This document shows, one piece after another, positions 1 to 64,000 of a stretch of 64,000 bases of DNA. The position numbers and the translations under genes were made by a program. The DNA is taken from the NCBI GenBank assembly GCA_021773395.1, contig JAJFKB010000004.1:26087-90086 (forward strand), given 5' to 3'. Origin of the DNA: Gammaproteobacteria bacterium (lineage in GTDB: Bacteria > Pseudomonadota > Gammaproteobacteria > Pseudomonadales > IMCC2047). Numbering within the stretch: position 1 is the first letter of the stretch; every line of letters starts with the position of its first letter. The notes beneath the pieces were generated by a model. That model was not told where the DNA came from. It ran no database searches and saw nothing but the letters and a program-made list of their open reading frames with translations.

Positions 1-1706
1 TCACCTACCTCAACAAAGATATCGAAGAGCGGTTCCCCTATTTCAAAATTCTCACAAAAGAGTTGCGCTTCTTTCCTGAAGAAGGGCTGATATGGTTAGC
101 AAACGATAGCGTCGCATTACTCCACTTGAACACTCTCGGGCAAATACGCAAACAGCTAATTGATGTGTTAGGTGTCGGTAAAGCAAAGGGTATTCTAACC
201 CGGTTTGGATACCATCTGGGGGCAAGGGGCGCGTTGGCCGCTAAGAGATTACGGGTTGGCAACCCGGAATTAAATGCTTTTCTGCTCGGCCCTCAACTGC
301 ACACCCTCCATGGAATGGTTTACTCGGACCCAGCAAAAATAAAGGTAAACATCAAAGATGGTAAATTTCATGCAGATGTCATACTGCACCATACTTTTGA
401 TTCACAAAATAACCTTAACAATTACGGCATTTCAGCAAAACCCGTGTGCTGGATTCAAACAGGTTACGCGGCCGGTTACTCATCAACTTTTTACGGCAGG
501 GCAATTGTTTACAAAGAGCATCAATGTGTCGCCATGGGACATCCACAATGCCGCATGGAAGGCAAGCTACTGGAGCAGTGGGACGAACACGAAATTCTTG
601 AGGAGCAAGAATCTCTGAAAACAATAGTTGTCATGCCCCCAAAAACCGAACTGCGAATTAATCGATCTTCTGTAGATAACAAATCCAAAGCCCAGGCGCC
701 CACGGGAAGCCTCAGAAATATGATAGGGGCATCTTCATCCTTTATGGCGGCCTATTATCTTGCAAAGCGGATCGCCAAGACTTCGGCAAGTGTTTTATTG
801 CTGGGTGAAACAGGGGTGGGGAAAGGCATGTTTACCAACATGATACATGAAATGAGTGAACGCAAAGACCATGCATTCGTCGCAATCAATTGCTCTGCAA
901 TACCGGAAAATCTGGTTGAAGCCGAATTGTTTGGGGTTGAGGCCGGAGCATATACCGGCGCGAACAAATCACGCATAGGTAAATTCGAACAAGCCGATGG
1001 AGGGACTTTATTTTTAGACGAAGTCGGCACACTCTCTGACTCCGCACAAATCAAATTACTCAGGGCCATCCAGGAAAAGGAAATTGAACCGATTGGAGGA
1101 ACCAGTATTAAAAAAGTCAATGTGCGCATCATTGCTGCAACCAATATGGATCTACAAAAAGCAGTTTCGCGCGGTGATTTCAGAGCAGATTTATTATACC
1201 GAATTAATGTTTTCCCAATCAATATTCCATCTCTGAAAGACCGCAAGGAAGATATTCCTTTATTGCTGGATTATTTTTTACAAGTATCAAACTCGTCGAA
1301 TAACAAGAATATCCCCGGCTTTACCGATCTCGCTACTGATGTGTTGTACCAATATGATTATCCAGGGAATATCAGAGAGCTGGAAAACCTCGTGGAGAGA
1401 GCAGTTGTGCTCACAGAGGACAATAAGTTTATCGATACCGAACACTTATTTGTCTCTTCTGAACAGTTGTCTTCGACGCTAATGGAGCTCGATCCTTCTG
1501 GAGGCCTTAGAAACAAAACATTGTATTCTACTGCAGAATCTTCGCTTGATTCGCTATTAGAGGACGACGTTGACTTCTCTGAGTTTGAAATTGGACTTAT
1601 TAACGCCGCATTGCGAAAAACGGAGGGCAACATTTCAAAAGCAGCCAGAATGCTGAAAGTAAAGCGAGGCTATCTCAACTACAGATTAAATAAGTCCCCA
1701 TATTAA
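1..1706 (+). CDS. sigma-54-dependent transcriptional activator, XylR/DmpR type (XylR_N + V4R sensor, AAA+ core, C-terminal HTH); 5' end probably lies outside the window
   Basis: ORF 63..1706. The frame stays open back to nt 3 with no ATG/GTG/TTG. The upstream residues (YFKILTKELRFFPEEGLIWL) look like the start of XylR_N domains. V4R Cys pattern: CWIQTGYAAGY...CVAMGHPQC. Walker A GETGVGKG, GAYTGA loop, ELFGVE, RIIAATN. C-terminal HTH KAARMLKVKRGYLNYRL. Confidence 0.85.
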   Translation, partial: TYLNKDIEERFPYFKILTKELRFFPEEGLIWLANDSVALLHLNTLGQIRKQLIDVLGVGKAKGILTRFGYHLGARGALAAKRLRVGNPELNAFLLGPQLHTLHGMVYSDPAKIKVNIKDGKFHADVILHHTFDSQNNLNNYGISAKPVCWIQTGYAAGYSSTFYGRAIVYKEHQCVAMGHPQCRMEGKLLEQWDEHEILEEQESLKTIVVMPPKTELRINRSSVDNKSKAQAPTGSLRNMIGASSSFMAAYYLAKRIAKTSASVLLLGETGVGKGMFTNMIHEMSERKDHAFVAINCSAIPENLVEAELFGVEAGAYTGANKSRIGKFEQADGGTLFLDEVGTLSDSAQIKLLRAIQEKEIEPIGGTSIKKVNVRIIAATNMDLQKAVSRGDFRADLLYRINVFPINIPSLKDRKEDIPLLLDYFLQVSNSSNNKNIPGFTDLATDVLYQYDYPGNIRELENLVERAVVLTEDNKFIDTEHLFVSSEQLSSTLMELDPSGGLRNKTLYSTAESSLDSLLEDDVDFSEFEIGLINAALRKTEGNISKAARMLKVKRGYLNYRLNKSPY

Positions 1707-1835
1707 AAGGGGTAAAGCGTCCATGGAAAATCAAAATTACCCCCACAGTTACTTTGACTCAAGAATTTTTAATCCAGCTTTTTTCAGAACCGCCCGAAAC
1801 AACACAACAGCCAACTGCACCAGCGGAATATCATT

Positions 1836-3542
1836 ATGACCTCCAATTCAGAAATGAACGACACCCCTCTAAACAGCTTACTTTCGGATAAAGAAGACCT
1901 GCAGGGCCTGATCGACAAAATCGAATTTTCGCCTCAACATGGGAGAATCATGTTTGGCCCGGATCCAATATCCATTATGCATAAATCTGGATTGGTCGGA
2001 TTACATAGAGAAGTCCTCGAACATTTGGGATCCAGGGAGACTGCGCGCTTTTTCGCGTTACTTGGATTCGAGTCAGGGCAACGGGACGCAAAATTTATTA
2101 CCGACCAATTCAGCAACCAGAAATTAGATAAGATTTTCGATTCTATTATTCACCTGAGAGTAGTTCGTGGATTTATAAAAATGAAAACCTGCGAATTAAA
2201 AGTGAATTTAAAGCAACATCATTTTCTCCATGAAGTAGTATTTTCCGGAAATTTTGAGGTTGATACCGTCTTGCAAAATGAGGGCTTATCTAAAAGCCCT
2301 TCCTGCTGGGGACAAGTGGGGTACGCTACCGGTTACGCAACCGCCCTGCTAAACAGGCCGGCCATCTATAAGGAGGTGGAATGTGGCTCGACGGGGAACT
2401 CCCAATGCAAGATGATTGGAAAACTTGCTGACGACTGGCGACCGGAGGAAATAGCAACCGAGCTGGAATGTCTACCCATAAATAAAATCTTCGGAAATCT
2501 GTCGCACCCGGTTTTAATAAACCAAAGTCGTAAAACCCGTCGTACAGATCGCAGGGAGAAAAGTCCCCCCGATAATCCAGGCGGTATTATCGGTGTTTCT
2601 TCAGCTATAACCAGAGTCTTCGAAAAAGTAGCCAAAGTAGCAAAAGCAAAATCGCCAATTCTATTCCTGGGTGAAACGGGGGTTGGCAAAGAACGTTTCG
2701 CGCGGCTTGTTCACGAAATGAGCAACAGGGCCAACCAGCCATTTATTCCAATAAACTGTGCGGCCATTCCCAGCGAGCTGGTTGAATCAGAACTTTTTGG
2801 TGTGGAAAAAGGCGCTTTTACGGGTGCTGATCATTCTCGTCCGGGACGTTTCGAAAGAGCCAATAACGGCACTTTATTTTTAGATGAAGTGGGTGACCTG
2901 CCATGGGAAACCCAAACGAAATTACTGCGGGTCCTCCAGGAACAGGAAATTGAAAGAGTCGGGGGAGTTGGCTCAATCAACGTCGATGTTCGCATTGTAG
3001 CTGCGACCAACAGTAATCTTGAATCTGCGATAAGTGAGGGATATTTTCGAAGCGATCTGTATTACCGGTTGAATATCTTCCCACTTACTATTCCTCCGCT
3101 ACGCGACCGTAAGGATGATATTCCGCTATTGGTCGATCATTTTATCAATCGCTTTAATACCGAGCATCGCCGAAATATAACCGGAATTACCCAAATTGCG
3201 CTGCAAAGATTATTGACATATCGTTTTCCAGGCAATATACGCGAGCTGGAAAACATTATCGAGCGCGCGCTAATTCTAACTGAAGATTATACGAACATAG
3301 ACCTCGGGCACCTGCCATACGTTGAGGACAAGGCGATGAGTCTGGAACTTGGTCCACCACCTGAAGAAGAAAGCACCTATGATAACCTGTTCAACGAACT
3401 TGTAGGAAATGATAAAACCTTAACCGATATCGGGAAAGAATTTCTCGGCCAAGCCGTAGAAAAAAACAACGGCAATATGACACAAGCCGCTAAATCAGTA
3501 GGTCTTACCCGAATGCAGGTAGCATATAGATTGAAAGAATAA
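1836..3542 (+). CDS. sigma-54-dependent transcriptional activator, XylR/DmpR type (paralogue of the upstream gene)
   Basis: 568-aa ORF with the same architecture as the upstream gene. V4R pattern CWGQVGYATGY...CGSTGNSQC; GETGVGKE; GAFTGA; ESELFG; RIVAATN; C-terminal HTH QAAKSVGLTRMQVAYRL. Confidence 0.9.
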   Translation: MTSNSEMNDTPLNSLLSDKEDLQGLIDKIEFSPQHGRIMFGPDPISIMHKSGLVGLHREVLEHLGSRETARFFALLGFESGQRDAKFITDQFSNQKLDKIFDSIIHLRVVRGFIKMKTCELKVNLKQHHFLHEVVFSGNFEVDTVLQNEGLSKSPSCWGQVGYATGYATALLNRPAIYKEVECGSTGNSQCKMIGKLADDWRPEEIATELECLPINKIFGNLSHPVLINQSRKTRRTDRREKSPPDNPGGIIGVSSAITRVFEKVAKVAKAKSPILFLGETGVGKERFARLVHEMSNRANQPFIPINCAAIPSELVESELFGVEKGAFTGADHSRPGRFERANNGTLFLDEVGDLPWETQTKLLRVLQEQEIERVGGVGSINVDVRIVAATNSNLESAISEGYFRSDLYYRLNIFPLTIPPLRDRKDDIPLLVDHFINRFNTEHRRNITGITQIALQRLLTYRFPGNIRELENIIERALILTEDYTNIDLGHLPYVEDKAMSLELGPPPEEESTYDNLFNELVGNDKTLTDIGKEFLGQAVEKNNGNMTQAAKSVGLTRMQVAYRLKE

Positions 3543-3688
3543 ACTACCCCGTAGCATGCTGACGGGGTGTCACTCGGTACCACTCTGTTAGAACAACACC
3601 AACAAATGGTCGCTGTGAAGCTTCTGATAACTCCCGGGCAAACCTTTCACTGCATGGCGAATTAGCCAGGCACGCTTACTACAATTAT

Positions 3689-3784
3689 CTATCGGGCATT
3701 TAGCAACTGTCCAGCAATCACCAGTTTCTGGATTTCACTGGTACCTTCATATATTCGCAACGCCCTGATTTCCCCGTATCGTTG
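3689..3784 (-). pseudogene. acyl-CoA dehydrogenase 3'-terminal remnant (about 31 codons)
   Basis: Hand translation of the minus strand gives [30 protein letters not shown]-stop (stop at 3689-3691). The [13 protein letters not shown] string is the hallmark C-terminus of acyl-CoA dehydrogenases. Upstream the frame degenerates and hits TGA at 3809-3811. Confidence 0.6.
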
Positions 3785-3842
3785 GCAAACGCATTGACGC
3801 GGTCTATTTCAGCTTCCAGTTGCCTCTTAATTGTAATTTTTG

Positions 3843-4001
3843 GAATTCGCCAGGGACACGTTGGAGACGTTCTTCAAAACCTACGCTCGGTATATGCAAT
3901 CGCAAAGTGACAACGCAGAATTGGACAAATTACTCAGTTTTGAAAAAAACTGGACAAATACTGGACAAGAAAAAAGGGGCAGAAATCGTAAAAATCTCTA
4001 A
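3843..4001 (+). pseudogene. tyrosine recombinase (phage-type integrase) C-terminal remnant
   Basis: Hand translation gives EFARDTLETFFKTYARYMQSQSDNAELDKLLSF...-stop at 3999-4001. The T-x-x-x-Y-A-R-W/Y-M string followed by an acidic tail resembles box II, which carries the catalytic Tyr. There is an in-frame stop at 3834-3836. The remnant ends 15 nt from the 3' end of tRNA-Ser. Confidence 0.4.
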
Positions 4002-4015
4002 CCCCTTGATTTATA

Positions 4016-4103
4016 TGGCGGTGGGCCAGGGATTCGAACCCCGGGAGGGTTGCCCCTCAACGGTTTTCAAGACCGCCGCATTCGACCACTCTGCCAGCCC
4101 ACC
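4016..4103 (-). tRNA. tRNA-Ser (anticodon UGA)
   Basis: The reverse complement reads GGTGGGCTGGCAGAGTGGTCGAATGCGGCGGTCTTGAAAACCGTTGAGGGGCAACCCTCCCGGGGTTCGAATCCCTGGCCCACCGCCA. It has a 7-bp acceptor stem, anticodon loop CTTGAAA, a long variable arm, a GGTTCGAATCC T-arm and an encoded CCA. Confidence 0.93.
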
Positions 4104-4210
4104 AGAGAGGCCAGCATATTACCCTATCGAGTCAAAGTGTCAATCCCGATTTGAGAATTTTGATAATTTTGTATAGATATTAATTGGCTATCGTTTACTA
4201 TCAATGACGC

Positions 4211-4238
4211 TTGATTTTACACCATTTGTTAGTATGAT
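4211..4238 (+). promoter_or_regulatory. candidate sigma-70 promoter for the BAX-inhibitor-like gene
   Basis: TTGATT (4211-4216), 16-nt spacer, TATGAT (4233-4238), about 120 nt upstream of the ATG at 4357. Confidence 0.35.
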
Positions 4239-4356
4239 CCTTGCACCACGAAAAGAGGGTATTTAAAGTCACACCCCTTGAAATCTGTTAGACTGAACTC
4301 TATCTAGAATTTATAATCTTATAATGTATTAATTAATACGAAGTGGAGTAACAACT

Positions 4357-5043
4357 ATGCCAAGCAATCCCTATACGATTTCGGCCACTCAGCAATCGAG
4401 TGTTGAGATTAACAAGGTTCTGCGAAACACATACGCCCTTCTGGCAGTCACATTGCTATTAAGCGCAGTAACTGCTGGAATTTCTATGGCGGTCAACATT
4501 GGTTTTGGCGCGGCAATGATTATGAATCTGGTCGCAATTGGTCTGGTCTGGTTTGTTCTACCACGAACAGCAAACTCAATTAATGGTTTATGGGTCGTCT
4601 TTGCCTTTACCGGTCTGCTCGGCGCGGCGCTTGGGCCAACCTTGAACCATTACATGCAGATGACCAATGGTGGCGCTTTGATTATGCAGGCGCTGGGTAC
4701 AACGGCGGTGGTATTTTTTGGCCTGTCCGGTTATGTGCTGACTACCCGTAAGGATTTTTCTTTCATGGGTGGTTTTTTGATGACCGGCCTGATCATTGCT
4801 GTTGTCGCCATGTTTGCACTCATAATTGCTGGATTCTTTGGCGTACACATTGCGGGAGCACATTTAGCTCTGAGTGCAGTTATTGCGCTAATCATGTCGG
4901 GCTTTATTCTTTTCGATACCAGCCGCATTGTTAACGGTGGCGAGCGTAATTATATTATGGCAACTGTTGCGCTTTATCTGGACATCTACAACCTGTTTGT
5001 CAGCCTGCTCCATCTTATGGGCGCTTTGGGTGGCGACGATTAA
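4357..5043 (+). CDS. yccA: BAX inhibitor-1 / YccA family inner-membrane protein
   Basis: 228 aa. The N-terminus NKVLRNTYALLAVTLLLSAVTAG and about 7 hydrophobic segments are typical of YccA/YbhL. AGTGGAG Shine-Dalgarno sequence upstream. Confidence 0.85.
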   Translation: MPSNPYTISATQQSSVEINKVLRNTYALLAVTLLLSAVTAGISMAVNIGFGAAMIMNLVAIGLVWFVLPRTANSINGLWVVFAFTGLLGAALGPTLNHYMQMTNGGALIMQALGTTAVVFFGLSGYVLTTRKDFSFMGGFLMTGLIIAVVAMFALIIAGFFGVHIAGAHLALSAVIALIMSGFILFDTSRIVNGGERNYIMATVALYLDIYNLFVSLLHLMGALGGDD

Positions 5044-5062
5044 TCATCACTGAATTAAAGGG

Positions 5063-5096
5063 AGCCCCGCTGGCGATCGCCACGGGGCTTTTTTTC
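5063..5096 (+). terminator. rho-independent terminator
   Basis: The agccccg ... cggggct stem is followed by a T7 run (gagccccgctggcgatcgccacggggcttttttt), directly after the yccA stop. Confidence 0.8.
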
Positions 5097-5147
5097 GCTA
5101 CACTAATATCACAAACAACTCTCTAACAACTCTGTCGAACCGCTCCC

Positions 5148-5540
5148 ATGATATTTTCTCTAGCGATTTATGGCGCACCTTACGCTTCTCAGGCTCCTGA
5201 CACCGCCTATCAGTTTGCGAATGCCGTCATAGCATCGGGACATAAGATTCATCGTATTTTCTTCTACATGGACGGTGTGCAAAATGCTACAAAACTGGCA
5301 TCCCCGCCGCAGGATGAAGCCGATATCCCGGCCAGGTGGAGCCGGTTTATTTTGGATCATCAGATTGACGCGGTGGTCTGTATTGCCGCCGCATTAAGAC
5401 GTGGTGTTATCAACGAAGAAGAGGCCAACCGATACGACAAGCCATCCAGTAATCTGGCGGAAGGTTTTACGCTGTCCGGTCTTGGCCAGCTTGTCGAAGC
5501 GGGAATCGAGTCTGACCGACTCGTTACCTTTGGCTATTAA
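5148..5540 (+). CDS. tusD: sulfurtransferase complex subunit TusD (DsrE family)
   Basis: 130 aa. Aligns by eye along its length to E. coli TusD (YGAPYASQA, FFYMDGV, CIAAALRRGV, GFTLSGLGQL). Confidence 0.9.
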   Translation: MIFSLAIYGAPYASQAPDTAYQFANAVIASGHKIHRIFFYMDGVQNATKLASPPQDEADIPARWSRFILDHQIDAVVCIAAALRRGVINEEEANRYDKPSSNLAEGFTLSGLGQLVEAGIESDRLVTFGY

Positions 5541-5549
5541 GGCGCCGCT

Positions 5550-5915
5550 ATGATGAACCCAAAATCCTTCCTGATTATCAATCGGCACAGCCCCTACCAG
5601 ACAAACTCGGCCAAGGAAGCACTGGATGTAGCGCTAATGACTGCTGTATTTAACCAGAAAACCAGCGTACTTTTTATGGACGATGGGATCTACCAGCTGT
5701 TAAAAAAACAGGACCCGACAGATATTACACAAAAAAATAGCGCGGCGACCTTCCCCATGCTGGAAATGTACGATGTAGATGCCGTTTATGTGGAACAGGC
5801 ATCTCTCGAGGCGCGCAACCTTAACGAGCAGGATCTGTTAATGCCGGTACAAGTAATCGACTCTGAAAGCCTAAGAGAGTTAATTGAAAACCAAACCATA
5901 ATCCTTAACTTTTAA
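5550..5915 (+). CDS. tusC: sulfurtransferase complex subunit TusC (DsrF family)
   Basis: 121 aa, adjacent to tusD. DsrF-like pattern (EALDVALM, VLFMDDGIYQLL, ends ILNF). Confidence 0.85.
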   Translation: MMNPKSFLIINRHSPYQTNSAKEALDVALMTAVFNQKTSVLFMDDGIYQLLKKQDPTDITQKNSAATFPMLEMYDVDAVYVEQASLEARNLNEQDLLMPVQVIDSESLRELIENQTIILNF

Positions 5916-5920
5916 CACAC

Positions 5921-6208
5921 ATGATTCTACATACGATAAACAAAAGCCCGCAGCATTCAGCAATCTCTGCATGTCTGAGAATCATAGGAAAAGGCAGCGC
6001 CATTCTGCTGATTGAGGACGGAGTCTACGCAGCCATTAGTCCCTCCCCTTTCCATAATCAACTCTGTGATCTGAAAATCTATGCACTTGAAGCTGATATT
6101 AAAGCCCGTGGCTTGAGCGATAAAGTGCTGCCTGGCATCGAGACAGTCGATTATCAAGGGTTCGTGGCGTTGACAGCACAGTATGACAGCGTTCAAAGCT
6201 GGTTCTGA
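5921..6208 (+). CDS. tusB: sulfurtransferase complex subunit TusB (DsrH family)
   Basis: 95 aa. MILHTINKSP..., LLIEDGVYAA, KIYALEADIKARGL. Confidence 0.85.
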   Translation: MILHTINKSPQHSAISACLRIIGKGSAILLIEDGVYAAISPSPFHNQLCDLKIYALEADIKARGLSDKVLPGIETVDYQGFVALTAQYDSVQSWF

Positions 6209-6211
6209 AAA

Positions 6212-6547
6212 TTGAATCATATTGATATGACAATGGAGAATCTTGTGGTCGACAAGGAAGGTTATTTACTCCATCTCGAGGACTGGAGCGAATCAGCAGC
6301 CCAAAGTATTGCGCTTAACGAAGGCATCGAGTTAACCGCGGATCACTGGCCAGTTATCCATCTATTGCGTGATGTTTACGACGAGTTTCAGCACACACCC
6401 ATCACCCGCGTTTTCGTGAAAATTATGGCCGAAAAGCTGGGCAAGGAAAAAGGGCGCAGCATATACTTGATGCGCCTGTTTCCCGAAACTCCCATGCGCA
6501 AAGCCTGTAAAATAGCCGGCTTACCAAAGCCCACTAATTGCCTTTAG
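6212..6547 (+). CDS. tusE: sulfurtransferase TusE (DsrC family)
   Basis: 111 aa with the DsrC/TusE C-terminus CKIAGLPKPTNCL. The start is uncertain (TTG 6212 versus ATG 6227 or 6233). Confidence 0.85.
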   Translation: MNHIDMTMENLVVDKEGYLLHLEDWSESAAQSIALNEGIELTADHWPVIHLLRDVYDEFQHTPITRVFVKIMAEKLGKEKGRSIYLMRLFPETPMRKACKIAGLPKPTNCL

Positions 6548-6579
6548 CACTCAACCAATAATAAAAAGGAGCAAACTCC

Positions 6580-6972
6580 ATGTCAGACAGACTGTATTTT
6601 CTTTTCGGTGATATTGTTTCCAACTTGGTCACCGGCGCCCTGGCTGCGCTGGTATGTCACCTGATGGTGAGCCTCGGATGGAATATGATCCTGGCCATGC
6701 TGATCGGCATGCCGGTGGGAATGTTTCTCGCACTGGTGCTGGGACTATTGGTTTTTTATCGCCATTTTGGTGTCAATGAAGTCATGGTGCCGACGATGTT
6801 AACCGGCATGCTGTCGGGTATGCTCATCTCGATGCTGGTGGCAATGCAGCCTGTCAGCGTTTTACTATCCACCGGCCTTGGCGCTGCCATTGGCCTGATT
6901 TGCCTGGGCTTTTGTAATTATTGTGACTCGCTTATCCGTGGTAAAGCCAGTAAATCAGAGAATGGAGTATAG
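6580..6972 (+). CDS. small polytopic membrane protein, function unknown
   Basis: 130 aa with 3-4 hydrophobic helices rich in G/M/L. AAGGAG Shine-Dalgarno sequence 8 nt upstream. Lies 33 nt after the tusE stop. Confidence 0.55.
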   Translation: MSDRLYFLFGDIVSNLVTGALAALVCHLMVSLGWNMILAMLIGMPVGMFLALVLGLLVFYRHFGVNEVMVPTMLTGMLSGMLISMLVAMQPVSVLLSTGLGAAIGLICLGFCNYCDSLIRGKASKSENGV

Positions 6973-6974
6973 CC

Positions 6975-7592
6975 ATGGACCAGATAACCAAACGAAAGTG
7001 GGATAAAGCAGCCAAATCCTTTGACTATATGGCCGGTATCGGTGCGGAGAAACGCTGGGCTCCGAGAAAACGGGCGCTATTCAGCCATATGGATGGAGAA
7101 ATCCTCTTTCTGGCACTGGGCACTGGCCTGGATATTGAGTTCTTTCCTGAACACAAAACCATCACTGCCATTGATATAAGTGCCAGAATGCTCGAAGTGG
7201 CAAAACCCCGTATTGCTGATTACGCGGGCACCATTAATGCGCTGGAAATGGACGTCCACGATTTGGACTTCCCTGACAACCACTTTGATCAGATATACAC
7301 TTCCTGCACTTTTTGCTCAGTCCCGCAGCCTGTGGAGGGGCTTAAAACTCTGTATCGTGTGCTCAAGCCTGGGGGGAAACTGCGCATGTTTGAACATACC
7401 GGAAGCCATTTCCAGCCGTTCAAATTCATGATGGATATTATGACACCTATCAGTGGGAAACTGGGGCCTGAAATGAACCGTAATACCACCGAAAATGTCT
7501 CTTTGGCCGGCTTTAGAATATTAGCAGTGGAAAATATTTATATGGACATCGTCAAAACAATTACTGCCGAAAAACCTGAACAATCCACGTAA
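6975..7592 (+). CDS. class I SAM-dependent methyltransferase
   Basis: 205 aa. Motif I ILFLALGTGLD, acidic loop AIDIS, post-I LEMDVHDL, LKPGGKLRMFEH. The start lies 2 nt after the preceding stop. Confidence 0.8.
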   Translation: MDQITKRKWDKAAKSFDYMAGIGAEKRWAPRKRALFSHMDGEILFLALGTGLDIEFFPEHKTITAIDISARMLEVAKPRIADYAGTINALEMDVHDLDFPDNHFDQIYTSCTFCSVPQPVEGLKTLYRVLKPGGKLRMFEHTGSHFQPFKFMMDIMTPISGKLGPEMNRNTTENVSLAGFRILAVENIYMDIVKTITAEKPEQST

Positions 7593-7944
7593 GGAAAAAT
7601 CCTTGAACACCACTCTAATTTCTACCGGAGATATCTTCTATTCGTATTTTTCTAGCCATATAATGGAGCGCGGACCAACATTTTTACCAGAAACTTCGGC
7701 AATCCGTCAGTTAATCCTCTCGTCTTGCTCCTGTTCTCTTAAAATTCATCTTGGTTCAATCAGCACCAAAAGCAACAATTTGACTACAGCTAATATTGTT
7801 GCGTAGAGTAGGGCTTTAGATATATCTGAAAAACAAACCGGTACCGTTAAGGTTCAACGAATCAAAAGGCTTCTTGCACTCTAGGTGAGGGGAAAAGGCC
7901 CTCAAGTAGAAAATATTGAAGCGATTTAACCACAGGAAAAAACT

Positions 7945-8424
7945 ATGCAAGTAAGCGAAAAATGTATTGTCAGCATCCACTATACACTGACCGACAAAGA
8001 AGGTGATGTACTGGATTCTTCAGAAGGAAAGGAACCATTACATTATCTGCACGGAGCATCAAACATCATCCCTGGCCTGGAAAAAGAGCTGGCAGGCAAG
8101 AGCACCGGTGATCAGCTAAACGTTGTGGTGTCACCCACCGACGGTTATGGAGAGCGTCAGGAACAGCTAGTGCAGGAAGTCCCCCGTACTGCTTTTGACG
8201 GCGTGGATCATATTGCTCCAGGTATGCAGTTTGAAGCGCAAACCGAAGGCGGCCCAATGCACGTTGTAGTCACTGAGGTAACTGAAGATACCGTCACCGT
8301 TGATGGCAATCATCCACTTGCCGGACAAGAGCTTAACTTCGAAGTTTCGGTAGAACAAGTACGCGAAGCGACAGAGGAAGAAGTATCCCACGGACATCCT
8401 CATGAGGGCAGCTCCGCTCACTAA
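7945..8424 (+). CDS. slyD: FKBP-type peptidyl-prolyl cis-trans isomerase SlyD
   Basis: 159 aa. VSIHYTLTDKEGDVLDSS, HYLHGASNIIPGLE, IF-domain insertion, short His-rich tail SHGHPHEGSSAH. Confidence 0.9.
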   Translation: MQVSEKCIVSIHYTLTDKEGDVLDSSEGKEPLHYLHGASNIIPGLEKELAGKSTGDQLNVVVSPTDGYGERQEQLVQEVPRTAFDGVDHIAPGMQFEAQTEGGPMHVVVTEVTEDTVTVDGNHPLAGQELNFEVSVEQVREATEEEVSHGHPHEGSSAH

Positions 8425-8535
8425 AGGCGATCAAATTAGATAAGGGGTGCTGTGCCAAGCGGTTCACACTGCGGAAACACTCGGATTACTGCTTTATTTG
8501 CAAAAATAGTACAGCGCAGTTTCAAGTAATAACGA

Positions 8536-8563
8536 GCCATCGTTCTGCTGCCATCGTTCTGCT
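8536..8563. repeat. perfect 14-bp tandem duplication (gccatcgttctgct x2)
   Basis: Read directly: unit at 8536-8549 and again at 8550-8563, in the slyD / aminotransferase intergenic region. Confidence 0.9.
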
Positions 8564-8777
8564 TATTAGGCCCAGCATCCTGTTCGCGATTCTGCCCGAC
8601 AGAATTCGTACAGAACACCAAGCCAGAGTATTCAGAGTGCATTGGCAAGTTGCCGGTGTCATCAAAAATAGCTCGTAAGCAGACTCAGAACTACTTTACC
8701 CAGACAATGGAAGCTATATAATAGCGCCCGCTTTAATACCATTATTTTTTGGGCCTAGCCCCCAAAGGATCATAACC

Positions 8778-10064
8778 TTGCAACTCGAAAACGCCAGCAC
8801 AGAACAGCTCGAGCAATGGGAAACCGAACTCGCTGAACAGTACCAGGGATTTCTTGGACAAAACCTGAAACTTGACCTGACAAGGGGAAAACCCTCGGCA
8901 CAACAACTGGATTTGTCCGATGCTCTGGATGGCATGCTTGGCGGGAACTACCAATCTAAGGACGGTACCGATACACGCAATTATGGTGGCCTTGAGGGTA
9001 TCGCAGAAGCCAGGGATTTGGGAGCCGCCATTTTAGGCGTCAGCGCCAATGAAGTTCTGGCGGGAGGTAATAGCAGTCTCACACTGATGCACCAGGCGGT
9101 AACTTTTGCTTATCTCTATGGCCCGTGTGCCGCAGGGTCTGCATGGAAAGACGAGAATGACATTAAATTCCTCTGCCCTGTGCCCGGATATGACCGCCAT
9201 TTCACAATCTGTGAAGATCTGGATATCGAGATGATCCCTGTGACAATGACCGACCAGGGTCCAAATATGGATCAGGTCGAATCGCTGATCAAATCGGATA
9301 GTTCGATCAAAGGCATCTGGTGTGTACCTAAATACTCTAACCCCACCGGCGTCATTTACAGCAATAACACTGTGAACCGTATGGCCAAGCTAGGAAAAAT
9401 AGCCGCCAAAAATTTCCGTATCTTCTGGGATAATGCCTATGCCGTGCATGACCTGGTCGACACTCCAAAACCTCTGGCCAATATTATGGACGCATGCCGG
9501 AACGAAGGCACAGAAGATAGCGTGCTGCAATTTGCATCGACCTCAAAGATTACACACGCTGGCTCTGGAATTGCATTTTTGGCAGCCTCCGAAAACAATT
9601 TGAACGCGTTTAAAAAACGCCTGGGCACTGCCACCATTGGTCCGGACAAGGTCAATCAGTTACGACACATGCGCCTGATTCCAGACGGTGACGCATTACG
9701 TGTACATATGGAAAAACATGCGGAATTGCTAAAGCCACGCTTTGCATCGGTGTTAAATCACTTGGATCAACACTTTGCTAACAGCAATCTTGGACAGTGG
9801 CAGCGTCCTGAAGGTGGGTATTTTGTTTCATTCAACACCCTGCCCGGTTTAGCGCAGGAAGTGGTTAAATTGGCAGGAGATTTAGGGGTAAAACTGACAC
9901 CGGCAGGCGCCACATTTCCCTATGGCAAAGACCCGGACGATCAGAATATTCGCCTCGCCCCCTCCTTTCCCAGCGTCGAAGAGGTTGATGCAACCATGCA
10001 GGCATTTGTGGTCTGCGTTAAGTTAGCGTCAGTGAGACAAAAATTGCAACAACTAAACGGCTAG
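8778..10064 (+). CDS. PLP-dependent aminotransferase (Asp_aminotransf / class I-II-like family)
   Basis: 428 aa. N-terminal LDLTRGKPSAQQLDLS; FWDNAYAVH; candidate PLP-lysine region ASTSKITHAGSGIAF. TTG start. Confidence 0.75.
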   Translation: MQLENASTEQLEQWETELAEQYQGFLGQNLKLDLTRGKPSAQQLDLSDALDGMLGGNYQSKDGTDTRNYGGLEGIAEARDLGAAILGVSANEVLAGGNSSLTLMHQAVTFAYLYGPCAAGSAWKDENDIKFLCPVPGYDRHFTICEDLDIEMIPVTMTDQGPNMDQVESLIKSDSSIKGIWCVPKYSNPTGVIYSNNTVNRMAKLGKIAAKNFRIFWDNAYAVHDLVDTPKPLANIMDACRNEGTEDSVLQFASTSKITHAGSGIAFLAASENNLNAFKKRLGTATIGPDKVNQLRHMRLIPDGDALRVHMEKHAELLKPRFASVLNHLDQHFANSNLGQWQRPEGGYFVSFNTLPGLAQEVVKLAGDLGVKLTPAGATFPYGKDPDDQNIRLAPSFPSVEEVDATMQAFVVCVKLASVRQKLQQLNG

Positions 10065-10199
10065 ACAACTAAAAAACTATACACATACCGGATTTTTCAT
10101 CTTGAAGCGTGAATGTGGCGGAGTCTTCTGGCAAGAAGGCTTCGCTACATTTCCCAAGGCACTGTATCAACATACAACTTCAATACTAGCCATCGCAGG

Positions 10200-10958
10200 T
10201 TAGGCAAACAGCGCAATCAAGCTAACCACAAGCGTCATCAGAAACAAAAACCATTTTAATGCCATTGGACTCACATTGACGGCCACCTTTACGCTGTAGT
10301 GTGCCCCCACCATCATGCCCACAGCCAACACCAGCCCCGGCAACCAGCTAATCTGCCCGCGCCAAATAAACACTACTAACGCAGCCATAGTAAATGCCAG
10401 GACACAGAGCATCTTAAATGCATTGGTTCTTACCAGATCGTAGCGTAACGTCCCTGCTATCGCTCCGATCAGCAAAAACCCCACCCCAGCATGCACAAAT
10501 CCACCGTAAAGCCCGGCGGCAAACAACCCGAACCAGGCCGAAGGCTTATCCTTAAGTTTTGCAACGGGAGTTCCCGGCGGCGGCACAACCACAGATGGCC
10601 GCACCAGAATAATCAAAGCCATACTGACCATAACGCCAAGCAGCACCGGTTTCAGGTAGAGGTTGGGCAGAAAAGATGCAATAAGGGCCCCGATTAACCC
10701 TCCGATCACTGTGATAGCGACAATTGATAGTGAGTCTGGTGACGCCACCTCCACACCCTCGCGACGAAAACCGAACGTAGCGACCACGGAGTGCAGTGCC
10801 ACCCCCACCCGATTAGTCCCGTTGGCAATGTCCGCAGGCATACCCATAATCATCAGCGCCGGAATCGTCAGGCTCGATCCTCCACCTGCAAGCGTATTAA
10901 CAAATCCGGCCAGTAGTCCGGTGAACACCAGTAGCAGATAATATAGGATCGGATCCAT
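10200..10958 (-). CDS. TauE/SafE (DUF81) family anion exporter
   Basis: 252 aa with about 8 TM segments. N-terminal GFVNTLAGGGSSLTIPAL and the internal duplicate GGFVHAGVGFLLI are typical of TauE/SafE. Confidence 0.8.
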   Translation of the reverse strand: MDPILYYLLLVFTGLLAGFVNTLAGGGSSLTIPALMIMGMPADIANGTNRVGVALHSVVATFGFRREGVEVASPDSLSIVAITVIGGLIGALIASFLPNLYLKPVLLGVMVSMALIILVRPSVVVPPPGTPVAKLKDKPSAWFGLFAAGLYGGFVHAGVGFLLIGAIAGTLRYDLVRTNAFKMLCVLAFTMAALVVFIWRGQISWLPGLVLAVGMMVGAHYSVKVAVNVSPMALKWFLFLMTLVVSLIALFA

Positions 10959-11053
10959 GGTTTTTCATTCCTAAACTAACGAACAGCTGGATTTCCGGGC
11001 CAGCCTCAAATAAAGTCGATCTCAAGTTAAGCAAGAGGCGGATCATATCAGCA

Positions 11054-11824
11054 ATGAGTATGAAACTGAATTTTATACACCAGGGTGAGGGCCATCCGGT
11101 AATCCTGCTCCATGGCCTGTTTGGCTCCCTGCGAAACCTCAGCCAGGTGAGCAAAAGTCTGGCAGATGAGTTTTCGGTTTACCTCTTGGATCAGCGCAAT
11201 CATGGTGCCTCCCCGCACAGTGACCAGATGAATTTCAGGCATATGGCCGAAGATGTACTTCACTTTATGGATTCGCAAAATATCGCCAGAGCACATCTGC
11301 TAGGTCACTCCATGGGCGGAAAAACTGCCATGCAGATCGCCCTCAACCATGCAAACCGGGTAAACCGACTTGTAGTCGCCGATATCGCCCCGGTGAGCTA
11401 CACCCGACGGCATGACCCGGTCATCGACGGCCTGACTAAAGTAAACAACGCTCGACTCACATCCAGGCGTGACGCCGACCAACTGCTATCCCAATATTTA
11501 CTCGAACCGGAAGTGCGTGCCTTTCTGCTGAAAAGCCTTACTCGGAATGAAACTGGATATTTTCAGCTAAAATTCAATCTGGTCTCAATTGCGAACAACT
11601 ACGAACAGCTTATTCAAGGGCCTGATGGTACACCTTTTGATGGCCCGACGCTGTTTATCAAAGGCGCCGAATCTCCCTATATTCAGGAGAAGCATCGCGA
11701 CATTACACTTAGGTTATTTCCGAACACCCAGCTGAAGATTATTGCCGGGACCGGTCACTGGCTTCACGCCGAGAAACCGGCCATATTCAATCGTCTTGTA
11801 TCTGAATTCCTTAAAAACGACTAA
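11054..11824 (+). CDS. alpha/beta hydrolase, YbfF-like esterase
   Basis: 256 aa. HGLFGS oxyanion region, nucleophile elbow GHSMGG, C-terminal GHWLHAEKP. Confidence 0.8.
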   Translation: MSMKLNFIHQGEGHPVILLHGLFGSLRNLSQVSKSLADEFSVYLLDQRNHGASPHSDQMNFRHMAEDVLHFMDSQNIARAHLLGHSMGGKTAMQIALNHANRVNRLVVADIAPVSYTRRHDPVIDGLTKVNNARLTSRRDADQLLSQYLLEPEVRAFLLKSLTRNETGYFQLKFNLVSIANNYEQLIQGPDGTPFDGPTLFIKGAESPYIQEKHRDITLRLFPNTQLKIIAGTGHWLHAEKPAIFNRLVSEFLKND

Positions 11825-11928
11825 CAGAAAACCCGGTATCTCACGTCCTCGAATACCACGGCAGAATCACCAACCGGAACCCAGCTCAAGCAAATCAGCC
11901 AAAACCCGGATAAGGAGCGAAAAGCGCC

Positions 11929-11956
11929 TTGACAGCGATCAGCATCCAGATACAAT
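11929..11956 (+). promoter_or_regulatory. candidate sigma-70 promoter (distal) upstream of the tRNA cluster
   Basis: TTGACA (11929-11934), 16-nt spacer, TACAAT (11951-11956). No credible CDS follows; the next feature is tRNA-Gly at 12133. Confidence 0.35.
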
Positions 11957-12097
11957 AGCGATCCTCTTTTGTTGCTCCGGTTAGTATTCGAGTAACCCAA
12001 AGAGCGCGCTGTTGACACAGCACAAACGGCAGAAGCAGTGATTGCCAACTGGGAAGAGTACCTATAAAAAAACGGGCTCTAACAACCCAGGATGTTT

Positions 12098-12127
12098 TTG
12101 AAACCATCTAAAACGATTCAATAAGAT
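12098..12127 (+). promoter_or_regulatory. candidate sigma-70 promoter (proximal) for tRNA Gly-Cys-Leu
   Basis: TTGAAA (12098-12103), 18-nt spacer, TAAGAT (12122-12127). This places the transcription start a few nt before the mature tRNA-Gly 5' end. Confidence 0.35.
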
Positions 12128-12132
12128 TAAGC

Positions 12133-12208
12133 GCGGGAATAGCTCAGTTGGTAGAGCACAACCTTGCCAAGGTTGGGGTCGCGAGTTCGAATCTCGTTTC
12201 CCGCTCCA
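12133..12208 (+). tRNA. tRNA-Gly (anticodon GCC)
   Basis: GCGGGAATAGCTCAGTTGGTAGAGCACAACCTTGCCAAGGTTGGGGTCGCGAGTTCGAATCTCGTTTCCCGCTCCA. Nearly identical to E. coli tRNA-Gly(GCC). Confidence 0.95.
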
Positions 12209-12246
12209 AATTTGTACCAGATTTACCTCTGGTTAAACAGGTAAAA

Positions 12247-12320
12247 GGCGCGGTAGCAAAGTGGTTATGCAGCTGACTGCAACTCAGTCTACGCCGGTTC
12301 GATTCCGACCCGCGCCTCCA
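12247..12320 (+). tRNA. tRNA-Cys (anticodon GCA)
   Basis: 74 nt: GGCGCGG...CTGCAAC anticodon loop...GGTTCGATTCC...CCGCGCCTCCA. Acceptor stem GGCGCGG/CCGCGCC. One C-A mismatch in the T stem. Confidence 0.9.
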
Positions 12321-12368
12321 TTTTCTGGAACTTGGGAGTCAACTTCCAACCCTAAAAAGCCCCCAAAT

Positions 12369-12456
12369 GCCCGGGTGGCGAAATTGGTAGACGCAAGGGA
12401 CTTAAAATCCCTCGGTATTTGATACCGTGCCGGTTCGATTCCGGCCCCGGGCACCA
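12369..12456 (+). tRNA. tRNA-Leu (anticodon UAA)
   Basis: 88 nt: GCCCGGGTGGCGAAATTGGTAGACGC..., anticodon loop CTTAAAA, long variable arm, GGTTCGATTCC, GGGCACCA. Confidence 0.93.
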
Positions 12457-12464
12457 TATCAACC

Positions 12465-13331
12465 CTATCCACAACCACTGGATTCAGAACCCCCAGTCAA
12501 CGAATAAAGCCACTCAATCTCCTCCTCCCAGCGGCTGCTGTCGATCGTTTCCAACACCAGGGGCATATTATCGAAGCGCGGATCACCCATTATGTGGATA
12601 AATACACTCTGTCCCAATTCACCCATGTCGAGACTATGATGTCGGTCCACGCGGCTACCAAATTGAGATTTGCTGCCATTTAGGTGCATACCCTTCAGGT
12701 ATTGAAAACCGACCACCTGATCAAACTCTTCAAAGGTAGCACGACTACTCGCTTCACTACGCAGATCGTATCCGGCGGCGAAGGTGTGGCAGGTATCCAG
12801 ACAAACGCCAACTCGATTCTTGTCCTCCACTTCTTCGATAATCGCGGCCAACTGTTCAAAACGGTAGCCCAGATTGGTACCTTGCCCCGCTGTGTTTTCG
12901 ATCACCGCCGTGACGCTGTCGGTTTGCTGAAGGGCAATATTAATTGACTCGGCGATCAGCGACAGGCAGTCCGCTTCACTGATCTTTTTAAGATGACTAC
13001 CGGGATGAAAATTCAGAAGTTGCAGCCCCAACTGTTCGCAACGCTGCATCTCATCGAGAAAAGCCGCGCGGGATTTCTCCAACCCTTCCTGCTCCGGGTG
13101 CCCCAGATTAATCAGGTAGCTGTCGTGTGGCAGTATATGCTCAAGAGCGATACCTACGTCCTTACAATTGCTTTTAAAACTGACTATGCTTTCTTCACTC
13201 AGGGGTTTAGCGTCCCAGCGGCGCTGGTTTTTGGTAAACAGCGCAAAGGCCCGCGCTCCTATTTTGGCGGCATTTAGCGGGGCGTTTTCGACACCGCCAC
13301 CCGCAGACACATGCGCTCCGATATATTTCAT
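12465..13331 (-). CDS. nfo: endonuclease IV (AP endonuclease)
   Basis: 288 aa, colinear with E. coli Nfo ([67 protein letters not shown]). Confidence 0.95.
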
Positions 13332-13667
13332 AGTACAGATTTCCGACCTCTTGAATGTTGGAAGGCTATCTTACCAGCTCAGCTTTCTGGTCACTATATG
13401 CAAGAGACATCCTTGTATCGTGATGTTCAATCATCGTTATAGCAGTTGCGAGGTACATTTATTTGATTAAACATTAATTCACTCTCCTTCGCGCTAACAG
13501 AATCCGATTGCTTTATTTTAACGATTAACCAAGAAAAAAGGGGCGTAGCGAATGACACTGCCTTAAGCTAATTCAACTACCAAATCTCTTCTACATGGGG
13601 AACACCCAAGAGCATAATAAAAGGCTTGGATTAGGGCGCGGCTTAAAGGCTCTGTACCGGGCTATTT

Positions 13668-13711
13668 CCACCCTCACCCCAACCCTCTCCCTCCAGCGGG
13701 AGAGGGAGCTA
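13668..13711. repeat. REP-like imperfect palindrome (CCCTCACCCCAACCCTCTCCC-N-GGGAGAGGG)
   Basis: Read directly. Related units occur at 38483-38650 and 52606-52756. Confidence 0.7.
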
Positions 13712-13816
13712 GTGCTTAAAGCAGCGCCATTCGGGACGCAACTATTTTAAATATACAGGAGGTATTAAGCAAAGGAGCTCACATTGTGCCGAGCTCCGAA
13801 TAAGCCAATTGAATTA

Positions 13817-14089
13817 TCAGGGGTGGCGGTTTTGCTCGATGTCTTTGGCAAGCCAAGCCTTGATCAAAGACTGATAAGGTATGTCTCGTTTATTCGCTTC
13901 GATCTTGATGCGGTCTAACAACGATTCTGGCAATCTGAGTGAGATCGTCTTGGTAGAAGGCTTCAGATTTGGTAAAGAAACTTGCTGGGCCTGTTTCCAA
14001 TCTAGATATTCACTGGAATCATGGCTCTCCCAAAAAGCACGCTCTTGTGCTTCGGTTTTGAATTTGGGGATCTTTTTAACCTTGCTCAT
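13817..14089 (-). CDS. brnA: BrnA-family antitoxin (CopG/RHH-like)
   Basis: Sequence: KIPKFKTEAQERAFWESHDSSEYLDW...TISLRLPESLLDRIKIEANKRDIPYQSLIKAWL. Start taken at ATG 14089 (MSKVKK); the longer track ORF starts at 14119. Overlaps the brnT 3' end by 14 nt. Confidence 0.85.
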   Translation of the reverse strand: MSKVKKIPKFKTEAQERAFWESHDSSEYLDWKQAQQVSLPNLKPSTKTISLRLPESLLDRIKIEANKRDIPYQSLIKAWLAKDIEQNRHP

Positions 14090-14375
14090 AAACAACTCTC
14101 TCTTTGCGATGCATATCACGAGCAGAAATTACTCGAATCAGCGTATCGGCAGCCCTCAGGGTAAACGTGATATGCAGCAGCCGAATATCATCAGTTCGAC
14201 CGAGGGCGTGGTAACGCGATTCTTTTTTGCTATGTTTCTCATCATTCACAACCAGAAGCGGTTGATTGAAGAAAACCTGCTCTGTTTCAGACTGGGTGAC
14301 ATCATGCTTCTCCGCATTCTTACGGGAATTTCCCTGATCCCAGTCAAAACCAGTCACCTGCGTCCAATCAATCAT
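14076..14375 (-). CDS. brnT: BrnT-family ribonuclease toxin (DUF497)
   Basis: 99 aa. FDWDQGNSRKNAEKHDVTQSETEQVF..., ESRYHALGRT..., LIRVISARDMHRKE. Confidence 0.85.
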   Translation of the reverse strand: MIDWTQVTGFDWDQGNSRKNAEKHDVTQSETEQVFFNQPLLVVNDEKHSKKESRYHALGRTDDIRLLHITFTLRAADTLIRVISARDMHRKERVVYEQG

Positions 14376-14409
14376 TTTTGTATATTACCATAATATACAA
14401 AAATGACAA
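14375..14409 (-). promoter_or_regulatory. brnTA promoter/operator: 13-bp perfect inverted repeat overlapping -35/-10 hexamers that abut the start codon
   Basis: Plus strand 14375-14403 reads tttttgtatatta-cca-taatatacaaaaa. On the minus strand this gives TTGTCA (14409-14404), a 16-nt spacer, TAATAT (14387-14382), then 6 nt to the ATG at 14375. No Shine-Dalgarno sequence is present. Confidence 0.45.
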
Positions 14410-14664
14410 ATGAGGATAACTCAAATAGACCAAAGGTAAGGCCTGGGACATGCAAAATGAACAGGCTAAAAATGGGCGTTATGCCCTGCGAGCAGTTTCA
14501 GCAATGTATCGTCAGTGGTAATAGCGAGAGGTCGTTATACTGCTTTTCGGGGTAGCAGCTCATACATTTATAATTTTCTGCTTTATCAAAGCGTTGAGAG
14601 CTTATGTCGATATTTTGATGAGGCATTAGCGAATCCTACAAAACCCGCCCTGCCCGGCCTGCTG

Positions 14665-15522
14665 CTAATGTTCTTCCCGGGCCTCTTTAAGACGCTCTTG
14701 CTTTGCCTGCTCTTCTTGCATCACAGCTTTGATCTCCTCTAATACGGCTTCGACATCGGCGCTATCCGAATTGCCTGCAAATTGTCCGCTCAATACAGTT
14801 TCAGGGGTTAATTCGCCCTCTTCATAAAGTGCCCACATCTCTCCGGCGTAGTTTGTTTCTGTCAGCTCCGGTGCAAATTCTGCATAGTAGCGAGTCATAT
14901 TGTTTACGTCCCTAGCCAACATGGCATGGGCGTTGTTATTGGCTGCGGCGTCTACAGCCTGCGGCAAGTCGATAATGACGGGACCATATTCATCAAGCAG
15001 GACGTTAAATTCCGATAGATCGCCATGTATTAGCCCGGCACAAAGCATCAATTTAATGTAGTGCATCATTACGGCGTGATCTTCAAGTGCCTGCTGCGGC
15101 GATAACATGACGTCATCAAGCCTTGGCGCAACCTCGCCGGCACCATCGGTGATGAGTTTCATCAATAGTACGCCATCGATACAACCAAAAGTTTCAGGTA
15201 CCCGCACCCCGGCATGAAATAAACGGGACAAGGCGTCGACTTCTGCGTTTTGCCAAATCTCCTCTTGCTGCTTACGGCCATAGGATGAGCGTTTTTCCAT
15301 GGCGCGAGTCCGGCGACCGCTGCGCACTTTGCGACCCTCCCGGTATTGTGCAGCTTTTTTAAAACTACGTTTTACCGCGTCTTTGTAGACTTTGGCACAA
15401 CGTATCTCTCCGGCACATATGACGATATAAATATCAGCCTCTTTACCGCTCATCAGTCGGCTAGTGACGCTGTCTATCAGACCATCAGCCACCAATGGCT
15501 GAAGTCGCTTTGGTACTTTCAT
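14665..15522 (-). CDS. RIO1-family serine protein kinase
   Basis: 285 aa. LMSGKEADIYIV (P-loop-like), AKVYKD (Lys), LIHGDLSEFNVL (catalytic loop), IIDLPQAV (metal-binding Asp). Confidence 0.85.
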   Translation of the reverse strand: MKVPKRLQPLVADGLIDSVTSRLMSGKEADIYIVICAGEIRCAKVYKDAVKRSFKKAAQYREGRKVRSGRRTRAMEKRSSYGRKQQEEIWQNAEVDALSRLFHAGVRVPETFGCIDGVLLMKLITDGAGEVAPRLDDVMLSPQQALEDHAVMMHYIKLMLCAGLIHGDLSEFNVLLDEYGPVIIDLPQAVDAAANNNAHAMLARDVNNMTRYYAEFAPELTETNYAGEMWALYEEGELTPETVLSGQFAGNSDSADVEAVLEEIKAVMQEEQAKQERLKEAREEH

Positions 15523-15618
15523 GACAACCTTTCAGGTAACGAATTAAGGCATCCACAGTGGATGTCCAATAAAGGCGAGCGATTCTACCACTTTTTAGGG
15601 GTTTTTATTTTTTACTTA

Positions 15619-15799
15619 GAGATCTTTGCATAATGTAGCGAGTGACGGTAAGGCAAGGAAAAAATGGCCAACCACATCTCGGTGACAATCTGTCACTGAG
15701 GCGATGTTAGATCAAAGCCAATTTGCATAAGGGCTTAAGAGCCATTTTAGGCGCACTGGTGAAATATTCGGGCTCGCGTAGTTGCTATGCAAAGGTCTC
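15619..15799. mobile_element. MITE-like element, copy A (imperfect terminal inverted repeats GAGAyCTTTGCATAA)
   Basis: Left end gagatctttgcataatgtagcgagtgacggtaag; right end ...cgcgtagttgctatgcaaaggtctc. The same ends occur at 36236-36374. No ORF. The element abuts the stop codon of the 15800..16183 gene. Confidence 0.6.
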
Positions 15800-16183
15800 T
15801 TAATGTAATTCACTGGTATTGCTGTAGCCATCCTCTTGAATCAATTTTCTGGCTTTTTCAAGATCAAGCTCTTCAATTGGTGAGGCCAGGTAATAGGGCA
15901 ACGTTACAGCATTTTCACTCAGCTTGATAAGACTGCCATCCTCCAGTCGTTCGATCGCGGAATACAGGGTTTGCTCTAAATTAGATGGCGGCTGATGGTA
16001 CTTACTGCTCAAGTAGTCCATCAACTCCTGGATCGTATGTTGGCCGTCCGCAAGCGATACCACGATACCCAACCATTCATCCAATGGCGTGACATTCTCT
16101 GTTTGATTGATGTCCGCCAGGGCTACCTGGTTATTATTACGGGTAAATACGATGGTACGATAAAAATATTGTTTGTTATCCAT
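15800..16183 (-). CDS. hypothetical protein with a PqqD/RRE-like pattern
   Basis: 127 aa. The pattern (TPLDEWLGIVVSLADGQHTIQELMDYLSSKY...LEQTLYSAIERLEDGSLIKL) resembles the helix-rich half of PqqD-like winged-helix domains. Similarity judged by eye only. Confidence 0.45.
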   Translation of the reverse strand: MDNKQYFYRTIVFTRNNNQVALADINQTENVTPLDEWLGIVVSLADGQHTIQELMDYLSSKYHQPPSNLEQTLYSAIERLEDGSLIKLSENAVTLPYYLASPIEELDLEKARKLIQEDGYSNTSELH

Positions 16184-16345
16184 AGGAAGTCCTATTGGGA
16201 TATTAAATTGAAATTTATACAGGCTCGCTATCTGTTGCGTGAAACTGGCAACACGAACGGTTACGGTTTCAGCCGTTCGACCAAAGGCGTGTCATACGAT
16301 TCCTACTCTACCTATCATCACTCAAAACGCTCCAATATCTGTGAT

Positions 16346-17893
16346 TTAGTCTCCTAGCCAGCTGATTCGGTATAGATCACGGCGCCTATCCAGATAATTC
16401 CTTACTGAACCCTCATTTCGGAACTTGCTCAGCTTTTCTATATCAAGATCGACAATCAAAGTCATCTCTGTGTTCGGCGTAGTTTCGGCCATTATCGCAT
16501 CATGGGGGAACGCAAAGTCAGAGGGCGAAAACACCGCAGATTGTGCATATTGAATATCTGCCCCATCCACTTTTGGCAAATTACCGACACTACCTGCTAT
16601 AACAACATAACACTCATTCTCTATCGCACGTGCATGAGCACAGCAGCGTACTCTGAGGTAAGCGTTTTTAGTATCCGTCCAAAACGGCACGAACAACACT
16701 TGCATCCCTTCTTCAGACTGCAATCGTGCAAGCTCTGGGAATTCGACATCGTAACAGATTAAAATACCGATCTTCCCAAAATCCGTATCGAAAACACTGA
16801 GATCACTGCCGCCTTGCATAATCCAGGCACGCTTTTCATGAGGTGTTGGGTGAAGCTTATATTGCGACTCCACGGTGCCATCACGGCGACAGAAATAGGC
16901 TATGTTATACAACTCGTTATTTTCTATAACCGGGATAGAACCAGCTATAATATTGATGTTATAACTAATAGCCAGCTTTGATATTGCTTCGATAATTTCT
17001 TCTGAAAATTCAGCCAGTGCCCTAATCGCATCAATAGAACTTTGGTGCGCTTCCAAGCCCATTAAAGGCGCATTAAACAATTCCGGGAAAAGCGCCAGAT
17101 CGCATTGATAGTCGGACAATGCATCGACAAAAAACTCCACCTGTTGAATTAGCTCATCAATGGATTTAAGTGGTCGCATCTGCCACTGCACACAGCCAAT
17201 TCTCGCAGAGGTTCTTGGCGCCCCAATTAAAGGGGATTTTTGCTTATCGTAATATAAATTGGTCCATTCCAGGAGTGTGGCGTAACCTTTGGATTCATTG
17301 TCTTCCGGCAGATAGCCCTTGAGTACACGCTTAACTTCGAAGTCATTTGACAGCTGAAAGGTGAGGATGGGATCAAATATCTCTTTCTTTTTGACGAGCT
17401 CAATATATTTTTGAGGTGATATTTCTTTGGCATAATCCTGATAGTTAGGTATTCGCCCACCCGCAACAATAGATTTAAGGTTTAAACTCTGACAAAGCTC
17501 TTTCCGAGCCTCGTACAGTCGTCTTCCCAGACGCATGCCACGGTAATCAGGGCCTACGAAAACATCAACGCCATACAAAACATCGCCCATTGGATCATGG
17601 GTCGTCAGGTAAGCATCGCCAGTAATTTGATCATACGTATGATGATCTCCGAACTTGTCATAATCGACAACCAACGAAAATGCTGCGGCTACCACTTTTC
17701 CGTGATCTTCAATACAAATTTGCCCCTCAGGAAAGGCTGCTAATTGCGCACGAAATTTTTTCTCCGGCCAAGCGCCTCCCAAACTTGGATACACCAAGTC
17801 CATAATTTTCTTTAGGTCTGGATAATCATCCAGCTTCAAGCTTCTTAGATTCAGCTTATGCTCAGAATCATCGGTATCAATATGGTCACTCAT
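16346..17893 (-). CDS. bifunctional GNAT N-acetyltransferase / carbon-nitrogen hydrolase (nitrilase superfamily) protein
   Basis: 515 aa. N-terminal GNAT motif A VFVGPDYRGMRLGRRLY. The C-terminal CN-hydrolase E-K-C triad context is LALFPELF ... HPTPHEKR ... ILICYDVEFPE. Confidence 0.85.
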   Translation of the reverse strand: MSDHIDTDDSEHKLNLRSLKLDDYPDLKKIMDLVYPSLGGAWPEKKFRAQLAAFPEGQICIEDHGKVVAAAFSLVVDYDKFGDHHTYDQITGDAYLTTHDPMGDVLYGVDVFVGPDYRGMRLGRRLYEARKELCQSLNLKSIVAGGRIPNYQDYAKEISPQKYIELVKKKEIFDPILTFQLSNDFEVKRVLKGYLPEDNESKGYATLLEWTNLYYDKQKSPLIGAPRTSARIGCVQWQMRPLKSIDELIQQVEFFVDALSDYQCDLALFPELFNAPLMGLEAHQSSIDAIRALAEFSEEIIEAISKLAISYNINIIAGSIPVIENNELYNIAYFCRRDGTVESQYKLHPTPHEKRAWIMQGGSDLSVFDTDFGKIGILICYDVEFPELARLQSEEGMQVLFVPFWTDTKNAYLRVRCCAHARAIENECYVVIAGSVGNLPKVDGADIQYAQSAVFSPSDFAFPHDAIMAETTPNTEMTLIVDLDIEKLSKFRNEGSVRNYLDRRRDLYRISWLGD

Positions 17894-18066
17894 AAGTAGG
17901 TCAAACTCTCTATAAAAGTTTAATTCAGAAAAAGCATCACTCTAGTGAATCGGAATTAAAATAACGCCTTAATAAGATTAAGGCCGCCCCGGTCAGTCAT
18001 GTTAGCCAGACTAATATAATTTACTTGCAATAACTTATGAATTCACTAAATATAATTAAAATGCAC

Positions 18067-18114
18067 TTGACTCCACTACGAATACTTTTATAATCGAGAA
18101 TGATTCTCATTACC
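18067..18114 (+). promoter_or_regulatory. sigma-70 promoter plus Fur box upstream of the iron permease
   Basis: TTGACT (18067-18072), 16-nt spacer, TATAAT (18089-18094). Immediately after comes GAGAATGATTCTCATTACC (18096-18114), which matches 15 of 19 positions of the Fur consensus GATAATGATAATCATTATC. It has a palindromic core gagaat-g-attctc. Confidence 0.6.
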
Positions 18115-18171
18115 ATAAAAGAGATAATAGCCTGTCTATCTGCCTTCTTTAACCAACTACAGAAATTGTCT

Positions 18172-20079
18172 ATGAAGCAAGTCAGTAAATACTTATTGTC
18201 ACTCCTGATCATTTTAGGGGCAAGTACTGCTTTTGCCATAAACCCCAACCAAATTGCTGATCTGCGCCAACTTGTTCAATTGGCGGAATATATTAGTGTT
18301 GATTACCCTGCCGCTGTGCAAAACGGCCAGATAATTAACGCTGAAGAACACCAGGAAATGATTGAGTTTTCAGGCATGATTCTTGATAAAAGCCTACTTT
18401 TAGCAGAGCTATCGGATGGAAAGGCTTCCATTTCGGATAAAGCAAAATCCCTTCAAATGGCCATTATCGGCAAGCAGGAGGTTGAAGCAGTTCAGGCGCT
18501 AGCGACTGTATTAAGGCAATCATTATTAGCATTGGCGCCGCAAGCTTCTGTCCCAGATAGCCTGATGACCAAAGCGCAAAGCCAGGCGTTGTATCAGGAA
18601 AGTTGTGCTGGTTGTCATGGCGAAACAGGGCAGGGAAATGGCCCCATGGCTGTTGATCTTGCGCCACCCCCTACCAATTTTACGGATAAAGGACGCGCTA
18701 ATAACCGGTCTATTCTTGGTTTGTACGATGCCATTTCCAATGGAATTGACGGCACATCGATGACAGCTTTCAGCCACTTAACAGAGATGCAAAGATGGTC
18801 CCTCGCCTTTTATGCCGGTAGTCTTGCCTTTCAGTCCTCAACAAGCGCGCAAGAACAAACCAAACCAGTGATTTCTCTGCAACAGATGATCACTGACAGT
18901 CCCTACCTTCTAGCCAGAAATTTGCCTGCAAACCAAAAAAATCAGATTGAGCTACTACGCGCTAACCCACAGTCTTTATTTAAAACAGAAGCTAACCCGC
19001 TCTCTATCACCCGACATCAACTCGAAGCCGCTGTTGATGCATACCGCAACGGCGACTACAACATAGCCCATAATTTTGCAGTGAGCGCCTATCTGGATGG
19101 TTTTGAGCAGGTTGAAGTTAGCTTGTCGGCAAAAGATGCAGCACTCAAAAAAGAACTTGAGTCCCTTTTGATTTCTCTTCGGAAAATATTCAAACATGGC
19201 GAAAACGACAAGGAATTAAACAGCGTTCTGCCATTGACGTTACAGAAACTGACTCAGGCTGAAAAAATACTCACTGAAACCTCCCTCTCAAGCGGAGAAT
19301 TGTTCAGTGCCAGCTTAATCATTCTATTGAGAGAAGGTTTAGAAGCCCTATTGGTAGTGATCGCGCTTACAACGGTACTGCTGCGCACCAATCGAAAAGA
19401 TGCTCTGAAATATCTGCATTTCGGCTGGATTTCAGCACTCTTTGCCGGCGTGGCCACTTGGGCCGCCGCCCAATCTCTCATTTCCATCAGTGGCGCCAGC
19501 AGAGAAATCATGGAAGGGGTGGGCGCTCTACTCGCCGCGATAGTTTTATTCTATGTAGGCTTTTGGATGCATAATAAATCCCATGCAGCCCAATGGCAGG
19601 CCTACATTCAAAGGCAAGTAGACACACATTTAACAACCGGAACGCTATGGGGGCTTGCGGCACTTTCTTTTGTCGCTGTCTATCGAGAGATATTTGAAAC
19701 CGTCTTGTTTTACCAATCATTACTGACACAATCAGATGCCTCAACCTATTCATCGGTAATAGCAGGATTCATCACGGGCGTTGGGTTATTGTCAATCCTG
19801 GCCTGGTTGCTTATCCGCTATTCAATCAAGTTGCCTATAACCCGCTTCTTTTCCGCAACCACATATTTACTATTGGCGCTTGCATTCGTCTTAATGGGCA
19901 AAGCGATATCCGCTCTACAAGAGGCAGCCGTTGTGAGCATTTCACCCTTCCCGGTTCAGGTTCAAATCGAATGGCTTGGCATATACTCAACCTGGCAAGG
20001 GATACTGGCGCAAGGCTTGATTTTACTAATGTCTATTGCGCTTATTATGATTTCAAAACTTCAAAGGAGGGCCTCTTAG
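18172..20079 (+). CDS. cytochrome c / FTR1-family iron permease fusion protein
   Basis: Start moved to ATG 18172 (MKQVSKYLLSLLIILGASTAFA signal peptide). Heme motif CAGCHG. FTR1 motif REGLEALLVV and a second glutamate-containing helix (REIFETVLF). Six or more C-terminal TM segments. Confidence 0.85.
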   Translation: MKQVSKYLLSLLIILGASTAFAINPNQIADLRQLVQLAEYISVDYPAAVQNGQIINAEEHQEMIEFSGMILDKSLLLAELSDGKASISDKAKSLQMAIIGKQEVEAVQALATVLRQSLLALAPQASVPDSLMTKAQSQALYQESCAGCHGETGQGNGPMAVDLAPPPTNFTDKGRANNRSILGLYDAISNGIDGTSMTAFSHLTEMQRWSLAFYAGSLAFQSSTSAQEQTKPVISLQQMITDSPYLLARNLPANQKNQIELLRANPQSLFKTEANPLSITRHQLEAAVDAYRNGDYNIAHNFAVSAYLDGFEQVEVSLSAKDAALKKELESLLISLRKIFKHGENDKELNSVLPLTLQKLTQAEKILTETSLSSGELFSASLIILLREGLEALLVVIALTTVLLRTNRKDALKYLHFGWISALFAGVATWAAAQSLISISGASREIMEGVGALLAAIVLFYVGFWMHNKSHAAQWQAYIQRQVDTHLTTGTLWGLAALSFVAVYREIFETVLFYQSLLTQSDASTYSSVIAGFITGVGLLSILAWLLIRYSIKLPITRFFSATTYLLLALAFVLMGKAISALQEAAVVSISPFPVQVQIEWLGIYSTWQGILAQGLILLMSIALIMISKLQRRAS

Positions 20080-20220
20080 AACGGTTTATGGTAAAGTGCA
20101 ATTAAGCTATTTTACCAGGCGAAGAATAGCGTGACTTTTGAGTCATATATTCGAAACTTAATCTCGCCTAACCAGTCAAAAAGTGACTCCGTATACAAAA
20201 GAAGTTAATAGTAAATTAAA

Positions 20221-20520
20221 ATGATTCGTCTTTTTCTCTATTGCATAATTGTACTTTTCAGCTGCCATAATTTTGCGGCATCTGTTGACTACTGTGTAGA
20301 GATCAGCCCAGATATATCTTTCGCCCTTGATCAAGATGAGGATGCGGATGACGACACCGAAATCAGTGGCTCAGACGGCGATGAAAAATTTACTCGCAAT
20401 ACATTCTGCACATCAACTCAAAACCTTTTTTGCGCCCATGCGCCCGCACTCTCATACATTTCTGTAAAGAACAACATATCTAATCAATATCATATCCGGT
20501 CTCCTCCCGCCATATTCTAA
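20221..20520 (+). CDS. possible small secreted acidic protein
   Basis: 99 aa. N-terminal hydrophobic signal-like segment (LFLYCIIVLFSCHNFAAS), then the acidic run DQDEDADDDTEISGSDGDE. No recognisable family. Confidence 0.25.
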   Translation: MIRLFLYCIIVLFSCHNFAASVDYCVEISPDISFALDQDEDADDDTEISGSDGDEKFTRNTFCTSTQNLFCAHAPALSYISVKNNISNQYHIRSPPAIF

Positions 20521-20714
20521 TAGATTAACAGTTACCGCAAAGTTCCCTATATGCAGCTACAACTAAAAGTTGCAGCAAAGCCTCTCTGGAATCCTTTCCA
20601 AGACAGCGTTATGCAACAACAGGTTCAGGGCAACTAAGGCATTTGATATAACAGAGCTTATATATAAGAAGAAATCTCAATGTATTACGCGCAAAAGCAA
20701 AATAAGAGTGATGA

Positions 20715-21284
20715 ATGACAAATAGAATTAATAACAAGGTATTAGGTTTTGTCGGTGCGATCTGGGGTATTTTCGGTGTATCTGCCTTCCTTGTCTGGGC
20801 CGTGATTCGCTTGACGCCCTATACGCTGGAATTATTCCATTTGGAATTGAGCTGGTATCATTGGGTTTTACTGCTTTTTAATATTGCCTTTATGGCATAT
20901 TCGGAGGGCTATAAAGGTTTTCAGCAAGCTGCCGCTCCACGATTAGGCGCCAGAGTTCGGTACCTCTATCAAAATCCCAGGGTGCTGCACGTCATATTCA
21001 GCCCTTTTTTCTGTAGCAGTTACTTCCATACGAAACGGCCCAGACTGATTGCCCGTTATATTTTGACTCTGGCCATTGTCTCGCTGATTATTCTCGTCAG
21101 TCATTTTCAGCAACCCTGGAGAGGAATTATCGATACAGGCGTGATAATTGGTTTGGCCTGGGGGCTGATGGCAATACTTTACCAGGGAGTAAAGGCATTA
21201 TTGCCAGGCGAATATCATTTTTCACCAGAGTTACCGGAAAATTCACTAGCTGTGTTAGGGGCTTGTAAAAAAACTGGCCTATAG
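20715..21284 (+). CDS. membrane protein, function unknown
   Basis: 189 aa with 4-5 predicted TM helices. No motif recognised. Confidence 0.5.
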   Translation: MTNRINNKVLGFVGAIWGIFGVSAFLVWAVIRLTPYTLELFHLELSWYHWVLLLFNIAFMAYSEGYKGFQQAAAPRLGARVRYLYQNPRVLHVIFSPFFCSSYFHTKRPRLIARYILTLAIVSLIILVSHFQQPWRGIIDTGVIIGLAWGLMAILYQGVKALLPGEYHFSPELPENSLAVLGACKKTGL

Positions 21285-21337
21285 CCCAAATATTTCGCCA
21301 ATACGCCTAAAATAGCTCTGAAAACCCTATGCATATT

Positions 21338-21385
21338 GGCTTTGATCTAACATCGCCGCGGTGACGGTTTGTCACCGGCATGTGA
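21338..21385. repeat. 48-bp module with internal palindrome ggtgacN6gtcacc, inverted copy of 15672-15719
   Basis: ggctttgatctaacatcgccgcggtgacggtttgtcaccggcatgtga compared with the reverse complement of 15672-15719 (ggctttgatctaacatcgcctcagtgacagattgtcaccgagatgtgg). The first 20 nt are identical and about 40 of 48 match overall. Confidence 0.6.
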
Positions 21386-21461
21386 CCTGCCTTTTCAGGA
21401 ATACGATGTTCTCTATAGGCATCGGCAAAATAGTCATCGGCAAACCCACTCCAACCTCTTT

Positions 21462-21692
21462 CTAATCGCGCAACCGGACATCCATCTGGTCTACAATTTC
21501 AGCCCAATCGGAGTCCTCCGCCAAAGCCTCTCTCAAGAACTGTTTTTGTTCATCGCTAAAAAATGAAGCTTCAAGCATCGAGTCGGTTCTTTGCAGTTTA
21601 TTTTGTAAAAAAAACGCCTCGATTTCATCACTGCTACTGCGCAATCCTAGCTGGGTAAACAGCTCTGTCATCGGGTGGAATTGTGTATCCAT
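21462..21692 (-). CDS. DUF2789-family small protein
   Basis: 76 aa. MTELFTQLGL..SSDEIEAFF...L...EASFFSDEQKQFLREAL..DSDWAEIVDQMD, as remembered for DUF2789. Confidence 0.6.
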   Translation of the reverse strand: MDTQFHPMTELFTQLGLRSSSDEIEAFFLQNKLQRTDSMLEASFFSDEQKQFLREALAEDSDWAEIVDQMDVRLRD

Positions 21693-21843
21693 AATCGCTC
21701 CTCCTGCTGATAGCTGGCTTGTTTGATTCTAAATCCTGCGCAGCCGAACAACCCTTCGCTCTAACGCGAAAAGTACCCATAACGCAGTTAAAAAAAGTCC
21801 CTTTGTAAAAAGCAGCTGATATAGCGCTCTTTTAAGCCGTTTA

Positions 21844-22374
21844 CTATATCCTGGCTACGCCCATGTGCCCCTTTAATGGATTAATCAGCGTCGAATCTTC
21901 GCCGGACATTAAAGCCTCAGGATGATAACGCTCCATGAGCGTTTTAATTTTAGCTTCCTCATCCTTGTGCACGTCCACCATAACCAGATACCTGCCCGCC
22001 TCAATTTCATTGTGGAAGCGGGCAACTTTATAGTTTTCATGGGTTAAGCCAATTAGGGCGCCCAGCCAACTACCAAATAATGCACCTATCAATAGCAACA
22101 ACGGCAGAGATAGCGCGCTATATCCGGACACAAAATTGATTGTGATACAAATGGCGAAACCTATAATCAACCCGATTATTCCACCGCGAAAGGCGCTATG
22201 GATCACATCATATTCCTGTAGATAGTTCGCCGAATGCACATGATGCCGGTAAAGACCCTCTCGGTCCTTGCTCAGTACATGGAAATTCCAGTCGGTAATC
22301 CCCTCTTTGTGTATATCGTTAGCAATGTGCTCCGCACTATCTAGGTGTGAAGTAATATAGTAGAGGCGTTTCAT
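21844..22374 (-). CDS. membrane protein, function unknown
   Basis: 176 aa. Soluble N-terminal about 60 aa, two glycine-zipper-like TM helices (GGIIGLIIGFAI..., LIGALFGSWLGALIGL), soluble C-terminal domain. Confidence 0.5.
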   Translation of the reverse strand: MKRLYYITSHLDSAEHIANDIHKEGITDWNFHVLSKDREGLYRHHVHSANYLQEYDVIHSAFRGGIIGLIIGFAICITINFVSGYSALSLPLLLLIGALFGSWLGALIGLTHENYKVARFHNEIEAGRYLVMVDVHKDEEAKIKTLMERYHPEALMSGEDSTLINPLKGHMGVARI

Positions 22375-22525
22375 GATAACCTCCTCGACCGGGTAGCGAT
22401 AATCCCAGCACAGAATCTATTCACCACACCGGATGGTTTGTTTGCGAAATAGCAATAGTTAGATTAACCAGAACGCTATTTGTTCCAGCTGATTACGTTT
22501 AACGGAAGGTCCAACCCAAACTCAA

Positions 22526-23005
22526 TCAGTCTCCCTTCCTGCGTTTTACATATTTTGAATGTACTCCGTGACTGAATGTCTTGGTATGACTCTCCAACAT
22601 ATCAACCCCGTAAAGTATCAGTACCGTGACCACTGAAAGTTTAGCCGCAACCAGCAGGTGTCCCAGAGAAATAGCCACACCGATAGCCGCCAGCACCCAG
22701 ATAGTGGCGGCGGAGGTCACCCCGACAACCGCCCCATCTTTTGCCAGCATCACGCCTGCGCCAAGAAACCCAATACCGGTAATGATCTGCCCGATCACCC
22801 TTGAAGGATCAGTGATTTCGCTATTGAGCAGCAAGGCTGAATGTAAAAAGACATAGGTTCCCAAAGTGATTAGCGAAGAGGTCCGAATACCTACCGGCTT
22901 TCCTCTTATCTGTCGCTCCAGACCAATAATCGCCCCACAAAATACGGCTGTCCCGATTGAGGGCCAATCGTAAGGTGCAATGGAAAACAGCGCATCCAAA
23001 TTCAA
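22526..23005 (-). CDS. MgtC/SapB family membrane protein
   Basis: 159 aa. GAIIGLERQIRGKPVGIRTSSLITLG is the MgtC-family signature region. Lies 20 nt downstream of ptsP. Confidence 0.8.
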   Translation of the reverse strand: MNLDALFSIAPYDWPSIGTAVFCGAIIGLERQIRGKPVGIRTSSLITLGTYVFLHSALLLNSEITDPSRVIGQIITGIGFLGAGVMLAKDGAVVGVTSAATIWVLAAIGVAISLGHLLVAAKLSVVTVLILYGVDMLESHTKTFSHGVHSKYVKRRKGD

Positions 23006-23025
23006 TCCAAGTTTCTCCTAAATTA

Positions 23026-25263
23026 TCAACGTATAAGTTCAGCAAGACCCAGTTTCTTGAGCTCATCGCCCACCAGTTTGCGAATCTGATCTGGATGATT
23101 TAATTGCAACGCGCGGTCGGCAATCTCCTCGGCCTGTGCGATTGAGATACTCCGAATCAACTTTTTAATATAGAGCAGCTTGGCTGCGCTCATACTTAAA
23201 GTACGCATCCCCATGCCAAGCAAAATAACTACCGCTACCGGGTCCGCCGCCATTTCCCCACACAAGCTGACCGGTATATTTTGTACTTTTGCAGACTCCA
23301 GTATGCGTTTGATTTCAAGAAGCACACCCGGGTGAACATGGTCATAGCGCGAAGCCACTCTGGCGTTATTTCTGTCCAACGCCAAAAGATACTGGCTTAA
23401 ATCATTTGATCCAATTGATATGAAGTCAACTTTACCGGCCAGAAAAGGGATCTGCGCAATCAGTGCAGGCACCTCAATCATAATACCCAGACGTGGTTTA
23501 ACTATTACATAGCCTTCCGATCCAAGCTGGACACAAGCGTCATCCAGTATTTCTTTAAATTGCTCAATCTCCTGGATTGACGTCACCATGGGCAGCAGTA
23601 TTTGCAGGTTATTGCTACGCTCCGAGGCTCTCAACATGGCCCTTACCTGGGTCATGAGCAGTTGGTTATTATCCAGTGAAAACCGAATACCACGCCACCC
23701 CAATGCTGGGTTCTCCTCATTTTGAATCGGAAAATAGGGCAGTTGTTTGTCACCACCAATATCCAGTGTTCTCATGAAAACAGGCTTTCCGTCATAGGCT
23801 TCAAGCACTTGCCGATATACATTCACCTGCTCATCTTCCGAGGGAAAACTGTCGCGTATTAAAAAGGGTATTTCGGTTCGATACAGCCCGACGCCCTGGG
23901 CACCATTGTTTAGGCCGGGAGATATGTCCGTCAACAATCCGGTATTGGTGTATAAGCGTATCTCTTGTTTGTCCGTTGTCTCAGCTGGTTCCTGCCGCAA
24001 ATTTCGCAGTTGCCGGGTCAGGGCTTTCGACTCTCGAATTATCTTCCTGTATTCGTTCAGCAGTACTTTGTTGGGGCTGATATGTACTTGAGCCTGATCA
24101 CCATCGACGATTAACAGTTGCCCATCAATAAGCCCACCAATACGACCGGTACCCATCACCGCCGGCACACCAAGCGAATTCGCCAGAACCGCTGTGTGGG
24201 ACAAACCGGAACCGCCGAAACACAGAATACCCTTCAGGCGATTCGCAGCAACCGATGCAATATCCGATATACTGACCTGCTGGCCCACCAGAACGATATC
24301 CACGTCAACCTCATGAGTGGAAGCTCGGGTACCTTTCCAGGCATTAAAGAGTTTATTTCCCAGATGGTGAATATCCTCATGTCTGGCCTGAAGATAGGGA
24401 TCTTCCATCGCCAGAAAGACTTCTGAAAAATGCAGAATTGCGAGCTTTAATGCCCCCGGCAACCAATTATTATCCCTGATGTTATGCTCAACTTCTGCGA
24501 CAAATGCCGGATCATTGAGCAACATTTTATAGGCATTAAAAATCCCACTGACACCCTCGCCAACGTCCTTTCCTAACGACCGTTTTTCATCATCAATCTG
24601 ATTGCTGACCCACTTGACCAACGCATGCCATTCGCTAATCGTCGACTCTATATCCAGGCAGGGAGAGTCTGAGACCTCATAAAGTTCACCATGATCGCAC
24701 AGATAACTATACCCAATCGCCACTCCCGGAGAGCCTTTCACTCCAGCCACGCGCGCGCTGAGCTCCATGTCCTCTGCCGATATGGGATAATTTGCCAGTA
24801 ATACTGCAAGCTGCGCCCCGAGGGTAACCAGGAATCCCTCTTCATTTTTCGAGAACTGGCGTTTTTCACTGCTCTGTACAACAAGGACACCGATTACGCG
24901 CCCACCAAATACCAGAGGTATGGCACAAAAACCGTGATATCGCTCTTCCTGGGTTTCGGCAATATAAAGATAGGCCGGGTGTTTTTCAGCATCTGCTATA
25001 TTTACCGGGTGACGCGTACTGGCAACAAGCCCCACAAGGCCTGCACCTGCAGGCAATTTAACCGTTCGCACCGCAGATGCTGCCAACCCATGAGTGGCCA
25101 GCAACAGCATTTCGCCTTCTTTATTGAGCAGATACAGGCTACAAACATCAACCAACATCGCTTCGCTGATCGACTCAACCATCAGCGCAACCTTCTGCTC
25201 ATAAGTAGAAGCCAGAGAAACTTCCTGAACAATATGGGATAGCTGTTGAATAACGTTTTTCAT
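23026..25263 (-). CDS. ptsP: phosphoenolpyruvate-protein phosphotransferase PtsP (EI-Ntr, N-terminal GAF domain)
   Basis: 745 aa. GAF domain followed by the EI core (GGSGLSHTAVLANSLGVPAV phospho-His region, FRTEIPF-like YRTEIPFL, GSNDLSQY, CGEMA). Confidence 0.95.
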   Translation of the reverse strand: MKNVIQQLSHIVQEVSLASTYEQKVALMVESISEAMLVDVCSLYLLNKEGEMLLLATHGLAASAVRTVKLPAGAGLVGLVASTRHPVNIADAEKHPAYLYIAETQEERYHGFCAIPLVFGGRVIGVLVVQSSEKRQFSKNEEGFLVTLGAQLAVLLANYPISAEDMELSARVAGVKGSPGVAIGYSYLCDHGELYEVSDSPCLDIESTISEWHALVKWVSNQIDDEKRSLGKDVGEGVSGIFNAYKMLLNDPAFVAEVEHNIRDNNWLPGALKLAILHFSEVFLAMEDPYLQARHEDIHHLGNKLFNAWKGTRASTHEVDVDIVLVGQQVSISDIASVAANRLKGILCFGGSGLSHTAVLANSLGVPAVMGTGRIGGLIDGQLLIVDGDQAQVHISPNKVLLNEYRKIIRESKALTRQLRNLRQEPAETTDKQEIRLYTNTGLLTDISPGLNNGAQGVGLYRTEIPFLIRDSFPSEDEQVNVYRQVLEAYDGKPVFMRTLDIGGDKQLPYFPIQNEENPALGWRGIRFSLDNNQLLMTQVRAMLRASERSNNLQILLPMVTSIQEIEQFKEILDDACVQLGSEGYVIVKPRLGIMIEVPALIAQIPFLAGKVDFISIGSNDLSQYLLALDRNNARVASRYDHVHPGVLLEIKRILESAKVQNIPVSLCGEMAADPVAVVILLGMGMRTLSMSAAKLLYIKKLIRSISIAQAEEIADRALQLNHPDQIRKLVGDELKKLGLAELIR

Positions 25264-25705
25264 ACCAACTCGTACAATCTAAAACCTAAGAAAAAACAGC
25301 AGCCCAAAAACCCACCACCATCATGAATATACGGTAATAATAAGGCCTTATTACGGCCTTCGCAAAGACATGGAACTGAATTTCAAGAAACATTGTCTCG
25401 ATTCAGTTTCCAAAGAAAGTGCCATGCTATTAAGCAATTATATAAGTGTATTCATCGCAAATAGCAAGGAGTATTGTAACTGTAAAATAAAACAATTTTC
25501 GGATGCTGCATATCCTGAGGCCCAGGACTCAGAGAGATCCGCTGCAGTACTATTTTATTCACTGCTTTGGTTTCGTCCCAGCCAACTATCTTCTCAGTCT
25601 GCCACCTCCTATTTGAGGCTTTCCACTGCACAAGGCATGCATGTTATTATGTAAATACAAATGCTCGGTCAAGTTGGTCACTTCAAACAAGTAAAGGTCA
25701 GCATC

Positions 25706-26635
25706 ATGTCCAAAAGTATCACCGTTGCCGATTTTCAGTTTTCTCAATTGCATATAGAAGTAGCTCGCAATTCAACGGATGATTTCAACCTGTTTCACGA
25801 CAAGAAATACTGGCAGCAAATTTTAGGCAACCCATTTAACGGACCAATCGCATTAGGTTTCCAGCTTGAATGCCTGATCGAATATCAACTCCTCCTGTCG
25901 CGCAGGCAGACTAGCGAAAACACTTTCATATCGGACTATGACCTGCAATTCAGTAACTATCAATTTACTTTTGCAGACGTAGTGAGACCGAATCAGCCTG
26001 TTTCCCTGGAAATCCGTAAATCATTACTCAATTCTGGTGAAAACCCGTCACTATCGAATCGCATTTCGCTGAAACACCTCAATAAGCCGATTCTATTTGG
26101 GTTTAAAAAAGAAACACCGAAACCTCTATTTCTAGCAGAAATCGATTTAGGTACGCTACCTGATTTGACCCGGATTCCGGATCGCTCTTTTTTCAGCGAT
26201 AATCAATATTTTCTCAAACGGAAATATATGAGTGTGGGCAATGCCAAAAACTTTATCGCAGGCTCACTGGCCGAACAGTCTGACTATTTCAATGAAATTG
26301 AAGACAAGTTTATTTTCCCTGAGACCTTTCCAGTTTCACTAATTTCATGCGCGCTTTTGGAGCGAGCCACCAAAGAGTCGCATAATTTTAAAAAGGAGCC
26401 AATGGTCTATCACTCCCATAGATTTTCCATTGATCGACGCTTAAGCCTCGAACTAAAAAGTAATGACCAATTAAACATCCTGCTGGCACCTGTTGAGATC
26501 CTGGAGGCTGAAGCGGGCTTGAGAGGTACAGGCGTCAAACAACAGCTTTGCCGATGTTTTGGCGTGCTTTCAGGAAACCGAGTCCTGTTTCGTGCCGAGA
26601 TCTCCATGGTTGCACTACAGGATATCCTCAAGTAA
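25706..26635 (+). CDS. hypothetical protein, possibly a double hot-dog (MaoC-like) fold
   Basis: Start chosen at ATG 25706 (aaagg 8 nt upstream). DDFNLFHD resembles the MaoC D-x-N-P-x-H region. Otherwise unrecognised. Confidence 0.4.
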   Translation: MSKSITVADFQFSQLHIEVARNSTDDFNLFHDKKYWQQILGNPFNGPIALGFQLECLIEYQLLLSRRQTSENTFISDYDLQFSNYQFTFADVVRPNQPVSLEIRKSLLNSGENPSLSNRISLKHLNKPILFGFKKETPKPLFLAEIDLGTLPDLTRIPDRSFFSDNQYFLKRKYMSVGNAKNFIAGSLAEQSDYFNEIEDKFIFPETFPVSLISCALLERATKESHNFKKEPMVYHSHRFSIDRRLSLELKSNDQLNILLAPVEILEAEAGLRGTGVKQQLCRCFGVLSGNRVLFRAEISMVALQDILK

Positions 26636-26744
26636 TCCAGCGTCAGTGAGCCTGCATAAATATCTGCGGCTGCCAAAGCCGCTATACGCAATCTGTTTAT
26701 CTGGTTTACACTTGATATAAATCAACCTCCTACACCCAAAGCCA

Positions 26745-29027
26745 ATGTCTATTGAAGAGCAGTTTCAGCAAGCAAGACTGGCCAAGCAAGGTCAATACGA
26801 AGTCCGCACCAATCTCATGCACAATGGTGAGCCAGTTTACACTAATCGCCTGATTTTCGAGGACTCCCCCTATTTACTGCAGCATGCGCATAACCCCGTG
26901 AACTGGTATCCCTGGGGCGATGAGGCATTCGTTACTGCATCTGCTGAAAACAAACCCATTTTTCTCTCCATCGGCTATTCAACCTGCCATTGGTGTCATG
27001 TAATGGAGGAGGAAAGTTTTGATAATGAGCAAGTCGCCGAGTTATTAAATACCCATTTCATCAGTATCAAGGTTGATCGAGAGCAACGCCCAGATCTGGA
27101 TGAAATATATATGACTGGCGTACAACTGATCAGTGGGCAGGGCGGCTGGCCAATGAGCAGTTTTCTAACGAGCGAAGGCAAGCCATTTTACGGCGCCACC
27201 TATTTCCCGCCTCAACAGTTTATGTCGCTGCTACAGCGCATTCAGCAATTTTGGTCACTAAAGCGGGAAGCTATCGAGAGTGATGCGCTATCCATTTCAA
27301 ATAAAATCCACCAACAACTGACGCACCGTGAAAAAGCTCTGGAAATAGGGCAACTGCAAATCAACCAGGCCTTATCCGCATTGAAAGAGAATGAGGATAC
27401 GCAGTGCGGCGGATTTGGCAACACACCAAAATTTCCGAACGAAAGTAACCTGCTATTGCTGCTGGATCAACTGGAACGGGATAAAGGGCCTCTAGACGAA
27501 AACCCGCTTTGGAATACCTTGAACCGAGCCCTCATGGCAATGCTTCAGGGTGGCATTTATGACCAGTTGGCCGGTGGTTTTCACCGTTATGCAACGGACC
27601 GCCATTGGCTAGTACCTCATTTTGAAAAAATGCTCTATAACCAGGCACAACTAGCTCAACTCTTCGCGCGTACGTGGCGACTGAGTGGCGCTGAAATTAA
27701 CGGCAATGCAGAATATCGACGAATTTGCGAAGAAACTCTGGATTACGTCTTACGTGAGATGCGTACTGAAAAAGGCACTTTTTATTCGGCAACTGATGCC
27801 GACAGTGAGGGTCATGAGGGCAAATTTTTCGTATGGTCCTGGCATGAGCTTAAGCAGCTACTCTCGGAACCCCAGATAGACTTATTGAAAGTGGTATATG
27901 GCACCAGCAAAGGCGGGAATTTTGAAGGTAACAATATTCTGTTTCTTCCTAAGCCACTCATCAAAGTCGCTGAACGAATGAAAATTTCATACCATCAATT
28001 ACTGGATGAAATCGATAAAGTAAAGCAGCTACTTTACCCCGTTCGTCAAAAACGCCCTGCCCCGCTGCGTGACGAAAAAGTGATCACCGAATGGAACGCT
28101 ATGATGATTAAGGCCTTCGCTGAGGCCGGTTTAATACTCAACCAAACCCGATATACCGAAGCCGCCGAACAAGCGGCACTGTCAATCTGGGACAATAGCC
28201 GCGACACAAATGGGCTATTATTGCGTATTTACTATAACGGAATTGCTTCCGGTGCCGCCAATCTGGAGGACTATAGCCATTATCTGCAGGCACTGATCAA
28301 ACTGTACGACGCCACAGCAAATAGAGACTGGCTGGATAAAGCCCGACAACTCTGGAGGCAAATGAGTTCTCTTTTTTGGGAGCCCGATGGCGGCGGGTTC
28401 TATACCAGTCAAACAAACACCGAGGGGCCATTAATCGTTCGTGCACAGCCCTATTTTGATGGTGCGACCCCATCCGGCAACGCGGTGGCTTTGGCTGCAC
28501 TGTGTGCTCTTAACGAGCGTTGTTGTGAGGCTGGGCTGGAACAACAAATTAACCAGCTAATTGCACGTTTTTCCGCAATGTTGGAAAAAGCCCCTATGGC
28601 GATGTGCTATATGCTAACGGGTATTGCACAGCGGCTGAGCTCAAATCCTAGCTGTGTGCAATATGCAGCTCAGGGTGCGATAAAAGTGGACGCTGAATTA
28701 ACTGCAACACTAGACAATCGATTTTTCGCAACGCTGGATCTTAATATAAGCAGTGGCTGGCATATCAATGACCAGAAGGCAGCGGATAAAAATTTGATTG
28801 CCACCCAGGTTGGGCTGGGCAATAGCGATGCCGCATGGACGTTAGTTAACTCCCAGTATCTGCCATCAAGCCCTCGTCTGGGCATGGGCTATCAGGGTCA
28901 CTTAAGGATTCAGCTGGATCTGGAGCGACATTTAACCAATGTGCCACTGCTTATTTTGATGCAATTGCAGGCTTGCAGCGACTCCAATTGTCTCGCGCCG
29001 CAACAAATTGAGATACTATTGCACTAA
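26745..29027 (+). CDS. thioredoxin-domain protein of the YyaL/DUF255 family with (alpha/alpha)6 barrel and an extra C-terminal DsbD-alpha-like domain
   Basis: 760 aa. [34 protein letters not shown] (CxxC), [15 protein letters not shown], then GGFHRY. The tail is ...[11 protein letters not shown]...[15 protein letters not shown]. Confidence 0.8.
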
Positions 29028-29053
29028 GGTAAGCCAATAGGGACTTTTGTAAA

Positions 29054-30370
29054 ATGCCAATCACCTTCAAAACAAACCGTATAGTTTCCATTATCTTCTG
29101 TTTCAGCTGTATTGGAGCAAGTACTTCTTTTGCCGCACCTCTTGATCCGGGAGTCGAATCCGGCAGCAACCGGGTGGAAAAACAGGTTATTCAATGGCGT
29201 CATCATTTCCACCAAAACCCTGAACTATCGAATCGTGAGTATAAAACAGCCAGACAGATAGCCCGCCACCTGAAAAAAATGGGGCTTGAGGTGCAAACCG
29301 GTATCGCTCACACCGGTGTTGTAGGCATTCTCAAAGGGGACAAACCCGGCCCAGTGGTGGCACTCCGGGCAGACATTGATGCCTTACCTGTCGAAGAAAA
29401 AACCGGCCTGCCCTATGCGTCCAAGGTGAAAACCACCTATGTCGGTCAGGAGGTGGGGGTGATGCATGCCTGCGGACACGATGCCCATATCGCCATCTTA
29501 CTAGGCGTAGCGAGCGTTCTTTCAGAAATGAAGCCCACAATACCCGGTACCGTAAAATTCATCTTTCAACCGGCTGAAGAGGGGCCACCCGCTGGAGAGG
29601 AAGGTGGCGCCAAATTGATGATTAAAGAGGGTGTGCTCGATGGTCCAGTAAAACCCGAAGCCATTTTTGCCCTGCATGTCTGGCCAGACAGAGCCGGCGA
29701 TATTACCTACCGTTCAGGAGGCGCTATGGCTGCCGCAGATGGCCTTGAAATCACCGTGCGCGGTAAACAAACACATGGGTCTTCACCTTGGGCCGGGGTC
29801 GACCCTATCATCGTTTCTGCGCAAATCATGAATGCGCTGCAGCTGATCCCCAGTCGTCAACTGGACATCACTCGGGCCCCTTCTGTTATCACAATAGGCA
29901 GCATCCATGGCGGCATTCGAGGCAATATAATTCCGGATGAAGTCAAAATGACTGGCACTATACGGACTTTCGATAAAAGTATTCGTCAGGAGTTGCTGGA
30001 ACGCCTGAACAAAACCGCTGTAGCCATTGCGGATGCGGCTGGCGCCACTGCAGAAGTGGTCATAACTCCCTACGCGCCAGTAACCTATAACCAACCTGAA
30101 CTCACCACAAGAATGCTTCCGTCGTTACAAAAAGCGGTTGGAAAAGAGAACGTAAAGCAGGGATCTCTGGTAATGGGAGCCGAAGACTTTTCTTACTTTC
30201 AAGAAAAAATACCCGGACTCTATGTGTTCCTCGGAGTCAGAAAGGAAGGTATTGCCGCAGGCGAGGCCGCGAGTAATCACAGCCCCTTTTTCTATGTCAA
30301 CGATAACGCACTTAAAAATGGCGTACGAACACTATCAACCCTGGCCCTGGATTTTCTTCGAAACCCCTGA
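29054..30370 (+). CDS. M20D-family amidohydrolase (N-acyl-amino-acid / hippurate hydrolase-like), secreted
   Basis: 438 aa with a signal peptide (IIFCFSCIGASTSFAAP). HQNPELS, ALRADIDALP, MHACGHDAH, FQPAEEG. Confidence 0.85.
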   Translation: MPITFKTNRIVSIIFCFSCIGASTSFAAPLDPGVESGSNRVEKQVIQWRHHFHQNPELSNREYKTARQIARHLKKMGLEVQTGIAHTGVVGILKGDKPGPVVALRADIDALPVEEKTGLPYASKVKTTYVGQEVGVMHACGHDAHIAILLGVASVLSEMKPTIPGTVKFIFQPAEEGPPAGEEGGAKLMIKEGVLDGPVKPEAIFALHVWPDRAGDITYRSGGAMAAADGLEITVRGKQTHGSSPWAGVDPIIVSAQIMNALQLIPSRQLDITRAPSVITIGSIHGGIRGNIIPDEVKMTGTIRTFDKSIRQELLERLNKTAVAIADAAGATAEVVITPYAPVTYNQPELTTRMLPSLQKAVGKENVKQGSLVMGAEDFSYFQEKIPGLYVFLGVRKEGIAAGEAASNHSPFFYVNDNALKNGVRTLSTLALDFLRNP

Positions 30371-30405
30371 TCAGCTCTGATCCGTCACTACTCTATTGAT
30401 ATCAA

Positions 30406-32271
30406 TCATGAATGGAACAGCTCGCCGATTACTTCTGCGGCCTGTTCCCGAATTTCCGGCCAAGCGACCAGCGCACTCGCATAATTCCTGCCCAGTTCGC
30501 AGAGATAGGCCAGTTTTTCTTTATTGGTAGCACCTGCATGAACCCCCAAATCCAGCAAGCTATTGTCCTGCTCCTGAATCGCCTGATAATTGTCCGCCAG
30601 ACCTTTATTTAGATAGCTCAGCCACCTCTCATTATCGGATGAGGATTCTTTCAGCAACTCTTCCAATCTAAACAAAAGGCCAACTCTTCTTTCTGTAAGC
30701 AGTTTCAGATGAAGCTGCAACAGCTCCTCCTCATTCCGGTCACAAAGCTCATTTAATTTGCTGGCCAACGATTCAAGGCGGCAGGAAACGGAAACCGCAG
30801 AAACCTCCTGCTTCCAGTTATGAATACACTGTGCCACCATTGCGCTGCCACTTTGAACCTTTAAGCTATCGCCATTAATGTAACCCGACCGTTCGGGCAT
30901 TGGCAGATGGGGAACGGCCCAGGGATAATCAAGCGCCAGTGATGTGGGGTAGAGAAAATCAACCATACAGCCGAAAATCAGGTCTTCGCCACGAAATATG
31001 GGAAAATAAGGCGGCAATAGCTCCCGGTTATCCATACCTGTCATGGGTGACATATTAAAATTATTGGCAAAGTAAGCCTTGCTTCTACCTAACCAGAGGT
31101 TTCTCAGTTCAAAGGCCTGTTCCAACTTCCCCTCTTCACTCAACAACCGTTGACGAGAGGCCTCGCTGAGCGAAGGTAACCAGTTAATTGTACTAGCGCC
31201 TGGATCTCCCAAAGTCCCGCATGCTGTCATCATCACTTTCGAATTTGTACGGATCTTTTTAAGGTAATCCACCGACACGCCCTTCACGTCCTCCGGTGCG
31301 ATGTCATCAACCCCAAGGTTCGCCAATGCCTGATCAAACTCCACTCCCAAACATCGACAGAACTCAGCCAGAGGATCGAGATCCAGGGGGGTAGCATTTT
31401 CAAAACAGGCATCGCGAGTCTGGAAAAAATCGGCTTCCCTGATCTGCTCCGAAATCTCTACGCCCCCCTCAAATCGCTTCGGTTGATACAACTTGCAAAC
31501 TACATCGTCATCAATTAATACCGTGCGATAACCAATCGATAAGAGCAGGCCGAAGTTACGCGCACAACCACATGAATGCGCTGACTGCCAGCGTTCAGGA
31601 TCTATCAGAAACCGAATCTGCCGCTCATAGTGTGGCAGTCGATCAATCAACCTTTCAAGTATGGATTTTTGTTCGCTACGGCCTACGTAAACCAGAGGAA
31701 ATCCCGACTTGTCCTGAAAAGCGGAAACCAGCCTTTGGTTTAACTCAATATTCCCGGCATCCCTTGAATCATCAACGAGATAGCAACACCTAATTTTAGC
31801 AGGGTCGCTATTGTTAACCATGGAATCAATTAGTCGCTCAGCCAGCTCCGGACGATCACAGGTGGTAATCCATATAATTGGCTGGTCAACAAGCTCAACC
31901 TTACCCGCTGCTACCGGTAGTGTTTCGCAAACCTGCTTCGCGGACAGCATCAGTCCGGCGTCTAAAGTCGTCTTGATCACTGTAGTAATATCGGATGCTT
32001 TTCCCTGCAACTCAGGCATTTTCTTTAACAGAAAATCCACATGGCCATCCAGGGTCCGAAATTCACGACAGTGGTCCAGTGCGATGTAAACATCGCGACT
32101 CAGCGCTGTCTGCTTCTGGTTATATTCATTAAAAACCAAAACCGAATTATTCGGCAAATAATGATGTTCGCTGGCTGCGAAAGCAATCAGGTCCGGCTTC
32201 TTTTCAGCAACGGGCTTTTGCTCCAGATCGGATAAGCTGAAGGAGTAATTTATATTGAGATCTTTATCCAA
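30406..32271 (-). CDS. orphan GT-A (family-2-like) glycosyltransferase with an N-terminal PqqD/RRE-like segment and a helical C-terminal region
   Basis: 621 aa. GT2-like strings: IIWITTCDRPELAERL, YLVDDSRD, CARNFGLLLSIGYRTVLIDDDV (DxD), RGEDLIFG. N-terminal residues about 40-115 (VLVFNEYNQKQTALSRDVYIALDHCREFRTLDGHVDFLLKKMPEL...IKTTLDAGLML) follow the PqqD strand/helix pattern. Confidence 0.55.
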   Translation of the reverse strand: MDKDLNINYSFSLSDLEQKPVAEKKPDLIAFAASEHHYLPNNSVLVFNEYNQKQTALSRDVYIALDHCREFRTLDGHVDFLLKKMPELQGKASDITTVIKTTLDAGLMLSAKQVCETLPVAAGKVELVDQPIIWITTCDRPELAERLIDSMVNNSDPAKIRCCYLVDDSRDAGNIELNQRLVSAFQDKSGFPLVYVGRSEQKSILERLIDRLPHYERQIRFLIDPERWQSAHSCGCARNFGLLLSIGYRTVLIDDDVVCKLYQPKRFEGGVEISEQIREADFFQTRDACFENATPLDLDPLAEFCRCLGVEFDQALANLGVDDIAPEDVKGVSVDYLKKIRTNSKVMMTACGTLGDPGASTINWLPSLSEASRQRLLSEEGKLEQAFELRNLWLGRSKAYFANNFNMSPMTGMDNRELLPPYFPIFRGEDLIFGCMVDFLYPTSLALDYPWAVPHLPMPERSGYINGDSLKVQSGSAMVAQCIHNWKQEVSAVSVSCRLESLASKLNELCDRNEEELLQLHLKLLTERRVGLLFRLEELLKESSSDNERWLSYLNKGLADNYQAIQEQDNSLLDLGVHAGATNKEKLAYLCELGRNYASALVAWPEIREQAAEVIGELFHS

Positions 32272-32439
32272 TTTACAATTTCCATTCTAAAACGAATTTT
32301 GAATCATATCTTGAACACCAGGATATGTGAACCAACGTCCAATAAATATCGATATCAAGCCATAAAAGACTGTCAGATAGTTTTACACTAGCGCTGCATT
32401 TCACAAACAAAATCCACCTAACCTGTTGTTTTAATTGAT

Positions 32440-32456
32440 AAGGCGCGTTTTTTGCA
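32440..32456 (+). promoter_or_regulatory. candidate sigma-54 (-24/-12) promoter
   Basis: AAGGCGCGTTTTTTGCA. GG (32442-43) and GC (32454-55) are separated by exactly 10 nt. Matches TGGCACG-N4-TTGCW at all but 2 specified positions. Lies 44-65 nt upstream of the small ORF start candidates. Confidence 0.45.
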
Positions 32457-32499
32457 TATGTTTATCAGGGTGTAAAACAATTGTAATCGAGGTAGCAAA

Positions 32500-32739
32500 T
32501 TGGCCAACAGCGAATTTACTATGGGTGGCGGTGCTCGACATTCCAGATTGCGCGAAGGTGAGAAAAAATCACCTCCCTTTCGCTCGAAACGATTCTTTCA
32601 AATGAACGGTGGCTGGTATATTGCTCTCAGAGGCGGTGCGATCAAAGGCCCTTATACCAGCCAGCTGCACGCTGAGGAAATGATGGAGAGTGTCCTGTCA
32701 ATGCGCGTATCCCAAAACTGGGATACACATAGCATCTAG
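32500..32739 (+). CDS. small conserved protein (DUF6316-like pattern)
   Basis: 79 aa (or 72 aa from ATG 32521). RSKRFFQMNGGWYIALRGGAIKGPYTSQLHAEEMME resembles the R-x-x-R-F-F..G.WYF..REG..GPF...AE pattern recalled for DUF6316. Confidence 0.45.
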   Translation: MANSEFTMGGGARHSRLREGEKKSPPFRSKRFFQMNGGWYIALRGGAIKGPYTSQLHAEEMMESVLSMRVSQNWDTHSI

Positions 32740-32757
32740 CGTTTGTGCAGCTTCTTT

Positions 32758-33231
32758 TTAAGACTGCGTGGCCCGCAGCATCCAGGCGGTTTTCTCATGA
32801 ACTCTCATGCGATCAGAGACCAGTGCAGCAGTAGATTCGTCATCTGCCTGCTGCGCTCTTACCAACACTTCTCGACAGGTCCTCACAACCTGCTCGTGTC
32901 CCTGTGTCAGCAGGCCGACCATTTCTGCCGCTGCAGGAACTCCCTCCACTTCTTTGATAGAACTCAACTCAAAAAAAGCTTTGTAGGTTCCTGGAGCAAC
33001 CACATCAAGCGTGCGTATCCTTTCCGCAATCTCATCCACAGCAAGTGCCAGTTCCAGGTAATGCTCCTCAAACATCAGGTGTAATTCGCGAAACTGTGGT
33101 CCAGTCACATTCCAATGAAAATTATGTGTCTGCAAATAAAGCGTGTATGAATCCGCGAGTAATCGCTTTAAACCGGCGGCAATTTCAATTCGATCCTGTT
33201 CATTTATGCCAATATCAATCTTGTGCATCAT
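32758..33231 (-). CDS. dps: Dps (DNA starvation/stationary-phase protection protein)
   Basis: 157 aa. [38 protein letters not shown] with ferroxidase-site His/Asp/Glu. Confidence 0.92.
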
Positions 33232-33376
33232 TTGGTACTCCGTTGTTAATTGATTACATCTCTATATTGCCAAGATCCAATCAATAATTATATTTAATTT
33301 AATCTATACATATGATTTGTTTTATATATTAATGACAACTCACTAATGGTATTCACTTTGCATTCTTTCTATACTA

Positions 33377-33545
33377 AGGAACCTCTGAATAACTCCTTGA
33401 TATCTCTGGCTCACAGAGCATTTGTAGATCAAGGCGGCTTTGTGCAGGAAAGTCCAGACCTTGCAAACAAAGCCAACGCAGAGCTACGAATACTCTGTAA
33501 TCCCCGTAGGGCGAGGCATGAAGGAGTTATTCAGAGGTCTCCTAA
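33377..33545 (+). ncRNA. structured RNA candidate with 6S-RNA-like rod architecture
   Basis: A perfect 17-bp long-range helix pairs cctctgaataactcctt (33382-33398) with aaggagttattcagagg (33521-33537), and it is extendable with one bulge. Apical helix ggctttgt (33436-33443) / acaaagcc (33467-33474) plus gcagg/ccttgc. TATACT -10-like hexamer at 33370-33375. The overlapping 86-aa ORF has no recognisable features. Confidence 0.45.
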
Positions 33546-33602
33546 CCAATCAGCCACCACACTTCTCGCGCTGAGCCAAACCTACTCAGAAAAGGCCGCC
33601 AA

Positions 33603-34034
33603 ATGACCGGTAACGACATAAAAGCCAGAGTTCTAGCCGCTAACCTTCAATTTTATCAGGCGCTCTCACACGCAGACTTGGACTCAATGATTAGCCTTTG
33701 GTTGCATAGCGACGATGCACAATGTGTCCACCCGGGCTGGAACCGGCTGCAGGGCTGGATCAATATTGAAAAGAGCTGGAGAATGATATTTGAGAATTCC
33801 AACAAAGTGCCAGTCATTCCTGGCAATCTTCGTGTTAGCTGGTGCGAGCAAATGGCCTGGGTAAATTGCATCGAAAATATTGCGGCACCGGAAACCAATC
33901 CCCATGCCATTAAAACGATCTGCACCAACGTATACCAAAAAAATGACGACGTTTGGAAAATGGTGATTCACCACTCATCCTTTGCTGAAGTTATGCCCGG
34001 GCCGATCGAAGGCGGATTTCCTCCGCTGCATTAG
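33603..34034 (+). CDS. SnoaL-like / NTF2-fold protein (DUF4440-like)
   Basis: 143 aa. N-terminal ...ANLQFYQALSHADLDSMISLW..D..CVHPGW and a C-terminal W-rich beta sheet are typical of NTF2-like proteins. Confidence 0.65.
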   Translation: MTGNDIKARVLAANLQFYQALSHADLDSMISLWLHSDDAQCVHPGWNRLQGWINIEKSWRMIFENSNKVPVIPGNLRVSWCEQMAWVNCIENIAAPETNPHAIKTICTNVYQKNDDVWKMVIHHSSFAEVMPGPIEGGFPPLH

Positions 34035-34113
34035 TCGAGCTAGTGCAATACTCCACCTTTGTCCAGGATTAGGGTAACGAGAATTCGTCTGCTACCTATA
34101 GGGATAATACAAT

Positions 34114-34875
34114 TTGGAACTCTCTTTTTTTTTGCTGGCCATACCGGTGGTTTTACTCACCGGAATATCAAAAGGAGGATTTGCCGGAGGTCTGGGTACT
34201 CTAGCCGTACCACTGCTCGCTCTACTGATTGATCCCAGGCAAGCCGCAGCGATCATGCTTCCTATTCTATGCCTGATGGATCTATTCGGCGCCTGGGCAT
34301 ATCGTCATCAATGGGATGCAACCAACCTCAAGTTATTATTACCCGGTGCGATATTTGGAATTGTGTGCGGTGCGCTGACTTTTCACCTGATGAATGCGGA
34401 TCTTATTAGAATAATGGTGGGTACGCTTTCTATCTACTTTGTAGCGCACTATTGGTATTCAACGCGTGCGCCTCAGAATACAGGAAAAACTTTACCGAAC
34501 AGAATGAAGGGTAGGTTTTGGGGTGCCGTGAGTGGATTTTCCAGTTTTATCGCCCACGCCGGTGGACCACCACTTTCTATCTATCTGTTCCCACAAAAAA
34601 TGGATAAAACTTTACTGGTCGGCACCTCGGTGATGTTTTTTATCAGCGTCAACTATCTTAAGCTGATTCCTTGTGTCTGGCTCGGCCAACTAAATTTGAC
34701 CAATCTGGGCATCTCCCTGTTGCTACTCCCACTCGCACCTATCGGCGTGAAGCTGGGCATCTGGATGCACACCCGGATTTCTAAAAATACATTTTATTCA
34801 ATATGTTATGGATTATTATTGATTGTGGGAATAAAACTGTTGGTTGAGGGCCTAACTGCGATAATCGCTCGATAG
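34114..34875 (+). CDS. TauE/SafE (DUF81) family anion exporter, second copy
   Basis: 253 aa with 7-8 TM segments. LTGISKGGFAGGLGTLAVPLL and FIAHAGGPPLSIYL repeats. TTG start. Confidence 0.8.
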   Translation: MELSFFLLAIPVVLLTGISKGGFAGGLGTLAVPLLALLIDPRQAAAIMLPILCLMDLFGAWAYRHQWDATNLKLLLPGAIFGIVCGALTFHLMNADLIRIMVGTLSIYFVAHYWYSTRAPQNTGKTLPNRMKGRFWGAVSGFSSFIAHAGGPPLSIYLFPQKMDKTLLVGTSVMFFISVNYLKLIPCVWLGQLNLTNLGISLLLLPLAPIGVKLGIWMHTRISKNTFYSICYGLLLIVGIKLLVEGLTAIIAR

Positions 34876-34913
34876 ACCCTGCAAACCATACCAGGAGTTT
34901 GAACCAGAGCGAA

Positions 34914-36092
34914 TTAACGCTCCACCGCCAGCGCCACTCCCATGCCACCGCCTATGCAGAGAGTCGCAAGGCCTTTATGTGCATCACGCTTGATCATTTC
35001 ATGAATTAAAGTGACCAGCACACGACAGCCTGAAGCACCAATCGGGTGCCCTAGAGCGATAGCACCGCCGTTAACGTTAACCTTATCGGTATCCCAACCC
35101 ATCTCGCTGTTTACTGCGATAGCCTGCACAGCAAATGCTTCGTTTGCTTCAATCAGATCCAGGTCACTCACTTCCCAACCCGCCTTTTTTAAGCAGGCTT
35201 TACTGGCTGGAATCGGACCGGTACCCATGACTTCCGGATTGACACCGCCATTGGCATAGGCCTTAATCCTGGCTAACGGGGTCAAGCCCAGCTGAGCCGC
35301 CTTCTCTTCACTCATCAAAATGACTGCAGCTGCACCATCATTGATACCTGAAGCGTTACCTGCAGTCACTGTACCGTCTTTTTTAAATGCAGGACGCAAC
35401 TTACCCAAAGACTCGGCTGTTGTACCGTGCTTAGGATATTCATCACGATCAAAAATAATCGGGTCTTTCTTGCGCTTCGGGATACTAACCGGAATAATTT
35501 CTTCGGCAAACCTGTCGCTGTTCTGAGCAGCCTCCGCTTTTTGCTGGGATAACGCAGAAAACTGATCCTGCTGATTTCGCGAAATATCAAACCGCTCTTG
35601 AATATTCTCGGCAGTCACTCCCATATGGTAATCGTTGAAAGCATCCCAAAGTCCATCCTTGACCATCGTATCAACCAACTCCCAGTTACCCATTCGCTGA
35701 CCATTGCGGGAGTTAGGTAGAATATGCGCAGACTGGCTCATGTTTTCCTGGCCACCGGCTATTACGACATCCGCATCACCCAAGGCGATTGCCTGAGCAC
35801 CAAGATGTACGGCTTTCAAGCCAGAACCACATACCTTGTTTATCGTCATGGCTGGTGTAGTGGCAGGCAATCCCGCATTAATCGCTGACTGACGTGCCGG
35901 GTTCTGACCGCAACCGGCCATCAACACCTGCCCCATCAGCACCTCATCAACTTCCGCAGGATCTACGCCGGTCTGCTCAAGCAGCCCTTTGATGACTGCG
36001 CTACCCAGCTGATCCGCGCTTAAAGACGCCAACGTGCCATTAAAACTACCGATGGCGGTGCGACCCGCGCCGACGATTACGACATTATGCAT
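34914..36092 (-). CDS. acetyl-CoA C-acetyltransferase (thiolase II)
   Basis: 392 aa. [11 protein letters not shown] (active Cys), [35 protein letters not shown]. Confidence 0.95.
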
Positions 36093-36235
36093 AAAGCTCT
36101 ACCCTATTTTATTTTGTATGTATTCATTAACAATTTTTGCAGTGCATAATTTACACTGAAATACCTATTCGGCGCAAATCTGACAAAAAATTAGTGAACT
36201 CAGATCAAAAAACACGCAGTTTCAAGTAATAAGCT

Positions 36236-36374
36236 GAGATCTTTGCATAATGTAGCGAGCGACGGTAAGACAAGGCAAAAATCGGCGAAAAAGCGGAGTT
36301 TATACTTATAAATGAGCATTTTGAGCCGGTTTTTAACACAGTATTACCTAGCGTAGTAGTTATGCAAAGGTCTC
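36236..36374. mobile_element. MITE-like element, copy B
   Basis: gagatctttgcataatgtagcgagcgacggtaag...cctagcgtagtagttatgcaaaggtctc. Same termini as copy A with a different, shorter interior. Ends 3 nt from the acs stop codon. Confidence 0.6.
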
Positions 36375-36377
36375 AAG

Positions 36378-38324
36378 CTACCTATTTAGACGGTTATCAA
36401 TTAGGTCCTGAACCACCGAAGGATCAGCCAGTGTAGAGGTGTCCCCCAATTGCTGATACTCGTTGGCCGCAATCTTTCGCAAGATCCGCCTCATAATCTT
36501 GCCAGAGCGGGTTTTTGGTAACCCCGGCGCCCATTGAATATGATCCGGTGAGGCTATCGGACCAATTTCCTTTCGTACCCACTGTTTGAGTTCATTTGCC
36601 AACTCATCGCTGGGTGTTTCACCATGATTTAAGGTGACATAGACATAGATGCCTTGCCCTTTAATGGCATGCTCGTAGCCGACAACAGCAGCCTCCGAAA
36701 CTTTATCGTGCAGTACCATCGCACTTTCAATTTCGGCTGTCCCCAAACGGTGTCCTGAGACATTCAACACATCATCAACACGCCCGGTAATCCAGTAATC
36801 ACCATCCTGATCACGCCTTGCGCCATCACCTGAAAAATATTTGCCTGGAAAATCGGAAAAATAGGTTTTTTCAAAGCGGTCGTGATCACCATAGACCGAA
36901 CGACTCTGCCCCGGCCAGCTGTCCAGCATCACGAGATTCCCTTCACCAGGCCCTTCCAGCAAATGACCATCCGCATCTACCAGCGCTGGCTGCACACCAA
37001 AGAAGGGCTTGGTAGCTGAGCCAGGTTTTAAATCCGTTGCGCCCGGCAAAGGCGAAATCAGAATTCCGCCGGTTTCTGTTTGCCACCAAGTATCAACGAT
37101 CGGACATTCACCGTTACCGATCGTTTCGTAATACCATTCCCATGCCGCAGGATTAATAGGCTCACCCACCGACCCAAGAATTTTCAGGCTTCTGCGATGA
37201 GTGTCCTGTGCCGCCAGGTCACCATCCGCCATCAACGCTCGTATCGCCGTTGGTGCGGTGTACAGAATATTAACCTGATGTTTATCCACCACCTGGCTCA
37301 TGCGATTCACGCCCGGATAGTTAGGCACACCCTCGAACATGAGTGTGGTCGCACCATTAGCCAGTGGCCCGTAGATGATATAACTGTGGCCAGTCACCCA
37401 GCCGACATCGGCTGTGCACCAATAGATATCCCCATCATGATAATCAAAAACATATTGGTGGGTCATTGCGGCATAAACCATATAACCACCGGTGGTGTGC
37501 ATTAAACCTTTTGGTGCACCCGTGGATCCTGAGGTATAAAGAATAAAGAGCGGATCCTCCGCATTCATCTCTTCTGGAGGACAGTCCGCCGACGCCGATA
37601 CGACAATATCTTCATACCAGATGTCCCTGCCCGCCTGCCAGGCTACTTCTGCACCGGTATATTGAACGGTCACCACCCTTTCGACACAGCCGGTACCCTC
37701 GCGCGTCAGGGCTTCATTGACATTTTCTTTAAGCGGAATGACTCGGCCACCACGAACCCCTTGATCGGCAGTAATGACAGTATTGCTGTGACAGGTTTTG
37801 ATGCGCGTAGCGATCGCATCTGGAGAAAATCCACCAAAGATAACCGAGTGGATGGCGCCAATGCGTGCACAAGCTAAAATAGCCACAGCGGCTTCGGGAA
37901 TCATTGGCATATAAATGGTCACCACATCGCCCTTTTTAACGCCCTGATCCTTCAACCCATTAGCAAACTTACAGACCTGCTGATGCAACTCCCGATAGGT
38001 TATTTTTTTATCAATCTGAGGGTCATCCCCTTCCCAGATAATCGCCACCTGATCGCCCCGTTCAGCCAGATGTCTGTCCAGGCAATTGGCACTGGCGTTC
38101 AGCGTTCCATCCTCGAACCAGTGGATATGTACCTGCCCTTTCTCAAAAGAGGTATCCTTTATCTTGCTGTAAGGCTTGATCCATTCCAATCGCTGGCCAT
38201 GCTCTTCCCAAAACGCTTCCGGATTGATGATGGAGGCGCTATACATCTCTTCGTAGGTCGCTTTATCTGCCCATGCTTTTGCAGCAACTTCAGGTTTAAC
38301 CGGATGAATATGCACTTCAGACAT
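36378..38324 (-). CDS. acs: acetyl-CoA synthetase (AMP-forming)
   Basis: 648 aa. [43 protein letters not shown]. Confidence 0.97.
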
Positions 38325-38482
38325 GAGTCTCTCCTTTTTTTATTGCAGACCATGCATTTCATGGACCTATTAATGAGATAACGAATGATCGCAATGGAAA
38401 CAATATCTTACCTGTTTGGCATTTACTTAAGTGGTTTTACCCCCTCTAAAACAGGAGGCTCTCACGAAAGCATAATCACTAT

Positions 38483-38650
38483 TTTCCCTCTCCCATAGAG
38501 GTTGCCGCGCACTGTCCCCTCTCCCTCCGGGAGTACCTCAAGGGCATTTCAAGGGCTAGGGTGAGGGAAAAATAAAGGTCATACACGTCTATCTATATGG
38601 TACAAGATTCTCCCTCACCTCAATCCTCTCCCAAAGGGAGAGGAGGTATT
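38483..38650. repeat. cluster of REP-like units (CCCTCTCCC..GGGAG, CTAGGGTGAGGG, CCCTCACCTCAATCCTCTCCCAAAGGGAGAGG)
   Basis: Read directly. The units are in mixed orientations. The whole 283-bp segment is bracketed by 18-bp direct repeats (38403-38420 and 38686-38703). Confidence 0.65.
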
Positions 38651-38782
38651 TCTGTCTTGCTTTTCGGCATAAGCAAATGCCATTCATATCTTACCTGTTT
38701 GGCTCATTAAAAACCAAACTAAAGTCTGCCGCCCTTTGAAAACGGGAGCAACCTCAGAAAACGCCTGCAACGGCCAACCTAG

Positions 38783-41284
38783 TCATCCGCTGTATTGCGC
38801 TAATATCGATTTAGGACTTTGTGTGACGGCCTTTCGAGTCACCAGATACCCCACGCCAGCAATCACTATTGCAGCCGCAAACGGCAAAGCAAACCATATC
38901 CAGATAACCAGCTCTCGATCCATGCGAAACAGGCGTCCATAAATATAGGTATTAATCATTTCGGCACCCAGTACAGCCAGCACACCGCTGAGAAGCCCCA
39001 GCATACCAAACTCCATCAAATTGTTGAGCGCGATAAATCGACGCCGCGCCCCCAGTGCACGCATTAACGCGCCCTCTCTGAGTCGCTCCCCCAAACTACT
39101 TTGAACGGCGGCCATCAATACCAAAAAACCGGTTAGCAGCACAAATACCAGCATGAGCTCTACGGCTGATGTCACCTGCCGCAAAATAGTACGAATTTGC
39201 TGAATAATCACATCCACTTCCAGAACTGTGACCGACGGAAACTGACTGACGAGGTCAATCAACAAACTCCGCTGCATCTCCTCTAATCGAAAACTGGTGA
39301 TGTAAGTAACAGGCAAGCCATCCAGCGCGCCCGGCGGTAAAATCATATAAAAATTCGGCGAAAAGTTTTCCCACTGCACGGTACGCAAACTCCGGACGCT
39401 AAATTGTCTCTGCACACCCGCTATATTAAAAACCAAACGATCTCCAAGTTTGATATTCAGCCTTTTCGCCAGCTCGGCCTCTACGGAAACAACATCTTTT
39501 TGGGCATTTTGACTCTCCCACCAGGCGCCATCAATAATTCTGTTATCGTCGGGTATGGTAGGGCTCCAGGTCAGATTCAGTTCTCTGTTTATCGATTCAT
39601 CATTACCAACCGGATCAACCCCACCAGGTTTTAGCAATCGATCATTTATGGCCATTAACCGACCACGAACCATCGGATAAACAGGTTCTCTACTGATGGA
39701 CCGTTGATCCAGAAACTGCTCAAACTGCTCGACTTCCTGCGGCAAAATGTTGAACGCAAAGTTATTGGGTGCGTCTTCCGGCAGCTGATTTTGCCAATTA
39801 CCCAGCAATTCCGTTCTTAACTGGGCAATAACCAGCATTAGCATCATCGTGACAGCAAAAGCTATGATTTGTCCGCTATTGCTACGAGCACGTCTGGCTA
39901 GAGTCGCCATTCCACGACCCGCCAATGAGTGCCTGAATCCAGAAATATTAACCCTGAGCCGCAGCAGACCGTAAACTAATGCCGCTAAAAGCAGTATCAG
40001 TACACCGACCGCGCTGAAAATCAGCAGTGTCAGCCAGATCTCCCTGGATAAAAGCACCACTAAAAGCAACAGCGCTGATAGCGCGACAGAATAGACAGTC
40101 CAGGCGCTCAGTGTCAGAGGAAGGAGATTGCGACGTATTACCCGTAAGGGGGGCACCTGTTTGAGCTTTAAAATCGGCGGCAATACCATTCCCCAAAGAA
40201 TAATAAATCCCGTAACAAACCCGGTTAGCAGAGGCTTAACGCCGGCGACTGGCAGCCTGGAAGGGATCAGTTCCTCTAACAGAGACAATAGCACCAGGTG
40301 CACATACCAGCCCAGCAAACAACCCACCACCCCTGCCAGCAATGCCAGCAATAGCATCTGAATCAAATAGAGATGCATGATCGTTTTTTGTGTTGCTCCC
40401 AGGCAGCGCAACATAGCGCTGACATCAAACTGGCGTTCACTATAGCCTTGTGCTGTGACCGCTATCGCAACAGACGCCAATAAAACTGCCATCAAAGCAA
40501 TGAGTCTAAGATAACGATCCGCGTTATTCAGCGCTTTGCTAGTGCCGCCCTTATCGGAGCGAATATCGATCAGCTTTTGTCCAGGCCCAAGTTGCGGAGC
40601 TAACCAGTCAGCAAACGATTTAACATTTTCTCCAGCATATAAATAGCTGTAGCGAACCCTGCTACCTGGCTGCACCACCTTTGTTTCATCCAGGTCATCA
40701 TGATTCATTAGCACCCGTGGCGAGAGATTAAAAAAATTGCTGCCGCGATCCGGCTCAAAGGTTAATACCCTGGTCACTGTGAAGGTTTTCACGCCAATGC
40801 TAATAGTCTCACCAAGGGTGATCCCCAGCCGGTCGATCACCCGCCGATCGGCCCAAACTTCCCCTTTATCTGGACGCTTTGAAACCGCATAATCATTACC
40901 ATAGCGGGTATCAGCAACACGCGGTTGCCCTCTCAGAGGGTATCCCGCACCAGCAGCCTTGACACTGGCCAGCAGAATCTTATCGTTACTCATTAATACC
41001 GTGCCGAACTCCGCCAGCTGCGTGGTCTGCAACCCGAATTCCAATGCAAAATCAAGCCATTCACGGTCAGGTGGTCGTGAACTCCGCAACACCAGATCGC
41101 CACCGATCAGCTCCGCCGATTGGGCCAGCAACGCTCTGCCGAGTCGATCCGAAAATAGACTGATGGTTGTCGTAGTCGCCACCGCAAGCACCAGTGCAAA
41201 CGCCAGTATACGAAATTCGCCCGATCGCGCTTCGCGTCGCGCAAATAATCCAGCAAGTCTGATCAGTTTCATCATTGGGCTCAT
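38783..41284 (-). CDS. ybbP: FtsX-domain ABC transporter permease YbbP
   Basis: 833 aa with two FtsX-like 4-TM modules separated by large periplasmic domains. Downstream of ybbA, as in E. coli. Confidence 0.85.
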   Translation of the reverse strand: MSPMMKLIRLAGLFARREARSGEFRILAFALVLAVATTTTISLFSDRLGRALLAQSAELIGGDLVLRSSRPPDREWLDFALEFGLQTTQLAEFGTVLMSNDKILLASVKAAGAGYPLRGQPRVADTRYGNDYAVSKRPDKGEVWADRRVIDRLGITLGETISIGVKTFTVTRVLTFEPDRGSNFFNLSPRVLMNHDDLDETKVVQPGSRVRYSYLYAGENVKSFADWLAPQLGPGQKLIDIRSDKGGTSKALNNADRYLRLIALMAVLLASVAIAVTAQGYSERQFDVSAMLRCLGATQKTIMHLYLIQMLLLALLAGVVGCLLGWYVHLVLLSLLEELIPSRLPVAGVKPLLTGFVTGFIILWGMVLPPILKLKQVPPLRVIRRNLLPLTLSAWTVYSVALSALLLLVVLLSREIWLTLLIFSAVGVLILLLAALVYGLLRLRVNISGFRHSLAGRGMATLARRARSNSGQIIAFAVTMMLMLVIAQLRTELLGNWQNQLPEDAPNNFAFNILPQEVEQFEQFLDQRSISREPVYPMVRGRLMAINDRLLKPGGVDPVGNDESINRELNLTWSPTIPDDNRIIDGAWWESQNAQKDVVSVEAELAKRLNIKLGDRLVFNIAGVQRQFSVRSLRTVQWENFSPNFYMILPPGALDGLPVTYITSFRLEEMQRSLLIDLVSQFPSVTVLEVDVIIQQIRTILRQVTSAVELMLVFVLLTGFLVLMAAVQSSLGERLREGALMRALGARRRFIALNNLMEFGMLGLLSGVLAVLGAEMINTYIYGRLFRMDRELVIWIWFALPFAAAIVIAGVGYLVTRKAVTQSPKSILAQYSG

Positions 41285-41360
41285 TGAACTCTATTCATCT
41301 TAACGCCGTTGATCCGGCTGTGACGTGACGCCAGGATACGCTTGTCATGGGAAGAGAGGC

Positions 41361-42059
41361 TTAATCCACAAGATAATCATCTGTGATTCGTCCTGCCTCC
41401 AGTTTAATAGCACGTTCACAGCGACTGGCCAGGTGCTCATCATGGGTAACCATTACCAGCGTGGTTGCCTGTTCACGATTCAATTCGAAAAGCAAATCGA
41501 TAATCTTTTCGCCGGTCGCGTTATCCAGATTACCCGTTGGCTCATCCGCAAACAGAATTGAAGGATTGGTCACAAAAGCCCGTGCAATAGCCACCCGCTG
41601 CTGTTCTCCACCAGACAACTGATTGGGATAATGTGTTTCGCGATTTTCTAAACCGACACGTTCCAGGTAAGCCCGGGCTTTCCCGGCAGGATCATCATCT
41701 CCCCGAATCTCCAGAGGTAACAGCACGTTTTCCAGCGCTGTCAGACTGGGTAACAATTGAAAGGACTGAAAAACAAAGCCTACATGTTGGCCTCTTACCT
41801 GAGCCCGCCCGTCTTCATCAAGTTGATTAAGATGATGACCGAATAAGACAACCTCCCCGCTGGTCGGCACATCCAATCCCGCCAACAAGCCCAGCAAAGT
41901 AGATTTACCGGATCCTGATACACCGATGACCGCGACAGATTGTCCAGACTTGATCTCCAAACTTACCTCAGACAAAATGGTCAAACCCGTATTAGCAATT
42001 GCAACTCGCTGAGTGAGATTACGTGCTATTAACACCGTCGGAGGTAAAGACATTTCCAT
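41361..42059 (-). CDS. ybbA: ABC transporter ATP-binding protein YbbA
   Basis: 232 aa. GVSGSGKST (Walker A), LSGGEQQRVAIARA (signature), ILFADEPTGNLD (Walker B). Colinear with E. coli YbbA. Confidence 0.92.
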   Translation of the reverse strand: MEMSLPPTVLIARNLTQRVAIANTGLTILSEVSLEIKSGQSVAVIGVSGSGKSTLLGLLAGLDVPTSGEVVLFGHHLNQLDEDGRAQVRGQHVGFVFQSFQLLPSLTALENVLLPLEIRGDDDPAGKARAYLERVGLENRETHYPNQLSGGEQQRVAIARAFVTNPSILFADEPTGNLDNATGEKIIDLLFELNREQATTLVMVTHDEHLASRCERAIKLEAGRITDDYLVD

Positions 42060-42651
42060 GCAACGTATCCTGAGTACCTTATTGATCTTTGTTTTTTCAA
42101 CTATTGTATCTGCAAAAACTGTTTTGGTGGTAGGTGACAGCTTAAGCGCTGCCTACAACATGCCATTGGATGCAGGCTGGGTGCAACTGCTACACCAACG
42201 CATCCAGCCAGCACATATAGTCGTCAACGCCAGCATTAGCGGAGACACTTCGGCTGGCGGATTATCCCGTATAGGTCACTCATTGAAACAGCACAAACCC
42301 GACATTGTCATTCTGGAACTGGGCGCAAATGATGGGCTTCGAGGGCTACCGCTGCAACAAATGAAAAACAATCTGGCCAGCATGATACGTCTGTCCCAAC
42401 TGTCAGGCGCCGAAGTTATTCTTGCCGGAATGGAACTGCCACCTAACTATGGCCCAGCTTATAACCAAAAGTTCCGTCGAATATATAGCGAACTGGACGA
42501 GGAGCACAAAATCAGACTCGTGCCTTTTATCCTGGCCAGGGTTGCCGGGAAAGATCAGTTTATACAAGCAGACGGGCTGCATCCAAATGAAAGCGCACAA
42601 CCCCTGATTATGGAAAATGTTTGGCCCCACCTGGAGAAACTACTTTTGTAA
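42058..42651 (+). CDS. tesA: SGNH/GDSL thioesterase I / protease I / lysophospholipase L1 (TesA)
   Basis: Start set at ATG 42058 (MQRILSTLLIFVFSTIVSA signal peptide). VVGDSLSAAY, NASISGDTS, LELGANDGLRG, DGLHPN. Confidence 0.9.
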   Translation: MQRILSTLLIFVFSTIVSAKTVLVVGDSLSAAYNMPLDAGWVQLLHQRIQPAHIVVNASISGDTSAGGLSRIGHSLKQHKPDIVILELGANDGLRGLPLQQMKNNLASMIRLSQLSGAEVILAGMELPPNYGPAYNQKFRRIYSELDEEHKIRLVPFILARVAGKDQFIQADGLHPNESAQPLIMENVWPHLEKLLL

Positions 42652-42712
42652 GCGCCGCCTTAAGAAGAGGTCGAAGTCAGCAATGCCTCCGCACCCTGGC
42701 AGGTTTATGTAG

Positions 42713-43825
42713 TTAGACTGCTGCAGTTTCTGCATCGGACTTATCAAAACGTCGCTTCCAGGATTTGCGTACCAGATGTGGTATCAGCAAATAAAGAGGC
42801 ATCCTGAGGTAGTGCGAGCGGATATACAGCAACCAACGCGCAAAACCCGTACCCGGCAGATCACAACTGGGATGATCTGGGCGCAATGCTCTTAAAAACA
42901 GTCCGTCCATTACTTTTTTCATAACAAAGTTGGGAGCACCGGCTGCCGCATCCTGCATGACCGTATCCGGTATCTCAGCCGCTAAAATCTGCTGTGCATA
43001 ATGCAGCCCGTAATAGAGGGGCCGAATTAAGTCCAGTTCTATTGCTCGCGGAACCAGGCGATCCCAGAACCCAGACTCATTTTCTGAAAAGTAACGCAGC
43101 AGCTCTTTGATATCAACCAGATCCCTGAGGCCGTGATCAAACTCACCTTCGTGGAACAGATGCGTGGCGCTGTGGATCACCATATCTTCGGGGCAGAGGG
43201 TGTAAACATTGTCTATCTGTGTTTTACGAAGCCGCTCAAACAACAGACTCGTGTTTGGATGATATTTAGCCGTTAGCGGCAGGATGGCATGATGAATATC
43301 AAGTGTTGTACCGTTTTTTAAATTCCTCATCGGCGGCAATTCATGCATCCATTTTCTGTAATAGAACTTGTCATAATTCGTTAAATTTACAGTAAACCAG
43401 CCTTTCCAGTTTAACGCGTCTGCTACGTGATCTAACTCGGCATGCGCTACCAGACAATCAATATCATTAAAAGATCTGCCAACGGAATGGCCCATCCCAG
43501 AGATCATGTAAGCCGCACCTTTCAATAATACAAGCGGCTGATCCTGCCTTAAAAATATTTTAGCCAGTCCTTTGACTTGCCAATCTACTTCCACTTTCTG
43601 GCGTTCCCAAAAGGTGAGTGCAGCTTGAAAATGTGCTTTTACTCTGTCAGAGAAATCTGCTTTTGGTATTTGGTAAATAAGACGATTGCCAACACTCCCC
43701 ATCAATAAAGAGGACTTGCACTGCCTTATTAGCAGCTCCCAGTCAGAGTCATTAAACTGATCCTGAATCTTAGCATTGCGAAGCAGTGATAACAGCAAAC
43801 TGGTTTGTTCAGGCAAGGCCATCAA
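42713..43825 (-). CDS. nucleotidyltransferase-fold protein (PF14907-type 'uncharacterised nucleotidyltransferase')
   Basis: 370 aa. GRSFNDIDCLVAHAELDHVADAL and TTLDIHHAILP match the remembered NTP_transf_5 pattern. Its start overlaps the kinase gene by 17 nt. Confidence 0.7.
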   Translation of the reverse strand: MMALPEQTSLLLSLLRNAKIQDQFNDSDWELLIRQCKSSLLMGSVGNRLIYQIPKADFSDRVKAHFQAALTFWERQKVEVDWQVKGLAKIFLRQDQPLVLLKGAAYMISGMGHSVGRSFNDIDCLVAHAELDHVADALNWKGWFTVNLTNYDKFYYRKWMHELPPMRNLKNGTTLDIHHAILPLTAKYHPNTSLLFERLRKTQIDNVYTLCPEDMVIHSATHLFHEGEFDHGLRDLVDIKELLRYFSENESGFWDRLVPRAIELDLIRPLYYGLHYAQQILAAEIPDTVMQDAAAGAPNFVMKKVMDGLFLRALRPDHPSCDLPGTGFARWLLYIRSHYLRMPLYLLIPHLVRKSWKRRFDKSDAETAAV

Positions 43826-44531
43826 TCATTCCTACGCCGATATCCAGGTCACCATTATATGAAAGTTCGTAACAGCTTGACTCCCGCATTAAGTGCTTCA
43901 TCGCATTAAAACCGTCGACACCAAGAATTCCATAATTAAAGGATAGCTCAGCCATCCGCATAAAAGTCGTCCCATCAGGAACTTTGCGCACCTCATTGTC
44001 AGCTTCTCTATCGTACCGGGGAATCACAATAAACCGGGGAGATACTGATTGCTGGGCCTTCTGGATACTATGTCCTGGAACTTTAAGATGAGCGACAGTC
44101 CCTTTTTGTGTGTCTTTCACCACATCACCGATTTGGGCATTGGAATCAAATTGCCGGATAATATCGATCGAATCATTTTTAAGACTCACTGGCCTGGGTA
44201 TTGGCACTAAACTATTGGTCTTCCAGTCATAGAGCGTCAACTCATCAGATAGTAGCCGCCAACCCCTTAACATCAGTGCTGCGGTCAATGTACTTTTACC
44301 CGCTCCGGGAAATCCAGGCATAATAATTGCGACACCATTTTTTTCTAAAACTCCAGCGTGAATAATTAAAAATTGGTGGCAATTCTGCGCGACACACCAA
44401 TTCAACCCCCATTCAAAAAAAGGGAATGCCTGATCTAAAGGGAGTGGTTTGAAGGGTGCCAGTTGATCCGCATAGAAATTCACCTGCTTTCTAAAATAAC
44501 GATGAATACCTTTGGATTGCCTTAAACACAC
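43809..44531 (-). CDS. HPr-kinase-related kinase ('HprK-related kinase A' type); true N-terminus probably extends upstream to about 44700
   Basis: P-loop MPGFPGAGKSTLTAAL followed by WRLLSDELTLY. The EWGLNW string is typical of this family. The track ORF starts at GTG 44531, but the same frame is open back to 44738 and encodes family-like sequence (see findings). Confidence 0.75.
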   Translation of the reverse strand: MCLRQSKGIHRYFRKQVNFYADQLAPFKPLPLDQAFPFFEWGLNWCVAQNCHQFLIIHAGVLEKNGVAIIMPGFPGAGKSTLTAALMLRGWRLLSDELTLYDWKTNSLVPIPRPVSLKNDSIDIIRQFDSNAQIGDVVKDTQKGTVAHLKVPGHSIQKAQQSVSPRFIVIPRYDREADNEVRKVPDGTTFMRMAELSFNYGILGVDGFNAMKHLMRESSCYELSYNGDLDIGVGMIDGLA

Positions 44532-44707
44532 AAAAAAATCTGCGAATGCAGATGATTCTTGCTGAGGGTAATCAGTATAAAAAAACTCAACACCAGCCAG
44601 GACACTGGGGATATCGGACTGTACTCGAACTCTAACGGGGCCTATTTCTACAACGAACTCGCCGGCGTGAAGAAGTTGTTTAAAATTATTAAGTTTACTT
44701 ATCTTCC

Positions 44708-45004
44708 TTATTCCCTTTCTTCTATAAGGAAAATTTCCTTAAGCGATTCCAGAGTATCGGTTAAGCTCTGCGGCGATTCTGACGCTGATGTATCGCTTAT
44801 CGGCCACCGCAAATCTCCTTCAGGCAAACTCTTATGTTCTAGCAAAAGAAACAGCACGTTAGCCGCATTATTATCTAAAAGGTGTGTATTGCCTGTACCA
44901 GGGTGATAAACGAGATAGCCATCTTCCATCTCACACAAATCAAATTCGACTGGCACCAACTGCCAATTCCCTACACTCAACTTAATTTGCCCAACCCAAA
45001 TCAA
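44708..45004 (-). CDS. PqqD-family protein (HPr-rel-A-system type)
   Basis: 98 aa. GYLVYHPGTGNTHLLDNNAANVLFLLLEHKSL...LTDTLESLKEIFLIE follows the RRE/PqqD beta3-alpha3 pattern. The TTG start lies 6 nt after the upstream stop. Confidence 0.7.
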   Translation of the reverse strand: MIWVGQIKLSVGNWQLVPVEFDLCEMEDGYLVYHPGTGNTHLLDNNAANVLFLLLEHKSLPEGDLRWPISDTSASESPQSLTDTLESLKEIFLIEERE

Positions 45005-45010
45005 GCTGGA

Positions 45011-45775
45011 TTAATGATAGGTACGATTAAAGAAGTCCTTTAAATCACCGGCATACAGTTTGTTACCACCACTGGTTTGATAATAATCATATCCACTAAG
45101 GGCATATTCACGATACATATCAACTACTAGCGCCGGACTAATATAAAAAGCAAAATTCTTCGGGTTGCCGTTGGCAAATAAATTAGCATTGAGATAACCT
45201 GCCACGAAATGTCGTTCAACAGAATTACTATCCTCCATTACCTGCAGCAAAGTGGTCGCTGAATCACCATTACCTGGAAGAACGCCGAACTTAGCATAAA
45301 AGGTACTCGGTACGCCACTAGTTGGCAGATCGACTCCGTGATGTTCATAGAAATTTATTTCAAGCGTTGTTTTATCACCTCTATCGTTAACTACAATGTC
45401 AATAGTATGGTCGCGCGGATATGGGTAACACCCAGCAGCTACCCAGTCATGTACGCTGCCATCTTGATTTCCACCTTTTCTTGCATTTTCGCGCCAACCA
45501 CCGGGCGAGAAACCTCCACAACGAAAAGCCAGATCATGGTTGCCAGACATATTACCCGACATAAAGCCCGATGGAGAACAGATATAGCCTAGCCTGCCGT
45601 CCCCAAGGACGGAGCTGCTCGCCAAAGTAGCCAGCACGGCGGTCCCACCAAAAACCAGTTTCCTTCGCGCTTGAACAGGTGCTTTGTCAGCTTCCCCTTT
45701 ACTTGGGATCAAAGCTCCCTGCGTTTCACTTGATTGATCTTTATTATCCACTTTGCCAACCATAATAGTCCTCAT
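45011..45775 (-). CDS. secreted orphan protein (RR-containing signal-like N-terminus), no recognisable family
   Basis: 254 aa. Long polar N-region, ARRKLVFGGTAVLATLASSSVLG hydrophobic core, then a Cys/Gly-rich segment (YICSPSGFMSGNMSGNHDLAFRCGGFSPGGW). First gene of the cassette. Confidence 0.6.
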   Translation of the reverse strand: MRTIMVGKVDNKDQSSETQGALIPSKGEADKAPVQARRKLVFGGTAVLATLASSSVLGDGRLGYICSPSGFMSGNMSGNHDLAFRCGGFSPGGWRENARKGGNQDGSVHDWVAAGCYPYPRDHTIDIVVNDRGDKTTLEINFYEHHGVDLPTSGVPSTFYAKFGVLPGNGDSATTLLQVMEDSNSVERHFVAGYLNANLFANGNPKNFAFYISPALVVDMYREYALSGYDYYQTSGGNKLYAGDLKDFFNRTYH

Positions 45776-45910
45776 ACCCAGTGACTTTAAACCAGCCGAC
45801 TTGTAACAGCTAATTCTAGCCCAGAATTAAACATGAGCATATATTTTGTCAATTATTCGCCAACAGCCACTTAGAAGCAACTTCTCACAAACTCTCTGTA
45901 ATAGCTTTTT

Positions 45911-45926
45911 TGCAATATTTATTCCA
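45911..45926 (-). promoter_or_regulatory. candidate sigma-54 (-24/-12) promoter for the 45775..42713 cassette
   Basis: The minus strand reads TGGAATAAATATTGCA, with GG-N10-GC spacing and a TTGCA -12 element. It lies about 136 nt upstream of the ATG at 45775. Confidence 0.3.
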
Positions 45927-46031
45927 ACAATTACGCTCTCATAAAAATCAATGACTTACACTCCGCATTGCGTAACCAAACCATAAAACCCTGAAAAACT
46001 GTAAAATAACCTGACAGGCTCAACAATTCCT

Positions 46032-46880
46032 TTATTTAATCTCGTTTAATAACGCTTTAATGTGTTTCGCTGGAACGGCATAGGCGATGCCACTGGGGTT
46101 TGCCAAAGCCGCTTCCTTTGTGCCCTTTACAAACACTTTATTAATCACACCAATTACCTCACCGGAATCAGTATCATAAAGTGGGCTGCCGCTGTTACCC
46201 GGATAAGCGGTGGCATCCAGCTGAAACACCCGATAAGGCTCCTTTAAACGCCGTATCAGTTTGGGGTTAAGCTGACCCGAGTGAAACGCAGGAATCGCGA
46301 TCGGCGTAATACTCGACACAATTCCCTGGTGGGTTACAGGATATAACCCCAGTACAGCACCAATAGGGAAACCAGTAAAAGCGTAGAGCTGCCCTTCTTT
46401 AACGGACGCGGAAGAACCGATACGCAGCGCCGGCAGCACCGGCCCCTCCAGTATTCGCAACAGAGCCAGGTCATGCTCATCATCGCGTTTTACAATCTCA
46501 ACTTTAAGTACCTTTGGCGATCTCCCTGTACCCACAAAAACCACCCGCCGCTCCTTCTTAAGCTCTTTCAACTCCTCTGCCACCACATGAGCATTGGTAA
46601 TCACATAGCGTCCATCGGCCACGACAAATCCGGTACCTGTTAAATTTGAACGCGGCTGCCTGATTGGCAGATAGGTTCCTACGCCGACAATAGAGGGCTT
46701 AATTTTGACGATAGTTTCCGGTAGAGAAGATGTTTCTGCCTTTAATAAAAATGGCAAACTCAGAAAGAAAAGACACAGGCAATAACATGCCACGCAACGA
46801 TGCCATTTATGGGTGACTATAGATTTAGCTGCAAGCATTCTATTCCCCATCATCCCTATTTTTTCCTCTGAATCTCTCAA
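46032..46880 (-). CDS. trypsin-like serine protease (S1C/DegP-like catalytic domain, no PDZ), membrane-anchored or secreted
   Basis: Catalytic triad contexts: VITNAHVV (His), HDLALLRI (Asp), GNSGSPLYD (Ser). N-terminal hydrophobic segment CYCLCLFFLSLPFLL. The start is uncertain (TTG 46880, or an ATG 27-42 nt inside). Confidence 0.8.
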   Translation of the reverse strand: MRDSEEKIGMMGNRMLAAKSIVTHKWHRCVACYCLCLFFLSLPFLLKAETSSLPETIVKIKPSIVGVGTYLPIRQPRSNLTGTGFVVADGRYVITNAHVVAEELKELKKERRVVFVGTGRSPKVLKVEIVKRDDEHDLALLRILEGPVLPALRIGSSASVKEGQLYAFTGFPIGAVLGLYPVTHQGIVSSITPIAIPAFHSGQLNPKLIRRLKEPYRVFQLDATAYPGNSGSPLYDTDSGEVIGVINKVFVKGTKEAALANPSGIAYAVPAKHIKALLNEIK

Positions 46881-47198
46881 CTAACCAGACAAGCGCTCTA
46901 TAACCATCATTAATCCAGACAAAAAAAACAAAAGTAACGCAATAAACACAGCTGCTGATCCCAGGTCTTTAGCTCGGCCGGCCAACTCTGCATATTCCTC
47001 TGTAACCAAATCGACGACTGCCTCAATAGCAGAATTAAGTAACTCAACCACAAGCACTAACAAAACAGCAGAAATTAACAGTACAGATTCCAAAACAGTT
47101 TGACCAAGCCAAAATGCCAATGGCACCAGTATCAGCGCTAAAAAAAATTCCTGCCGAAACGCCGCTTCCTTTTTCCAAGCAACAGCGATTCCATGCAT
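46881..47198 (-). CDS. dgkA: diacylglycerol kinase DgkA lacking its N-terminal helix because of an in-frame TAG upstream
   Basis: 105 aa. AWKKEAAFRQE, VLLVLVVELLNSAIEAVVD, EYAELAGRAKDLGSAAVF are colinear with E. coli DgkA residues about 18-122. Upstream, the frame reads GTG(47255)-PKPCKNGLSRID-TAG(47216-47214)-ATGYS-ATG(47198). Confidence 0.7.
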   Translation of the reverse strand: MHGIAVAWKKEAAFRQEFFLALILVPLAFWLGQTVLESVLLISAVLLVLVVELLNSAIEAVVDLVTEEYAELAGRAKDLGSAAVFIALLLFFLSGLMMVIERLSG

Positions 47199-47273
47199 GG
47201 AATATCCCGTCGCCTAATCAATACGACTCAGACCATTTTTACAAGGTTTAGGCACAACTAGCCATCCTTTCTA

Positions 47274-50200
47274 TTATGCATCTTCATTGTTATTAGCAAC
47301 TACTGGTACCCGAGTGTGCAACCATCCAGCAAAAAACACCAGGTAAAAGAGAAAAGTCAGCTTAGGGAAATCAAACAGACTGGACGTCAAACCAACGATT
47401 AGAAAGCTTACAATCGATACCGCATATATCGCTGCAAGCAAATCATTTCTTGCAGCCATGGTAGCTAACCTGATCAAAACAATAGCCACCATAAAGAAAA
47501 ACAAAAGCAGCCCCGCCCAACCCTGCTCAAACCAGACCTGCAGAGGCAGATTCTCAATATGCCAGCGTAAATGATCGTCGCTGATGAAAAACCAGCGCTC
47601 GTAAGTCGAGGAAAAATTACCATTAGCCATTAACTCCTCACCATCACTGACATGTATGCTAATATCGTCGATACTTAAGCCTTTACCTCCATGCACATAT
47701 AGCGAGAAAAATACTGGTCGGAGAAACTGAGCCCAGTTTTGGTGGTTCAAATACTGGATTTGGTGAGTGTACGTCGCCCACTCACCAACCTTATTAGGCC
47801 GCACCATTCTAGATACACAACGATCGGAATAAAGTAGTACTTGCTCACACAGCGAGACAGCCAACCTTTCCTTACCCGTTTCCGGACGCAAAGCGATTGA
47901 CACATCATAATACAGCTCTGCTTCAGGTCTGATGCGTTGTACTATATAATAGGCACCCCCCGCCGCGATGTGTAAATAGCTATTTTCTCCCTCAGAGCGG
48001 AAATCATGAATAGGAAGAGGTTTTGGGATCAGGTTAGCCGCATAATACTCTCTTGGGAAAGAGCCCAGCCCCGCACCAAAAAAGTTATATATAAATCCTT
48101 TGGGTTTGTTGTCAATCGTATCTGCCCAATGATTCAAGCGAGTTTGCATATCCCTTTCTGTCGCATCAATTCGTGACTTGAAAAATGGCGACTGATAAAT
48201 CGGAATAGCTACAAACGCAATAACAATAAATACGGGAATAGCCACCTTGCAAAAAGCCATTGCCGACCTTACCTGTCTAGCATATATCACCAATGCTACA
48301 AACCCTATAAACGTTATGGTTAATAGCGCGATCCTTGAGTAGGTCACAAGTAGCGCGTAGCAAGCTAATGCCAACAGAATGAGCCCAACTGGAAGGGCCC
48401 ATCGTTTTGGCAAAAGGTAGCCAGCACCCATAAGGAAGGGAATGGTAACTGCCAAATATCCATCGATCATGCCCCCACCAGTATGTAAAGATGAAAATAG
48501 TCCAGTGGCACGATAAGCCTGTGAGAAATTCAACACCCCTGGAAAAAGGGCTCTTTCCCAAATTATTAACCCAACTGTCGCTAAAAAGCCCAATAACATC
48601 CCGGTTATCAAATAGCGTTTCACCTGCCCCTGATCGCTATATACTGATTGCAGGGCTGGTAGAAGTAGCAACATTAATACAAAACCCTTTACAACCCGTA
48701 ACGCATTATAATTACTTAAATAACTACTAAAAGTACTTGATTCAAATTCTGGCAGAGGCCAAATGCCGACAATCAAACTGATCAAAACCGAGAGACTATA
48801 GAGCGTAATCAACACTCGGGTACCTTTTGTGAACTCCAGCTTTGATGAGGATCTGGATAGTAAAGTGCCAACAACAGTCGCTAACACAAAAAAATCAAAT
48901 TCTGTAATAAAAAACCACCCTGTGTGAGAAGCGAAATCCAGTAACGGCATTAATACCGGCAAAACCAAGAGCCAACAGTGGGGGTATTTAAACAAGCATC
49001 CAATGTATACAATTATTCCGAGAAACAACCAAATTCTGCCAACCGGATACATCCCCATAACTAAAAATAAGGGAACGAGAATAGCACCACCCAAAATCAC
49101 CCTAATTAGTCGAGTATTTATCGGCTTATTAGCAACAGACAAAACAGGCTCAGAATCAGATAGATATCGATCATCCGCTAATGTTTCCTGCTTAGATCCC
49201 GATAATTGATTGAGTAACCACATTCCAATTAAAAAAAAGACCCATGTTGAAACCATGGCAACCAACACATTGGTATAATCCGGATGTTTCGCAGAAAGAA
49301 AAAGCTTTCCTGTTTCTAGAACTAGTGCCAACAACGCACCCACAACAGGAGCGAAACTGCGCATCACCTGCAGCCTAGACTGAGAACCTAAACCCGATAA
49401 CAACAACCCCACTCCTAAAGGCGCATACATTGCAAAGTTAAACAAAAGGCTGCGTACGGCACTAGCTTCAGTTGAGAAGTAATGATAATAAAAGGGTATC
49501 AACGCTTTATATTCAAAGCCATCCAGAGGACGTTGCCATGAATGGCTAAACCAGCCATTAAAAAGCATTAAAAATAACAGATAGGCAAGAGCCAACCAAA
49601 ACCAAAAACGGTACATCAAATCAATCACCGGCTGGACACGATTAGCTCGTAGCCATTGAGCACCCCAATACCCCACCCCCGTGCCAATAGCGCCAAGTAT
49701 AATCGAGCCACCTTCTGTCACTGCTGAAGCTACAAATATCTGGATGCCTTCGATAAACAAAGCCATTAATGCCCCTGCAGCTATTGCCCGCTTTAAACCT
49801 CGATTTTGAAAATTCCATACAGAAGATAGGAGTGCACCAAAAGGTATGAATACGATACAAAAGCCTGCTCTACTGGCGGAAATGCGCAAAGATAATTTAT
49901 TTCCATAGTCAATAAAAAACAAAGCAACCTGATCGCTTCTTAATTTCTGCATCAATTCATCGAATGAAACCAGCACATCGAAAGGGAAAAAGCTAAACAG
50001 AAACAATATTACAAAGTATCCATAAAAAACATTACGAAATGCTTTGCGACCACCCGCAGACCACCCACTCAAACTTCTGCCCAGTATCATCCAAACGGCA
50101 ACGCCTAACACACTGCCAATGACCTCGGCTAGCAAGTCATTTAACGAAACTGTGCGCGGCGCAAAGAAGATCTGTACAAATTCAATCAAAGTAGCGAGGA

Positions 50201-50519
50201 TCAAACAAAATCCAATTACGACCAACGCACCAATAATTTTTCCCAACTGAATACGCCGACCTCGATCGAAACTAGCCATCATCATAAACGCTAGAGGTAT
50301 ATAAAGCAGAATATTGGCAACCCAATCACCCCGAGATGCTATGCCCAACTGTAGGTAACGAATATTTTTAAAAGCACTAATCGCTTCAGGGAAGCTATAG
50401 TCGCGAAGTTCAAAGGGTATGAGGCTGCCGTACACAATAAAAAATAGGTACGCCAGCACCAACAGATGAAGCCGGTCGGTTATCTTTTGAGAGAAGCTGG
50501 CTGGCTGTGGCATATGCAA
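47274..50519 (-). CDS. large polytopic membrane protein: N-terminal VanZ-like module(s) fused to an O-antigen-ligase (Wzy_C)-like module and an extracytoplasmic domain
   Basis: 1081 aa. VanZ-like YGSLIPFELRD...GDWVANILLYIPLAF. More than 20 hydrophobic segments. Wzy_C-like ...CYALLVTYSRIALLTITFIG.... A soluble stretch of about 230 aa (RIDATERDMQTRLNHW...WFFISDDHLRW) precedes the last TM segments. Confidence 0.65.
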   Translation of the reverse strand: MHMPQPASFSQKITDRLHLLVLAYLFFIVYGSLIPFELRDYSFPEAISAFKNIRYLQLGIASRGDWVANILLYIPLAFMMMASFDRGRRIQLGKIIGALVVIGFCLILATLIEFVQIFFAPRTVSLNDLLAEVIGSVLGVAVWMILGRSLSGWSAGGRKAFRNVFYGYFVILFLFSFFPFDVLVSFDELMQKLRSDQVALFFIDYGNKLSLRISASRAGFCIVFIPFGALLSSVWNFQNRGLKRAIAAGALMALFIEGIQIFVASAVTEGGSIILGAIGTGVGYWGAQWLRANRVQPVIDLMYRFWFWLALAYLLFLMLFNGWFSHSWQRPLDGFEYKALIPFYYHYFSTEASAVRSLLFNFAMYAPLGVGLLLSGLGSQSRLQVMRSFAPVVGALLALVLETGKLFLSAKHPDYTNVLVAMVSTWVFFLIGMWLLNQLSGSKQETLADDRYLSDSEPVLSVANKPINTRLIRVILGGAILVPLFLVMGMYPVGRIWLFLGIIVYIGCLFKYPHCWLLVLPVLMPLLDFASHTGWFFITEFDFFVLATVVGTLLSRSSSKLEFTKGTRVLITLYSLSVLISLIVGIWPLPEFESSTFSSYLSNYNALRVVKGFVLMLLLLPALQSVYSDQGQVKRYLITGMLLGFLATVGLIIWERALFPGVLNFSQAYRATGLFSSLHTGGGMIDGYLAVTIPFLMGAGYLLPKRWALPVGLILLALACYALLVTYSRIALLTITFIGFVALVIYARQVRSAMAFCKVAIPVFIVIAFVAIPIYQSPFFKSRIDATERDMQTRLNHWADTIDNKPKGFIYNFFGAGLGSFPREYYAANLIPKPLPIHDFRSEGENSYLHIAAGGAYYIVQRIRPEAELYYDVSIALRPETGKERLAVSLCEQVLLYSDRCVSRMVRPNKVGEWATYTHQIQYLNHQNWAQFLRPVFFSLYVHGGKGLSIDDISIHVSDGEELMANGNFSSTYERWFFISDDHLRWHIENLPLQVWFEQGWAGLLLFFFMVAIVLIRLATMAARNDLLAAIYAVSIVSFLIVGLTSSLFDFPKLTFLFYLVFFAGWLHTRVPVVANNNEDA

Positions 50520-50636
50520 CTATAATTCACCTATTCTTTCTAGACATAATGTAGTGACCTACCCGTCCTCAAAACCGCGGATTAAGCTATGAATGAAACA
50601 TCTTAGGCCAAGAGCCATAATCGAGGAGGATAGGTC

Positions 50637-50889
50637 ATGAATAAGTCTAGCAAGTATGCCTGGCTGGATACACACAAAGATACAATTACCGCTGCCATCG
50701 CTGATGCTGCAACGGATTTATGGTGAGACAGCGAATACGTCCGCAGCAATGCCGAATCTGTTGAAGGATGTCAGTTCGAACGGCGGAATTGTTTCCTATT
50801 GCTATGAGGCAGGGCCCTGCGGGTATGATCTCTACCGCCAGACCAGTGGTTCTGAACATGAGTGTGGTGTTGCGGCCCCCTCGTTGTAA
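50637..50889 (+). mobile_element. IS110-family transposase N-terminal remnant (frameshifted and truncated)
   Basis: ATG 50637 follows GAGGAGGA. The first frame reads MNKSSKYAWLDTHKDTITAAIADAA..., stopping at 50724-26. It continues in the next frame as RIYGETANTSAAMPNLLKDVSSNGGIVSYCYEAGPCGYDLYRQ...VAAPSL-stop-stop. The (G)LDxHKD and YEAGPCGY strings are typical of the IS110 DEDD N-terminal domain. Only about 85 of about 350 codons remain. Confidence 0.7.
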
Positions 50890-50980
50890 TAAATTCTGCG
50901 CTCAACCCTTTAAAACTACCCCTTTTAGGCTAATATCATCCTATACTTATAAACCGGCAGTCATCATTAAAATTGCACCT

Positions 50981-52579
50981 ATGATTTCACTTCTCCACGA
51001 CAGCATTATCCATCACGCGAGCCTAACACCTGATTCGACAGCACTGTGCTATAAGGATCAGAAACGCAACTATCAGGCGCTGCACCAGGAAATCTCCAAC
51101 TGCGCGCACCAGCTGATTGAAGCCGGTTTAGCGGCAAATGACCGCGTCGCGATCTACCTGCCAAAACAGCTTGAAAACGTGATCAGTATGTACGCCACCT
51201 CGTTGGCGGGTGGTATCTTTGTACCACTCAATCCCGGACTGAAACCCCATCAGGTTGAACATATTCTCAGAGACAGCGGCGCGCGATTTCTGGTCAGCGC
51301 TAAAGACAGGATTCAGCGTCTTGCAGAGGTTTTTCCGCAATGCCCCTCACTGGAACACGTTATATCGGTCGACACGTTCGCCAGCCAGGAAGCCAACGGC
51401 AATGTATCCATGCACGAATGGGAACAGTTCACCCAACCGCTCACCCAACCCATAGACAATCAAAATATCACCTTGCCAGAACGAATTGATGCTGATCTGG
51501 CGGCTATTCTGTACACCTCAGGGAGTACCGGAAGGCCCAAAGGCGTTGTGCTTTCCCACCGCAATATGGTGACCGGCGCCAAAAGTGTCAGCAGCTATCT
51601 GAAAAACACCGCGCAGGATGTGGTGCTGGCGGTGTTACCCTTTAGCTTTGACGCAGGTCTCAGCCAACTCACCACCGCCTTCCAGGTTGGCGCATGTGTG
51701 GTCTCCATGGACTACCTGCTACCACGGGACGTCATTAAAGCCATTGATCGCTATCAAGCAACCGGGCTGGCAGCCGTACCACCACTCTGGAACCAACTAG
51801 CAACCCTTGAGTGGCCCGAGCAGACAGCCAAATCATTACGCTATATTACCAATACCGGAGGTGCCATGCCGCGCGCCACACTGGATCGTTTGAGAAAAGC
51901 ACTGCCGGAAACGCAGATATTTCTAATGTACGGATTGACCGAAGCGTTTCGCTCCACCTACCTCGATCCCAGCCAGCTGGATGCCAGACCAGGCTCAATG
52001 GGCAAAGCCATTCCCAGCGCCCAGATCCTGGTAGTTCGTGAAGATGGCAGCGAATGTGATCCTGAAGAGCCTGGTGAACTGGTACATCGGGGAGCATTAG
52101 TTGCCCAGGGCTACTGGAATGACCCGATCAAGACCGCAGAGCGATTCAAACCCGCCCCCGGACAACCTAAAGAACTGCCCAATCCGGAGCTTGCGGTCTG
52201 GTCGGGTGATCAAGTCAAGAAAGATAGCGAAGGTTACCTCTATTTCATCACGCGCAAAGATGAAATGATAAAGACATCAGGCTATCGGGTCAGCCCCACA
52301 GAGATCGAAGAGGAGTTGTACGCCAGCACTATGGTGGTTGAAGCAGTTGCATTCGGAGTGGCACACCCCATGCTGGGACAAGCCATCGTCGCCGTTGTGC
52401 AGGCCAACGAGGGATTCGCCGAGAAGGATATCCTGCGATACTGCCAGCAAAACCTGGCCAACTACATGGTGCCCCAGAAACTGGTTATTTATCAGGAATT
52501 ACCGCGTAACCCAAATGGTAAAATTGATCGTAATCTGTTGAAAAATGAGTTTAACTCGATATTTGATGAGCAAGACTGA
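50981..52579 (+). CDS. AMP-forming acyl-CoA/acyl-ACP ligase (exosortase-A-system-associated type)
   Basis: Start reset to ATG 50981 (MISLLHDSIIHHA...). [65 protein letters not shown]. Confidence 0.85.
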   Translation: MISLLHDSIIHHASLTPDSTALCYKDQKRNYQALHQEISNCAHQLIEAGLAANDRVAIYLPKQLENVISMYATSLAGGIFVPLNPGLKPHQVEHILRDSGARFLVSAKDRIQRLAEVFPQCPSLEHVISVDTFASQEANGNVSMHEWEQFTQPLTQPIDNQNITLPERIDADLAAILYTSGSTGRPKGVVLSHRNMVTGAKSVSSYLKNTAQDVVLAVLPFSFDAGLSQLTTAFQVGACVVSMDYLLPRDVIKAIDRYQATGLAAVPPLWNQLATLEWPEQTAKSLRYITNTGGAMPRATLDRLRKALPETQIFLMYGLTEAFRSTYLDPSQLDARPGSMGKAIPSAQILVVREDGSECDPEEPGELVHRGALVAQGYWNDPIKTAERFKPAPGQPKELPNPELAVWSGDQVKKDSEGYLYFITRKDEMIKTSGYRVSPTEIEEELYASTMVVEAVAFGVAHPMLGQAIVAVVQANEGFAEKDILRYCQQNLANYMVPQKLVIYQELPRNPNGKIDRNLLKNEFNSIFDEQD

Positions 52580-52605
52580 TGGATTTTAGGCAAATCGACC
52601 TAAGC

Positions 52606-52756
52606 GCCCTCATCCCAACCTTCTCCCAAAGGGAGAAGGAGTCCTCTATTGGGAGAGGCATTTACAATTTGCCGACACATCGGTTATCCCCTCTCCCTCT
52701 GAGAGAGCACCAAACTATCATCCCCTCTCCCTCTGGGAGAGGGTTAGGGTGAGGGC
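52606..52756. repeat. cluster of REP-like units
   Basis: gccctcatcccaaccttctcccaaagggagaaggag, cccctctccctctgagagag, cccctctccctctgggagagggttagggtgagggc. Lies between the ligase and decarboxylase genes. Confidence 0.7.
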
Positions 52757-52794
52757 CTTAACGGCTCAACACATAAACTAACCAAAGAGCACCA

Positions 52795-54033
52795 ATGAAC
52801 AAACCAAAACCACAACACGTACCGATGGATCAATTTAAAACAGCCGACAACTGTTTACTAGTCAATGGCCAATCTGTGCTGGAAATCGCCCAAAAACTGG
52901 GCCGCACACCATTCTACGCCTACGACAGCAACCTGATGACAGCTCGAGTCAAGCAGCTGCGCGAAGCTCTACCGAAAGAGATCCACCTCCATTACGCTAT
53001 GAAAGCCAACCCCATGCTCGAAGTTGTCAAGCACATGGCCGATCTGGTCGACGGTCTGGACGTAGCCTCAAAAGGCGAACTCGAAGTGGCGCTGCAGACA
53101 GGAACCGCACCTGGCAATATCAGTTTTGCTGGCCCCGGAAAAAGAGACGAAGAGCTTCTGGCCGCAATTGAGGCGAAAATCACCATCAACGTTGAGTCGG
53201 AAGGCGAACTGGCTCGCATCGACAAAATTGCTACCCGATTGGGAAGCAAACCCAATATTGCCATTCGTGTGAACCCTGATTTTGAGTTGAAAAGCTCCGG
53301 TATGAAAATGGGAGGCGGCCCCAAGCAATTCGGTATCGATGCCGAACGGGTGCCCGCTGTATTAAAACACCTCGCAAATCTGGATTGCCATTTCAGAGGT
53401 TTCCATATATTCAGCGGATCGCAGAACCTCAAACCCGAAGCAATCATTGAAGCTCATGACAAAACCTTTGAACTGGCGATTCGCCTCTCCGAATACGCAT
53501 CGACACCAGTGGAATTGCTCAATATTGGCGGCGGGTTCGGCATCCCCTATTTCCCCGGAGAAAGCCGTCTGAATCTGGAACCCATTGTCGCCAACCTGAA
53601 CCGCCTGTTGCCCGAAGTTCTCAGAGCGCTACCCGAAACAGAAATCGTTACCGAACTCGGCAGATACCTGGTCGGTGAAGCCGGCGTTTATATCTGTAAA
53701 ATCATTGATAAAAAAGTGTCCCGAGGTCATACATTTTTAATTGTGGATGGTGGCTTACACCATCACCTCTCCGCCTCCGGGAATTTCGGACAGGTGATAC
53801 GCAAAAACTACCCGGTAGCTGTGGCCAACCGAATGGAAAGAAGTGAGGAAAAAGAGCTGGTTTCAGTAGTAGGGCCACTCTGCACACCGCTTGATCTGCT
53901 GGCGGATAAGGTAGAACTACCTGTGGCAGAACCGGGCGATTTAATTGCTGTTTATCAGTCGGGCGCTTATGGGTACAGCGCCAGCCCGCATGGGTTTTTG
54001 AGTCATCCTTGCGCCAGAGAAATATTGGTTTAA
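52795..54033 (+). CDS. PLP-dependent decarboxylase (Orn/DAP/Arg decarboxylase fold type III; exosortase-A-system-associated type)
   Basis: 412 aa. HYAMKANP (PLP Lys), NIGGGFGIPY, ELGRYLVGEAG, CTPLD, YQSGAYGYSAS. Confidence 0.85.
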   Translation: MNKPKPQHVPMDQFKTADNCLLVNGQSVLEIAQKLGRTPFYAYDSNLMTARVKQLREALPKEIHLHYAMKANPMLEVVKHMADLVDGLDVASKGELEVALQTGTAPGNISFAGPGKRDEELLAAIEAKITINVESEGELARIDKIATRLGSKPNIAIRVNPDFELKSSGMKMGGGPKQFGIDAERVPAVLKHLANLDCHFRGFHIFSGSQNLKPEAIIEAHDKTFELAIRLSEYASTPVELLNIGGGFGIPYFPGESRLNLEPIVANLNRLLPEVLRALPETEIVTELGRYLVGEAGVYICKIIDKKVSRGHTFLIVDGGLHHHLSASGNFGQVIRKNYPVAVANRMERSEEKELVSVVGPLCTPLDLLADKVELPVAEPGDLIAVYQSGAYGYSASPHGFLSHPCAREILV

Positions 54034-54076
54034 AGATGTAATAAAAAATCTCTCAATTAAATATCACCTAGAAGAA

Positions 54077-54928
54077 ATGCCTAAAATAACCAGTTTGAAA
54101 AAGTTTTTGAAAAACACTCTAAAAAAAATAGGAGTAAATTACTATCGCATATTTGCACCATATGGTAACGATGATCTGGCCGAATGCTTCTTAAAGCTAG
54201 GGCTAAAGAAATCAGATAATGTTTTTGTGCACTCCTCCTATGACAAGTTTCTGGGTTTCAACGGAAAACCGTACGACGTTATAAAATCGATCCAAAAAAT
54301 CATCGGGGAAACAGGCACTTTATTGATGCCATCTATGCCTTTTGGAGATTCAGCGTACCGCTATATAAGTTCGGGAAAAAAGTTTGATGTACGTAAAACA
54401 CCCTCGGCGATGGGACTGCTAACGGAACTTTTTCGCAGAGATCCAGATACCATACGAAGTGCTCACCCGACTCACCCGATACTTGCAAATGGCCCCATGA
54501 CCGATGTTTTCGTTGCCAACCATGAGCAAGCAACAACTCCCTGCGGTAAATACAGCCCTTTTGATAAACTGGCCGAACTTGATGGTAAAATATTGCTGTT
54601 AGGTACAGGCATCCAGGTACTCACTTTTTTCCACTATCTCGAGGAGCGCTTCGAGGAAGCCATTCCTCGATCCCCGTTTACCGAGGACCAATTTATAGTT
54701 ACTTTCTTTGATGAGAACGCCAAAGAGATAACTGTACAAACTCGCCTTTATGATCAAAATATTTCCAGAAGCAGGAACCTTGTACCATTAGAGCAACAAC
54801 TCAAAACCAACGGCCAATGGCAACGTTCAAAACTAGGTGCCCTCGAAATTGTAGTACTTAGTGTTGGCGATATCGTTAAGGCCTACCAGCAACTAATTGA
54901 AAAGAATATTTTTTGTTATGACGAATAA
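54077..54928 (+). CDS. AAC(3)-family (Antibiotic_NAT fold) N-acyltransferase
   Basis: 283 aa. VFVHSSYDKFLGF...GTLLMPSMPF, MGLLTELFRR..D.IRSAHPTHPILANG, GKYSPFDKLAELDGKILLLGTG...TFFHYLEE. Confidence 0.75.
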   Translation: MPKITSLKKFLKNTLKKIGVNYYRIFAPYGNDDLAECFLKLGLKKSDNVFVHSSYDKFLGFNGKPYDVIKSIQKIIGETGTLLMPSMPFGDSAYRYISSGKKFDVRKTPSAMGLLTELFRRDPDTIRSAHPTHPILANGPMTDVFVANHEQATTPCGKYSPFDKLAELDGKILLLGTGIQVLTFFHYLEERFEEAIPRSPFTEDQFIVTFFDENAKEITVQTRLYDQNISRSRNLVPLEQQLKTNGQWQRSKLGALEIVVLSVGDIVKAYQQLIEKNIFCYDE

Positions 54929-56804
54929 ATCAAACTCAATTGCCGATGATCAGCTAAGGCCAGAGTTTTCCTCCGCATGCGAATCAGGGGATTACTGGAA
55001 AAGCAAAGCGGCGGCAGATGCAATACTTAAACAGAACAGTTCCGGGGCATCAATCCGTTACCTAGTAGGTACAATTAAGCAAAACGCCGCAAATTTTGAA
55101 AATATTAAAAATATTAGGCTGGCCCTTCTCTCTTCCTACTCGATTGAGTTCATAAGGGATGCCCTCTACCTGAGTTTCTTTCGGAATGGTCTGCTATTAG
55201 ATATCTACCAACCGGGCTTTAATCAATTCCGTCAGGAAATTCTGGATCCAGATAGCTCCCTGTACGCATTCAACCCCGACATCCTAATACTATCCGTTGA
55301 GGGTGCGCATTTGTGCCCTCTGCTCTATCAACACTCATCGGTCAAAAATTCAGATTTGTTGGAAGACACCATCAAAGAGGTCCACCAACTAATCACTACT
55401 TTCCGAGAAAGAAGCACTTCGGCAATTATAGTTCAAAACCTATCACCGCAAATTTACCCCGGTCTAGGGGTAGGCGATTCAAATTCACTCTATAGCACCC
55501 GGCAGTTAGTGCATCAAATAAACCATCAGCTCACACAATTGGCCTCAGAAAACAGAGGCATCTATATACTCGATTATGATGCATTAGTTGCTAAATATGG
55601 TGGATTAAACTGGCGCGATGAAAGGATGAACTTTTACGCACAGGTGCCGATTAATAAAAATGTGTTTATATTACTCGCCAAAGAGTTTGCCAAAATCGTA
55701 CGCATACTTTTTGGAGGTGCAAAAAAGTGTTTAGTCGTGGATTTAGACAACACTCTTTGGGGAGGAATACTGGGAGAAGACGGCCCAGATAATATACAAA
55801 TTGGCCCCGTTTATCCGGGAAATGCATTTAAAGCATTTCAAGAGGCACTGCTTAGCCTCAAGAGCAGAGGGGTCATATTGGCTATCGCCAGCAAAAATAA
55901 TTTGAGTGACGTTAAAGAAGCCTTCACAACTAACACTCATATGGCATTAAAGCTAGATGATTTCTCAGATAAACAGATCCATTGGCAGGAAAAATCACTC
56001 TCCTTGATGGAAATAGCTACAAACCTGAATATCGGGCTGGAGCATATGGTGTTTGTCGATGATAACCCTGTTGAATGTGAACAAATAAAACAGAGCCTAC
56101 CAATGGTTGAGGTTATAAACTTCCCAAAGCAACCAGAAAACTATGCAGCGTGCTTATTTGAAGAGGGGTTTTTTGATACACTCCAGGAATCAAGGGAAGA
56201 CATGCAAAGAGCATCCCTCTATAAACAAAGGTCAGATGCGGAAGCTTTCCGCAAACAAGCATCCAATATGAAAGATTTCTACCGAGGGCTGCAAATGGAA
56301 ATCCAGTTTGCAAAGGTAGATGATAAAAGCGTCACCCGCACCGCACAGCTAACTCAAAAAACGAATCAATTCAATGCGACGACACAACGCTACTCCGAGG
56401 CAAATCTTGAAGTAATGATGGCTGATGACAATTGGTGCTTATATAACTTGTCCGTTAAAGATAAATTCGGAGACAATGGCATTGTCGGAGTTTTATTCGC
56501 TCAAATTAAGGATGATATCTTTATCATAGATACTTTCCTGTTAAGCTGCCGAGTTATAGGGCGAACCGTTGAGAGGGCAATGCTCGCGTTTCTTTGTACA
56601 CAAGCCAGGTTAAATAGACTATCTTTTCTAGTGGGAAAGATTCATTTTACGCCAAAGAACATGCCGGTCCGTGACGTATATAAAGATTTTGGGTTTGAAG
56701 AGATTCATAGCACTCCAGAGGAAACACAGTGGCGACTGGAGGTCAATAAGGCAAAAACTGATTTCCCGGATTGGTTTCAGATAAATGACAAGGTCAACTC
56801 TTAG
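54918..56804 (+). CDS. FkbH-like protein (HAD-IIIC phosphatase/acyl-loading domain with C-terminal GNAT-like domain)
   Basis: CLVVDLDNTLWGGILGEDG (HAD motif I), ILAIASKNN, VFVDDNPVE. C-terminal ...FLLSCRVIGRTVE. ATG 54918 overlaps the upstream stop by 11 nt (an alternative TTG lies at 54897). Confidence 0.85.
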   Translation: MTNKSNSIADDQLRPEFSSACESGDYWKSKAAADAILKQNSSGASIRYLVGTIKQNAANFENIKNIRLALLSSYSIEFIRDALYLSFFRNGLLLDIYQPGFNQFRQEILDPDSSLYAFNPDILILSVEGAHLCPLLYQHSSVKNSDLLEDTIKEVHQLITTFRERSTSAIIVQNLSPQIYPGLGVGDSNSLYSTRQLVHQINHQLTQLASENRGIYILDYDALVAKYGGLNWRDERMNFYAQVPINKNVFILLAKEFAKIVRILFGGAKKCLVVDLDNTLWGGILGEDGPDNIQIGPVYPGNAFKAFQEALLSLKSRGVILAIASKNNLSDVKEAFTTNTHMALKLDDFSDKQIHWQEKSLSLMEIATNLNIGLEHMVFVDDNPVECEQIKQSLPMVEVINFPKQPENYAACLFEEGFFDTLQESREDMQRASLYKQRSDAEAFRKQASNMKDFYRGLQMEIQFAKVDDKSVTRTAQLTQKTNQFNATTQRYSEANLEVMMADDNWCLYNLSVKDKFGDNGIVGVLFAQIKDDIFIIDTFLLSCRVIGRTVERAMLAFLCTQARLNRLSFLVGKIHFTPKNMPVRDVYKDFGFEEIHSTPEETQWRLEVNKAKTDFPDWFQINDKVNS

Positions 56805-56822
56805 TCAGAAGGAATAAAACAA

Positions 56823-57059
56823 ATGCCAGAGTCACTCCAAGATATAGTCAAACAGACGTTAGCGGACATTCTCAGTATGGACACTTCAAACATCGATGAT
56901 GAAACCTCAATGGATAGCGTTGATGGCTGGGATTCAGCAAACCATATCTCTCTAATCTTAGCACTGGAGGAGGAACTAAACTTAGCGTTCGATATATCGG
57001 AAATCGAGGAAATGATTTCTGTTTACGATATAGTTTCTATAATCGAACAAAAATCCTAA
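56823..57059 (+). CDS. acyl carrier protein
   Basis: 78 aa. Phosphopantetheine-attachment context DSVDGWDSANHISLILALEEE. AAGGAA Shine-Dalgarno sequence upstream. Confidence 0.85.
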   Translation: MPESLQDIVKQTLADILSMDTSNIDDETSMDSVDGWDSANHISLILALEEELNLAFDISEIEEMISVYDIVSIIEQKS

Positions 57060-57076
57060 TCGAACAACTGGAAAAT

Positions 57077-57106
57077 ATCGTGGGATCAAAAATCGTGGGA
57101 TCAAAA
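57077..57106. repeat. perfect 15-bp tandem duplication spanning the dehydratase-reductase start codon
   Basis: atcgtgggatcaaaa at 57077-57091 and again at 57092-57106. This duplicates the GTG (57080 and 57095) and gives the N-terminal MGSKIVGSK. Confidence 0.9.
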
Positions 57107-58330
57107 AGAGACGAGGTCAACAGCCTAAATATCGAAGATATTGCCATCGGTGACACCTTCGCCATCAACAGGACATTTACTAAAGAGGATGTTGATAATT
57201 TTGCTGCGATAAGCGGTGATTTCAGTCCATTGCATGTGGACCCTGAATACGCTAAAGGTACAGAGTTCGGCGAATGCATTGTCCATGGCATGCTGTTAGC
57301 CAGTCTTTTCTCAAACCTAGTGGGTATGAAAATACCCGGCAAATCAGCTTTATATCTGGCTCAGGAACTTGCATTTCGTAAACCGGTATTTATTGATGAA
57401 GAGCTAAGCGTAAAAGCTAAAGTAACCGCTAAAAAATCGGTGACCTCTACCATAGTACTAGCCACAGAAATACGTAATAGTGAAGGCAAAGTCGTTGTCA
57501 GCGGAACGGCAAAAGTAAAAATTCGGGATTCTGTACCGGTATCAGAAAACATTACTGAAGAGGCAATTGGTCCAGCAACTCAGAAAGGTAAGCGCGTCGC
57601 GGTAATTTCAGGCGGGTCCCGTGGTATCGGCGGTGCAATATCAAGAAAGCTCGCTGACGCAAATTACCATTGTGTCATCCTGTATCATTCCAACGCCAAC
57701 CAGGCGCGCTTAACACTTCAGGATATAGAAAAAAAAGGGGGATCGGCCTCTGCTATCAAAGTTGACATAAGCAACAATGCAGAGATAAACGAACTATGTA
57801 ATACCCTAGAAAGGGATTTCGGCCAGGTAGCCGTTTTAGTGAATGCTGCGATCGGCGATCTTGATCAGATTCCGGCAATAGAACTTACCTGGGATAATTT
57901 TATCTATTACTTCGATACCCAATTGAAAGGTGTTATGAGTTTAAGTCAGAAATTGCATCCATTAATGTGCGCAAACGGAAAAGGTGCCATCGTAAATATA
58001 CTTTCGCAAGTGGTTAATAATACACCGCCTCCGGGAATGGCCCATTACGTGACGGCCAAATACGCCCTTCTCGGACTATCCAAAGCATTAGCTTCTGAGT
58101 GGGCTAAAGATAATATAAGAATAAATATGGTTTCTCCAGGGCTCGCAAGAACTGAACTAACGCAACACTACAACGAAAAAATTTTCCGCATGGAAGAGAT
58201 TAAAACGCCTTTAGGCAGATTGGTTGAAATGGAAGAAATTGCGGAAAGCATTGCATACTTGGTGAGCGATAACGCGAATTTCATCTCCGGGACAAACCTT
58301 TATCTTACCGGTGGCCAGGATATGCCTTGA
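57080..58330 (+). CDS. MaoC-like (hot-dog) dehydratase fused to a short-chain dehydrogenase/reductase (FabG-like)
   Basis: 416 aa. N-terminal FAAISGDFSPLHVDPEYA and IVHGMLL. C-terminal VAVISGGSRGIGGAI (TGxxxGxG variant), NAA, YVTAKYALLGLSKAL (YxxxK). Confidence 0.85.
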   Translation: MGSKIVGSKRDEVNSLNIEDIAIGDTFAINRTFTKEDVDNFAAISGDFSPLHVDPEYAKGTEFGECIVHGMLLASLFSNLVGMKIPGKSALYLAQELAFRKPVFIDEELSVKAKVTAKKSVTSTIVLATEIRNSEGKVVVSGTAKVKIRDSVPVSENITEEAIGPATQKGKRVAVISGGSRGIGGAISRKLADANYHCVILYHSNANQARLTLQDIEKKGGSASAIKVDISNNAEINELCNTLERDFGQVAVLVNAAIGDLDQIPAIELTWDNFIYYFDTQLKGVMSLSQKLHPLMCANGKGAIVNILSQVVNNTPPPGMAHYVTAKYALLGLSKALASEWAKDNIRINMVSPGLARTELTQHYNEKIFRMEEIKTPLGRLVEMEEIAESIAYLVSDNANFISGTNLYLTGGQDMP

Positions 58331-58464
58331 AGCATCTATTAAGCTCGAAGTGATTCTCTCTGGGGGTGCCACAAATAACCGTTCTTTGAGCTTACTCTCC
58401 TTGGGGAGCATATAGAGATGGTGACCAGAAAATTCATCGTCACGAGCGTTATTAACTACTAAAA

Positions 58465-59763
58465 TTGCAAAGCGGGTTTCCACCCTTGAACCAGGAACTA
58501 AAAACAGCGAGATGGAAAGTGAATTGGCTAGACATAAGCTTTTATCGTAAAAAATACTGGGATTACTCTAATGATCGCGCAAAAAGGCAAAAACTGAAAC
58601 TACCGGAAAACAGTATCTTTGCCAAACGCGTGGCTGACGAAAAGAGAGCACATCTATTAGCGGTTCCTGAATATGGTAGGAAAGACATCCAGAATCACCT
58701 CAACGCTGCAATTGAATGGCTGCTATCGGCACAGAGAGCAACAGCTGATGACGGAGTAGCTCTTGGATATTTCCCACTTGATATAGAAGGAGGATGGAAG
58801 TCTTCCTATCCCGAAACAACAGGCTACATTATTACTACTTTGCTCAAATTTGCTCAACAATACAACAGGCGGGATGTTACTGATGCAGCGCTGGCTATGG
58901 CCGACTGGGAAACCCAGGTGCAGATGTCTACAGGCGCAGCGCAAGGTGGTCCGGTATGTGCATCAGAAAAACAAACAGCCGCCGCCTTTAATACCGGCAT
59001 GGTATTAGATGGGTTATGTTCGGCTTACGAGGCAACAAAGAAAAATCGTTATTTAAGCTCCTTGGAGCAAGCCGCTCTGTTTCTCTGCAACGACCTGGAC
59101 AGTGAAGGCTATTTCCAGACCAACGGTAATTTTGTGAGTCAGGAAAAAATCAAAACCTACACCTGCCTCTGTGCCTGGGCTATGTATCGCGCTGGGCTAC
59201 TGCTGGATTCGGAGCAGATTAAAGGAGCTGCAATTAAATCGGTGGAAGCGGCTATGCGGCAGCAGCAGAAAAACGGTTGGTTTGCGCACAACTGCCTCAC
59301 CCATTCGGAAAAGCCTCTAACCCATACTATCGGTTACGCTATTCAGGGCATTTTAGAGGTAGGTGTTTTGGCGGAGCGTATGGATCTTGTTTGCGCCGCT
59401 GAAACAGCTCTATTGGCAACAGTTAACCAACAAACTTCTACGGGTTTTCTTGCCGGCAGGCTAGACAACAACTGGAAACCCGTTAGTGAATATGCCTGTT
59501 TAACCGGCTCAGTTCAGCTATCAATTTCCTGCTACCGACTGGCGTTACTCTATGGCAAAACCGATTTTATACCTCTAGCCAATAAACTGGTTGATTTTGT
59601 CATGGCCACTCAATTACTCGATATCGAAAATGAAGGTATGAGGGGAGCGATAGCGGGCTCCTACCCTTTATCAGGAGAGTATATGAGTTACGGGTATCCC
59701 AACTGGGCGACTAAATACTTTGTCGATGCATTGATGTTGCGCAAGCAAGTCTACGACGGCTAA
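58465..59763 (+). CDS. hypothetical protein, probable (alpha/alpha)6-barrel (terpenoid-cyclase/prenyltransferase-like repeats)
   Basis: 432 aa. Repeated A-x-x-W-L/F-hydrophobic helical hairpins (AIEWLLSAQ..., QQKNGWF, ATQLLD...GAIAGSYP). No catalytic motif recognised. TTG start uncertain. Confidence 0.4.
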   Translation: MQSGFPPLNQELKTARWKVNWLDISFYRKKYWDYSNDRAKRQKLKLPENSIFAKRVADEKRAHLLAVPEYGRKDIQNHLNAAIEWLLSAQRATADDGVALGYFPLDIEGGWKSSYPETTGYIITTLLKFAQQYNRRDVTDAALAMADWETQVQMSTGAAQGGPVCASEKQTAAAFNTGMVLDGLCSAYEATKKNRYLSSLEQAALFLCNDLDSEGYFQTNGNFVSQEKIKTYTCLCAWAMYRAGLLLDSEQIKGAAIKSVEAAMRQQQKNGWFAHNCLTHSEKPLTHTIGYAIQGILEVGVLAERMDLVCAAETALLATVNQQTSTGFLAGRLDNNWKPVSEYACLTGSVQLSISCYRLALLYGKTDFIPLANKLVDFVMATQLLDIENEGMRGAIAGSYPLSGEYMSYGYPNWATKYFVDALMLRKQVYDG

Positions 59764-59947
59764 TATGCGGTAACTCTATATATAGGGCGACTGATTGCCC
59801 CCAAATTAATCCTTTGAAAAACTATTCGTTTCAACAATTCAGCATTAACTCAGAACAGCAATATTGAAATCCCCATTAGCGGCTCAAATATACGAGAGGG
59901 GTGATTTTGCTAGTTTAGAATCCTTTCCATGCTAATTTACTAAACTC

Positions 59948-60808
59948 CTATAAACTACTTCTTTTATCAAGTTCGCCTATAGATTTAAAGCACACTAACA
60001 CACTGCCAGCGGTAATAAATTGTATTGCCAAGCGCAACGGAGGAAAAAAGCAAATTGTTCGCACAACGATCCTCTTTAACCCAGTGTTATGACGCAATAA
60101 CATCATATCGGGGCGCAATAGAAATCTATCCATCCCTAGCTTTCTCATGTATTTAATCAAGCCGTATACTGTAAACCAATGGAACGCTGGATATTGAGCA
60201 AAATTTGAAATTTCAGGCTTGTCAGTCATCGCTCTTCGCAGAAAGTACCGCTTTAACCATCCAGGATACCAGCTGTACGCGGGGAGATTAAACTCCATTT
60301 GGCGTGGGCAAAGTTTATTAGTCGTGCTCAAATAAAGTGCGCCTCCAGGTTTTAAGACTCTTACCGCTTCATTAACACAACTTTGCCAATCCTTGACGTG
60401 CTCGAGTAATTCCGGCACAAAGCATATATCAAACGAATCATTCGGGAACGGCAAATCAGTCGCGCTACAGTTTTTAAACTCGATTTCCAATTCTTCTTCT
60501 TTTGCCCGTCTCGCTCCCAGCTGTTGCAGATCACTGCTGAGATCGATAGAACAGGGAAGATGCCCTTTGCGAGCCATAACAATAGAAAGTGTTCCCGCAC
60601 CACCGCCAATATCTGCAACCTTTAAACTTTCTTCGGTTTTGTTGTCCGGAAGTGCAGCAAGAACCGCATCTGCTAAGCGCTCAAACCTGGCTATTGTTTC
60701 CGGCTTCGTGCTTTCCCTAGAATAATATTCATAAAAATTCGGGTCAGTTGAAGTACTCCATGTGGGCGATACCTGCTCATCTGACGGCTTAACTTTAGAC
60801 TCATTCAC
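59948..60808 (-). CDS. class I SAM-dependent methyltransferase
   Basis: 286 aa. VADIGGGAGTLS (motif I), SIDLS, FDICFVPELLEH, LKPGGALYLSTTN. Confidence 0.8.
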   Translation of the reverse strand: MNESKVKPSDEQVSPTWSTSTDPNFYEYYSRESTKPETIARFERLADAVLAALPDNKTEESLKVADIGGGAGTLSIVMARKGHLPCSIDLSSDLQQLGARRAKEEELEIEFKNCSATDLPFPNDSFDICFVPELLEHVKDWQSCVNEAVRVLKPGGALYLSTTNKLCPRQMEFNLPAYSWYPGWLKRYFLRRAMTDKPEISNFAQYPAFHWFTVYGLIKYMRKLGMDRFLLRPDMMLLRHNTGLKRIVVRTICFFPPLRLAIQFITAGSVLVCFKSIGELDKRSSL

Positions 60809-60942
60809 ACTAAAAAACCTGGTTGTTGGACATAAAATCAGCTTAGTTCATATCTTGCAAACATTACAGAAATTCACCTACAAATAGAGAACAATCCCCC
60901 CCATTTTCAGGACACTTATAGATTAAGAGCACCTCTCTTAAT

Positions 60943-62187
60943 CTAACTAACCACTTTTTCAAACAATCTAGCATACTCGCCCGTCAGCGATCGTCTGGAA
61001 TATCTTTGTACGGAGTCCGGGTTAGCAATTGGAGCGGTTCCTCCTCTAACTGCCCGTATAAAGTCAACCAGTTTTTCCTTAATCCCCTCTTTATCAGATA
61101 GCTCCGAAACAGTATCGATATCCGCCTCCCGCAATACCTGCGCCGTATCGCCTTCTGAAGCCGTTAATGCAAGAACAGGTTTGTGCGCGCGAAAATATTC
61201 ATAGAGCTTGGCAGGAATCTGGTGATTACAGTTTGCCGCCTGAAACAATAACAGTCCATCGGCTAAGAGCATTTCACTGAGCGCTTCCTGATAATTGATA
61301 CCGGGCTCCAGAGAAACAATATCCGCAATTCCCCTACTCTCCAACATCGGCCGATAAATATCATCATTTGCCGTAGAGCGTAAAACGATCGCTAATTCTT
61401 CAGCACTAATCTTGTTTGTCGACTTTAGTTCACTGAGGGCATCAAAAAATTGTGTAGGGTCTCGTTCAGAAGGATATAAAATACCACTGTGAATAAGCGT
61501 AACTCGCCCAGAATTTTTCGCATTGTACGGTATAAGGTTTTTCTCTGCCTGAACGAAAATCCCCTCATCATAGCCATTGGGAATTACTGCAAACTTTTCT
61601 GCCTCCACCGAAGGATATCTAGCACAGTACATACTCTGTGTCCCTGACGTTGTAAATACAAGCAATGCAGCATCTTGAACAGCTCTGCGTTCGACCCAGC
61701 GAAAAGCTCTCCTACGGACTGGATCAGTCGGATAATAATCCTCAGTCATGGAATCCCGACAATCCGCAATCCAAGGCACCCCTGTAAGCTTACTAAGCAC
61801 CCAACCGATCAAATGTGCAGTAGCAATAGGAAATGTTGACCAAATAAGATCCGGCTTTTCCTTTCGAATAAAACTCAATCCCGAAACAACTGCCCCAGGT
61901 AACCAGGAGACCCAACGGTCCGGCAACGCCATGAAACTAGGATAACTTCCCTTTACTGAAAAATGCCTGGCTGTATCTCTTCCAAAGGCTCTAATCACTT
62001 TTACGCCGGGAGGAATACCCTTGAGCTGATCATCACTGGTTATTTCATAGGCTTTTGGAGAAATGGTCAGAATCGTCGGTTGCCAGTCATTTTCCTCGAG
62101 GTAGCGGGCCATAGATAAAGTCCGCTGAATTCCGCTGCTGATCTTGAATGGGGGAAAATGAAAGGCAATGAGCAGGGCTTTTTTCAT
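60943..62187 (-). CDS. GT-B fold glycosyltransferase (family-4-like)
   Basis: Start set at ATG 62187 (MKKALLIAFHFPP), which forms an ATGA overlap with the upstream stop. C-terminal ...PAKLYEYFRAHKPVLAL... is typical of the GT4 nucleotide-sugar-binding half. Confidence 0.7.
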   Translation of the reverse strand: MKKALLIAFHFPPFKISSGIQRTLSMARYLEENDWQPTILTISPKAYEITSDDQLKGIPPGVKVIRAFGRDTARHFSVKGSYPSFMALPDRWVSWLPGAVVSGLSFIRKEKPDLIWSTFPIATAHLIGWVLSKLTGVPWIADCRDSMTEDYYPTDPVRRRAFRWVERRAVQDAALLVFTTSGTQSMYCARYPSVEAEKFAVIPNGYDEGIFVQAEKNLIPYNAKNSGRVTLIHSGILYPSERDPTQFFDALSELKSTNKISAEELAIVLRSTANDDIYRPMLESRGIADIVSLEPGINYQEALSEMLLADGLLLFQAANCNHQIPAKLYEYFRAHKPVLALTASEGDTAQVLREADIDTVSELSDKEGIKEKLVDFIRAVRGGTAPIANPDSVQRYSRRSLTGEYARLFEKVVS

Positions 62188-63032
62188 TCTGCAACCAGCC
62201 AATCAGCGGTAATTTTTATCGACATTTCCATATCCTGCTTACATGAGAAAGTATGATCTGCGCGTTTCAAATCAACACGTTCAATTTGATCGGAGCCAAG
62301 TAGTTTCCTCCACTTTGAAGAAGTATTTACGGTATCCATAAATTCAGCGGCTGTGAGATCATTGCCGCTTAGAATAAGTAACGCTTTTCCGGTAAAGGCA
62401 CTTAACCCGTTAAAAACCCGTTCAGGTAATGGCTCTGAAACAGGACTTTTATTATTTTTGGCCTTCATAAGGTTATTTTTTAAAGAGGCTAACGAGGCGC
62501 GAAAATCAAATTGCCCGGAGAACAGCTTATGCCACAATTGCCATTTCCTCAGGTGCTTCAGATAATAATGTTTAATGTATGCCTGCGCCTCACTCTGCTC
62601 GGTTCTCACCCACGGATTGGCCAGAACCAAACCGCTTACCCGTTTATCTTGGTGCGCATAGAAACAGGCAGCCGATGCGCCATCGCAAAGTCCCCATAAA
62701 ATAATTCTTTCCAGTTGCGGCTGTTCAATCATAAAAATGCTAATCGCTGCCTCGATATCATCGTTGATCGCTTCAAAACCAGGAAATTCACCGCTACTGT
62801 CGCCCATTCCCCTGCAATCGAAGCGAAACACCGGCAAACCATTCCGCGCCAACCCCCTAGCCAACAGCACAAACTGCCGGTGACTTCCCGCACGATATTG
62901 GGGCCCGCCAACGACGATCACAACACCGATCTTGTCCTCCGTTTTGTACTGGTCTGCGGCGCAATGAACTATCCCAGCAAGACTTTCTCCAGCACATGAA
63001 AATACTACCGGCTTTTCTGTGTGTTGATCCAT
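62184..63032 (-). CDS. alpha/beta hydrolase, exosortase-A-system-associated 'hydrolase' type, with a Cys at the nucleophile elbow
   Basis: 282 aa. VVGGPQYRAGSHRQF, elbow LWGLCDGASAA, LSGNDLTA, ADHTF. Confidence 0.75.
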   Translation of the reverse strand: MDQHTEKPVVFSCAGESLAGIVHCAADQYKTEDKIGVVIVVGGPQYRAGSHRQFVLLARGLARNGLPVFRFDCRGMGDSSGEFPGFEAINDDIEAAISIFMIEQPQLERIILWGLCDGASAACFYAHQDKRVSGLVLANPWVRTEQSEAQAYIKHYYLKHLRKWQLWHKLFSGQFDFRASLASLKNNLMKAKNNKSPVSEPLPERVFNGLSAFTGKALLILSGNDLTAAEFMDTVNTSSKWRKLLGSDQIERVDLKRADHTFSCKQDMEMSIKITADWLVAE

Positions 63033-63047
63033 GTATCTGAGTATCCT

Positions 63048-63878
63048 TCAATCCATGATCTGAAAACAGTCTGAAGTTACCTGAATTAGCCGGTCAGCAT
63101 GGCTAATTTCCTGTGTAGACCAGAATTGTGCGCCTTCTGCTCTAATAACTTTCACTTCCTTTCCCGCAGCGCTCCAGTCATCGATGATTCGCTGTGCCGG
63201 CAACGGTATGATCCTTTCAGAGTTCGAGAGTTCAAACCAGAATATGCTTTTAACGGAACCGGCCATTAGCTCCGCCAATGTCAGACTGCAAATATCATTG
63301 TATAATTTTTTCGGCAACTCATACCCTGCTACCTCTAACATACCCTCGGTGGCCAGTTGCTCTTGCAATTGCGCAACCGTTTCCTTTCCGGAATTTCCGA
63401 CCAGGCTGGCGGCAAGCCGTAACCTCAAAAACTGCGCCATTAGTAGTTTGCCATTTAATACCGGATTCCAGAAAATAAGATTGTCCAACCGGTGCTGCCC
63501 GCTATGCGCAACTACTGCAGCCATGAGACAACCGAATCTAAGCCCCCAAAGGCTGACTTCGGCGCCGGTTTTATTCGTTAACCAATCAATGCCGGCTCTA
63601 ATATTACATAGCCATTTTTCCAAAGTCGCTTCGGCAAACGCACCAAAGCTATCTCCGGTGCCACAGTAGTCAATAATGAGCACCCCAAACCCCTCTGACG
63701 CAAAGGCCCTCGCCTGCTTTGCTATCATGTGGCGGGATCTGTTCATCTCCTCGCCAAAAGCCGGAACATGGAGGATTGCGCCGCGGCAAGCCTTTTCATT
63801 CATAGGGGGAAAATAGATGGCGTAGACAGGAGTACCGGACTTATCGAGAAAAAAAGGTTGTGGAACTGGCGACAGCAA
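63048..63878 (-). CDS. alpha/beta-hydrolase-fold protein, partner 'hydrolase' of the exosortase-A-associated pair, with Arg at the nucleophile position
   Basis: 276 aa. HVPAFGEEMNRSRH, DYCGTGDS, elbow LWGLRFGCLMAA. The TTG start lies 2 nt after the upstream ACP stop. Confidence 0.7.
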   Translation of the reverse strand: MLSPVPQPFFLDKSGTPVYAIYFPPMNEKACRGAILHVPAFGEEMNRSRHMIAKQARAFASEGFGVLIIDYCGTGDSFGAFAEATLEKWLCNIRAGIDWLTNKTGAEVSLWGLRFGCLMAAVVAHSGQHRLDNLIFWNPVLNGKLLMAQFLRLRLAASLVGNSGKETVAQLQEQLATEGMLEVAGYELPKKLYNDICSLTLAELMAGSVKSIFWFELSNSERIIPLPAQRIIDDWSAAGKEVKVIRAEGAQFWSTQEISHADRLIQVTSDCFQIMD

Positions 63879-63880
63879 TT

Positions 63881-64000
63881 TTAAATTCTCTCAGCGACAA
63901 AATCGACAAGTCTGCTTACCGTTTCAAAAATCGAGGCATCCACTTCATCATCATCAATGATAATTCCATATTGCTCTTCAATATAGGTTAGCACCGTAAC
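63881..64000 (-). CDS. acyl carrier protein, C-terminal part (the gene continues beyond the window)
   Basis: Hand translation of the minus strand gives ...VTVLTYIEEQYGIIIDDDEVDASIFETVSRLVDFVAERI-stop (TAA at 63883-63881). This is the helix II-IV pattern of carrier proteins. Confidence 0.65.
   Translation of the reverse strand, partial: VTVLTYIEEQYGIIIDDDEVDASIFETVSRLVDFVAERI

Follow-up and report, generated by a model that had tools for sequence, protein, structure and literature searches.

The closest characterised system to the locus described here is that of the linear polyphosphorylated peptides (LPPs) of Bacillota (Popov et al., Nat Commun 2026; PMC13381572). In LPP clusters, a RiPP recognition element (RRE) and an HprK-like kinase polyphosphorylate core residue Ser3, located right after the site of signal-peptidase-type leader cleavage, in precursors that reach 200 aa and are conserved at the N-terminus but variable at the C-terminus; the paper's Supplementary Data 2 lists NTP_transf_5 and PqqD (PMC13381572). 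A second precedent, to which the original prediction had rightly pointed, comes from the paeninodin-type lasso peptides, in which a kinase phosphorylates the C-terminal Ser of the precursor. In the pseudomycoidin pathway, PsmN then adds hexoses to the phospho-Ser in a reaction that requires its DxD motif, and modelling of this enzyme showed a resemblance to aminoglycoside nucleotidyltransferases (PMC6993621). PsmN is the only PF14907 enzyme with established chemistry, as the heterologous host of the LPP study yielded no activity for LppN (PMC13381572).

A further related entry is the HPr-rel-A system of NCBIfam, which models two components, 'HprK-related kinase A' (TIGR04352) and 'HPr-rel-A system PqqD family peptide chaperone' (TIGR04353), and assigns them no function. 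Both are genuine NCBIfam names, which supports the original prediction on this point. We found essentially nothing in the literature on TIGR04352, HPr-rel-A or PF14907 and no prior description that joins an RRE, Tat and an exosortase; the cassette is also absent from the 2006 PEP-CTERM paper.

The window analysed here, a 64,000-nt stretch of a gammaproteobacterial contig, carries four co-directional minus-strand genes at 42713–45775. The product of the lead gene (45011..45775) is a 254-aa protein with predicted Tat export, probably the precursor or substrate, whose family has neither a Pfam nor an NCBIfam model. The lead gene is followed by the genes for a PqqD-family RRE (44708..45004), a 297-aa HprK-related kinase A with a non-canonical ATA start (43809..44702), and a nucleotidyltransferase-fold enzyme of the PF14907 (NTP_transf_5) family (42713..43825). 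The coordinates and spacing given in the original prediction were borne out: 6 nt separate the 254-aa ORF from the PqqD gene if the latter starts at the TTG at 45004, an open frame runs from the PqqD stop into the kinase, and the kinase and nucleotidyltransferase genes overlap by 17 nt when counted from a TTG start or by 14 nt from the neighbouring ATG. HMM searches likewise upheld all three family assignments, with TIGR04353, TIGR04352 and PF14907 above their cutoffs. Since the kinase and the PqqD protein pass both curated cutoffs, the cassette is a member of the HPr-rel-A system, of which the lead family is unmodelled and the nucleotidyltransferase is covered by the generic PF14907 only.

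The kinase scores 328.4 bits against TIGR04352 (cutoff 200), passing even as a truncated 240-aa ORF, and 19 bits against the model for true HprK (cutoff 240). It contains the P-loop GFPGAGKST (44315–44289) and the LLSDE motif (44255–44241), and its AlphaFold2 (AF2) model (pLDDT 94) matches the PEPCK and HprK/P folds. Its reading frame is open from 44738 and holds no ATG, GTG or TTG ahead of a GTG at 44531. The stretch preceding this GTG aligns with the N-termini of homologous kinases, whose ATG lies opposite an ATA at 44702, and the 57 N-terminal codons show a pN/pS of 0.12 and a confident predicted fold. From these alignments, the kinase is predicted to start at the conserved ATA codon. A sequencing error behind the missing start was rejected, because the junction is identical in the independent assembly L001 and in L007, a MAG from another sample with 93–95% nucleotide identity. 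We also rejected a PqqD–kinase fusion through a −1 frameshift, as the junction lacks an X_XXY_YYZ slippery site and the homologues are separate, usually overlapping genes.

The 98-aa PqqD-family protein passes TIGR04353 narrowly (36.4 bits, cutoff 35) and has no Pfam PqqD match of its own; PF05402 is matched by 11 of 30 orthologues. The best PDB matches of the family profile are lasso RREs, namely TbiB1 (E 0.0033), followed by TfuB1 and 9x90_B. The gene caller chose a later start for this gene, resulting in an 82-aa product. Its pN/pS is 0.09. The nucleotidyltransferase, encoded directly downstream of the kinase, matches PF14907 with 163.8 bits (cutoff 31.2), the Pfam family to which the LPP NTP transferase also belongs. 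Its DxD motif takes the form NDIDCLV (43468–43448) and is followed by LDIHH (43303–43289); a sequence search against the PDB revealed no relative.

The four-gene arrangement is far beyond chance: another 80 loci, all from other species, show the same order of genes. PqqD orthologues, detected with a local profile, are present in 86 of 87 loci, and the nucleotidyltransferase adjoins the kinase in 85 of 87. The original prediction had described the lead protein as a secreted orphan; instead, it belongs to a universally conserved fourth component of the system, adjoining the trio in all 81 informative non-redundant loci, and its family comprises 4275 representatives at E ≤ 1e-3 in an exhaustive search (word-indexed homologue searches proved insensitive, with 4 and 13 matches). 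Order and strand are kept everywhere except in three Sedimenticola loci, and Beta-, Gamma- and Alphaproteobacteria, Desulfuromonadota and Acidobacteriota all share this stable architecture. The kinase family runs to thousands of sequences, and at least 578 species-level genomes carry the HPr-rel-A cassette. In close relatives, the flanks differ wholly and all four genes move together. All four are under purifying selection, with the lead gene evolving fastest (pN/pS 0.29 vs 0.08–0.12 for the others), as expected of a precursor. Neither the recurring gene families nor the stop-to-stop distances across loci (medians 306, 914 and 1097 nt) indicate a fifth conserved gene inside the cassette. This spacing also excludes a small ORF for a short precursor and, as it leaves no space for any further ORF, marks the lead protein as the likely substrate.

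The lead protein begins with a 35-aa polar n-region, followed by a twin-arginine signal-like segment, ARRKLVFGGTAVLATLASSSVLG (residues 36–58; 45599..45670, minus strand). The RR pair is invariant in 35 diverse family members and present in 82 of 83 unique sequences; the one exception is an ORF shortened by the gene caller. The pair precedes an uncharged, hydrophobic stretch and small residues at −3/−1 (V-L-G or V-x-A). On these sequence features, the lead protein is predicted to be Tat-exported. The protein from the window has no Pfam or NCBIfam match, and the 35 members match no family in either database, save for one weak hit to the Tat-signal model TIGR01409 (E 0.0053; the only one of the 35 at E < 0.01) and single chance-level Pfam matches. 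The n-region of the family is almost devoid of aromatic residues (0.1% Y, 0.1% W, 0.7% F) and lacks a YxxP motif, and no conserved RRE-docking motif was found before the RR. For the window's protein, the gene caller placed the start at another codon than that of the 254-aa ORF, so that an exact look-up of the 254-aa sequence gave no match.

Downstream of the signal lies the motif C66-SPSGFMSGNMS...C86 (45518..45580, minus strand), which in the family takes the form C-x-SPSGF-x-SGN-x-S and sits at a fixed distance of 29–33 residues after the RR. S69 and S73 are invariant in the 35 diverse members, which share only RR and N196 as further invariant residues, while for S77, C66 and C86 conservation is 90% or higher. 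With a pLDDT below 50, the segment is predicted to be disordered, and we propose S69, S73 and S77 as its candidate modification sites. The chain then continues into a confidently predicted C-terminal domain (residues 87–254; 45014..45517, minus strand; AF2 pLDDT mostly 85–94) with the conserved features SPGxW, W111, F163 and HxVAxxLN196. A Foldseek search of the lead-protein model against the PDB returned no match (best E 0.49). The same domain is found in other proteins without the Ser motif, and as tandem repeats in P0135.

The genomic surroundings of the cassette vary. The original prediction had placed it inside an EPS locus; exosortase A (XrtA)-associated genes are indeed present in the window, but the cassette lies at the edge of that locus. 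XrtA/PEP-CTERM EPS export genes abut about 29 of 82 loci, whereas the closest relatives carry the cassette beside Rnf or ETF genes, and non-EPS contexts overall include Rnf, ETF/UbiA and PrmC/Grx. EPS linkage is thus frequent but not obligatory. A sigma-54 regulator recurring near some loci was dropped as an EPS marker, as it proved to be NtrC rather than PrsR. The claim that the cassette has no cyclase or protease held for the lasso cyclase but was too strong for proteases: a secreted trypsin-like (S1, HtrA-related) serine protease is encoded directly upstream on the same strand (46032..46880; PF13365, 97.7 bits; no PDZ match). Homologues occur in 27 of 87 loci, usually 1–2.5 kb upstream, and the enzyme is possibly an accessory or processing factor, or just part of the EPS locus.

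Compared with LPP clusters, the cassette has the same discrete PqqD-type RRE, HprK-like kinase and NTP_transf_5 enzyme without a macrolactam cyclase. LPP clusters are, moreover, often embedded in capsule or EPS loci, a linkage that the cassette shows in part of its range. The phosphorylated LPP Ser lies next to the leader cleavage site, and the invariant S69 and S73 are placed analogously, a likeness of position only. In contrast, LPP clusters carry a SipW-like signal peptidase and an MsbA-like exporter. The cassette lacks both, has no S26-type peptidase (SipW-like signal peptidase I) among its neighbours, and appears to rely on its putative Tat signal. The LPP leader motif YxxPxVLxHQxIxFETxxS is absent from the lead family, which is unrelated to LPP precursors and has a folded domain. 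Finally, LPPs are described as restricted to Bacillota, whereas the cassette hosts are Proteobacteria and others. By this comparison, the cassette appears as a protein-sized relative of the LPP system in Proteobacteria. The original prediction had also regarded the cassette as uncoupled from lasso formation. The LPPs provide a precedent for such a cyclase-free arrangement (PMC13381572), so that the concept is no longer new.

The likeness to paeninodin and pseudomycoidin clusters consists of the RRE (B1), a Ser-phosphorylating HprK-like kinase and a DxD-containing NTP-transferase, to which the NDIDCLV motif corresponds. An ordinary or decayed lasso cluster, whose cyclase, protease and precursor are encoded elsewhere or have been lost, would account for these typical tailoring enzymes and for lasso B1 proteins being the nearest solved relatives of the PqqD profile. 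We nevertheless regard such a remnant as very improbable. No Asn-synthase domain is present in any window ORF of at least 400 aa, in line with the original prediction, the 82 loci share no conserved family of cyclase or B2 size, no transglutaminase-like B2 leader protease is found among the annotated genes around the cassette, and the cassette itself contains no short precursor with a YxxP leader. The purifying selection on all four genes and their stable architecture across phyla also argue against decay. The conserved serines of the lead protein are, moreover, N-proximal, whereas the modified Ser of lasso peptides is C-terminal. A reading in which the kinase and the nucleotidyltransferase act on a small molecule or a PTS-type regulator (HPr/NPr-like signalling or aminoglycoside-type nucleotidylation), with the PqqD-like protein as a regulator, draws on the PEPCK and HprK/P folds, on the PsmN modelling and on the presence of PtsP/EI-Ntr in the window (23026–25263). 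However, PtsP is located 18 kb from the cassette and is unlinked in other loci, the kinase falls far below the cutoff for true HprK, and the strict co-conservation with RRE-type and Ser-motif proteins favours a protein substrate, making this explanation improbable as well.

A less easily dismissed alternative, although still a doubtful one, is that the trio acts on something else, be it PEP-CTERM proteins, a small peptide encoded at a distance or an intermediate of a polysaccharide. The lead protein would then be no substrate but a secreted partner under shared regulation, for instance one that binds, receives or carries the product. The missing leader motif upstream of the RR, the independent occurrence of the folded domain in tandem repeats, the XrtA/PEP-CTERM export genes abutting a third or so of the loci and the exosortase A-associated genes in the window would all fit this idea. 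Against it, the four genes have moved together into non-EPS surroundings, the invariant serines fall within a disordered segment, and no further conserved ORF fits in the cassette. To our knowledge, every characterised RRE binds peptides from its own cluster. The lead protein, one of the targets suggested in the original prediction, is the best substrate candidate of the trio. Overall, we favour, with moderate confidence, the interpretation of the unit as a four-gene operon (lead protein, PqqD, kinase, nucleotidyltransferase) that constitutes a protein-sized RiPP-like maturation cassette. Speaking against this are the size of the lead protein, well beyond that of classical RiPP precursors, the occurrence of its folded domain in proteins that lack the Ser motif, the missing docking motif ahead of the RR, the single TIGR01409 match among 35 members and the narrow TIGR04353 pass of the window's own PqqD protein.

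In this maturation cassette, the trio probably decorates the exported protein encoded directly upstream. The gene families, the conservation of the four genes and of the Ser motif, the predicted disorder of this motif and the absence of a cyclase are observations; the chemistry built on them here is a proposal. The lead protein would be made in the cytoplasm with its long polar N-terminus and twin-arginine signal, and the PqqD-family RRE would bind its N-terminal region; because the protein has no YxxP-type motif, the candidate docking sites are the signal or the Ser-motif segment. The RRE would then present the protein to the HprK-like kinase, which may add a phosphate, or several in succession, to one of the invariant serines of the disordered segment that would sit just past the predicted signal cleavage site. 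By analogy to PsmN, the PF14907 enzyme could extend this phosphate with a sugar or a nucleotide, after which the modified, folded protein would exit via Tat and lose its signal. In many species, the product might finally act at the cell envelope together with the XrtA/PEP-CTERM exopolysaccharide machinery.

A bolder version of this scheme, which we put forward tentatively and consider rather unlikely, is that the Tat signal doubles as a RiPP-style leader. PqqD would act like a Tat proofreading chaperone, keeping the precursor of about 200 aa in the cytoplasm until the kinase and the PF14907 enzyme have built a phosphodiester-linked (phospho-glycosyl or phospho-nucleotidyl) group on an invariant Ser, and Tat would export the decorated folded product to the cell surface as a primer, anchor or organiser of XrtA/PEP-CTERM-type exopolysaccharide. 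The comparison with Tat signal-binding chaperones (REMPs such as TorD, DmsD and NapD), small cytoplasmic proteins that hold a twin-arginine precursor until maturation, is one of analogy only: the PqqD protein belongs to a different fold family (PqqD/RRE winged helix), and the likeness in signal binding is putative.

If this bolder version is true, hundreds of Proteobacterial species would make a new class of secreted proteins that are ribosomally produced and modified after translation. Confirmation of the favoured scheme would extend the chemistry of phosphorylated linear RiPPs beyond Bacillota peptides to Proteobacterial proteins exported through Tat. It would also tie this chemistry to the XrtA/PEP-CTERM systems for floc and biofilm polysaccharides, in which little of the protein biochemistry has been explored. 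What the analysis adds is a universally linked protein family for which no database has a model, and whose invariant serines fall within a disordered stretch.

A promoter and terminator scan yielded no more matches than in shuffled sequence. The nearby ABC/FtsX pair of the window (38783–42059) lies beyond an opposite-strand GDSL lipase gene, and no homologous pair belongs to the families that recur next to the cassette in the other loci. Intergenic small ORFs are present upstream of the lead gene.

Four co-directional minus-strand ORFs occupy positions 42713-45775, as the original prediction had described, and the sequence motifs quoted there are present in the window ORFs. The three family names it had given also proved correct, all scoring above their cutoffs: the 370-aa nucleotidyltransferase (NTase, minus strand) matches Pfam PF14907 (NTP_transf_5; 163.8 bits, gathering score 31.2), the kinase (minus strand) NCBIfam TIGR04352, "HprK-related kinase A" (328.4 bits, cutoff 200), and the 98-aa PqqD-like product (minus strand), narrowly, TIGR04353, "HPr-rel-A system PqqD family peptide chaperone" (36.4 bits, cutoff 35). 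Judged by these profile matches, the cassette belongs to the bioinformatically defined HPr-rel-A system. The 254-aa product of the leading gene (lead protein; 45011-45775, minus strand) returned zero matches in the Pfam and NCBIfam scan.

The kinase ORF, as listed mechanically, encodes 240 aa from a GTG at 44531, and its TIGR04352 alignment begins only at profile position 45. Its frame stays open upstream to 44738, and between this point and the GTG it contains no ATG, GTG, or TTG. The 57 codons preceding the GTG (44532-44702, minus strand) nevertheless align with the N-termini of homologous kinases, invariant residues included, and an ATA at 44702 falls on the ATG of the homologues ("ISK" here, "MSK" there). 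At the PqqD/kinase junction, an independent assembly carries the identical sequence, as does a MAG recovered from another sample and showing 93-95% nucleotide identity. Across the 57 codons we counted seven synonymous and three non-synonymous differences (pN/pS 0.12), a pattern indicating that the stretch is under purifying selection, and the structural model assigns it confident secondary structure. On the basis of the homologue alignment, the junction identity, the pN/pS ratio, and the modeled structure, the kinase most likely comprises 297 aa and initiates at the ATA, 5 nt past the PqqD stop codon, probably by translational coupling. Gene callers cut the protein to 240 aa.

The AlphaFold2 model of the kinase, which is of very high confidence (pLDDT 94.1, pTM 0.91), matches ATP-dependent PEP carboxykinases (E ~4e-7, TM ~0.5) and HPr kinase/phosphorylases (E ~1e-4), both of them PEPCK-like P-loop kinases. 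As the PqqD copy in the window clears the TIGR04353 cutoff only narrowly, we built a profile from an alignment of 30 PqqD orthologues (A5), of which 11 match Pfam PqqD directly. The top matches of this profile among solved structures are RiPP recognition elements (RREs) of lasso peptide systems, namely TbiB1 (E 0.0033), TfuB1, and 9x90_B, the last annotated as "lasso peptide biosynthesis PqqD family chaperone".

Surveying a single genome per species yielded at least 578 kinase loci; 80 of them were retained, and homologues of the cassette proteins were called in the loci by local iterative profile search. The lead protein, previously taken for an orphan, has homologues in 85 of 87 loci (81 of the 82 non-redundant ones); the sole non-redundant locus without one breaks off 210 nt upstream of the kinase. 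In all but three loci the lead gene directly precedes the PqqD gene; in the exceptions, all from Sedimenticola (L026, L042, and L059), it is found after the NTase and on the opposite strand. Median stop-to-stop distances of 306, 914, and 1097 nt leave no space for an extra ORF within the cassette. The closest kinase relative (60% identity) resides in the same four-gene cassette, with an Rnf complex and endonuclease III on the downstream flank, and in Methylocaldum the four genes are flanked by ETF and UbiA genes. The lead protein is thus a conserved fourth component of a cassette that is widespread and not particular to this window. An exhaustive HMMER search placed 4275 representatives in the lead family at E<=1e-3, of which 1508 also pass E<=1e-10. 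Among 35 diverse members scanned against Pfam and NCBIfam, the only hits were a weak match of one member to the TIGR01409 Tat signal (E 0.0053) and isolated Pfam hits at chance level.

Members of the lead family open with an n-region, polar and some 20-45 residues long, in which aromatics are nearly absent and no YxxP motif was found. This region is followed by an invariant twin-arginine (consensus SRRxFxK) and an uncharged stretch closing in V-L-G or V-x-A. The motif C-x-SPSGF-x-SGN-x-S...C-G-x-SPGxW lies a fixed 29-33 residues past the arginines. Only R37, R38, S69, S73, and N196 are invariant in the 35 members, with C66, S77, C86, W94, and W111 conserved in at least 90%. AlphaFold2 predicts disorder for residues 1-86, including the serine motif, and a confident fold for residues 87-254 (pLDDT mostly 85-94), for which Foldseek retrieved no PDB relative (best E 0.49). 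The folded domain recurs in at least six tandem repeats (GCxPxFW...VVAALLNA...CP) in P0135, an 808-aa homologue from the lead-family search, which shows it to be an independent module that lacks a database model. Since P0135 carries no serine motif, this motif is an N-terminal addition particular to the cassette-linked family.

The lasso-kinase analogy drawn earlier is borne out by pseudomycoidin, in which an HprK-like kinase phosphorylates the terminal serine and PsmN, an "uncharacterised NTP transferase", decorates the phosphorylated forms with one or two hexoses, requiring D134 and D136 (PMC6993621). The lasso-less concept has likewise been published, in 2026, for the linear polyphosphorylated peptides (LPPs) of Bacillota, whose clusters lack a cyclase and frequently lie within capsule loci (PMC13381572). 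Their precursors of 35-200 aa are conserved at the N-terminus and variable at the C-terminus, and the kinase places several phosphates on core Ser3, directly past the leader cleavage site; Proteobacteria and Tat are unmentioned in that paper (PMC13381572). Our cassette shares with the LPP systems the three enzymes, the absence of a cyclase, and conserved serines just past a predicted signal-type cleavage site. It has no counterpart of their dedicated peptidase, exporter, or YxxP leader, and its putative precursors come from an unrelated family. It is most readily understood as a variant of the LPP systems in Proteobacteria whose putative precursors form a new family, of protein size and with a Tat-type signal.

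The best-supported reading, to which we give an even chance, is that the lead protein would be the substrate of the cassette enzymes. The original observation is confirmed and its interpretation upheld in part. Genetic linkage, conservation pattern, disorder prediction, and fold assignments are established here, and by analogy the chemistry may proceed as follows. The RRE would dock onto the lead protein near its N-terminus, the kinase would phosphorylate one of the invariant serines of the disordered motif, and the PF14907 enzyme would extend the phosphate, after which the folded product would be exported via Tat and its leader removed by a signal peptidase. The main rival, in our view a distinctly weaker candidate, casts the lead protein as a partner of the enzymes and not as their substrate. 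A remnant lasso cluster, a reading that would accommodate the lasso-type RRE matches, is unlikely; as originally claimed, no lasso cyclase was seen, the asparagine-synthase-like domain being absent from every window ORF of at least 400 aa. A small-molecule or PTS role, which the HPr kinase matches might bring to mind, is unlikely as well, and the PtsP gene of the window (EI-Ntr with a GAF domain; 23026-25263, minus strand) is unrelated to the cassette by position. The substrate hypothesis is now directly testable.

The cassette had been placed inside an EPS locus; an XrtA (exosortase A)-type EPS locus is indeed present, but the cassette sits at its edge, since XrtA-associated genes lie to its right and genes for a GDSL lipase, an ABC/FtsX pair, acetyl-CoA synthetase, and a thiolase to its left. 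The XrtA-associated stretch (50768-64000) encodes an acyl-CoA ligase (TIGR03098), a PLP decarboxylase (TIGR03099), hydrolases 1 and 2 (TIGR03100 and TIGR03101), an AAC(3)-like acetyltransferase (54077-54928), and an FkbH-domain protein (54897-56804), along with an SDR and a GT4 glycosyltransferase. Within the 64-kb window we saw no gene for the exosortase itself. Elsewhere, two adjacent XylR_N/V4R sigma-54 activators (63-3542, plus strand) show no positional link to the cassette, and ORFs of 324 aa (25661-26635, plus), 621 aa (30406-32271, minus), and 432 aa (58465-59763, plus) have no Pfam or NCBIfam match.

Across genomes, XrtA/PEP-CTERM genes adjoin the cassette in ~29 of the 82 non-redundant loci, including those for the TIGR03027 export protein, the TIGR03007 chain-length determinant, the TIGR03018 tyrosine kinase, the TIGR03016 outer-membrane protein, and PrsT. 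In a further ~16 the cassette lies between PrmC and glutaredoxin genes, with NtrC beside most, and the remaining loci have unrelated neighbors. Directly upstream of our cassette, on the same strand, is a trypsin-like S1 protease gene (46032-46880, minus) with homologues in 27 of 87 loci, whose product could process the lead protein or belong to the EPS locus. Farther upstream lie, in this order, a small diacylglycerol kinase gene (46881-47198, minus) and a gene for a 1081-aa fusion of VanZ-like and Wzy_C (O-antigen-ligase-like) domains (47274-50519, minus). Homologues of this fusion occur near the cassette in six other loci.
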